A stretch of 32,000 bases of DNA, taken from positions 1 to 32,000 of the forward strand of contig JAEOSH010000011.1 in assembly GCA_016840465.1 (NCBI GenBank), written 5' to 3'. The position numbers were made by a program, and so were the translations under genes. Below the pieces are notes generated by a model that was given only the letters and a program-made list of their open reading frames with translations, did not search any database and was not told the DNA's origin. Origin of the DNA: Candidatus Baldrarchaeum yapensis (GTDB taxonomy: Archaea; Asgardarchaeota; Baldrarchaeia; Baldrarchaeales; Baldrarchaeaceae). Positions 1-32,000 of the stretch are shown one piece after another (position 1 is the first letter of the stretch; each line of letters starts with the position of its first letter).

Positions 1-25
1 GTATTTAGGGTCTCGGGGGATCGGC

Positions 26-1312
26 TTGTCGCTTGATATGTTTGGCGAGCATCCGAGTAAGAGCATCCGAGGCGTGACTTCACAGGTTCTTGCTGGAAAA
101 AAGATAATCCTTTGTATTACTGGTAGTGTTGCCGCGATCCAAAGCCCGATTATTGCTCGTGAACTTATGAGGCATGGGGCTGAAATTTTTACTGTTATGA
201 CGAGGGATGCCTGTTATCTGATAAAGCCTGAGCTTATGGAGTGGGCAACCGGCAACCCTGTTGTGAAAGAGATCACTGGCAAGATAGAACACATACTATT
301 CGCGGGAGAGCATGAGAAGACGGCGGACTTGGTATTAATAGCCCCCGCAACTGCTAATACGATAAATAAGATTGCATACGGGATTTGTGATACCCCGGTT
401 ACTCTAGTTGCCGCCACAGCGTTGGGGAGTGGCGTTCCTATCGTCATAGTTCCTGCCATGCATACCTCTCTTTATAAGAACCCGATATTGCTTGAGAGCA
501 TTGACAAGCTGAAGAGGCTTGGTGTTATTTTCCTAGGCCCACGGATAGAGGAGGATAAGGCGAAAATTGAGAGAATTGACGTAATCGTGGAAAAAGTTAT
601 AGAGATACTGACCGCAAAGAAAGGAGATCTCAGAGGTATCAAGATTCTTGTCACTGCTGGCCCCACTCGGGAGTACATCGATGCCATTCGATTCATAAGT
701 AATCCGAGCACCGGTAAGATGGGTATAGCCATATGTGAGGAGGCAATTTCTAGAGGTGCTAATGTTACGCTGATATACGGTCCTGGGACGGCGATGCCCC
801 CTCCGGGCATCAGAGTTTTGAGGGTCACGACAACGGAGGAAATGGTAGAGGCCGTAGTATCCGAGTTGAAGAATAACAAGTATGACGTGTTTATCAGCAC
901 CGCGGCTGTCTTAGACTATGGTCCGGAGACCAAGTATGATGAGAAATTGCCTTCAGGACTTACTGATCTTGTTATAAAGTTGAAACCATTGCCTAAGGTT
1001 GTCAATGCGGCAAGAGAGGCTGATCCTGATGTCTTCATAGTTGGATTCAAGGCGGAGTACAATGTTCCAGCAGAGGTTCTTGTGGAACGTGCGTATGATA
1101 AGCTGAGGAAATCAGGGATGGACCTGATAGTAGCTAACGATGTTGGCCGTGAGAAGAGAGGATTTGAGAGCGATACAAACGAGGTTTACATAATAGATCG
1201 AGACAAGAATGTGATACATGTTCCATTAAAGACAAAGAGGGAGGTCGCGCGCGAGATATTAAATGTTGTTGCTGCTAAGCTTCGGGAGAGGAGTAAGCTT
1301 CCCGCCGGGTGA
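26..1312 (+). CDS. coaBC: Bifunctional phosphopantothenoylcysteine decarboxylase / phosphopantothenate-cysteine ligase (CoaBC/Dfp)
   Basis: Flavoprotein N-domain (ILCITGSVAA, IAPATANTINK, IVPAMH) plus synthetase C-domain (LVTAGPTREYIDAIRFISNPSTGKMG, VGFKAE, LIVAND). TTG at 26 follows GGGGGA; in-frame ATG at 38 is an alternative start. Confidence 0.96.
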   Translation: MSLDMFGEHPSKSIRGVTSQVLAGKKIILCITGSVAAIQSPIIARELMRHGAEIFTVMTRDACYLIKPELMEWATGNPVVKEITGKIEHILFAGEHEKTADLVLIAPATANTINKIAYGICDTPVTLVAATALGSGVPIVIVPAMHTSLYKNPILLESIDKLKRLGVIFLGPRIEEDKAKIERIDVIVEKVIEILTAKKGDLRGIKILVTAGPTREYIDAIRFISNPSTGKMGIAICEEAISRGANVTLIYGPGTAMPPPGIRVLRVTTTEEMVEAVVSELKNNKYDVFISTAAVLDYGPETKYDEKLPSGLTDLVIKLKPLPKVVNAAREADPDVFIVGFKAEYNVPAEVLVERAYDKLRKSGMDLIVANDVGREKRGFESDTNEVYIIDRDKNVIHVPLKTKREVAREILNVVAAKLRERSKLPAG

Positions 1313-4300
1313 TCCGTGGCGGTATTAGCATTACAGCAGCCATTGATGCAAGTAGGGATCCTAGGAATGCTATTAGCGAGAGTGTTTTTGCTTCCTTTGG
1401 CAATTTTACGTAAATGATGGTGAAAGAGGCATCATACCCCTCCGCTGCGGCCATAATCGTTATGGGGAGTCCGTCTCGAGGTATTTCGCTCACTCTTATG
1501 GACACGATGTATGTATCGTTTTCGTGAAGAGTTGCAGTGGTGCGCTCTCGGAAGTCTCCGGTCCATGCGAGTACTGTTGCATTTTCGCAGATGCTGGATT
1601 CAGAGGCTAAAACCTCTACCTTTATTTTTGCAACACCACCCCTGATCACTGGTATTGAGATCACTTCGATGTTTTTGATTTTTAATGGTTGTAAGAAAGC
1701 CCACATCAATATGTTTTCCATGAATAGAGTCATGTTGTCTCTGTCGGGCGATGCGGCCATAAATAACATCTTTCCGAGAAAGTATCGGCCAGCTAGTATT
1801 ATCGGCCTTCCTGATTTGTCATACGCCAACACCGACAGATTATGATGATAATTTGCAAAGCAACCATAATATGGGACCTCTGTGATGTTATTTGGATACG
1901 AAAAGATCGGATGTTCGGACAGAAGATCTGCGTAGTTAGCTATCCCATTAGTCGGTTTTGCCGTGACCTGAAGCGGTAGCCAGTCGATATTTGTGTTATA
2001 TGCTCCGAGTATTATTAGAATTCCTCCCATTCTCACGAACTCTTCGAGTTTATCGGCGTATTGCCTAAGATTTTCATCAAAAGTATTAACAATTCCGCTC
2101 TCTACGATTATCACTCTATGTATTTGGAGATTTTCCATGAGGGAGGAGAGTTCATGCTCGATCGAGTATTCTGAGAACGATATTTGCAGAGTTTTGTTAA
2201 TTTCCTCTAGAAGTTTTATGAGGTATCCGCATTTCTCGCTGTAAAGCGCTGCGTATGTTGTCAGTTTGTAGTCGGGAAGATGACCGCCCACGCTAATGAA
2301 TTTTGGTTGCACGAGTTCAGGTTTGGGAGTATTAGGTGTATAAACTTGCAACAACGGATCTCCGAAAAGAACGAACGAAAATGAATAATCATAGCCGTAA
2401 GTTTCTTCCAGGTATATTGGACCCGCAATTCTTGTTAGCGCGCTGAGAGCCTCACCCACCCGGGCTCTCTGTGTAATATGATGGTTCATTTTAACGTCAA
2501 GCCATGCTGCGGGTTCAAATCCCACGGTACGTAGTGGTGCGATGACAAGGGACGCGCCATGCTTGAATAGCGTGTACGGAAGGTTTGACGCACCCACGGT
2601 ACATGCGAGTATTAAGATTACTGTTCCATGTAGGTTTTCCAGGTAGGCATCCAAGTATTCGGCTGATACTATGCGGCAGTTTTCGGGTGGCGGATTAACT
2701 ATTCCGTTCACGCCATCGCTGTAATAGGATTTGTTTTCAAAGTAAAATAAGAGAACTCCTTCAGCATTAGGCCGTACTCCGAATGCGCCACCGTGAGTCG
2801 AGATTATCCAAAGTGTGGGGCCCTCATTTGCGCGGTAAATTACTTCTGTATATCCTATCTGGTAGAGCGGTGTGAATCCTCCATTGACAATCGTTACATT
2901 AACATCCTTGAATTCACTTATTTTCTCATCGGCAAAAGTGCCGTTTTCGAGGTATGCGAGAAATGATAAGAGAGCCTTATCCTTGTTCTTATTGCCCGAA
3001 GCGAGAGCGGGATATAAGGCCTCACGCATTACGAATGCCACTAGTTCTTCACAGGTATATCCGGAAATTCTTCCGACGGGGAATGTTCCAAGAATTGATC
3101 TGTCAATGCTTGGTTCTACCGTCTCTAATGGTGCGATTATAACTATGCTTTTCGGTTTTTGACTCATCAAGCGGGATATTGTCTTGTTAAACTCTTGCGC
3201 TAATCTTTTCATGAGGTAATAATGGGGGACCAGGTAATCGTAGGTATGTGTGGAATCGATATAACCCTCGTATCCGTCGGGGCTTGTTTGCAGTCTAAAA
3301 GTTGCCCATGCGGCATGAATCCAGTCGAGGAATGTTCTGTTTACCGCAATAATGGGTGCACGATGATAAGCCCCCAAGATTGCAGCAGCAGGTATGCATA
3401 TTGGCTCGGGGGCTACTAATATCATTGCCTCTGGGGTTGTGAGATTTAACAAGTAATTGAGGTATGTGCTTACACTCTTTATTATGGTTACTTGAGCATT
3501 TGGGATTGCGTTATGAATTTTCTCCACTAATGAGGTCGAGCATATGTTGTAAATGTCCATTAGCACTACTCTTTTGGTATGCAGTTTGTTCATGGCGTCG
3601 ATTACCGATTCGGGTATATCGTTACATAATACGTACATGAGGGGGGCATTAAGAAATGAAGAGAGAATTGCCGCATTTGCGGAGTTTAGAAGCCATTTTA
3701 ATGCGATTGTGTCGTTTCTTTTAGCCAATGAGATGTTTATGTAGCAGGGAAGGGACGTGATATTGTTCTTGGACCCGATAAGCGCCGTCCAAGTACCTGG
3801 TATCGGTTTATATATCTCAATGTGTTCGAATGTTCCCGTATCGTTGGCCGAAATTCCTGATAAGAGACCATTTGGGCTTATTAAGAACAGATCTAGGTCT
3901 ATTCTCTCGTCGGTCCATTCAAGGGTGACATTTAGCCAGAGCGTCGAGTTATCCACGAGAATTTCCTCTCTGATTCCGGGGTACAGAGTTATGATAATAT
4001 TATTATCACTATATGTGTAGCCTTCCAAGACTTCGAACTTATAGGTGCCAGGCACCGTTGATGGAAACATGAAAGAGGAGTTGGGAACCAATGCATATGA
4101 GATTTCAATACCATTAGGATCACTTATGACGAATCCTATGTCCTTGGTGAGGGATCCTTCTATCCACGAGACGTTACTATCGATTTCAAATGCGCCAGGG
4201 GGGTAATTTATGAGTTTTGTTCTTCGAAGCATGTTTTTAAGCGTGATTTTACACACATTCGTGATTGTTACCTCTTGTAAGGTTTGTTCCTTCAATGGTG

Positions 4301-4865
4301 CTGGTGCAAGTACAACATATTCCGATGAGAACCAATCATAGGTTGCAAGAAGTGCAGACATGTTCTGCAAGTCGCTTTCCCGTAGGATGGAGGTTAAAGA
4401 ATTACTGAGATATTTATTCAGGCTGGTAGGTGGACTCTTCCCCGATAGAGTGAGCACTATTGTTCTCCTGCTTACTCCTTCCTGCGAACATGTGGAGACC
4501 CAGTCATCTAGAAGATATTGCTCTGGTATTCCGCCGTAATACATAATAATAGGCGATATATATGTTTTGTTTGTTGCCGGGTCATGGAATATCGAGAGGG
4601 GGATAGAGGAGATTAGGAGGAGTTCATCGAGAAGAGAGTTTCGGTTTGAGAGCACTATTATCTCGCGTGAAAAGAACGTCACATTATCCTGGTTACGTGA
4701 TGTACCTTCCACGGGCATGAGGTATGTGCGAATCGACATAAGAGAGGATGCCGAGGCCACCGGAAGGATATACGCAACCGATAATACCAACAGTATCAGG
4801 ATACTCGTTTGGAGCATTCTGGCCATAGCCCGTCTAGAGTGTTTGTGCCTGAGCAGGAGAGGCAT
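1275..4865 (-). CDS. Large secreted, C-terminally membrane-anchored protein: cell-wall-binding-2-like repeats, PPC-like beta domains, peptidase C25 (gingipain)-like catalytic domain, class I GATase-like domain, Ig-like domain
   Basis: N-terminal signal (ILILLVLSVAYILPVASA) and C-terminal TM (LSLIAFLGSLLASMAAVMLI). C25-type motifs PVGRI, STHGG, ILACTVG, LFGDP; PPC-like LEWTDERIDLDLFLISPNG...PGTW. Overlaps the coaBC 3' end by 38 nt (convergent). Confidence 0.72.
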   Translation of the reverse strand: MPLLLRHKHSRRAMARMLQTSILILLVLSVAYILPVASASSLMSIRTYLMPVEGTSRNQDNVTFFSREIIVLSNRNSLLDELLLISSIPLSIFHDPATNKTYISPIIMYYGGIPEQYLLDDWVSTCSQEGVSRRTIVLTLSGKSPPTSLNKYLSNSLTSILRESDLQNMSALLATYDWFSSEYVVLAPAPLKEQTLQEVTITNVCKITLKNMLRRTKLINYPPGAFEIDSNVSWIEGSLTKDIGFVISDPNGIEISYALVPNSSFMFPSTVPGTYKFEVLEGYTYSDNNIIITLYPGIREEILVDNSTLWLNVTLEWTDERIDLDLFLISPNGLLSGISANDTGTFEHIEIYKPIPGTWTALIGSKNNITSLPCYINISLAKRNDTIALKWLLNSANAAILSSFLNAPLMYVLCNDIPESVIDAMNKLHTKRVVLMDIYNICSTSLVEKIHNAIPNAQVTIIKSVSTYLNYLLNLTTPEAMILVAPEPICIPAAAILGAYHRAPIIAVNRTFLDWIHAAWATFRLQTSPDGYEGYIDSTHTYDYLVPHYYLMKRLAQEFNKTISRLMSQKPKSIVIIAPLETVEPSIDRSILGTFPVGRISGYTCEELVAFVMREALYPALASGNKNKDKALLSFLAYLENGTFADEKISEFKDVNVTIVNGGFTPLYQIGYTEVIYRANEGPTLWIISTHGGAFGVRPNAEGVLLFYFENKSYYSDGVNGIVNPPPENCRIVSAEYLDAYLENLHGTVILILACTVGASNLPYTLFKHGASLVIAPLRTVGFEPAAWLDVKMNHHITQRARVGEALSALTRIAGPIYLEETYGYDYSFSFVLFGDPLLQVYTPNTPKPELVQPKFISVGGHLPDYKLTTYAALYSEKCGYLIKLLEEINKTLQISFSEYSIEHELSSLMENLQIHRVIIVESGIVNTFDENLRQYADKLEEFVRMGGILIILGAYNTNIDWLPLQVTAKPTNGIANYADLLSEHPIFSYPNNITEVPYYGCFANYHHNLSVLAYDKSGRPIILAGRYFLGKMLFMAASPDRDNMTLFMENILMWAFLQPLKIKNIEVISIPVIRGGVAKIKVEVLASESSICENATVLAWTGDFRERTTATLHENDTYIVSIRVSEIPRDGLPITIMAAAEGYDASFTIIYVKLPKEAKTLSLIAFLGSLLASMAAVMLIPPRITRREAYSSPEA

Positions 4866-4948
4866 GTAGTAATATCCGGTGGACCACTAAATTATTTTTA
4901 TGGGTAACGGACAATAAGTATGGTTACGAAGGGGGTTGGTGATGGACA

Positions 4949-5185
4949 ATGAGCGGAGAGGTAGAGTATAGTGTTAAGGCGATAAGGACCGTTATGAGGG
5001 AGTATCAAGAGAGGCTTATCGAGATATTAAGGAAGTATGGCGTTTCGTCGATAAGGGAATTCCGCGAGATGGTTATGAGAGGGAAAGTGAGAGGGGAGAG
5101 TGCACAAGACGACTTAATAGAGGCTATTTCGATAGGGAGGACGATAAATATACTAAGGGGCATGTTGGAAAGAGCAAGGAAATAA
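4949..5185 (+). CDS. Small helical hypothetical protein (78 aa), resembling archaeal antitoxin-like small proteins
   Basis: GGTGA SD 6 nt before ATG 4949; occupies an otherwise empty gap; pattern KYGVSSIREFREMVMRG...DDLIE. The family resemblance is from memory only. Confidence 0.6.
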   Translation: MSGEVEYSVKAIRTVMREYQERLIEILRKYGVSSIREFREMVMRGKVRGESAQDDLIEAISIGRTINILRGMLERARK

Positions 5186-5353
5186 TATGGCTAGTTTGGT
5201 GGGCATAGAACGTTTTGTTTTCAAAAAGGACATGTACTTTTAGAATAGAACCAAATCTGCCCATAAGTGGCGCAACTTGTTCGGGAGAAAATTATCCGAA
5301 TCGGTTTAATTCTGAAAATGATGTGTCTGGTCTAATGTGATCAAGTGAAAAAC

Positions 5354-5361
5354 TTTAAAAT
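5354..5361 (+). promoter_or_regulatory. Candidate TATA box (TTTAAAAT) with A-rich BRE-like sequence upstream of speD
   Basis: GAAAAAC-TTTAAAAT lies about 75 nt before the speD ATG at 5435. Confidence 0.4.
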
Positions 5362-5434
5362 TGGAATATGTAGGATTACATGCCAACGTCTACATACAAA
5401 TTATGGTAAAAAGAGATCTAAGGAGAGATCGGCA

Positions 5435-5848
5435 ATGAAGGGATTAGGGTGGCATGTAATTGCGGAACTTTCCGGAGTGGATCCAAAGGTTCTTGACGAT
5501 GAGCAGTTATTGATCAAAATAATGGTCGAGGCTGCGAAAAAGGCAGGGCTTACGGTACTTGCAACGAAAACCCACAAGTTTTCACCGCAGGGAGTCAGTG
5601 CGGTTGTAATAGTTTCAGAAAGTCATCTCTTCATACATACGTGGCCGGAGTTCGGATACGCCGCGTTAGATGTCTTCAGCTGTAAGGACGAAGAGAGTAC
5701 ATGGACGGCGTACAATGAAATTGTCAAAAAGTTGCGGCCACGCGGCGTACAGGTGATAATGATAAAGCGTGGAATGTTACAGAGGCAGGAACTGCCAGTG
5801 CCCCCGCTTGGGCAGGAGGGTTATCAAATTGAGCAGTTGCAGCGATGA
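5435..5848 (+). CDS. speD: Pyruvoyl-dependent S-adenosylmethionine decarboxylase proenzyme (SpeD/SpeH family; arginine decarboxylase paralogue not excluded)
   Basis: GWHVIAEL start, HKFSPQGVSAVVIVSESH self-cleavage motif, IHTWPEFGYAALDVFSC. True start is probably ATG 5435 after AAGGAG, not the ORF-track start at 5345. Confidence 0.9.
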   Translation: MKGLGWHVIAELSGVDPKVLDDEQLLIKIMVEAAKKAGLTVLATKTHKFSPQGVSAVVIVSESHLFIHTWPEFGYAALDVFSCKDEESTWTAYNEIVKKLRPRGVQVIMIKRGMLQRQELPVPPLGQEGYQIEQLQR

Positions 5849-6014
5849 TGAAGATGCGCAACTGAGAAGCAATGTAATTACAGAGATAATTCACAGAATC
5901 GAAAGGATGTTTTGGTTATTTGGGAGTATATATGAGGATAATGTAAACAATGTAAACTTTGTATAAGAATTGTATTGTTAAGTCTACTTTTAGTGCTCTT
6001 GATACCCATCTATT

Positions 6015-6620
6015 CTATCTTGATGAAAGGGCAATTCTCTCGATTTCGTCTTTCCTTCGGATGGCATAACTTCTGGAGTCGCCCATAGCGGCGTATATTA
6101 TTTCGTCCGCAAGGCACTCCTCTATTGGCTTCACATTATTAAATGCCGCAAGTGTTGCTCCCTGTACGAGAAAGCGTAGTGCCAAGTCAACTCTTCTTTG
6201 TGGAGCAACGTCGACCGCTACATGGTATCGTATTCCACCGTAGGTGACGGTAGTTGTTTCCTCGCGTGGAGCGGCATTCTCTATTGCGCGTACGAGCACC
6301 TGGATGGGGTTTTCACCGGTCTTTAGGTGTATGATTTCAAATGCCGCCTTAACGATATTCATCGCTTTATGCTTTTTACCGGAGCATCTTCCCTTCTTAA
6401 GGACCCTTCCACCACGTCCCTTGGCGAGACCGGGGTTCATGAGCTTGTTTATCAATCGTTCAACTATGGGGACTTCTGCCTTTCTAAACCTAGTTTTAGC
6501 ATGTCTTCCACACGTGTGAGGTATGAAAACGGGTTTGAGGCATATATACCGCTTGAGCCCGGGATCCCTTACTTCTATTCCTTCAAAGCTCCACTTTCCG
6601 AATAGTTTTATTTCCGTCAT
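6015..6620 (-). CDS. rps7: 30S ribosomal protein uS7 (archaeal type)
   Basis: KLFGKW, VEVRDPGL-like, [58 protein letters not shown]; GGTGA SD upstream. Confidence 0.98.
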
Positions 6621-6643
6621 CAGATCATCACCTTAGGTGAGCG

Positions 6644-9016
6644 TCATGGCATCCTCCTAAGCAAGTTCTCTATCACTTTTTTAACTTTTACCAAATTGTC
6701 CTCAACGACGATTATATTATCCATTCCATATTCCCTCACCACGCGATCCAATTTCTTTGCGTTTTTCTTATCAGTAACTATGACAAAGAAGGAGGTGTTG
6801 GTGTTTGCATTAATATATCGTCGTATCATCGATAGGTACTGATTTATTTGAACACGTGAGTTGACATGAGAGGGTAGTACCTTAAGGAGGATCCTTCCCT
6901 CATCTATTATCAGATCTACGAGATCTCCTTCGATGTTCTCCTCATACACTATTCCAGTCTGCCATAGACTTTGTTTAATGGATTCCAAGAGATCGTTATA
7001 TGTGCTATCTTGCTGTAATAAGCTTTCAGCAGACGCTTCGTCAACCTCTATGGTGTCATTAGGACTATCTTCTCTTTCTCCGTCCATAAGCAGAGCAGGA
7101 AAGTATGTCTTCATATACCTTTTAAGTTCCGGTTTTTCTATTACGGGAAGTTCAAGCTTGTTTATCATATATACTCCATGAAATTCCACCGATTTTCTGT
7201 CTTTTATTCTCATAATCATTACACTTTCCTCGTCGACATATGAGGAGATGCTTTCGTCAATATTTATTGGAAAAATTTCGTGAGTTGCCGCGAGAGTCTC
7301 CCCGTCTAAAAACACAACAACGGGCGAAAAATCCACAAGCGCAGATACAAATACCGGCACCAGCATTATCGTGACCCTGGCCTTATCGAGCCATTTCGTT
7401 GCAATAGCAGGTATGTTATCGATTATTAGGAGAATGTTGCCATCATTAACTGCACTGAATAGTTCTATGAATGCGTGTAGAATGTTTATAAGAGTCTTTG
7501 GCGGGACTTCCCATTTCAACTCGTTGACGATTATCACTACATCTTGATTTTTCAAAACATCTGTGAGATCATTCTTTTTCTGGTTAAGGAATACGTTCCG
7601 TATGAAGTTTAGAAGTTTAGAGTTATAATCTGGCACTTCGCCTTTGTGAATTTCATGGAGCAACGATATCACTTCTTCGGTTGTAAAGTTGTTACTTGAA
7701 AGCATTCGCTCGAGTATTTTAGATTCTTCATGTTCATGTAGGTCAAAGAGCATACGCAATATCTTTGCTTTGCTTTCTGCATTGATTTGAAGTTTTAGCA
7801 AGTTAAAAGAGATGCCTGGGGATTGTATCGAGAGATCGATAGTAATGATGGGATTTTCCATCAACTCCAATATTCCGGATAGGTCGCCAAATGGATCTAT
7901 GAGCAGAAAACTTGCTTTCCATTTGCGCTTAATAGCGGATATGAGTGCTGGTAATAGAGCCTTCCACTTACTTCTATTCGTTCCGCATACTACTACACAC
8001 TGAAAGTTCGCGGTATTTATTACGTTGTTAAGTGTATCGTTAAGCGCGACAGACACATGCGCCCCATCAGTGATTTGTTCCTGGTCATCAGACAGAGAAA
8101 TGCTTAAAGTTATGGATGGATGCATGCTCTTTGTCTTTGTGGACATTTTTCCAATTAACGGAAGTCTGCATAAGATCCTGCCTATATTCCTCGTAATTTC
8201 CTTCGATGAGAGGAATTCATATGATGAATCTTCATTAAAGATTTCAAAGGGCGAATTCTCGGTCTCCTGCCCCGCCGACTTTGATATTAAAACCTTATAT
8301 TCGGAAAATAGCCATTTTTTCCTCATTCTTGCAAGCGAAACCACATGATGGCAGTTTGCATTCTGTTCCGGTAACTTAAACATTACTTCACGAGATTTGT
8401 GGTTTTTATCCTTAATAAGTACCCTAATGCGCACTGCTTCGTCCGAAGTCTTTACCGTACACGTGTTTTTTCCACATTTTTTGATCTCTTTGACAGCACC
8501 TCCGACGATCTTCCACCAAGTATTCAATAGCTTTCTACTGCTCATAATGGATGCATGTCCGAGTAGTTCATAGAGTAGTTTTTCGACGGCCTCCTTGATA
8601 CGTTTCACCTTATCGATGCAACTGTATTCATCACTTGAAATTGCCCCCGTTAAAATCAGCAAAGCATTTTCGTTTCCACTCTGAGCATATTCAACTGCGA
8701 TCCAAGAATCTGTCAGCAACATGTTACTCAAATCTTCTAGCTTTAATTTTATACATTTATTTTCCGGTGGTGGTGACAATTTTACCTCGTATATCGATAT
8801 TACTGCGCATTTTCTTTTACCCTTCCCCTTCAGTATTAAGTACTCATTTCTAACAAAAAACGTCCTTATCGAGGTTAAATATCCTTTACTAACAGTAAGA
8901 AGGAAAAACACAAGCAATGATATGCTTAGAAGTAGGGTTAGCGGGTCACAGAGCACACTGTAGACCATCTGGAGGAAATTTTTCGATGTGGACTCGAAGG
9001 TTTCTATCTGCATCAT
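6644..9016 (-). CDS. Membrane-anchored hypothetical protein (790 aa) with a degenerate HerA/VirB4/TrwB-like P-loop domain and a possible C-terminal PD-(D/E)xK-like domain
   Basis: Single N-terminal TM; ordered motifs CVVVCGTNRSKW, FLLIDPFGD, ISFNLL, LLIIDNI match the HerA/FtsK-superfamily layout. The ORF is clearly real from its length; the fold call is inferred. Confidence 0.55.
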   Translation of the reverse strand: MMQIETFESTSKNFLQMVYSVLCDPLTLLLSISLLVFFLLTVSKGYLTSIRTFFVRNEYLILKGKGKRKCAVISIYEVKLSPPPENKCIKLKLEDLSNMLLTDSWIAVEYAQSGNENALLILTGAISSDEYSCIDKVKRIKEAVEKLLYELLGHASIMSSRKLLNTWWKIVGGAVKEIKKCGKNTCTVKTSDEAVRIRVLIKDKNHKSREVMFKLPEQNANCHHVVSLARMRKKWLFSEYKVLISKSAGQETENSPFEIFNEDSSYEFLSSKEITRNIGRILCRLPLIGKMSTKTKSMHPSITLSISLSDDQEQITDGAHVSVALNDTLNNVINTANFQCVVVCGTNRSKWKALLPALISAIKRKWKASFLLIDPFGDLSGILELMENPIITIDLSIQSPGISFNLLKLQINAESKAKILRMLFDLHEHEESKILERMLSSNNFTTEEVISLLHEIHKGEVPDYNSKLLNFIRNVFLNQKKNDLTDVLKNQDVVIIVNELKWEVPPKTLINILHAFIELFSAVNDGNILLIIDNIPAIATKWLDKARVTIMLVPVFVSALVDFSPVVVFLDGETLAATHEIFPINIDESISSYVDEESVMIMRIKDRKSVEFHGVYMINKLELPVIEKPELKRYMKTYFPALLMDGEREDSPNDTIEVDEASAESLLQQDSTYNDLLESIKQSLWQTGIVYEENIEGDLVDLIIDEGRILLKVLPSHVNSRVQINQYLSMIRRYINANTNTSFFVIVTDKKNAKKLDRVVREYGMDNIIVVEDNLVKVKKVIENLLRRMP

Positions 9017-9041
9017 TCCCTTATTGTGTTCTTCAGATTAG

Positions 9042-9048
9042 TATAAAA
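9042..9048 (-). promoter_or_regulatory. Candidate TATA box (TTTTATA) for a leaderless transcript of the 790-aa gene (possibly also rps7)
   Basis: Sits in the only gap over 25 nt in the minus-strand run (9017-9069) and ends about 26 nt before ATG 9016. Confidence 0.55.
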
Positions 9049-9069
9049 GGTCGTACTCGGCCTTTACGC

Positions 9070-10200
9070 TCATTCACGTCTATGTGCAATTTTTGAGACC
9101 AATAACAACAGCATTACAATCGGTACTAGGAGAAATACTGTAAGTTCGGGTATAAGGGCCTCCACACTTTCTGTGAGAGGCGTGGATCCCCACTTTTCAA
9201 TAATAATTTTCGGAAAATAAACAATTGCATATGTTATCGTTAAGAGCAAAGGTATCCTTAATGGAAGATCCTTAAACAGCGAAAGTAGCATTCTTCTTTC
9301 TTCCGGCGGAGTTATACGTGGCGCCAAGTATATCTTTATTCTGGGATCCTTTCGCTGAAGATCCTTTAAATAAGCCGAGGCTCTTTTCAGCACTCTCTGC
9401 CGCCCAATTTCGTATTTACCTTTTCGCGTTCTTCGCTCTATTAACTCTCTTAGATAATGTATCGCGTCGATAGTTAAAAGTGGTCGGCGAGGGATTATCA
9501 TCTGAGGTTTCTCTGAAATTTTTTCTTTAAATCGAAGCAACTCATTCACCTGCCTCTCTATCCTACGGCTTCTCTTCATAGATTTCTCGAAAATCTCGTC
9601 AACATATGATGAGCGAAATGACATCTCTAGCCCCACATATGAGATGACCGCTAAGAGTACTCCCATTAGCGGATCGCTGTACTCTATTTTCAGGTTTTCA
9701 AACGGAATCCCGATGCGCACACATATCATTGGAAATAAGATCAGTAGATAAATGCTCAAAAAGGATAGAATTGCCCCTCTTACTGACCCGATATACGCGA
9801 ATGCTACTACCCCTAAGATCCCTATAATTATGCAAAATTGAATGAGAAATATTGGCGCATTTGCATAAAACTGTTGCAAATCAAATCTTACTTCTGCTGG
9901 ATGAGGAAGCCATAGAGAAATAAAATTTTGATAAAATTCATTAACTTCCTCCATAGAAACAGAGGTTCCATCACCCATTATTTGTACTGCAGCAAACATG
10001 ACGAGGATGGCAAGCCCTAGCCCTGTCAGCAGTAAAAATTCGTAAATGTAGAAGATACCCAACTTTAGCAATGAAACTATGAGATTTACCGTTACCGATA
10101 TGTCAAAAAACGTCTCAGGAATTCTTCGTAAGAGCATATACCACGATATTAAAAAACAAATAAGAGCAATTGTCCTAAGCAATATTCGCGAGATCTGCAT
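9070..10200 (-). CDS. Polytopic membrane protein (about 7-8 TM segments with a central basic cytoplasmic region), MoxR-operon associated
   Basis: Several 18-25 aa hydrophobic stretches; starts 3 nt after the DUF58 gene stop. Confidence 0.75.
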   Translation of the reverse strand: MQISRILLRTIALICFLISWYMLLRRIPETFFDISVTVNLIVSLLKLGIFYIYEFLLLTGLGLAILVMFAAVQIMGDGTSVSMEEVNEFYQNFISLWLPHPAEVRFDLQQFYANAPIFLIQFCIIIGILGVVAFAYIGSVRGAILSFLSIYLLILFPMICVRIGIPFENLKIEYSDPLMGVLLAVISYVGLEMSFRSSYVDEIFEKSMKRSRRIERQVNELLRFKEKISEKPQMIIPRRPLLTIDAIHYLRELIERRTRKGKYEIGRQRVLKRASAYLKDLQRKDPRIKIYLAPRITPPEERRMLLSLFKDLPLRIPLLLTITYAIVYFPKIIIEKWGSTPLTESVEALIPELTVFLLVPIVMLLLLVSKIAHRRE

Positions 10201-10203
10201 CCC

Positions 10204-11526
10204 TTACACCTGCGCGAGACCCCTCATCTTCATTTTCAAATACTCGGAAATCACCGCAGGGATACAGTCATCGGGACCCACATTCACCACCGCTACACCG
10301 TATTTTTCTATTTCACGTGCTACTGCTCTTCGTTTCTCCCACATCTCTATTAAAAGCGCCTCGGCGAGTGCCCTTTCCACGGGAGACAGTTCCTCGGCAC
10401 TCACCTCAAACCATGGACCAAATGGGGAAATTACCACAACGCTGTGTCCTCTTGCAACTGCTAACTTTATACCCTCTAAAATGAATGAAGATGGCGCCTC
10501 TAGGTCCGTAAATATCAGGAAAAGAGTGCGCCTTTTCAGTCTGCTGATCGCGTATTCTATAGCATTCGCCAAGTTTGAACGTCCTCCCGCGCTGACCTTT
10601 GCTAAGACATCTAGGATGTCGTAAAATTGTTTTTCGCTCGATTTGGGTTTAATGAACTCATGAACTCTGTCTGAGAACACGCACAGACCAACATTGTCCT
10701 TACGCTCTAATGCCATTTTCACTAGTGTCACAATGGCCCTTATTGAATATTCCAGTTTGTTCTCCTCTGGTGGACCCACAGCCATCGACTTGCTACTATC
10801 CAAAAATATCATTATTTCCACATTTCGTTCACTCTCAAATTCTTTCACCATTAGTTTGCCAGTTCTAGCGGTTGCTTTCCAGTCTATTTTTCTGAACTCA
10901 TCCCCCACTTCATACTCTCTTATCATCAAAAACTCCATACCTATTCCCTTTTGCTTAGTGCTGTGAACCCCATACTCCATCCCTATAAATCTCGCTCTTG
11001 ACAGAATATCTAACCTCTTTATTTCCTCGTAGGATGGATAGACAGTGATTGTGGTAATTGAGGGAATTTCCCTTTCTGCCCAGAAAAATCCCAATCTGTC
11101 TTTTATTACTAATCTTATTGGGCCTATCGCGTACGTGCCGCGCATTTTTGGATATAAAACGTAAGAATATGTAAATGATGCTCCTGGAGGAAGGTTTGCA
11201 ACAGCGACGTTGTCTCCAGCAATTACTTCGAAGACTTCAGGAATGTTATCCCTTATCTCCACTAAATCATAAGCATATCTGCTCCTATTTTCGATTGTGA
11301 CCTTTATATTTACAAAATCTCCTGCGAACACCTTGTCCTTATCTAAAATCCTCATGACGATAATATCTGCGAAAGATACCGTATAGTAAAAGAGAGGCAT
11401 CGTTACTGCTATGGATAGGATTAATAAGGTTCCAATAAACACGAAGAGCAGTTCGGATAGCGATAACCCCATTATGAAGAGGAAAATCCCGAGAACCGTA
11501 ATTGCTCTTCCGCGAGGGGCCATCAT
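10204..11526 (-). CDS. DUF58 / von Willebrand factor A domain protein (MoxR partner)
   Basis: N-terminal TM pair and Ig-like region; EFLMIREYEVGDEFRKIDWKATAR DUF58 signature; MIDAS-like LDSSKS. Confidence 0.9.
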   Translation of the reverse strand: MMAPRGRAITVLGIFLFIMGLSLSELLFVFIGTLLILSIAVTMPLFYYTVSFADIIVMRILDKDKVFAGDFVNIKVTIENRSRYAYDLVEIRDNIPEVFEVIAGDNVAVANLPPGASFTYSYVLYPKMRGTYAIGPIRLVIKDRLGFFWAEREIPSITTITVYPSYEEIKRLDILSRARFIGMEYGVHSTKQKGIGMEFLMIREYEVGDEFRKIDWKATARTGKLMVKEFESERNVEIMIFLDSSKSMAVGPPEENKLEYSIRAIVTLVKMALERKDNVGLCVFSDRVHEFIKPKSSEKQFYDILDVLAKVSAGGRSNLANAIEYAISRLKRRTLFLIFTDLEAPSSFILEGIKLAVARGHSVVVISPFGPWFEVSAEELSPVERALAEALLIEMWEKRRAVAREIEKYGVAVVNVGPDDCIPAVISEYLKMKMRGLAQV

Positions 11527-11539
11527 ATGCCTTCTCCCT

Positions 11540-12499
11540 CTACGCCGGAACGCTTACCTCTTCTAGAATCTCCTCGATGATTCTCTTAACGCTAACACCT
11601 TCAAGTTCGGCTTCAGGCTTCAAGATTAGCCTATGGTTGAGAACGTTGAATGCCAGCGCCTTTATATCGTCTGGTGTAACGTAATCTCGACCATGAAGTA
11701 TTGCTCTCGCTTTGGATGCGTACAAAAAGACAATAGATGCACGAGGGCTTGCTCCCAGCAATATTAGGGGGTGATTTCGCGTTCTCACAACGATATCCCT
11801 TATGTAGTAAAGGATGCTGTCGTCGACGTATACGTCTCTAATTGCTCGTTGCATTGCAACAACGAGTTTCGGTGAGGCCACTGTTTCCACGTTTTCCCCA
11901 ACATACGCGTTTTTTCTCCGAAGAATTTCAACTTCTTCTTCTGCAGATGGATAATCTAGTATAAGGCGGAAAAAGAACCTATCGACCTGAGCTTCTGGTA
12001 GGGGGTATGTTCCCTCTAATTCTATAGGGTTTTGCGTCGCTATTACAATGAAAGGTGTGGGTAGCGGGTATGTTCTGCCCTCTATCGTCACCTGCCTCTC
12101 CTGCATACATTCTAGTAGAGCCGATTGCGTTTTTGGAGGTGCTCGGTTTATCTCATCGGCTAATATTACGTTTGCAAAAATAGGGCCCTTCTTAAGATAA
12201 AAGCGCCCGGTCTCCTTGTCGTATACATTTACACCAATAATATCTGATGGCAGTAGATCCGGCGTAAATTGTATTCGCTTAAACTCGCATCCTAACGTCC
12301 TAGCAAACGTTTTGGCTATCAGCGTCTTCGCAATCCCAGGAACCCCCTCCAGCAACACGTGACCCTCGGCAAGTAGTGCAATCAATATGTTTTCGAGTAT
12401 GTCGCGTTTGCCGACGACAACCTTGCCGATCTCATTTAGTATTCTTCTTGTTATTATTCTTACTTCCTTTAACGTGAGTACGGGAAGTTCTTCACCCAA
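11540..12499 (-). CDS. moxR: MoxR family AAA+ ATPase
   Basis: [14 protein letters not shown] (Walker A), [30 protein letters not shown] (Walker B), [31 protein letters not shown] start after GGTGAGG. Confidence 0.96.
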
Positions 12500-13811
12500 C
12501 TTTCCTCACCAACTCGTCAAGAAACTTTATGTCGAAGTAGTATTTAAGAAAGTCTTCTCTTCCTATCTGCCTCCGCCCTCTTAACACGTCCCTTATGCCC
12601 CTTAATGCCTCTCTGATTTTTCTGAGTGTTTGAGGATCGACCTTGCGACTCAAAAAGTCTAAGAGATATTCTTCCTTTAGATCTTGTACTTTAAGTATCT
12701 TTGAAGCTTCTTTCCTGAAATACTCGTACAATGTTCTTAAAGCCTCCCTATACATGCCATATCTTTCATAAATATGAAGTTTTGCCACAAAGCTTCCGAA
12801 CTTTCCTCTCCTTCTAAATGTTGGTCTCTTTATCTTTATCCCACGTCTCCTAAGAACCCTTAATGCAAAGACTGATGCTATTACCGGAAAAATTAACGCA
12901 AGATATGGCGTCGAGGTGAACCATATAAGGGGCTTTAAAAAAAGTCCGCACACAGTCACATCCGAAAATCCCTCCCAATTGAGATGGCTTTCATCGAAGA
13001 TTATGGTAACATTCGTTTTGCCGTGTGCCAGCCATTTTATTACATTTAACGCAAAGACGGCATTATCTCTGCGAGTTATCATGTCATTTATGAAAACGCT
13101 CGGATCGCTAATTAAGACTACTCTTCCACGACCTATTTCTGCCACCGCGACTACCGGGAGCGGTCCTGGAATATCCGTTCCATTGAGTATTCCGTAGGGC
13201 TGGTGATCCATATCGACATCGAGCCAACTGTACCGTGAACTCATCGCTACTACTTGGAACACTCCACCACCAGTTGTGTTTGTCAATGCCATTTTAATAG
13301 CCGAGGGATAATTGAAAAGAATTTCGTGTACATCCTCAAAAATGGGGTGCGGGAGGAAGTTCCTTATTATTGGAAGTACGGGATTCTTGTCATAAGACCC
13401 GGCATCCATCAATAAATATCCATAAAAACTCACCTCAGGAAACGTTTGTAATAATAAAGAGTTTGCACTACCGAAATCATCCGCTATTAATACTCCTCCC
13501 CCATTTATTATGAACGGTATAATTCCAAAGATTCCATCATCAGGAGTGTACATTTTTGACGGGCCTATTATCACAATAACGCAGTTCTTGTTGAGTTTAT
13601 TAGCAACACTTAACGATGATACTACAACCTTCACCTTGTAACCTCTCTCCTCCAGCATTTCTTTAAATTTCGAACAGCCATCCCAGTCTTTGTTGAATAC
13701 GGAAAATGTTGGAGTTTTCCCTGGTTTAAAGATCAATACGGAAAGCATAGGCATTAACGCAACAACGAATGCTAACGAAAGAAGCATAATAGAAACACTA
13801 ACTCTTGGCAA
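12492..13811 (-). CDS. DUF4350-type (class I GATase-like) membrane-anchored protein
   Basis: N-terminal [56 protein letters not shown], second TM, cytoplasmic tail. ORF is open to 13862; TTG 13811 after GGGAGG is the likelier start. Confidence 0.82.
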
Positions 13812-16800
13812 GTGAAAGAATCCCTCCCGTAACTTCCTTGTAAATCTTGGAGAGTGCCTCAACGAAAGATCTGTACTCGTCCACTCCTATAGATTTTATT
13901 CCATATCGGGCACGTTCAAATGTCCTCACGATTCTCAATAACATGTCATACCCTAATCCGTACCTTTCGGATATTCTGCGCGCAAATTCGGCGGGAGTTT
14001 CGCCACGAGACCTCTTTACATGATAATATAAGAGTATAAGCTCCTCATAGAGTTTATATCCCTCGAGTACCGCCTCTCTAAATCTCCTTCTTCTAACAAG
14101 GTCGTTTATCCTATCTACCCTCTTCTGCAAATGCATCAGGATGCCTTTCTTCTTTTCTTCCCGCTTTATACGCTTCTTAAAGTAATATGCAACCATAGAG
14201 ACAGCCGCCACCGTGGCAACCACATATACGGCTATCTCCACGGTACCTGAGATCCCCAACGGCGCTCCCTCTGCGGTAACGTTGACAATAAACTCACCGG
14301 AGGAAAAAATCTTCGTTCCGTTGTAAAGTTTACATCTCAATTCGGCTCTTATTGAGAGCACGTATGAGCGCCTTCCCAAATCTTCTACGACGTACGTGCA
14401 AATATATGTACCGTTTCCGATATTTGTTGCCCGGATTTCGGTATTATTGACATAAATAATAACAAGTCTGCCGTCGACTGGCGTGCTGTTATCCGTAACT
14501 ACGTTAACTACTATGGGTATCTTATCTCCCGGCCTTGCACTCTTATTGGCATGAAGAGTTATCGTCACATTCGAAAAAATGTCAAATGCCTTCTGGTAGT
14601 TTGAAGGGAGATAGTAGAGGCTTCCCATGTATAGTACTGAGAGGAAGAACCTTCCATTTTTACCATCGGCCGATGGCGCATTACACGTTATGTTGAAATG
14701 TCCGTAAGCATCTGTGGTTGTGTTCTTTTCACCAACATAGATAACAGCACCGCTAATCGGAGTGCCTCTGTCATCGGTCAATCTTCCTTCTACGAGTACC
14801 TCCTCACCCTCGAGATAGGGTGGCGGCGGTGTGACATTAACGTTGATCTCCGTCCGTGCGTTTATTATGATATAATGTTCCATTGCTAGTGTCAGCTTTA
14901 TTGTTTCATTTGAAAACAACAAAATGGTGTAATTTCCGACCTCGACCTCATAGGGTATTGTCACGTTCGCGATAAACTGTCCAGACTCGTTTGTGTAAAA
15001 TACTTGCCCCATGGATGTCTCTTTTCCGGTTTTCGCATTAATCAGTTCTACAGATATAGGAGCGTTCGAAACCGGATCATCAGTTTCGTTCAACACTTCT
15101 CCAAAAAGTATTAGACTTTCCTCTCCTCTCGTCACGTTACTGTCTTGAACATCAAAGATACACGTGGCATTCATGACTACTGCGACCTTTTTCTGAATAT
15201 TTGCAAGTTTCACGTAAGGATGCCCCGGGTCGAACGTTACATTCAACAAATAGTATCCGATCGGCTGGTCAATCGGGACAAAAACGTTCCAAAGGCATCT
15301 GTTCGTATTCGAGATCGTCTTATTCTTATTTATAAAACTTAATGTGAAAGTACCGTTTATGATCGTGTTGTTGTCGAGAACGACCGATGCGTTCACTGAG
15401 AACGTGTGATTTCTAAATACATGATCCTCCGCGTTGACTGACAGCTTACATGTTGCGAAAATGGTGACATTGACGAATGCCTTTGTCGAATTGAGTAACG
15501 TTACTCCATTTACCACATATCCCGGGAAGTATAACGTCATATTTGCTGGGCCCAAACTCTCTGATATGCTTACATACATTGCCCCACCGAATTTGCCATC
15601 GTTCGTCAATTGTAGAGTTCTGCCCTTAACTCCATTGAGAATAATCCAAATTTCGGAATTTACGCCTATAACGCCCATTTCGGTACCATTCTTTTTATCA
15701 TATATCCACTTGTCCACTAGCATTCCGCCGATTTCCAGTTGTTTCCCTCGAATAACCTCACTGTTGTTTCGGGGCTTATCGCATACTATTAGAACGTCCC
15801 CCGTGAAAAATAATGATGTCTGTCCAGATGCTATTATATACTTCGTTCCATCACTCGTTACTACCCAGTCCGCACGAAATGTGTGATTACCGACCACATA
15901 ATTGTCCAGAAAAACATCATTAAATACAGCATTCCCGAAATTATTCGTGACATTTTTTCCTAGTACTCTACTCACGGAGCTATCATAAAATTCCAAGATT
16001 TCGTCTCGTATTTTCCATACAATAGTAGGGTTTTCTGCTATTAACGTACCATTTAACTGAAAAGAGTGTCCTCTTTCCACGTAAGTTGTTCTTAAATCGG
16101 ATTGTGCAGAAAGGAGGAGTGCCACCTGAGGATTTACAACGTAAGGGTCGCAGACCCCATTGGTCATGAGGTAGGAGTAAATATACGGGGACGGATCAAA
16201 GGGGATCCAAGCCCCCCTTATCACACCATTCTCTTCGTAAGGAATCCAAACCTCCACCCAGAAGTGCAGATGGTACGCATATACTTTTCTCACATCACCC
16301 TCTTTAACTCCTGGGAGAAATCCCAGAACGACCCTTGCAGGGATCTTTAGTAGGCGTAATGTTATCGCGTAAGCGGTCGCAAAGTGTAAAGATATTCCAC
16401 TCTTCCTCCTAATAAACCAAGCAACCCAATCTTCATCGCTAGTGGGCTTATCAGACGATCCGTGGTAAAGCATCTCTAAATCATATGAAAAGACTTCCTG
16501 ATAGAATAAAAGAACCTTTAGTGCAATTTCGAAAGTCGAATTCCCCTCAAGTCTGCTAAAGGTGGAAGTGATGAAGGATTTTACACTCTCTGGAAGGTCA
16601 TTCTCAGGTATTTGGAGATATTGTTTGAGATCTTCCCCGATAGTCGTTTCATTTGGAGGTAAGGAATGCATGGAAATTTTTGTCAGGTTTATTTCAACAT
16701 AATTAACCTTATATTCCAAATAACTTGTTCCGCTACTCGAGAACGACGCATCTAGTATCACAGCGCCGTAATTGTCTCTAGATATCGCTACTTCCAGCGC

Positions 16801-17427
16801 ATCGGTTATATTGATGCTATTTGCTACCATTTGGGGGTAGCCGCTTTCGTTCACCAGACATGGAATATAGGAGATGTATTGAGTGGCGTGTGTGAAGTTC
16901 ATGCGAATAGTGTAGGTGGAGAAAGGTGCGGAAACGCCACCGAAAATGTAAGTAGTATTGTCCGATATCAACCAAGTCCCTGGGTCATCTCCAACCCTAC
17001 CAGTATAATAATCCATGGCATAGAATCTCCAATATCTCGGAGGATCTGCCGGATATACTTCAAAAATTAGCGAATCGGCATTTGAGATACCCTCATAGGT
17101 AAGAAGATCGAGCCAATCGATTGCTGAGATGTCCTCCAGCGTTGGCGATAGCCCTTGGACTATTATCTGTATCCACCAGTTACCAGTTGTCGCGTTCCAT
17201 ACAGATATGTCGACTGATGAGGGTGGGATTTCATCGTACGGTACCTGTTGTTCCACTTGAGCGCGGGCCGGACTTATGAGGATTGAGAAAGGTACGATTG
17301 ATGATGTTAGTATTAATACCGTAAGAACTGCCGATAGGAAGTACCTTCTGGAAAATGATGTTGGCAAATGCTCGTCACCCATATTTTTCATGCCTATACT
17401 GTTTTTCAAACTTTTTGGCACTTGCAT
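13798..17427 (-). CDS. Large surface protein with transglutaminase-like (TgpA-type) domain, Ig-like repeats, TM anchor and DUF4129-like cytoplasmic tail
   Basis: N-terminal hydrophobic segment; YWRFYAMDYYTG; GISLHFATA...IPARVVLGF...HFWVEVW...WIPFDPSP; many N-x-S/T sequons; C-terminal TM followed by ETPAEF...FERARYG. Start may be 17427, 17391 or 17382. Confidence 0.85.
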   Translation of the reverse strand: MQVPKSLKNSIGMKNMGDEHLPTSFSRRYFLSAVLTVLILTSSIVPFSILISPARAQVEQQVPYDEIPPSSVDISVWNATTGNWWIQIIVQGLSPTLEDISAIDWLDLLTYEGISNADSLIFEVYPADPPRYWRFYAMDYYTGRVGDDPGTWLISDNTTYIFGGVSAPFSTYTIRMNFTHATQYISYIPCLVNESGYPQMVANSINITDALEVAISRDNYGAVILDASFSSSGTSYLEYKVNYVEINLTKISMHSLPPNETTIGEDLKQYLQIPENDLPESVKSFITSTFSRLEGNSTFEIALKVLLFYQEVFSYDLEMLYHGSSDKPTSDEDWVAWFIRRKSGISLHFATAYAITLRLLKIPARVVLGFLPGVKEGDVRKVYAYHLHFWVEVWIPYEENGVIRGAWIPFDPSPYIYSYLMTNGVCDPYVVNPQVALLLSAQSDLRTTYVERGHSFQLNGTLIAENPTIVWKIRDEILEFYDSSVSRVLGKNVTNNFGNAVFNDVFLDNYVVGNHTFRADWVVTSDGTKYIIASGQTSLFFTGDVLIVCDKPRNNSEVIRGKQLEIGGMLVDKWIYDKKNGTEMGVIGVNSEIWIILNGVKGRTLQLTNDGKFGGAMYVSISESLGPANMTLYFPGYVVNGVTLLNSTKAFVNVTIFATCKLSVNAEDHVFRNHTFSVNASVVLDNNTIINGTFTLSFINKNKTISNTNRCLWNVFVPIDQPIGYYLLNVTFDPGHPYVKLANIQKKVAVVMNATCIFDVQDSNVTRGEESLILFGEVLNETDDPVSNAPISVELINAKTGKETSMGQVFYTNESGQFIANVTIPYEVEVGNYTILLFSNETIKLTLAMEHYIIINARTEINVNVTPPPPYLEGEEVLVEGRLTDDRGTPISGAVIYVGEKNTTTDAYGHFNITCNAPSADGKNGRFFLSVLYMGSLYYLPSNYQKAFDIFSNVTITLHANKSARPGDKIPIVVNVVTDNSTPVDGRLVIIYVNNTEIRATNIGNGTYICTYVVEDLGRRSYVLSIRAELRCKLYNGTKIFSSGEFIVNVTAEGAPLGISGTVEIAVYVVATVAAVSMVAYYFKKRIKREEKKKGILMHLQKRVDRINDLVRRRRFREAVLEGYKLYEELILLYYHVKRSRGETPAEFARRISERYGLGYDMLLRIVRTFERARYGIKSIGVDEYRSFVEALSKIYKEVTGGILSLAKS

Positions 17428-17436
17428 TCCGATATC

Positions 17437-17715
17437 TTAACCGCGTAAAGATCTCCTTCTTGAGAAACGCTCGATGAATGACCTTATCGCGATCTCTTTC
17501 TCAAAATATTCGTCGAGATCCCGTGACAATTTCTCCTCTATGACCTCCTTTACTGCTGTTTTTATTAACAACGGGAAGTCTATTTCTCTAATTGCTCTTC
17601 TCAGTTCTTCTTTTATTATCCGTTCGAGATACTCCTTTATCTCGTCAAAAATTTGCCTTTTTAAAAACTCAGAAGATCGAGAGTCAATGTTTCCACTCGA
17701 TGAGGATTGCGACAT
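17437..17715 (-). CDS. Small acidic/basic helical hypothetical protein (92 aa)
   Basis: Fills the gap exactly between PAC2 (10 nt) and the transglutaminase gene (9 nt); amphipathic helical pattern. Confidence 0.7.
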   Translation of the reverse strand: MSQSSSSGNIDSRSSEFLKRQIFDEIKEYLERIIKEELRRAIREIDFPLLIKTAVKEVIEEKLSRDLDEYFEKEIAIRSFIERFSRRRSLRG

Positions 17716-17725
17716 AGCTTTGCAC

Positions 17726-18553
17726 CTAGCTTATGTACTCTGGCGGCTTCCTCTCCTCTACTTTCCTTGTAACTCTTCTTTCCGCTTGCAGAAATCTTCT
17801 CTTCATTGCCTCCGCCAACTTAACAACTCTCTCGGCCTCGCGGTGGAGAGCAGATGTGTTGATATCCAAGTTAAACAGTTTACATATCACATCCACTAAT
17901 GCCTTAGAGGCCGCTGGATCCTTTGGTATCCCTACAAGCCTATCAATCATGTAGCAGGCTTCTCCTAAGAATATGAGACCGTCAGCGCCGTAAAGCGTGC
18001 TTGCAATTATGGGGACTAAACCGTTCATTCCAGTAATTACACCTTCCCTTAATACCTGTACGTGGGATACTCGAGATGTAACAAATGATATTATTTCGTT
18101 GGACGTCCCCGTTACGTACACCTTGGGATTCAATGTGGGTTCATCGATAGGGGATGCTGCAAGAGCAATTACCATCTTTGCTCCCATACTCACAACCGTT
18201 CTTGCCACGAAGTCGGATAACATGTTCATTCCTATTACTGACGTTGGTTGCCACTCCCCACTGATAAATATGAAATCATTTTCAAGTTTATCATTCTTCC
18301 AGACATAAATTCCGCAGGCGGGCGCTAAAAGCCTACCTTCCAAGGTGACCTTGACGTTTGGTGGGAAATCCGCAGAATATATTTCTGCAACTTTGACGGC
18401 ATTTGTATTTTTTATCAAAAAATCAACTGCTGTTTTTCCAGCAAGGGCGATGCCGGGCATCCCTTGTATACACACTGGGTTCTTTAATTTCAGCGAATCA
18501 AGTTGTGTGAGTTCTCTCATCTGCACCTCTAAAAGTACGCTTTTCTCCTCCAT
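17726..18553 (-). CDS. PAC2 family (archaeal proteasome assembly chaperone-like) protein
   Basis: IQGMPGIALAGKTAVDFLI, AEIYSADFPPNV, GEWQP, ITGMNGL, DPAASKALV, C-terminal EYIS. Confidence 0.9.
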   Translation of the reverse strand: MEEKSVLLEVQMRELTQLDSLKLKNPVCIQGMPGIALAGKTAVDFLIKNTNAVKVAEIYSADFPPNVKVTLEGRLLAPACGIYVWKNDKLENDFIFISGEWQPTSVIGMNMLSDFVARTVVSMGAKMVIALAASPIDEPTLNPKVYVTGTSNEIISFVTSRVSHVQVLREGVITGMNGLVPIIASTLYGADGLIFLGEACYMIDRLVGIPKDPAASKALVDVICKLFNLDINTSALHREAERVVKLAEAMKRRFLQAERRVTRKVEERKPPEYIS

Positions 18554-18813
18554 CTGATGACACCATATAGAAGATTAAACACGTAACTTAAAATACTTGC
18601 TCATGAGGATAAGTTCTCTAAAAGCACCGAACATAAATTATGTGACTTGATCTTATCACGGTAACCGAAATCTTCTATGCGTCGTTGCGATGATGTACAC
18701 GTTTCTTAAACTTTCCTCGTTGCTCTAATTCTTCCTATTAAGTGAGTTTACATTTCGGAATTACCCATGAAACCAACAATATGCGGTTCAGAATTTTAAG
18801 ACAAAAATTACAC

Positions 18814-18820
18814 TTATAGG
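18814..18820 (+). promoter_or_regulatory. Candidate TATA box (TTATAGG) for the sRNA-roadblock-purB transcript, flanked by a 7-bp inverted repeat
   Basis: TTATA begins 30 nt upstream of the predicted sRNA 5' end (18844); AAATTAC at 18805-18811 and GTAATTT at 18821-18827. Confidence 0.45.
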
Positions 18821-18843
18821 GTAATTTGCGTTTTGAAAAATAT

Positions 18844-18904
18844 GGCGATGATGAAAATTCCTTTAGCGTACGGTACGGATGAAGACCGACAGGCGGTCTG
18901 AGCC
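18844..18904 (+). ncRNA. Box C/D 2'-O-methylation guide sRNA
   Basis: GGC/GCC terminal stem; box C ATGATGA (18848-18854); box D CTGA (18898-18901); degenerate D'/C' (CGTA, GGATGA); 61 nt long. AATTCCTTTA is the exact reverse complement of the conserved archaeal 16S segment UAAAGGAAUU. Confidence 0.72.
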
Positions 18905-18932
18905 AACTCTACCCACTAAAGGGTGAGATGTT

Positions 18933-19313
18933 TTGTCGACAGAAATAGAGAGGGCGAGACAACTGCTACAAAATTTGGTTTCAACATCACCGAACATCGA
19001 AATTTGCACTCTGATATCAAGTCAAGGACTGCCCATGATCACAATCGGAAGTTCTCAAGTCGATGACCGCGTTATTGCCGTAACGACACTCACTCTTTTC
19101 TCTGTGGCCAGAAAGGCGTTAAATGAGTTGAAGAGGGGCGATATTAAGAAGATGTTGATAGAGGGAGAGAATGAGTATGTTATATTAGCAAGTATTAATA
19201 ATCAGGGCTTCCTTGTGGCAATTACTAGGAGCAAGAACGTAAACTTGGGACTTATACTCATGAGCATGTCCCGGGCGGTTGAGGAGTTGACCAAAATACT
19301 GACTGCCAAATAG
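18933..19313 (+). CDS. Roadblock/LC7 (MglB/LAMTOR-like) domain protein
   Basis: 126 aa; LISSQGLPM, RKALNELKRGDIKKMLIEGENEYVIL, VNLGLILMSM are typical roadblock motifs; GGTGA SD 6 nt before TTG. Confidence 0.9.
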   Translation: MSTEIERARQLLQNLVSTSPNIEICTLISSQGLPMITIGSSQVDDRVIAVTTLTLFSVARKALNELKRGDIKKMLIEGENEYVILASINNQGFLVAITRSKNVNLGLILMSMSRAVEELTKILTAK

Positions 19314-19370
19314 CGTTACCTTTACATATATTAGTAACAATGTTGCTCGGCGGAAAAAGGAGGTGCGCCT

Positions 19371-20741
19371 GTGTCTCAGGGCTTTTTGATACACCCTATA
19401 GATTACAGATATGGAACCCCAGAAATGAAAAAAATATTCGATAGAAGAAGTTGGCTTCAGAAGATGTTGGAAGTAGAGGCGGCGTTAGCACGCGCACATG
19501 CTGAAGTTGGAAATATTCCGAAAGAGGCGGCGGATGAAATTTCTAAGAAGGCATCCCTCGAGTTTGTAAAGTTAGAGAGGGTTAATGATATAGAGGCCGT
19601 TATTAAACATGAAACTATGGCAGTTGTCAAGGCATTTGCAGAGGCTTGTGGGGAGTACGGAAAGTATATTCACTTAGGCGCAACAAGTTCCGACATTTTA
19701 GACACCGTCTTGGCATTACAGCTTAAAGAGGCCATAGATCTGGTGGAAAAAAGGCTCATAGAATTATGCAAGATTCTTGTGAGTCTTGCTGAGGAACACA
19801 AGGATACTATTTGTGTCGGAAGAACACACGGACAACACGCACTACCTTACACTTTGGGGCACAAATTTGCGGTATGGGCCTATGAGGTCAAACTACATAT
19901 AGAGAGGCTTAGAGAATGCAGGAAGCGTGTATGCGTTGGTAAAATGAGCGGTGCAGTTGGCACATATGCCGGATTTGGCAAGCATGCGAAACTTATCGAA
20001 AAACTCACTATGGAGTATCTGGGAATAAAACCCGCGGAGATTTCGACGCAGATAGTGCCTCGTGATAGACTTGCGGAGCTTCTATGCCTCCTTGCGCTGA
20101 TTTCCAGTTCTCTTGACAAATTTGCAAGAGAGATTAGGAACTTGCAGAGGACGGAGATAAGGGAATTGGAGGAGCCTTTTGCAGAGGAAACACAAGTCGG
20201 TTCGAGTACCATGAGTCACAAGAGGAATCCCATAAATTGTGAGAGGGTTTGTGCGCTCGCGAAGGTCTTAAGAGGCATTGCCGTTGCGGCGCTTGAAAAT
20301 GTGGTCTTGGAACATGAACGGGATCTCACAAACAGTGCGTGCGAGAGAGCAATAATTCCGGAAGCGTTTGTTCTACTAGACGAGCAACTAGTTACAATGA
20401 TTAAAGTTTTTCGGGGGCTCAGAATTTATCCAGAAAATATGGAGAGAAATCTGCATCTGACGAAGGGGCTCATACTTTCCGAGAATGTGATGCTTAGACT
20501 AGCAGAGAAAGGAATAGGACGCCAAGAGGCTCACGAAATTGTTAGAAGATGCGCGATGAAAGTTTATTCCACCGGAAAAACGTTTGCCGAGGTGCTTAAG
20601 AAAGACCCTGTTGTGAGAAAACACCTATCAGAGGATGAAATAGACGAGCTACTCAATCCCTACAATTACATAGGCATCGCATCGGAGAAGGTGGTAGAGG
20701 TCACGAATGAAATTAAAGAATTCCTGAGAAATCTCGAATAA
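19371..20741 (+). CDS. purB: Adenylosuccinate lyase
   Basis: HPIDYRYG, KHETMA, YIHLGATSSDI, GRTHGQHA, GKMSGAVGT, GSSTMSHKRNP, EHERDLTNS; GGAGGTG SD before GTG. Confidence 0.96.
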   Translation: MSQGFLIHPIDYRYGTPEMKKIFDRRSWLQKMLEVEAALARAHAEVGNIPKEAADEISKKASLEFVKLERVNDIEAVIKHETMAVVKAFAEACGEYGKYIHLGATSSDILDTVLALQLKEAIDLVEKRLIELCKILVSLAEEHKDTICVGRTHGQHALPYTLGHKFAVWAYEVKLHIERLRECRKRVCVGKMSGAVGTYAGFGKHAKLIEKLTMEYLGIKPAEISTQIVPRDRLAELLCLLALISSSLDKFAREIRNLQRTEIRELEEPFAEETQVGSSTMSHKRNPINCERVCALAKVLRGIAVAALENVVLEHERDLTNSACERAIIPEAFVLLDEQLVTMIKVFRGLRIYPENMERNLHLTKGLILSENVMLRLAEKGIGRQEAHEIVRRCAMKVYSTGKTFAEVLKKDPVVRKHLSEDEIDELLNPYNYIGIASEKVVEVTNEIKEFLRNLE

Positions 20742-20743
20742 CG

Positions 20744-22972
20744 TTACGTGCTAAAATCGAATATCGTAGTTTGCTTGATGATTTTTCTTCTTTCCTTTGG
20801 AACCTCCTCGGTTATCTGCTCACCACCTATTTGTTCTCTTATCTTCTTTATCGTTTCAGGGCCTATTCCAGGAACCATCAGAAGATCACTATTTCTTGCC
20901 CTTCTCAGGTCTTCTATACTCTTATATCCATAATTATACAATGCCCTCGCCTTGATACGCCCTATTCCCTTAAGCGATACGAGTTCAAGAAGTTCCTCTT
21001 TAACTCCATGTTTCACCCGTAACTCTAACCTTTCTAATTCTTTAACGCGATCTTTAAGTTCGAAGAGCCTTGCTATCTCCTTTGCGGCATATACGAGCCA
21101 ACCAGCCGTTTCAGCGTATCTTAAGAGATCGCCGGAGCCTAAATTATATTTATCAAGTATTTCGTCCTCGCTTTTCTCATTTATCCAGTCATATATCATC
21201 AGAGCGGTTTTCAGCGATGCCAGATACTCTTCAAACTCCCACGGGTTAAAATCTGGATCTGGGCTTTTTATGAGGAGTTCGTCTTCCTTTTCGTATAGGA
21301 CTTCCATCAGAACCTCATAGTCCCGCTTACTTATGTGTAGTTTAGGCATATCTGGTGTGTAACTTATTAGATGTAGGTATGCAAGTTCATCTACATGCCC
21401 GCCGTCAATGGGCAGATGCTTTCTTATTATAATAGCGCTCATGGGGTCGATATAAAGTTCGGATACCCGCTTTCCAAATAGCGTTGGCAGAAAGAATCTC
21501 TCCCTCTGCTCTATGAGCCCCTCCCCTGTTAAAAACATAAGAGTATCTCTAATATCGTTTAGAATAGTATCTGCTTTAAATCTGTACCCCCAGAAGGTTT
21601 TTCCTAAGAATTTTATTATCAGCCCCTCGGTGTTTGCATAACCGGTTGCTATCATCGCGAGGAGATGAAACCTGAGGGCTGATGGTGTTGCCAGCTTCGA
21701 AGTTATCTCCTCCGGCTCTCCGAACACGTACCTCTCAAACAGGTATCTCCTTTCCTCCTCGCTCTTAGCTATGAGAATCGCCTCTCCCAAGTCGTCATAC
21801 TTGGGTCTTCCGGCCCTTCCCGCCTGCTGCTTATATTCGAGTACCGGCAATTCTTCGTAGCCGTATTCCGGGCTGTATCTGTGGTGATCTCTTATAATTA
21901 CCCTCCTAGCGGGAAGATTCACTCCCGCTGCAAGTGTGGGTGTTGCACAAACGACCTTTATTAGGTTTTCGCGAAAACTTCTCTCAATAATCTTCCTATG
22001 CTCATACCTCAGCCCGGCGTGATGGTATGCTACGCCGTGCTCTATCAACTCGGATAATCTTTTGCTTTGCTTTGTGGTCTCGCCATGTTTTAATATTTCA
22101 TTCGCCAATCTTTTCAACTGCTCTTTCTCACGATTATTGAGGTATTTGTTAAGGTATCTTGCAATTCTTGCCGATAATGCTACTGTGGATTTTCTGGTAG
22201 ACAGAAATACGAGGGCTTGTCCTCCGTTGTTGAGCGTATCGAGCACTATATTAACTGCGGGATCACTGTCGACTATTGGTATCGTCACATACGTTCCATC
22301 GTTGAATTCTATCTCTCCTCTGAAGTACACGCCCTCTCTTAGGTATACTGGTCGCCAGTTGCTCAGTATTAGTTCTGCGTTCAGCCATTCGGCAATTTCT
22401 TGAGCGTTCTTGATTGTAGCACTTAGTGCAAGAACTTGAGCATCAGGTCTCATCTGCATTAATCTTGCAAGAACAACCTCCAACGTGGGGCCACGTTTTT
22501 GATCCGTAATCAAGTGTATTTCATCCGCAACTATGACCTTAACGTCCTTTAGCCACTTTGCATGATGGCGAATCAGCGAATCCGCTTTCTCGTTTGTAGT
22601 AACAATGATATTATAATTCTCAAGCCAAGGGTCGGATGAATCATAGTCTCCAGTCGATAATGCGACTCTTAAGTCTATTTTCTCGTATTTAGAAAATTCT
22701 TCGTACTTCTCATTTGCAAGAGCCCTCAATGGAACCATATAGAGGGCCTTGCCGCCCTCCTCAAATATTTTCTTCAGAATTGCGAGTTCTGCCACAAGTG
22801 TTTTTCCTGAGGCTGTTGGAGCAGAAATAACAACATTTCTTCCCTTGAGGACTCCTTTCTTGACAGCTTCCTCCTGTGGCGGAAAGAGTTCAGTGATTCC
22901 TTCGGATATGAGCAGATTCTTTGCTCGCTCCGGTATGTCAAGTTGCTCTATTTTAATGTCAAAACCCTCCAC
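20744..22972 (-). CDS. hel308: Ski2-like SF2 DNA helicase Hel308/Hjm
   Basis: APTASGKT, DEIH, ALSAT, GVAYHHAGL, ATPTLAAGVNLPA, QQAGRAGRP, C-terminal HhH (LKGIGRIKAR) and PIP-like QTTIFDF. ORF is open to 23011; GTG 22972 right after the mcm stop is the likelier start. Confidence 0.95.
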   Translation of the reverse strand: MEGFDIKIEQLDIPERAKNLLISEGITELFPPQEEAVKKGVLKGRNVVISAPTASGKTLVAELAILKKIFEEGGKALYMVPLRALANEKYEEFSKYEKIDLRVALSTGDYDSSDPWLENYNIIVTTNEKADSLIRHHAKWLKDVKVIVADEIHLITDQKRGPTLEVVLARLMQMRPDAQVLALSATIKNAQEIAEWLNAELILSNWRPVYLREGVYFRGEIEFNDGTYVTIPIVDSDPAVNIVLDTLNNGGQALVFLSTRKSTVALSARIARYLNKYLNNREKEQLKRLANEILKHGETTKQSKRLSELIEHGVAYHHAGLRYEHRKIIERSFRENLIKVVCATPTLAAGVNLPARRVIIRDHHRYSPEYGYEELPVLEYKQQAGRAGRPKYDDLGEAILIAKSEEERRYLFERYVFGEPEEITSKLATPSALRFHLLAMIATGYANTEGLIIKFLGKTFWGYRFKADTILNDIRDTLMFLTGEGLIEQRERFFLPTLFGKRVSELYIDPMSAIIIRKHLPIDGGHVDELAYLHLISYTPDMPKLHISKRDYEVLMEVLYEKEDELLIKSPDPDFNPWEFEEYLASLKTALMIYDWINEKSEDEILDKYNLGSGDLLRYAETAGWLVYAAKEIARLFELKDRVKELERLELRVKHGVKEELLELVSLKGIGRIKARALYNYGYKSIEDLRRARNSDLLMVPGIGPETIKKIREQIGGEQITEEVPKERRKIIKQTTIFDFST

Positions 22973-22973
22973 A

Positions 22974-25022
22974 TTAGGAGACCTTCTTGACGTATCCCTG
23001 TTTTGGCTCAAATATCAATCCGTCCCTACGCAATTTATCAATTGCTTCCTTCACAAATTCCTCGCTTATTCCCTCGCTTTTCGCCCGTTCGATGACTCTT
23101 TCTATCGGAACCGCTCTTCCGAGTTCCATTTCAAGTTCCTCTATTATATCGAGAACTCTGGAGAGTCTGTCACGTTGCGAGCGGCTGTGTCCTGTCATAA
23201 TCAGGTCTATGTCAATCTGTCCGGTTTCTTGGTCGTATCCCACCTGCTTCAGCGATGCCATCATTAACCTTATTGCCTCTTCCGCATCCTCAACTGTTAC
23301 TTTATCACGCAATGCCATCTTTGCATGGGCCTCTGCAAGCCTTATCAGCGACTCTAGTTGCCTAGGTGTGATCGCAACCGGCGAGTTTACCCCTTCACTC
23401 ATCTTCCTTAGTTCTAGATAGAATTGCTCTATCCTCTCTGCTGCTTCCTTTGTCAGCACTGGTTTTATGTGCTTCCTTGCGTACAGTATATATTTCTTTA
23501 ACAGGTCCGGAGGTATTGGCGGTTTTTCTCCTTCCTCCATGTGGAGAGCGAGGATATGCTCAACCATTTGTTTGTCCCGTTCGATGGATGGTCTGTCTGT
23601 GAGAATGAATATCAAATCGAATCGTGATAGAAGTGTAACCGGGAGGTCTATGTTGTCCGCTACGGATCTATAAGGATCATAACGTCCGAGTTTCGGGTTA
23701 GCGGCTGCCAAGATCGCGCATCTGGCGTTTAATGTCGCCACAATTCCTGCCTTTGCAATGCTTATAGTTTGTTGCTCCATTGCTTCGTGTAGTGCTACTC
23801 TATCCTTCTTCTCCATTTTGTCAAACTCGTCTATGCATACGACACCCATGTCCGCTAGAACTAAGGCACCCGCTTCTAGTGCGAGACCTCCTGTCTCACT
23901 ATCCTTTATGACTGCAGCCGTCAAACCCGCGGCGGTCGTTCCCTTGCCCGATGTGTATATTCCTCGTGGCGCGATCGTTGCAACGTATTTGAGCAGTTGA
24001 CTTTTTGCGGTTCCGGGATCACCTATCAACAAAATGTTGCTGTCTCCTCTGATCCTAGTTCCGTCGGGTAAAGTTTTTGGCACTCCTCCAAAAAGCATGA
24101 GGGCTATTGCCTTCTTGACATCCTCATATCCGTATATTGACGGGGCTATTGATCTAACGATTTTCTTATGTATCCACGGATCCTTTGCGAGTTCAAGTAT
24201 CTTCTTCTCGTCTTCTGGCGTTATTTCCATCTCTTCTAGTTCCTTCTCCTGTATCTCTATGTTGTTAACATCAAGATACATCTTAAAGGTCGATGTTCTC
24301 CTCCTCTGCGAAGTTTCGGGCGCTATTCTTAAGATGCCTATTAGTGTCACTCTGTCACCTGGTCTCGCCTTATCGACAAGGTCATCGAGAAGGTACGCGT
24401 CGAGAAATCGTGGAAGTTGCCCTGGCGGGAGATCCTCGGGGCGCTCCTGTATTCTTATTTTCTGCCAGTCTATGAATTTCGATTCCTCAACTATCAAGCG
24501 GAAGGAACCTTTAGATTTGCAGGAAGGGCACTTATCAGGCGTCACCATTTTTCCGATTTCGTTCTGCTCCACTATTACTCGCTCACCGCACTTACATTCG
24601 AAACACCCCCTGACGAGGAGAGGGCGTATTTCACTGGCTCTCGTCAGAATACCATCTATTGCAACGAGTTTCCCGGCATGCTCAGATCTGATCCCTCTGA
24701 GCAGTATCTTTTCGGGAATGTGTGAAAACCTCGCATAGAAGTTCTCGTATTGTTGAGCGTAATCCGGGTCTTCTATCATCAGCACGTTTTTCACGGCTTT
24801 GGAGGCCGCACTTATTCCCTCGTCTGGATTTAATAGGAGCCAATCCGATAACTTAGGGTCGAATGTACAGAGGTCTTCGAAGTTTATGATCACTGACTTT
24901 CCACCAGTTAGCGATAGCCTACGGATTGCCTCTCTATACTTGTACACTCCCTCCTCGCTAACATAATTTTTCAGAAAGTCCTCGAATCTCCCTATCGGAT
25001 CGAAGACTTCGTCTACTTCCAT
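22974..25022 (-). CDS. mcm: Replicative DNA helicase MCM
   Basis: Zn-finger (ECKCG...CPSC), IAPSIYG, GDPGTAKSQ, GLTAAV, IDEFDKM, AAANPKLGRY, LLSRFD, ITPRQLESLIRL, C-terminal wHTH; no intein. Confidence 0.98.
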   Translation of the reverse strand: MEVDEVFDPIGRFEDFLKNYVSEEGVYKYREAIRRLSLTGGKSVIINFEDLCTFDPKLSDWLLLNPDEGISAASKAVKNVLMIEDPDYAQQYENFYARFSHIPEKILLRGIRSEHAGKLVAIDGILTRASEIRPLLVRGCFECKCGERVIVEQNEIGKMVTPDKCPSCKSKGSFRLIVEESKFIDWQKIRIQERPEDLPPGQLPRFLDAYLLDDLVDKARPGDRVTLIGILRIAPETSQRRRTSTFKMYLDVNNIEIQEKELEEMEITPEDEKKILELAKDPWIHKKIVRSIAPSIYGYEDVKKAIALMLFGGVPKTLPDGTRIRGDSNILLIGDPGTAKSQLLKYVATIAPRGIYTSGKGTTAAGLTAAVIKDSETGGLALEAGALVLADMGVVCIDEFDKMEKKDRVALHEAMEQQTISIAKAGIVATLNARCAILAAANPKLGRYDPYRSVADNIDLPVTLLSRFDLIFILTDRPSIERDKQMVEHILALHMEEGEKPPIPPDLLKKYILYARKHIKPVLTKEAAERIEQFYLELRKMSEGVNSPVAITPRQLESLIRLAEAHAKMALRDKVTVEDAEEAIRLMMASLKQVGYDQETGQIDIDLIMTGHSRSQRDRLSRVLDIIEELEMELGRAVPIERVIERAKSEGISEEFVKEAIDKLRRDGLIFEPKQGYVKKVS

Positions 25023-25023
25023 G

Positions 25024-25584
25024 CTACTTCCGCCCCTCCCCTGTTATTTCTTCAATCCACGTCCTTATGATACCTGATAATTTCTCGTACAGTACTTTTT
25101 CCTCCTGAGAAAGAGCGTTCAACTCGGACGGTCTTGGGTTCTGTAATGCAAGTTTTATTATCTTGTTAAGTCGCGCGATCATTATATCTCTCAAGAAGGT
25201 TGCAAGTCTTTCAGATTCACCAGCTGCATGTGGACTTTCTCTTTCACTGGCTTTCATGCTTTCCATTTGCTCGCGCACCGTCAGGTAGAACATCTCTGGA
25301 AGTGGGTTTATTCCCGGCTTCCCTATCTCGGCCCTGAGAATCTTATATAGGTCCACAGATGTAAATTTATCGAGACCCTCTTCTATCCTTGCAATACCCT
25401 CTTGAGAGAGTATCTTTGCAAGCCATAGGTACATTTCGACGGTGTCACCTTTTTTGAATGGACCGATTTTATCCTCTCCGAGGTCGATTTCGGGGAAATC
25501 CCTTAGAAACATAACCTTGACCTTCTTGTGCAAGAACTCGAAGGCCAACCTTCTGAGAGCGGCACGCTCATCGGCTAATATCAT
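25024..25584 (-). CDS. gins23: GINS complex subunit Gins23 (Psf2/Psf3-like, B-A domain order)
   Basis: N-terminal beta domain (VKVMFLRDFPEI...GPFKKGDTVEMYLWLAKIL) then helical domain (LPEMFY, RLNKII, LSQEEKVLY); 1 nt upstream of mcm. Confidence 0.85.
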   Translation of the reverse strand: MILADERAALRRLAFEFLHKKVKVMFLRDFPEIDLGEDKIGPFKKGDTVEMYLWLAKILSQEGIARIEEGLDKFTSVDLYKILRAEIGKPGINPLPEMFYLTVREQMESMKASERESPHAAGESERLATFLRDIMIARLNKIIKLALQNPRPSELNALSQEEKVLYEKLSGIIRTWIEEITGEGRK

Positions 25585-25740
25585 CGATCATCCCTTCAAA
25601 CTTAGGCGTTCATGGTATTTGAGGGTTGCCTATCATATACAATTTAGTACCAAGACTTTGAAGTCGTGACCAGTATTTTAAGTGGCGTGTGTATCTGGTA
25701 TAATTGTCGATTTGAGCAGATTGATGGAGGGATCACAAGT

Positions 25741-26268
25741 ATGCCACTAATCCCCTTTAATGGTAGAAGGCCAAGAGTCGATGCGACCGCATACGTTTCG
25801 GATCGAGCAGTGCTTATAGGAGACGTAATGGTTGGCAAGTACTCGAACATTTGGGAGTACGCCGTGTTAAGAGCAGATTTTGATAGAATAGAGATAGGAC
25901 GTTACGTAAGTGTTCAGGATAATGTAACATTGCACGCAGCTACGGGGCATCCGACCGTTGTGGGAGATTACGTGGTTATAGGGCATAATGCTGTCGTCCA
26001 CGCATGTAAGGTTGGTAATTACGTATTAATCGGAATGGGAGCACGAGTGTGCACAGGAGCCATTATCGAGGATAACGTAATAATTGGCGCAGGGGCCGTT
26101 GTTCCAGAGGGCATGCGAGTGCCTTCAAACTCGCTGGTGGTAGGGATCCCAGCGAGAGTGGTCAGAGAACTGAAGGAAAGTGATATCAGGAGAATAGAAA
26201 TCGGAGCCAAGATGTACGCAGAGCTTGGTCAAAAATATAAAAGATTGCTCACACGGGAATCATTCTAG
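25741..26268 (+). CDS. Gamma-class carbonic anhydrase family protein (hexapeptide-repeat, YrdA/CaiE/Cam-like)
   Basis: VLIGDVMVG, AVLRAD, VQDNVTLH, IGHNAVVH (three metal-binding His), IGAGAVV, VVGIPARVVR. Probable start ATG 25741 after GGAGGG. Confidence 0.93.
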   Translation: MPLIPFNGRRPRVDATAYVSDRAVLIGDVMVGKYSNIWEYAVLRADFDRIEIGRYVSVQDNVTLHAATGHPTVVGDYVVIGHNAVVHACKVGNYVLIGMGARVCTGAIIEDNVIIGAGAVVPEGMRVPSNSLVVGIPARVVRELKESDIRRIEIGAKMYAELGQKYKRLLTRESF

Positions 26269-29145
26269 CAAACAACTCGTTCTTTTGCATCCACCGGCGC
26301 TTTCTGCGTCGAGCAGTGGTATTTTGTCTTTATATTTGGATAGTATTTCGATAGTGCGTCTCTCTATTGGTTCGACTCCTCCGAAGAAGATCACCTGCGT
26401 TTTCTTACTTTTATCTCTATACACGGTTATTCCCTTACATTTGAGCTTCCAAGCCAACATGAAAACCTTTGCGACGGTTTCTGGAGGTTCGTCATGGCGG
26501 AGGTTCACAGTCTTAGAAACCGCATTGTCGACGTATTTCTGAAAGGCAGCCTGCATTCTAACGTGCCATTCCGGATCTATGTCATGCGCAGTTTTAAATA
26601 TTCTCTGAACATCTTCTGGGACATCTTCAAGTCCCTGTACACTTCCGTAATTTTCAACGATTTTAAGTAGGAGTTCTTTACTATAGAACCCGCGCTTTTT
26701 GGCAACTTCTTCGAATAGCGGATTTATTTCTATCATACCCCCTAGTATGTTGCGAACAAACACTATGGCGAACAATGGTTCTATGCCACTGGATGCACCT
26801 GCAATTATGCTTATCGATCCTGTCGGGGCAATCGTCGTCACGGTTGCATTTCTCATATATCTATAGCCTAGTTTCTCCCAGAGACTCCCGGGGAAGGCCG
26901 GAAAGTTTCCCCGCTCCTCACCAAGTTTCACACTCGCGTTTCGCGCAGTTTCTGTGATGAATTTCATAACTTTCTCAGCAAGAGATAATGCTTCCTCGGA
27001 GTCATACGGTATTCCCAGTTTTATAAGCATATCCGCCCAGCCCATCACTCCTAGCCCTATTTTTCTTGTCCTTAGGGTTGCGATTTCTATCTGCCTGATC
27101 GGAAACCTGTTGACATCTATGACGTTATCTAAGAACCTCACCGCAAGTTCAACCACGTATTTCATTCTCTCCCAGTTTATGCGTGGTCTTCCCTTTCCGT
27201 CGACCTCCACAAACTTCCCAAGGTTTATACTTCCCAAGTTGCAGGACTCCCACGGAAGTAGTGGCTGCTCCCCACAGTTGTGAACATAGAACCCATTCGC
27301 GTCAAACGCATTCAATCCGAGAATTCTTACGTCATAGACTCTCTCCTCACCGCAGGGGGCAACCTCTTCAACTGTTGCCAAGAAGAGTTCCCGCTTAGGA
27401 TTATATCTGTTGCACTTTACTGCGTTCTCCAGAATTTTCATCTTTTCTTTACTTCCAAAGCCTACCCTTTGGTAGAAGTAAAGCACGTTGTCATCTGTTA
27501 TCGTCAACTCGTATCTGTCCGCTCGTCCGTTTCCTCCGTCGATTGCACGTATTCTGGAGAATATTCCGAATCTTAGAAGGATCCTCTGTACGGCTTTGAG
27601 AAGATCAAGATCATGCTCGGATAATCTAATAGTGACGCTGCCTGACTCGTTTCTTTCCACCAATCCGTTTACGTCAAACAATCCCCTTAAGAGGCCCTTG
27701 CAGAACTCCGATGATGCCTTTTCCATTGCCTCAGTTATTACTCTCTTGCACGTCCTTAATCCAAGTTCCTCCATTATTACTGTGACGTATGAAGGATGAT
27801 TCTGAGATTCTTCCTCGACTATCTGTGCACAGTTGGCGAGAATCTTCCCTACCAGGTAACCATCTTCCACTGAGTATTTTCCGTTCCATCCATTGAGGTT
27901 CCTGTGGTTATTCATGAGGATCTTGTCACCAGGTTTTAGATCTCCAGCTTTGACCCATTCCACTTCGATTCCACGTCTGCCAACTCTTTTTACTCTAAGA
28001 ACCGGATGATCCTTTGTCAGGCGCAGTTCGAATCCCTCTTTGGTTTTAAGCATATAGACCTTCTTTACTCCCGTTGCGAAGAAGCCTTCATCGCCTGACG
28101 GCCATTTTTCGCCATTAACAATCGCAGTAAATCTCCTTCCGATCAGGTCTTTAACCATCCTGGGACCTTCATCTGTCATTATCCACGTATCTGCTGTTAT
28201 GCAGGGGTTTGTCGCTTCTATTTTTCCCAAATGTGAAACGGGGTGCTTTCTGTTGATCTCATCTATAAATATGAGTCCGGGGTCTCCCGTTTTCCATGCG
28301 CACTCTACCATTAGGTTAAATATGTATCTGGCGCGCACCTTCCTTACTTTCTCGCCCGTTCTCGGGTTTATTAACCAGTATTCGCCGTCCTCCTCAACTG
28401 CTCTCATGAAGTCATCAGTAACCGCGACACTTAAGTTGAAGTTCTGGAACTCCCCCTCCTTTTCCTTTGCTCTTACGAATTTCTCGATATCCGGGTGGTC
28501 TACTCTTAATACTCCCATATTTGCTCCTCTTCTCCTCCCACCCTGCTTTATGACCTCCGTGGCCACGTCAAAGATCTTCATGAAACTCACAGGGCCGCTT
28601 GCAACACCCGCGGTGCTTCTAACAATGTCGCCTTCAGGTCTTAGCTTTGAAAACGAGAAACCCGTACCTCCTCCCGTTTTATGAATTAATGCAGCATATT
28701 TTACTGCGTCGAATATTGATTCGAGATCATCCTCTATCGGTATAACAAAGCACGCTGATAACTGTCCTATGTCAGTTCCCGCGTTCATGAGGGTCGGGGA
28801 ATTTGGTAGGAATTCCAAATTAGACATGATCTCGTAAAAGGCCTTTGCCCACCTCTCCACTTCACGTTCGGTCGCTCCGTATTTTCGCTCTGCCCTCGCA
28901 ACGTGTCTTGCGACTCTCCAAAACATCTCTTGTGGGGTTTCTATGATTCTCCCGCTAACGTCCTTGAGGAGATACCTATTTTCCAGAACCCTTAACGCGT
29001 TTAACGAAAACTGTAGATCCTTGGGATTGATGGGCTGATCTCCCTTACCCGCCTGTTCGTAGATTCTCCTGAGTACCTCTAGCTTCATTTCCTCTAACTC
29101 TTCCCGCGTGAATATATGAACCCTGATATTGCCACTTTCCGTCAT
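26260..29145 (-). CDS. nrdJ: Class II (adenosylcobalamin-dependent) ribonucleotide reductase, intein-containing precursor
   Basis: [92 protein letters not shown]-terminal CKRTSC. ORF is open to 29166; ATG 29145 after GTGGT is the likelier start. Confidence 0.93.
27277..28203 (-). mobile_element. Intein (309 aa) with a degenerate LAGLIDADG homing endonuclease, inserted at NP/CGEQ of the reductase
   Basis: Begins CITADT (Cys1 codon 28203-28201), block [17 protein letters not shown]-like YLVGKILAN and [10 protein letters not shown], block F VYDV, ends VHN before extein Cys+1. Confidence 0.95.
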
Positions 29146-29395
29146 AATTACCACTTCTATGTACACCTAAGAATGTGGACATTTTAGTTTTTGGTATCAG
29201 CGAACTCCTCCATTCCTCATAATACCTGTCCTTCGGCAACTATTCAACGATGCATTGCCTAGATGATTAGTGGGTCATCGAAACTTTTTGACGCCGAAAC
29301 GGGGCGGAAGACTCCATTATAGAAATCGAGAAATAATGCGCAGCAGATGTCCCGTATGGAAATATGCCAAGAGCAAGATGACGAGATGATAGAGC

Positions 29396-30169
29396 ATGTC
29401 GCCGGTCTGTGAGATCGTCGACGTACATTGCCATTTCGATGATTACATAGAGGCAGGAAGGGCTAAGGAGATCATAAAGGCTGCGCGGGAAGTCGGTGTA
29501 ATAAAAATAATAGGCGTCGCATATGATGTCCCCAGTAATGAAAAGCTCCTCAAGTATATAGACATCTTTGAAGAGTTAGAATGTTGTTTGGGAATACATC
29601 CATGGGAGAGTTGGAAAGTGCCTGATAGCGAGGTTCGTCTAGTATTGGATCTCTTAGAGAGTAATTCTGAGAAGGTGGTAGGTGTAGGAGAAGTGGGGCT
29701 AGATTTCAGATTTGTACGAGGAGAGGAAAGGTGGAAACGCCAGCGGGAAGTGTTTGAATTGTTTGCAAAGACAGCTGCTGATCTCGACCTTCCAATGAAT
29801 GTTCATGCAATTAAGTCCGAGAATATCGTTTTGGAGATCCTGAGAAAGCATGACGTTGGTAGAGCTGTATTCCACTGGTACTCTGGATCTTTGACCCTAC
29901 TAGAGGAGTTGCTCGAACTCGGCTATTACGTTTCTACGAACCCCTCCATACTGTACTCACAGCGTTCTAGGAAGGTCGTTGAGATCACGCCCCTTGATAG
30001 ATTACTTGTGGAGTCGGACAGCCCATACAGGTTCGGCGACTTGGATGCTGACCCGCAACATGTAAGGCTGGTCGTGGAGGAAGTAGCAAAAATAAAAAAC
30101 ACCCCCCTTGAGAATGTATGTCGTGCAACGACGCTTAACGCCTATAGACTGTTTAATATAAGGAGGTAG
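29396..30169 (+). CDS. tatD: TatD family metal-dependent hydrolase/DNase
   Basis: DVHCH, GIHPW, GEVGLD, PMNVH, FHWYSG, LLVESD. Confidence 0.93.
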   Translation: MSPVCEIVDVHCHFDDYIEAGRAKEIIKAAREVGVIKIIGVAYDVPSNEKLLKYIDIFEELECCLGIHPWESWKVPDSEVRLVLDLLESNSEKVVGVGEVGLDFRFVRGEERWKRQREVFELFAKTAADLDLPMNVHAIKSENIVLEILRKHDVGRAVFHWYSGSLTLLEELLELGYYVSTNPSILYSQRSRKVVEITPLDRLLVESDSPYRFGDLDADPQHVRLVVEEVAKIKNTPLENVCRATTLNAYRLFNIRR

Positions 30170-30174
30170 TCGTT

Positions 30175-30582
30175 ATGAGCGAGAGAAAAAGACCCGTATT
30201 GACGGTTGATGCAATAATAAGGCTTGAAGACGGAAGAATCGTGCTAATAAAGAGGAAGAATCCTCCGTTTGAGGGATGGTGGGCGCTACCTGGTGGAATT
30301 GTCGAATATGGCGAGAGAGTTGAAGACGCCGTCAAGAGAGAGGCATGGGAAGAAACCGGCATCGACATAAAAATAGAGAAGCTTGTTGGAATATATTCGG
30401 ATCCGAACAGAGACCCTAGAGGCCATTTCATATCTATCTGTTACCTGTGTAGCGGGCGTAGTGAGCAAATGCGTGCAGCAACCGATGCTGCAGAGGTAGC
30501 CGCCTTCCACCCGGATGAAATAAAGAAATTGAAGTTGGCATTTGACCACAGGAAGATGCTGAAAGATGCCGGAATAATATGA
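30175..30582 (+). CDS. Nudix hydrolase (ADP-ribose pyrophosphatase-like)
   Basis: Nudix box GGIVEYGERVEDAVKREAWEETG; YSDPNRDPRGH; LAFDH; GGAGGT SD. Confidence 0.93.
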   Translation: MSERKRPVLTVDAIIRLEDGRIVLIKRKNPPFEGWWALPGGIVEYGERVEDAVKREAWEETGIDIKIEKLVGIYSDPNRDPRGHFISICYLCSGRSEQMRAATDAAEVAAFHPDEIKKLKLAFDHRKMLKDAGII

Positions 30583-30606
30583 ACTTAGTACAAGTAAGCA
30601 TTTCAA

Positions 30607-31347
30607 TTATAGAACTATGCGCATCTGGTCGTAGGCCACTAACACAGAGCCCAAGAACTTTTCTTCTGCCTGCTTGAGAAATTTCTTTTCCATATCCTGA
30701 AACTCAGGTGGTATGTGGAAAAGTATCAGAGAAGAAGATCCGCTCTCCTTGGCAATCCACGCTGCATCTTGGGGAGTGGAGTGTCCGAATTTTATTGCGG
30801 TTTCACGTAACTCGTTTGGAAATGTTGTTTCGTGAATCAGAAGAGTACTTTTCTCGGCAAGAGTTATTAGGTCCGCGCACGGCCGCGTGTCGGAAGAGTA
30901 CGTCACAGATTTTTCCTTGCTCACTCTCAGTGCCAATGTGAATATCGTGTGATCTACCGGATATGTCCTTAAATCTCCCTCCTTGAACTCTCCTTCTATC
31001 TCGATGAACTCTATTTCGAAAAGAAAACTATCAATGGGCGTATTCACTATCTGCAAAAGCTTGTGGATTGCATCTTTAATCCCGGTCGGCCCGTAAATTT
31101 TCAGCTTAGATGTACGCCGCCCGAGCCAAAACGTCCATAATAATGTTACTATCCCAGAGATGTGGTCGGCATGAACATGTGATATGAAGACCCTCTCTAT
31201 GTCGTCCGGCTTCAGGTTGAGAGATAACAACCTCTGCGTTGCACCCTCACCACAGTCTATCAGTAACTCTTTATCGAGAAGTATTGCTGGGCATGCCCTG
31301 TCCTTCGAGGGATAACTTCCTGAGGTTCCTAGGAAGACTATTTCCAC
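30607..31347 (-). CDS. RNase Z / ElaC-like metallo-beta-lactamase-fold hydrolase lacking the flexible arm
   Basis: FLGTSG, LIDCGEG, SHVHADH, YSSDT, LIHETTF, GHST, LFHI; GTG start after GAGGTGG. Confidence 0.85.
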   Translation of the reverse strand: MEIVFLGTSGSYPSKDRACPAILLDKELLIDCGEGATQRLLSLNLKPDDIERVFISHVHADHISGIVTLLWTFWLGRRTSKLKIYGPTGIKDAIHKLLQIVNTPIDSFLFEIEFIEIEGEFKEGDLRTYPVDHTIFTLALRVSKEKSVTYSSDTRPCADLITLAEKSTLLIHETTFPNELRETAIKFGHSTPQDAAWIAKESGSSSLILFHIPPEFQDMEKKFLKQAEEKFLGSVLVAYDQMRIVL

Positions 31348-31425
31348 GCGACCACCTCATTGCGGCTTCTATTTTAATACCCTCGCGACAAAGTTATTCT
31401 TAGCATAGAGCAAGAGAGTGAAAAC

Positions 31426-32000
31426 ATGGTTAAAAAATTGCTGATCGTAGGGTTTAATGCGCGTCCCGTGGCGAAGTCTGCAAAGCTTTCGGGATACTCA
31501 ACAATAGTAATTGATTACTGGGGAGATGTCGATTTAATACCAGTAGCTGATCACTTTCTCGCAGTTACCCGATGTTTCGATGAAAATCGTATCTCGGAAA
31601 CTCCCACGAAGGAGTTGTTCTTGGAGTTGGCCGAGAGAGCTGTAAAAATGTGGGGACCCGTCGATGCAATATTAATATGTAGCGGGTTCGACGACTTTCC
31701 GGAAATATGGAAGCAATTGAGCGAATTAGCACCAATTTGTGGCAATGATCCGAAGATCCTAGAAAAAGCAAGAAATGTGAAAAACCTGTTTGATGAGGCT
31801 CGAAAGGCTGGTGCTTATTTTCCAAAAACCTATTATGCTGCAGAGCCTGATGATGTGTTAAAAATTCGGGAAAAGATAGATTTTCCTTTCGTCATAAAGC
31901 CTAAGACCGGAGGAGGTGGGATAGGTATCAGGCTAATTCGCTCAGAGAAGGATCTTGATAGGGTATTCTCAATATGGAAGGAAAAGTACCCAAATGGAGC
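31426..32000 (+). CDS. ATP-grasp fold protein (predicted carboligase), 3' truncated by the window edge
   Basis: Absent from the ORF track. I translated an open frame from ATG 31426 to the window end: MVKKLLIVGFNARPVAKSAK...IDYWGDVDL...FPFVIKPKTGGGGIGI (ATP-grasp VIKP..GGGG.G motif). Confidence 0.85.
   Translation, partial: MVKKLLIVGFNARPVAKSAKLSGYSTIVIDYWGDVDLIPVADHFLAVTRCFDENRISETPTKELFLELAERAVKMWGPVDAILICSGFDDFPEIWKQLSELAPICGNDPKILEKARNVKNLFDEARKAGAYFPKTYYAAEPDDVLKIREKIDFPFVIKPKTGGGGIGIRLIRSEKDLDRVFSIWKEKYPNG

Follow-up and report, generated by a model that had tools for sequence, protein, structure and literature searches.

Nearly all sampled Asgard archaea carry a module of five genes, encoding a transglutaminase-like surface protein that ends in a DUF4129 tail, a DUF4350 protein, a MoxR ATPase, a DUF58/VWA adaptor, and a membrane protein (here referred to as MEM). 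Among known modules it belongs with those of arCOG01314 and TgpA, as their Asgard variant. In the window, i.e., the whole 32,000-nucleotide stretch of DNA analyzed here, which comes from a member of the Asgard order Baldrarchaeota, this core is embedded in nine co-oriented genes that a first-pass annotation had taken together as one candidate envelope protein-remodelling system, possibly linked to the proteasome. All nine minus-strand ORFs were found within positions 6015-18553 (Table 1), with the gaps given in that annotation (10, 9, overlap, overlap, 13, 3, 53, and 23 nt) and with transmembrane (TM) segments in five of the nine products. The nine-gene system itself was not supported by a synteny comparison: only the five core genes travel together across Asgard, and the flanking four (PAC2, orphan, a 790-aa pseudo-ATPase, and uS7) are local neighbors. 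One public contig covers the entire stretch with 3 differences and may stem from the source sample itself. Pfam matches were obtained for PAC2, Transglut_core plus DUF4129, DUF4350, AAA_3 (MoxR), DUF58 plus VWA_2, and uS7. No significant Pfam family was found for the orphan, for MEM, or for the 790-aa protein, and the 790-aa protein had no NCBIfam match either.

Table 1. Features of the nine-gene stretch, listed in the direction of transcription
Feature	Coordinates	Strand	Length	Core	Basis and remarks
PAC2-family proteasome assembly chaperone	17726..18553	-	275 aa	no	PF09754, E 9e-29
Orphan, helical protein	17437..17715	-	92 aa	no	Baldrarchaeota genomes only
Surface glycoprotein	13798..17427	-	1209 aa	yes	TM prediction, Pfam, alignment
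DUF4350	12492..13811	-		yes	PF14258, E 1e-17; ORF open up to 13862
MoxR AAA+ ATPase	11540..12499	-	319 aa	yes	PF07726, E 6e-67
DUF58 adaptor	10204..11526	-	440 aa	yes	TM prediction, Pfam, alignments
MEM	9070..10200	-	376 aa	yes	~6 TMs; no named family; cytoplasmic helical region 200-312
TATA-like heptamer	9042..9048	-	7 nt		Read from sequence; 26 nt 5' of the 790-aa start; overlaps end of short hairpin
Putative HerA/VirB4/TrwB-like protein	6644..9016	-	790 aa	no	One N-terminal TM
Ribosomal protein uS7	6015..6620	-		no	Pfam

Conservation of the core and its neighbors

Across most Asgard families the order tail-DUF4350-MoxR-DUF58-MEM is fixed, with gaps mostly below 50 nt, and MEM lies directly 3' of DUF58 in 50 of 53 loci. 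Sequences in the DUF58 tree group by family, as expected for vertical inheritance. A DUF4129 gene or domain is found immediately 5' of DUF4350, be it part of a fusion, TM-only, or present as a second, free and soluble copy, and the surface ectodomain varies among loci from absent to more than 2000 aa. MoxR, DUF58, and MEM alone are kept together in some lineages (L056, L059, L169, and L170), and Wukong-type loci (L042 and L047) contain the tail with no adjoining ectodomain; the surface protein therefore cannot be the sole reason for the core. No description of this operon was found in the literature on Asgard and MoxR or Asgard and transglutaminase, of which coverage was incomplete.

Upstream of the core, the 38 judgeable loci have an opposite-strand gene (25), an unrelated gene (12), or the orphan (1); downstream, the 53 loci have an opposite-strand gene (26), an unrelated gene (24), or uS7 (3, all in the Baldrarchaeota order), and the pseudo-ATPase occurs in none. 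PAC2 and the orphan precede the cassette, and uS7 comes after it, in Baldrarchaeota genomes alone, and the pseudo-ATPase was found in no relative searched. Most of what the first-pass annotation had named as evidence against its own nine-gene reading is observed. The suggested link to the proteasome loses its ground as well, since PAC2 and the orphan adjoin the core in the Baldrarchaeota order only. PAC2 is co-oriented just 5' of the cassette solely in the window genome, which has a second PAC2 paralogue (C61:43846-44625), and in genome G002. A PAC2 gene falls within the retrieved stretch at 7 loci from three families; in family f3 an opposite-strand gene separates it from the core, and in f20 it lies several kb off, reversed, and is about equally like both paralogues of the window genome. 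Among 30 relatives compared, orphan orthologues are limited to G002 and G004, where they lie 5' of the same gene. A resemblance of the orphan to PopZ, seen by eye, had no Pfam or atlas support.

The 790-aa protein may be HerA/TrwB/VirB4-like according to atlas language-model features (0.92, 179 shared), and a single-sequence model of residues 273-790 has a pLDDT of 39. Its putative Walker A (341-355, near 345), placed by position and by eye, is degenerate, without the second and third Gly and with Trp for Ser/Thr. No match was found in 60 relatives or, with this query, in a 5.8-billion collection apart from the protein itself, and its role as a component was rejected on these grounds. G+C at third positions (0.425, 10th-25th percentile of the genome) is within the genome range and so gives no compositional sign of recent transfer. 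Judging from sequence comparison, the gene is a lineage-specific insertion; in G001, G002, and G004, uS7 directly follows MEM with no pseudo-ATPase. The TATA-like heptamer is a candidate separate promoter for the pseudo-ATPase and uS7, and G002 and G004 have an AT-rich gap of 145-173 nt before uS7 with a shared TATA-like motif. A sigma-70 promoter scan, using a model unsuited to archaea, remained at chance level. uS7, which adjoins the cassette in this order only, has moved out of the S12-EF1a cluster: on contig C94, EF-1alpha directly follows S12.

Topology of the core proteins and a predicted DUF58-MEM complex

The surface protein, in which head, stalk, and tail are fused in this compact Baldrarchaeota form of the module, comprises an N-terminal hydrophobic segment (33-51), a transglutaminase-like head (300-412), an Ig-like stalk of ~600 aa, a TM (1065-1083), and a cytoplasmic DUF4129 tail. 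The first of three nearby ATGs was taken as its start, a choice on which the 9-nt gap hinges; in G002 the gap before this gene is 194 nt. The window protein has 39 sequons, and across 17 orthologues the ectodomain contains 2.67 times the expected number (594 vs. 223) with 4% K+R. The corresponding values are 8 vs. 20 expected (0.39) with 14-15% K+R for the DUF58 VWA domain, and 1 vs. 11.5 with 18% K+R for the central region of MEM. This composition agrees with the trans-envelope layout proposed in the first-pass annotation, i.e., cytoplasmic MoxR/VWA and glycosylated surface proteins.

Instead of the Cys-His-Asp triad of PF01841 enzymes, the window head has S346-H388-D411, in which S346 aligns with the catalytic Cys of Pseudomonas aeruginosa TgpA (6g49; head vs. 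TgpA, E 7.6e-6) and the His and Asp are kept. The Cys-to-Ser change by which a Ser-type transglutaminase had been proposed is real, but Ser is one among many substitutions at this position: Cys is found in 4 of 40 Asgard orthologues and Ser-His-Asp in 11, other states are fixed by lineage, e.g., Gly-His-Asp/Glu (6), Pro (6), Trp, and Phe, and several lineages lack the head entirely. Because Cys is kept in just 4 of the 40, the alignment points to a pseudo-enzyme. The Ser codon is TCN in the window, f2, and f6 but AGC in f3 and f20, a difference that suggests two or more independent Cys-to-Ser changes. Like the four flanking genes, the Ser nucleophile is a local or neutral feature that adds little.

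In the DUF4129 tail, T1144, E1147, and E1171 are conserved; no solved relative of this tail was found. The DUF4350 protein, which probably starts at TTG 13811 with a 14-nt overlap with the upstream gene, as in Baldrarchaeota orthologues, has a GldG/IFT52 GIFT-like ectodomain (IFT52 5fmr, E 0.0011; ABC_transp_aux matches as well), two TMs, and a cytoplasmic tail. The claim that both tails are DUF4129-like was upheld by comparison of the DUF4350 tail with the DUF4129 profile (HHalign probability 94%, E 1.2e-7), and this tail is a degenerate copy without the conserved motifs. MoxR has intact Walker A and B motifs and matches 2r44 (E 2e-95).

The DUF58 adaptor consists of an N-terminal TM hairpin, a cytoplasmic Ig-like domain (BatD/DUF11-like, 61-142), and VWA_2 (238-339). 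Its metal site (MIDAS) would be formed by D243-S245-S247 and D341, plus the invariant E343; among 33 orthologues, D243, S/T247, and D341 are conserved in 33 and S245 in 27. The MIDAS Thr position holds Ser in the window and Thr in just 8 of the 33, so the site is not canonical.

MEM was found in 176 of 201 Asgard genomes, including 83 of 86 high-quality ones, nearly always in single copy, and in a profile search in none of 251 genomes of Thermoproteota, the sole outgroup phylum surveyed. A 22.5-bit match in one Nitrososphaerales genome, covering the TM part only and containing a stop, was judged to be due to chance. With Thermoproteota as the outgroup compared, MEM is, by profile search, an Asgard-restricted membrane protein. 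It forms 136 clusters among 1.84 billion proteins, and a profile is needed to find relatives, as a single-sequence search returned MEM alone. Conserved charged residues lie in or near the membrane (E192, R315, and E352). The model of MEM (pLDDT 81) resembles nothing more specific than four-helix bundles (Z 8-10), with claudin/TARP-like entries interspersed among numerous unrelated proteins, and the atlas TM by query is at most 0.31. This gives no evidence of a new fold, and no channel fold stood out in the fold searches. The idea of a DUF4129-like cytoplasmic part was ruled out (HHalign probability 0.3%).

Complex prediction for DUF58 and MEM gave a score of 0.67, and the best of three controls gave 0.01. 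Of 80 solved pairs, 58 attained this mark, as did 2 of 110 mismatched ones, a calibration that applies only roughly here because own alignments and a Mg ion were used. At least 80% of contacts are shared between runs, with partner pLDDT of at least 67, and no solved DUF58 complex from which the prediction might be remembered was found. The predicted contacts involve the TM helices and the K/R-rich inner helices of MEM, and the interface residues listed include none from the MIDAS. Interface residues of MEM are more conserved than the remainder of the same region (0.45 vs. 0.33), and the most conserved residues of MEM as a whole, S345, E352, and P360, fall outside the predicted interface. The modeling supports a direct DUF58-MEM complex, new here, that would leave the metal site free.

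Relation to known MoxR modules

The arCOG01314 (DUF4350) module was described as a "putative novel secretion or membrane remodeling complex" of archaea, with secretion offered as a prediction, in an analysis that took in no Asgard genomes (Makarova, Galperin and Koonin 2015, PMC5898192). Like the Asgard core, it brings together in one neighborhood an anchored DUF4350, a MoxR/COG0714 ATPase, an Ig+vWA protein, an Ig-rich surface protein, and a multi-TM protein. The window has the DUF4350 protein with N-terminal anchor, GldG-like ectodomain, and C-terminal TM, the adjacent MoxR, and the Ig and vWA protein. However, the vWA protein was described as secreted, whereas the DUF58 VWA of the window is membrane-anchored and cytoplasmic, which questions the published topology rather than the kinship. 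Further differences are that neither a transglutaminase head nor a DUF4129 tail occurs in that paper (0 occurrences), and that its membrane partners are 2-5-TM arCOGs (arCOG07126, arCOG11232, and arCOG03875), unlike MEM, which was not found in the 251 Thermoproteota genomes.

A MoxR, a DUF58/vWA, and a membrane-anchored transglutaminase-like protein also share the MoxR-vWA(DUF58)-YebA/TgpA operon (Zhang and Aravind 2012, PMC3495828), e.g., PA2875-PA2874-tgpA of P. aeruginosa (PMC3507681, PDB 6g49). TgpA/YebA has 6-8 TMs and an active Cys triad, whereas the window protein has two hydrophobic segments, the Ig-like stalk, and Ser at the nucleophile, and DUF4350 and MEM are added to the module. 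MoxR Proper (MRP) operons (mycobacterial moxR1, bifidobacterial PFNA; PMC12067865) likewise have MoxR followed by DUF58 and are tied to proteins that are exported or at the surface (RipA in the case of MoxR1; an FN3 protein), but the window lacks their second BatA-type vWA gene, kinase, and FN3 gene. The function of DUF58 is given as unidentified in those operons too (PMC12067865).

Proposed mechanism, alternatives, and meaning

The reading we favor, and put somewhat short of an even chance, is that MoxR, VWA, and MEM form a membrane-anchored motor, which pulls on the DUF4129 tail and thereby assembles or releases a large surface glycoprotein. By composition and homology, the transglutaminase-like head, the Ig stalk, and the DUF4350 ectodomain lie outside the cell, and MoxR, both DUF4129-type tails, the Ig and VWA domains of DUF58, and the MEM central helices inside. 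DUF58 would be anchored at the membrane through its TM hairpin and, in the predicted complex, clamped by MEM via TM and cytoplasmic helices with the MIDAS free. A MoxR hexamer would dock on the VWA adaptor and pull whatever the MIDAS grips, as is established for MoxR-VWA pairs and assumed here; the grip may be on a conserved acidic residue of the DUF4129 tail, E1147 or E1171. DUF4350, whose tail lacks those motifs, may pair with the surface protein as co-receptor or chaperone, and the head may serve as a non-catalytic binding domain. Pulling would assemble, activate, or release the surface complex, and PAC2, the orphan, the pseudo-ATPase, and uS7 would take no part.

Alternatively, MoxR-DUF58-MEM may be the actual machine and remodel other membrane clients or MEM itself, with the surface protein and DUF4350 acting through their tails as outside-to-inside sensors rather than substrates. 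The three-gene core does persist without adjoining surface genes in f14 genomes and divergent homologues, S345, E352, and P360 of MEM would be free for another partner in the model, a catalytically dead head fits ligand binding, and RavA-ViaA acts in respiratory processes (PMC12067865). However, the tight coupling of five genes in most Asgard families suggests one stoichiometric complex, and no other client gene co-occurs with the core in the neighbor tally; we regard this explanation as rather unlikely. The secretion system of Makarova et al. (2015), in which the Ig-vWA protein is secreted and the membrane proteins form a MoxR-powered conduit, shares its components with the core (DUF4350, MoxR, Ig-vWA, S-layer-like Ig proteins, and 5-TM proteins; PMC5898192), and both the GldG-like DUF4350 and the charged membrane residues of MEM would suit it. 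It is nonetheless improbable here, as DUF58 has a TM hairpin, a cytoplasmic composition, and a predicted contact with MEM inner helices, no channel fold is evident for MEM, and the surface proteins have their own signal or anchor segments, so that Sec would suffice.

Little credence is likewise given to a protease close to the membrane, as conceived by Zhang and Aravind (2012), with VWA as recruiter, MoxR as unfoldase, and the transglutaminase-like domain as the cutting enzyme, here a Ser-His-Asp hydrolase. The orthologues with Ser-His-Asp, the apparent recurrence of the Cys-to-Ser change in heads that keep His and Asp, the proposal that Ser-type TGL domains of CCDC135 and menin are possibly active (PMC3495828), and the activity of TgpA in vitro (PMC3507681) speak for it. 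Yet the head is extracellular and MoxR cytoplasmic (the TgpA domain is periplasmic too), a single base change turns a Cys codon into one for Ser or for Gly, the head is absent in several lineages, and the non-Ser states are equally fixed elsewhere, so the retained His and Asp do not mark catalysis. That all nine genes form one system, in which PAC2 and the orphan provide the proteasome link and the pseudo-ATPase and uS7 are further members, is highly improbable: the PAC2-orphan-core-uS7 arrangement common to the window and G002 and the PAC2 genes in three families favor it, but the neighbor tally, the separation of PAC2 from the core in f3 and f20, and the wide gaps before and after the core in Baldrarchaeota relatives argue against it.

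A broader version of the favored motor, which we consider doubtful, is that the core is a machine of ancestral Asgard origin, passed on vertically and built on a MEM scaffold bound to DUF58, that erects or remodels some of the unidentified complex surface structures which cryo-tomography showed on Ca. Lokiarchaeum ossiferum, an archaeon without an ordered S-layer (PMC9834061). In this version, it would also bring together, within one lineage related to eukaryotes, prokaryotic relatives of midasin/dynein (MoxR and VWA), IFT52 (GIFT), and ciliary transglutaminase-like domains. Operons with MoxR and DUF58 are widespread in prokaryotes, and no partner or role has been assigned to DUF58; the predicted DUF58-MEM complex, which leaves the metal site free and for which two acidic residues are candidate ligands, would offer a small expressible test system of three or four proteins and three point mutations.

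Gene layout and spread of the core

All nine minus-strand open reading frames described in the first-pass annotation were recovered with the same spacing (gaps of 10, 9, overlap, overlap, 13, 3, 53, and 23 nt), as were the TM segments in five of the products. Pfam assigns Transglut_core, carboxypeptidase-regulatory-like Ig domains, and DUF4129 to the 1209-aa surface protein, DUF58, one Ig-like domain, and one VWA domain to the DUF58 protein, and PAC2, DUF4350, AAA_3/MoxR, and uS7 to other products; the family search on the 92-aa orphan, the 376-aa membrane protein (here referred to as MEM), and the 790-aa product returned no family. DUF4350 probably starts at a TTG codon with a 14-nt overlap, as in its Baldr orthologues. 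The whole stretch is present on one public contig, which may be the source sample, and the nearest MoxR (74% identical) belongs to Ca. Baldrarchaeota MAG_95 (G002) of the same order. This match assigns the window to an Asgard archaeon of that order, which is represented in metagenomes from hydrothermal sites and sediments.

Around MoxR or MEM, about 55 Asgard loci were sampled, each 5-20 kb long. Most families share one gene order, which runs from the surface protein or DUF4129 tail through DUF4350, MoxR, and DUF58 to MEM. Of 53 loci, 50 place MEM directly after DUF58, two show the order DUF58-MoxR-MEM, and one is cut off; such counts describe spread and carry no statistical test, since kin are not independent. 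A MEM profile finds the protein, nearly always as a single copy, in 176 of 201 Asgard genomes (83 of the 86 high-quality ones) and in 0 of 251 genomes of Thermoproteota, and its matches in a set of 1.84 billion proteins amount to only 136 clusters. The remotest named matches are Njordarchaeia or labelled Korarchaeota; all three remote matches with enough context lie after DUF58, and two of these belong to units of MoxR, DUF58, and MEM alone. In the DUF58 tree, the families form strongly supported groups, which fits the expectation for vertical inheritance, and the window falls on a long branch together with the other Baldr genomes. The gene or domain ahead of DUF4350 is always the DUF4129 unit, which retains the T-x-x-E and E-x-A-R-Y motifs. 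It occurs as part of the surface protein, as a gene with only a TM segment (Wukong-type, some Thor-type), or as a free soluble duplicate (Loki-, Heimdall-type). The DUF4350 tail is a degenerate DUF4129 homologue (HHalign 94%) that lacks both motifs.

Variants of the cassette were also encountered. A second, divergent one in the same genome has neither a transglutaminase head nor MEM. Its genes encode a glycosylated 645-aa protein with two TM segments and a weak DUF4129 tail, a DUF4350 protein, a MoxR that is 52% identical, a divergent DUF58 protein, and a 3-TM protein of 244 aa. Genomes of the Heimdall-type family f5 (L152, L165, L166) carry another MoxR-DUF58-membrane protein unit immediately upstream of the main cassette, and in one f23 genome a 1108-aa 7-TM protein ahead of DUF58-MEM replaces MoxR and DUF4350. 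Elsewhere in the window, the replication/repair cluster is ordinary for archaea. The secreted 1196-aa protein has a C-terminal anchor, a weak PPC domain, and 23 sequons; by eye, its motifs at 688 (His-Gly), 753 (Cys), and 834 (FGDP) look similar to those of a gingipain/C25-type peptidase. Pfam made no peptidase call on it, and it is near the cassette in no relative.

Features of the window and of related Asgard loci, with their coordinates
Feature	Sequence	Position	Strand
1196-aa protein	window	1275-4865	-
Cassette with its neighbours	window	6015-18553	-
TATA-like heptamer before the 790-aa gene	window	9048-9042	-
MEM	window	9070-10200	-
DUF4350 start (TTG, probable)	window	13811	-
Roadblock/LC7 gene, divergent from PAC2	window	18933-19313	+
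GINS-MCM-Hel308 replication/repair cluster	window	20744-25584	-
Class II-type ribonucleotide reductase, intein with LAGLIDADG domain inside	window	26260-29166	-
Second, divergent cassette	G000:C68 (same genome)	about 2200-8300	
rpoH-rpoB-rpoA-L30e-nusA-S12-EF1alpha-S10 cluster without uS7	G000:C94 (same genome)	4465-15313	
1108-aa 7-TM protein with DUF58-MEM	L150 (f23 locus)	~12200-16900	

Neighbours outside the core

The first-pass annotation had proposed a nine-gene system with a possible link to the proteasome, which the synteny does not bear out: PAC2, the orphan, the pseudo-ATPase (the 790-aa protein), and uS7 are not kept beside the core outside Baldr, and these extras that distinguish the window are local. 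The upstream gene is on the opposite strand in 25, unrelated in 12, and the orphan in 1 of 38 judgeable loci; the downstream gene is on the opposite strand in 26, unrelated in 24, and uS7 in 3 (all of this order) of 53 loci, with the pseudo-ATPase there in 0 of 53. The orphan turned up only in Baldr genomes. Three families have a PAC2 nearby, and in Baldr alone is it adjoining and co-oriented. The copies of f20 are about equally like both window PAC2 paralogues.

uS7 is gone from the S12-EF1alpha cluster of this genome and, in this order, has a new place beside the MoxR cassette. Just past S10 is a convergent EF-2-like gene. In the Baldr relatives G002 and G004, uS7 follows MEM after 145-173 nt that contain a shared TATA-like motif. 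In the window the 790-aa gene, preceded by a TATA-like heptamer of its own, sits between MEM and uS7 and is best read as an insertion into the MEM-uS7 junction. By its features the 790-aa protein is HerA/TrwB-like with a degenerate Walker A, and no relatives of it are detectable; a related strain of about 87% identity covers its junction with uS7 too. Besides the Roadblock/LC7 gene of the window, loci of f3, f20, and the Wukong type have Roadblock genes no more than about 10 kb upstream of the cassette. Their orientation varies, and this suggests a loose ancestral neighbourhood.

Topology, the predicted DUF58-MEM complex, and the head domain

The surface ectodomains (n=17) hold 594 sequons against 223 expected and 4% K+R, and the DUF4350 ectodomain has 5% K+R. 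In the Ig and VWA parts of DUF58, K+R is 14-15%, with 8 VWA sequons against 20 expected, and MEM 200-312 has 18% K+R and 1 sequon against 11.5 expected. Sequon and K+R composition thus places DUF58 on the cytoplasmic side with MoxR and the transglutaminase head outside. DUF58 therein differs from the vWA protein of the arCOG01314 system, labelled 'likely secreted' (PMC5898192); the outward head is contrary to the cytoplasmic protease model (PMC3495828) and like TgpA.

Structure prediction supports binding of DUF58 to MEM. DUF58 with Mg and MEM scored 0.67 (three runs, 0.66-0.72; best control 0.01), with at least 80% of contacts in agreement between runs and a partner pLDDT of at least 67. Of the calibration pairs, 58 of 80 solved ones and 2 of 110 mismatched ones attained the score mark, counts that apply only roughly here because the runs used custom alignments and included an ion. 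Only distant VWA relatives are in the PDB, so the prediction is unlikely to reproduce a similar solved complex. The MEM TM helices are predicted to pack against the DUF58 TM hairpin, and the MEM cytoplasmic helices against the Ig domain and the C-terminal part of DUF58; MIDAS residues are absent from the listed contacts. MEM interface residues are more conserved than the rest of the same region, to which burial could contribute, and the most conserved MEM motif (S345, E352, P360) is left free outside the predicted interface. E192, R315, S345, and E352 of MEM are charged or polar, in or beside TM helices, and conserved in at least 90% of 109 sequences; such residues could possibly form a second binding site or serve ion coupling.

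The proposed Cys-to-Ser exchange held up in the head: S346 of the 1209-aa protein aligns with the TgpA catalytic Cys, and H388 and D411 are retained. Across 40 Asgard domains, the most divergent of which are aligned with some uncertainty, this position is Cys in 4, Ser in 13, Gly in 6, Pro in 6, and another residue in 11, with Ser-His-Asp in 11. The Ser of this triad is encoded by TCN in the window, f2, and f6 and by AGC in f3 and f20, so the exchange probably occurred at least twice, and the head might be a Ser-dependent enzyme, as proposed for CCDC135 and menin (PMC3495828). Hermod-type genomes have Gly-His-Asp just as firmly fixed, and in some lineages the cassette has no head beside it; repeated loss of catalysis is the simpler reading, and the cassette as a Ser protease appears improbable.

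Mechanism and relation to known modules

Pulling by MoxR together with VWA proteins is a general feature of the MoxR family and is assumed to apply here. Building on the gene content and topology established for the core and on the predicted DUF58-MEM binding, we tentatively favour, at somewhat short of even confidence, a platform that pulls the DUF4129 tail, whose role as substrate we infer. MEM and DUF58 would form a membrane platform carrying the MoxR hexamer, the free MIDAS would take hold of an acidic residue in the tail, and an ATP-driven pull would assemble, activate, or release the large surface glycoprotein, with DUF4350 as a partner and the dead transglutaminase head as a binding domain. 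The main rival, rather unlikely but the strongest of the others, arises because bare three-gene cores exist: MoxR-DUF58-MEM would be a machine complete in itself, for which the surface proteins act as sensors. Both accounts fit better than a Ser protease, an equally improbable secretion system, or the very improbable proteasome-linked nine-gene system.

The weak match of DUF4350 to IFT52 (E 0.0011) and the match of MoxR to midasin reflect family relationships that are already known. In its workings the core resembles the arCOG01314 neighbourhood (PMC5898192) as well as the MoxR-vWA-TgpA/YebA operon (PMC3495828, PMC3507681), and it is related to both; it differs from them in having no secreted vWA, polytopic TGL, or Cys triad, and in the addition of MEM as an Asgard-restricted scaffold. 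The core is a real, conserved Asgard variant of a module of known kind.

Follow-up and report, generated by a model that had tools for sequence, protein, structure and literature searches.

An Asgard counterpart of TgpA with a probably non-catalytic transglutaminase-like head on a predicted glycosylated surface stalk

The window analysed here is a stretch of 32,000 nucleotides from contig JAEOSH010000011.1 of Candidatus Baldrarchaeum yapensis. It carries a gene that is the Asgard counterpart of bacterial TgpA, in which Ser occupies the position of the catalytic Cys of the transglutaminase-like core. Across the orthogroup, the residue at this position is fixed lineage by lineage, being Ser, Gly, Pro, Trp/Phe/Tyr, Asp or, rarely, Cys. 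We favor the reading, to which we give a probability of about 0.6, that the protein bears a non-catalytic, predicted binding head on a glycosylated surface stalk.

Architecture and predicted topology

The gene and the domains of its product are located as follows.

13798..17427, minus strand: gene of the TgpA-like membrane glycoprotein, a 1209-aa ORF with Pfam Transglut_core, CarboxypepD_reg and DUF4129
17275..17331, minus strand: N-terminal hydrophobic segment, signal peptide or membrane anchor, residues 33-51 (Kyte-Doolittle window score 2.37)
16153..17172, minus strand: TgpA-like module, residues 86-425, N-terminal beta-sandwich plus transglutaminase-like core
16192..16530, minus strand: Pfam Transglut_core (PF01841), residues 300-412 (E 6e-14, 52.7 bits against a cut-off of 23)
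15790..16131, minus strand: first stalk domain, residues 433-546, a macroglobulin/Ig-like beta-sandwich
14683..14793, minus strand: CarboxypepD_reg-like beta-sandwich, residues 879-915 (Pfam 34.8 bits against a cut-off of 32.3)
14179..14235, minus strand: C-terminal transmembrane helix, residues 1065-1083 (hydropathy score 2.0), followed by a Lys/Arg-rich stretch
13852..14019, minus strand: predicted cytoplasmic DUF4129 domain, residues 1137-1192 (Pfam 33.2 bits against a cut-off of 24.8)

Genome searches recovered orthologues of about 1150-1250 aa across Asgard genomes, and in the public collection the protein cluster to which the 1209-aa protein belongs counts 5 sequences. The earlier note had proposed a transglutaminase-fold domain, which is borne out by the Pfam match and by structural comparison. 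Specifically, the TgpA-like module in the AlphaFold model (model pLDDT 81.9, pTM 0.80) aligns over model residues 54-393 with TgpA (PDB 6g49) at a VIA-align Z of 22.3 and an r.m.s.d. of 3.5 Å for 264 of 288 residues, with a Foldseek E of 4e-13; erythrocyte protein 4.2 is also among the Foldseek matches. The first stalk domain (model 401-515) resembles the MG domains of complement C5/C3 and alpha-2-macroglobulin with VIA-align Z values of 11-12, and the CarboxypepD_reg-like domain is part of the same stalk, which spans about residues 433-1064.

The N-terminal hydrophobic segment, the only one at that end, is followed by A-R-A-Q and modelled by AlphaFold as a low-confidence helix, and DUF3488/TgpA_N scores 14.7 bits in the 1209-aa protein, below its cut-off of 30. 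Every one of the 39 N-x-S/T sequons falls between the two hydrophobic segments (shuffled mean 11.2, maximum 21), with none C-terminal to TM2. In the predicted topology, which has every sequon between the TM segments, the head is extracellular and MoxR is cytoplasmic.

The operon and its relation to TgpA

The gene belongs to a conserved Asgard operon that encodes the transglutaminase-like protein, DUF4350, MoxR, DUF58/vWA and an 8-TM protein. The other four genes in the window are these.

12492..13862, minus strand: DUF4350 membrane protein, the next operon gene (Pfam E 1e-17)
11540..12499, minus strand: MoxR-type AAA+ ATPase, AAA_3 plus AAA_lid_2 (Pfam E 6.5e-67)
10204..11526, minus strand: DUF58/vWA protein with an N-terminal TM segment and a BatD/DUF11-like domain (Pfam E 2.7e-32)
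9070..10200, minus strand: polytopic membrane protein with ~8 hydrophobic segments, the weakly conserved fifth operon gene

The polytopic protein matches no Pfam or NCBIfam family; in seven further loci tblastn matches it on the downstream side of DUF58 (E 1e-5 to 3e-19). None of the six operon proteins scanned against NCBIfam reached the cut-off of a family. A related-locus search, seeded with a five-row alignment, shows that the order TG-DUF4350-MoxR-DUF58 is kept in Asgard loci whose nucleophile site carries Ser, Cys, Gly, Pro or Trp, MoxR being 58-74% identical between syntenic loci.

TgpA of Pseudomonas aeruginosa (PA2873) is co-transcribed with PA2875 and PA2874 and has transglutaminase activity in vitro (PMC3507681). 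Like the Asgard protein, TgpA (PDB 6g49/6g4h) combines a beta-sandwich with a transglutaminase core, places this domain outside the membrane, ends in DUF4129 and is encoded in an operon with MoxR and DUF58. The features of a TgpA-type MoxR-DUF58 operon found in the window are the MoxR and DUF58 neighbors and the DUF4129 domain after a TM helix, whereas the polytopic TgpA_N is absent. TgpA has six TM helices with DUF3488/TgpA_N and a Cys-His-Asp triad, while the Asgard protein has one N-terminal TM segment and a Ser. Unlike TgpA, the Asgard protein also carries a sequon-rich stalk of ~630 residues of beta-sandwich domains, and its operon adds DUF4350.

A general MoxR-vWA-TGL operon has been described (PMC3495828), which likewise unites the same three core genes in one operon, in both archaea and bacteria. 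The published model needs an active thiol peptidase beside the ATPase, whereas in Asgard the nucleophile is mostly absent and the transglutaminase-like domain is predicted to lie outside the cell, across the membrane from MoxR. Our literature searches on Asgard transglutaminases, transglutaminase-like pseudoenzymes and DUF4129/DUF4350/DUF58 found nothing relevant.

Active-site residues

The three residues of the site are encoded as follows.

16390..16392, minus strand: codon TCT of Ser346, at the catalytic-Cys position by alignment to the TgpA Cys
16264..16266, minus strand: codon CAC of His388, in the aligned H-x-W-V-E motif
16195..16197, minus strand: codon GAT of Asp411, in the aligned D motif

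The minus strand around Ser346 reads gga ata TCT tta cac ttt, that is G-I-S-L-H-F, and in the phmmer alignment against PDB this Ser stands under the Cys of the TgpA (6g49) motif G-F-C-A-H-Y, with the H-x-W-V-E and D motifs also aligned. The bases read and this alignment thus confirm what the earlier note had seen, namely a Ser (TCT, 16392-16390) in place of the catalytic Cys beside an intact His and Asp. AlphaFold places Ser346 at the very start of a helix (model 314-327), His388 in the next long strand and Asp411 immediately after the strand following that one, with pLDDT of 93-95 in all three blocks. The modelled placement of Ser346, His388 and Asp411 is that of a canonical papain/transglutaminase site. 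In its Pfam score, papain-like core, His and Asp the domain agrees with the transglutaminase-like superfamily; only the catalytic Cys is missing, with Ser346 in its place.

Another Cys could have taken over the nucleophile position, a possibility raised with the original observation. An alignment search of the region found no Cys column common to the Ser lineages, and the same-order (Baldr-type) orthologues lack Cys throughout the active-site region. The sole exception is a Cys column at the protein's own Leu359, 13 residues down the helix, in the AGY-Ser families only. Elsewhere, the same genome encodes another transglutaminase-like protein, in which Cys-His-Asp is intact.

The nucleophile site across Asgard

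A word-index homologue search returned 10 proteins and no close orthologues; the orthologues came from exhaustive representative and genome searches. The family is matched (E <= 1e-20) in 224 of 301 sampled Asgard genomes. Our census of the site covers 90 Asgard genomes in 17 families; families f5, f14, f16 and f17 and genome G003, whose weaker matches may be paralogues, are left out of the argument. The states of the three positions are listed below.

Ser-His-Asp: 14 genomes in six families, with TCN codons (TCT/TCG/TCA) in f1, f2, f4 and f6 and AGY codons (AGC/AGT) in f3 and f20
Gly-His-Asp/Glu: f12, 15 genomes, codons GGT/GGC/GGA
Ala-His-Asp: f27, 7 genomes, four codons
Asp-His-Glu: f26, 1 genome
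Pro with both His and Asp lost: f7, 16 genomes, with Met/Ile/Leu at the His position
Trp/Phe/Tyr-Tyr-Asp/Glu: f9, 20 genomes, with His replaced by Tyr
Cys-His-Asp: only 9 genomes, from f18 (6) and f8 (3 of 5)

The Ala-type proteins of f27 (~650 aa) have no MoxR/DUF58 neighbor in the loci inspected and are counted as relatives, not as syntenic orthologues. The Ser lineages include the window's own family, Baldr-type, Odin-type, Wukong-type and f20, and in all 14 of their genomes the Ser is strictly kept with His and Asp, despite synonymous changes. A fault in sequencing or assembly, or a recent change from TGT confined to this genome, has next to no probability as the source of the Ser: TCT is one base from TGT, but close orthologues read TCG, TCA or TCT at this codon, Ser recurs in 13 other genomes of five further families with five different Ser codons, and the protein cluster itself has several members. 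We reject both.

The transglutaminase core is the best-conserved region of the protein in 7 of 7 pairwise comparisons; even against a triad-less f7 protein it is 33% identical, and the stalk 20%. Among the 39 sequences of Ser, Ala, Gly or Asp type (14 Ser and 25 others), His is invariant, as one of 16 such columns among 285, and the position of Asp411 is Asp in 92% and Glu in the remainder. In the tree, the nucleophile column requires 13 state changes on 61 rows. The f6 Ser orthologue, from a genome labelled Asgardarchaeum abyssi, is sister to an Ala protein (support 100/98), and this pair is nested in an otherwise Ala clade (support 100/99); Ser and Ala therefore interchange between close relatives within one clade.

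Catalytic readings of the site

The original observation had asked whether the domain is a pseudo-enzyme or has switched to a serine nucleophile, and had taken continued selection on His and Asp as a sign of the latter. This argument fails, since His and an acidic residue, Asp or Glu, are kept in the 25 sequences with Ala, Gly or Asp at the site; retention that is equally strict in lineages with no nucleophile says nothing on Ser catalysis. With Ser only one of at least eight residues at the site, the pseudo-enzyme option is the better supported of the two and the switch the less supported.

The best surviving alternative is that, in the Ser lineages, Ser346-His388-Asp411 is catalytically active as a serine hydrolase or acyltransferase whose substrates are envelope proteins or glycoproteins, while the Ala, Gly, Pro and Trp lineages lost the activity secondarily. 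The strict Ser/His/Asp of the 14 Ser genomes, held across six families through synonymous codon turnover, counts against a pseudo-enzyme, and a working triad would look identical at the level of sequence. Ser also begins a helix at the canonical nucleophile position and arose along two codon paths, TCN and AGY. It has been suggested that transglutaminase-like domains bearing Ser could be serine peptidases (PMC3495828), and engineered Cys-to-Ser mutants of the papain-like enzymes bleomycin hydrolase and congopain retain partial activity (PMC10318531), but no natural Ser-type transglutaminase-like domain is reported as active in the literature covered. Ser makes up two of the seven single-base amino-acid neighbors of TGY and is its most accessible replacement, so that two origins of Ser are expected without selection for chemistry. 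A serine hydrolase should keep its nucleophile throughout the orthologues, yet Ser is present in 14 of the 90 sampled genomes, Ser and Ala swap among close relatives, and lineages with Gly, Pro or Trp there retain both operon and core. We therefore consider a working Ser triad unlikely.

The strict His of lineages with no nucleophile could instead reflect a catalytic role of another kind, which would also count against a pseudo-enzyme. The His-Asp pair might perform nucleophile-independent chemistry, such as water activation or the holding of a metal or ligand, with a small Ser, Ala or Gly making room, so that the mechanism has changed and the enzyme is not dead. An invariant His with a universal Asp/Glu over deep Asgard divergences, the limitation of the site to small residues in those lineages and the conservation of the core are all consistent with this. 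Against it, two large syntenic lineages have no His (Met/Ile/Leu in f7, Tyr in f9), the former also no Asp, and both keep the operon; the literature covered offers no precedent. We regard such a change of mechanism as less probable still than a Ser hydrolase.

A probable non-catalytic binding head

We return to the preferred reading, a probably non-catalytic head. As in inactive, binding transglutaminase-like domains, the nucleophile is lost while the fold and the conservation of the domain are kept. The protein would run from an N-terminal anchor or signal through an N-glycosylated ectodomain and one TM helix to a cytoplasmic DUF4129 tail, and in the ectodomain macroglobulin/Ig-like beta-sandwiches would form a stalk that carries the TgpA-like head, a beta-sandwich with the transglutaminase-like core. 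The function conserved in the head would have no need of a nucleophile, and Ser346 may be a small helix-capping stand-in for Cys, within easy mutational reach. By analogy with other inactive transglutaminase-like domains, which have been described as peptide binders (PMC3495828), we propose the former active-site cleft and its His-Asp pair as a putative binding site for a peptide or an envelope client. The cytoplasmic DUF4129 tail may couple the head to the MoxR-vWA machinery.

A bolder and rather doubtful version of this reading goes further. An enzyme of the TgpA type from a MoxR-vWA operon would have turned, in Asgard, into a non-enzymatic extracellular receptor or adaptor, its nucleophile dispensable and replaced independently many times, its His-Asp pair recruited for ligand recognition and its DUF4129 tail relaying head occupancy to the MoxR-vWA ATPase.

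Replacement of Cys by Ser is in itself already described. Transglutaminase-like or papain-like domains with Ser for Cys are known in menin, a subset of CCDC135/DRC7, DUF2145, DUF2272 and DUF3750 (PMC3495828; PMC10318531), where, as here, His and an acidic residue stay and activity is debated; menin has been described as a scaffold, probably without activity (PMC10318531). In those families Ser is the conserved state. In Asgard, by contrast, members of a single syntenic orthogroup differ at this position, several residues being fixed by lineage and Ser being one of them, which speaks against a shared mechanism based on Ser. Erythrocyte protein 4.2, Rad4/XPC, Cyk3 and CC2D2A resemble the Asgard protein in keeping the fold, losing the nucleophile and serving in binding or scaffolding (PMC3495828); they differ in being eukaryotic, cytoplasmic or nuclear and unlinked to a MoxR operon, and most have lost more of the triad.

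Significance

Prokaryotes very commonly carry MoxR-vWA-transglutaminase operons, whose function is unsettled; the single published mechanistic proposal takes the transglutaminase-like protein to be the protease of the system. Since the operon is kept although residues of nearly any kind stand in for the nucleophile, the function conserved in the head, at least in the Asgard phylum, is most likely not covalent catalysis. As to method, an intact His-Asp beside a Ser is no evidence for a serine-nucleophile switch unless the orthologues are examined. The natural Cys, Ser, Ala and Gly variants offer a ready-made mutant series for expression work on Asgard surface proteins, and the protein itself is, in the archaea nearest to eukaryotes, a putative major component of the cell surface with predicted heavy glycosylation. 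If the receptor or adaptor reading is true, the system would be a trans-membrane device for surface remodelling or sensing, and not the degradation machine that is currently proposed.

A TgpA-like, predicted surface protein with Ser at the catalytic-Cys site

Minus-strand bases 16400–16381 translate as G-I-S-L-H-F and place a serine where the transglutaminase-like family has its catalytic Cys. In a Pfam scan of the protein, three domains exceed the cut-off. A phmmer search of PDB sequences matched the periplasmic domain of Pseudomonas aeruginosa TgpA (6g49), with Ser346 aligned to the catalytic Cys of TgpA and the His and Asp motifs also aligned. The codons, the Pfam match and this alignment bear out the earlier note, which had described Ser at the Cys position with His and Asp intact.

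Features of the TG gene and its 1209-residue product
13798–17427, minus strand: TG gene (ORF, 1209 aa)
16392–16390, minus strand: TCT codon of Ser346 (sequence read)
16266–16264, minus strand: CAC codon of His388, within H-L-H-F-W-V-E (sequence read)
16197–16195, minus strand: GAT codon of Asp411, within I-P-F-D-P (sequence read)
Residues 33–51 and 1065–1083: hydrophobic segments flanking the ectodomain
Residues 86–425: TgpA-like module, beta-sandwich plus transglutaminase core (VIA-align)
Residues 300–412: Transglut_core (Pfam; E 6e-14, 52.7 bits, cut-off 23)
Residues 433–546 (15790–16131, minus strand): first stalk domain, beta-sandwich (VIA-align, model)
Residues 879–915: CarboxypepD_reg-like repeat (Pfam, above cut-off)
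Residues 1137–1192: C-terminal DUF4129 (Pfam, above cut-off)

The AlphaFold model of residues 33–560, based on an alignment of 25 orthologues, has a mean pLDDT of 81.9 and a pTM of 0.80. Its top Foldseek matches are both TgpA entries (E ~4e-13), and VIA-align superposes it on 264 of the 288 TgpA residues with a Z of 22.3 and an r.m.s.d. of 3.5 Å. In the model Ser346 opens the core helix, the next long strand holds His388, and Asp411 comes just past the strand after, all in blocks with pLDDT of 93–95. The modelled part of the stalk is its first domain, which is closest to the macroglobulin (MG) domains of complement C3/C5 and alpha-2-macroglobulin (VIA-align, Z 11–12). The stalk reaches to about 14236 (minus strand), with weak Pfam MG2/MG4 matches beyond this domain. 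Since the two hydrophobic segments bracket all 39 N-x-S/T sequons (39/39; shuffles average 11.2 and reach at most 21), we infer that head and stalk are extracellular and glycosylated and that the chain crosses the membrane once, leaving the DUF4129 tail in the cytoplasm.

The MoxR operon and its distribution

Four genes lie downstream of the TG gene on the same strand.

Genes downstream of the TG gene
12492–13862, minus strand: DUF4350 membrane protein
11540–12499, minus strand: MoxR AAA+ ATPase
10204–11526, minus strand: DUF58/vWA protein
9070–10200, minus strand: protein with roughly eight TM segments, without a Pfam or NCBIfam family

The cluster is an instance of the MoxR-vWA-transglutaminase-like operon, widespread and previously described by Zhang and Aravind (PMC3495828). 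Its P. aeruginosa counterpart is PA2875-PA2874-tgpA, and the periplasmic domain of TgpA has transglutaminase activity in vitro (PMC3507681). The order TG-DUF4350-MoxR-DUF58 is retained in loci of eight Asgard families from our genome search (f2, f3, f6, f7, f8, f9, f12 and f18). The 8-TM protein, which tblastn also matched (E 1e-5 to 3e-19) directly 3' of DUF58 in seven further Asgard loci, is probably a fifth member of the operon. As listed, the DUF4350 ORF begins with a TTG at 13862 and shares 65 bases (13798–13862) with the 3' end of the TG gene; its actual start may lie further downstream. Immediately upstream of the TG gene are a 92-residue charged ORF and a PAC2-family protein (17437–18553, minus strand); the Baldr-type locus L033 has both of these neighbours, and the f3 locus L107 has PAC2.

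With a profile built from the N-terminal 513 positions, 224 of the 301 genomes sampled from the phylum gave a match at E <= 1e-20. Named relatives are labelled Baldrarchaeota, Candidatus Asgardarchaeum abyssi, Thorarchaeota, Wukongarchaeum, Heimdallarchaeota and Promethearchaeota, which places the window in an Asgard archaeon; Baldr-type genomes belong to its order. When 1.84 billion representatives were searched exhaustively, 3505 matched at E <= 0.001, but only 13 at E <= 1e-30. About 250 domain matches in the representative proteins examined include 40 with Ser-His-Asp and 11 more with Ser-His and the acidic column unaligned. Metagenomic giants of 1400–3250 residues (P0025, P0028, P0044, P0052, P0058, P0066 and others) carry three or four transglutaminase-like domains each, with Cys-His-Glu and Ser-His-Asp domains mixed in the same protein.

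Replacement of the nucleophile across the phylum

The triad residues and their codons were read in 90 Asgard genomes, which span 17 families; six genomes with weaker matches (one f2, G003; two f5; one each of f14, f16 and f17) were left out of the argument.

Residues at the nucleophile, His and acidic sites
f1 (the window's own), f2, f4, f6; 7 genomes: Ser (TCT/TCG/TCA), His, Asp
f3, f20; 7 genomes: Ser (AGC/AGT), His, Asp
f12; 15 genomes: Gly (three codons), His, Asp or Glu
f27; 7 genomes: Ala (four codons), His, Asp
f26; 1 genome: Asp, His, Glu
f7; 16 genomes: Pro, Met/Ile/Leu/Ala, Val/Ile/Leu
f9; 20 genomes: Trp, Phe or Tyr, Tyr, Asp or Glu
f18; 6 genomes: Cys, His, Asp
f8, first head; 5 genomes: Cys, His (3 genomes) or Tyr (2), Asp
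f8, second head; 5 genomes: Pro, His or Tyr, Asp

At this site at least eight residues are each fixed in some lineage, and Ser is just one of them. The comparison of Ser with Cys among orthologues that the earlier note had proposed gives Ser-His-Asp in 14/90 genomes and Cys-His-Asp in 9/90, the latter confined to f18 (six genomes) and, in f8, to the first head of three genomes. Because Ser recurs in f1, f2, f3, f4, f6 and f20, sequencing error or a private mutation is excluded as the source of Ser346. The f8 orthologues (loci L018, L019 and L057–L059; about 1300–1600 aa) have two tandem TgpA-like heads, a duplication with one degenerate copy.

The possibility, also raised before, that another Cys acts as nucleophile found no match: the alignment of Ser-type sequences holds no substitute Cys common to the Ser lineages, and Baldr-type heads have no Cys whatever. 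The sole recurrent Cys column, at the window's Leu359, is limited to f3 and f20. The organism does employ Cys-type family members, since a second transglutaminase-like protein on contig C47 of its genome (L002:1078–2484, minus strand; 468 aa, C-terminal hydrophobic segment), in an unrelated gene context, retains the full Cys-His-Asp triad, in the motifs G-D-C-D-D, G-H-G-W-A and P-I-D-L.

In a careful IQ-TREE analysis of 61 rows, with the three triad columns taken out and seven outside Cys-His-Asp/Glu proteins as root, the Asgard proteins form a single clade (100/100) and the window's protein clusters with Baldr-type genomes (98/96). The Cys lineages sit (98/92) within a larger clade (98/95) that they share with the Gly, AGY-Ser, Pro/Asp and Trp lineages. 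On this tree 13 changes are needed at the nucleophile column, and the codons are consistent with an ancestral TGY, from which TCY, AGY, GGY, TGG, TTY and TAY are one base away. Of the seven amino-acid replacements that a single base change in TGY can produce, two give Ser, so that Ser could arise twice without selection on serine chemistry. The sister of the f6 Ser orthologue (TCT) is an Ala protein (100/98), and the three other members of their clade are all Ala (100/99); the simplest path to this Ser is from Ala, by GCT to TCT, which makes Ser and Ala interchangeable in this lineage.

Role of the head

The transglutaminase core is the best-conserved region in all comparisons made, with 51–52% identity to Baldr-type orthologues (stalk, 27–28%) and 33% to the triad-less f7 protein (stalk, 20%), which argues that the domain is functional rather than decaying. 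Judged from these orthologues, the nucleophile is shown to be dispensable for the conserved role. At a probability of about 0.6 we favour a head that binds without catalysis, for which there is precedent in further inactive transglutaminase-like domains (PMC3495828) and in menin, described as a scaffold (PMC10318531).

That the Ser lineages have an active Ser hydrolase is unlikely. Ser, His and Asp are each invariant in the 14 Ser-type sequences, and the earlier note had taken retained His and Asp as expected under a serine nucleophile; however, both sites are also kept in 25 Ala/Gly/Asp-type sequences (His invariant; acidic site 88% Asp, the rest Glu), and of 285 columns only 16, that of His388 among them, are invariant across all 39 sequences. 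Retention without a nucleophile points to selection for a role not requiring one. Hence, of that note's two options, the pseudo-enzyme is favoured and the argument for a Ser switch falls away. A chemical role of the His-Asp pair independent of the nucleophile would agree with this retention but is improbable, as His and Asp themselves can be lost: the Pro (f7) and Trp (f9) lineages keep the operon despite losses at these sites.

As a binding module, the head would be displayed on the glycosylated stalk, and the DUF4129 tail would tie it to the cytoplasmic MoxR-vWA pair; both the binding role and this coupling are inferred. Ser in place of the catalytic Cys is already known in transglutaminase-like/papain-like domains, including a CCDC135 subset, menin and several DUF families (PMC3495828; PMC10318531). 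In the literature searched we found no description of nucleophile loss in a TgpA-type MoxR-operon member across most of a phylum, through many independent replacements and with the operon retained, nor of a head predicted outside the cell, a location at odds with the proposed model of MoxR-driven degradation.
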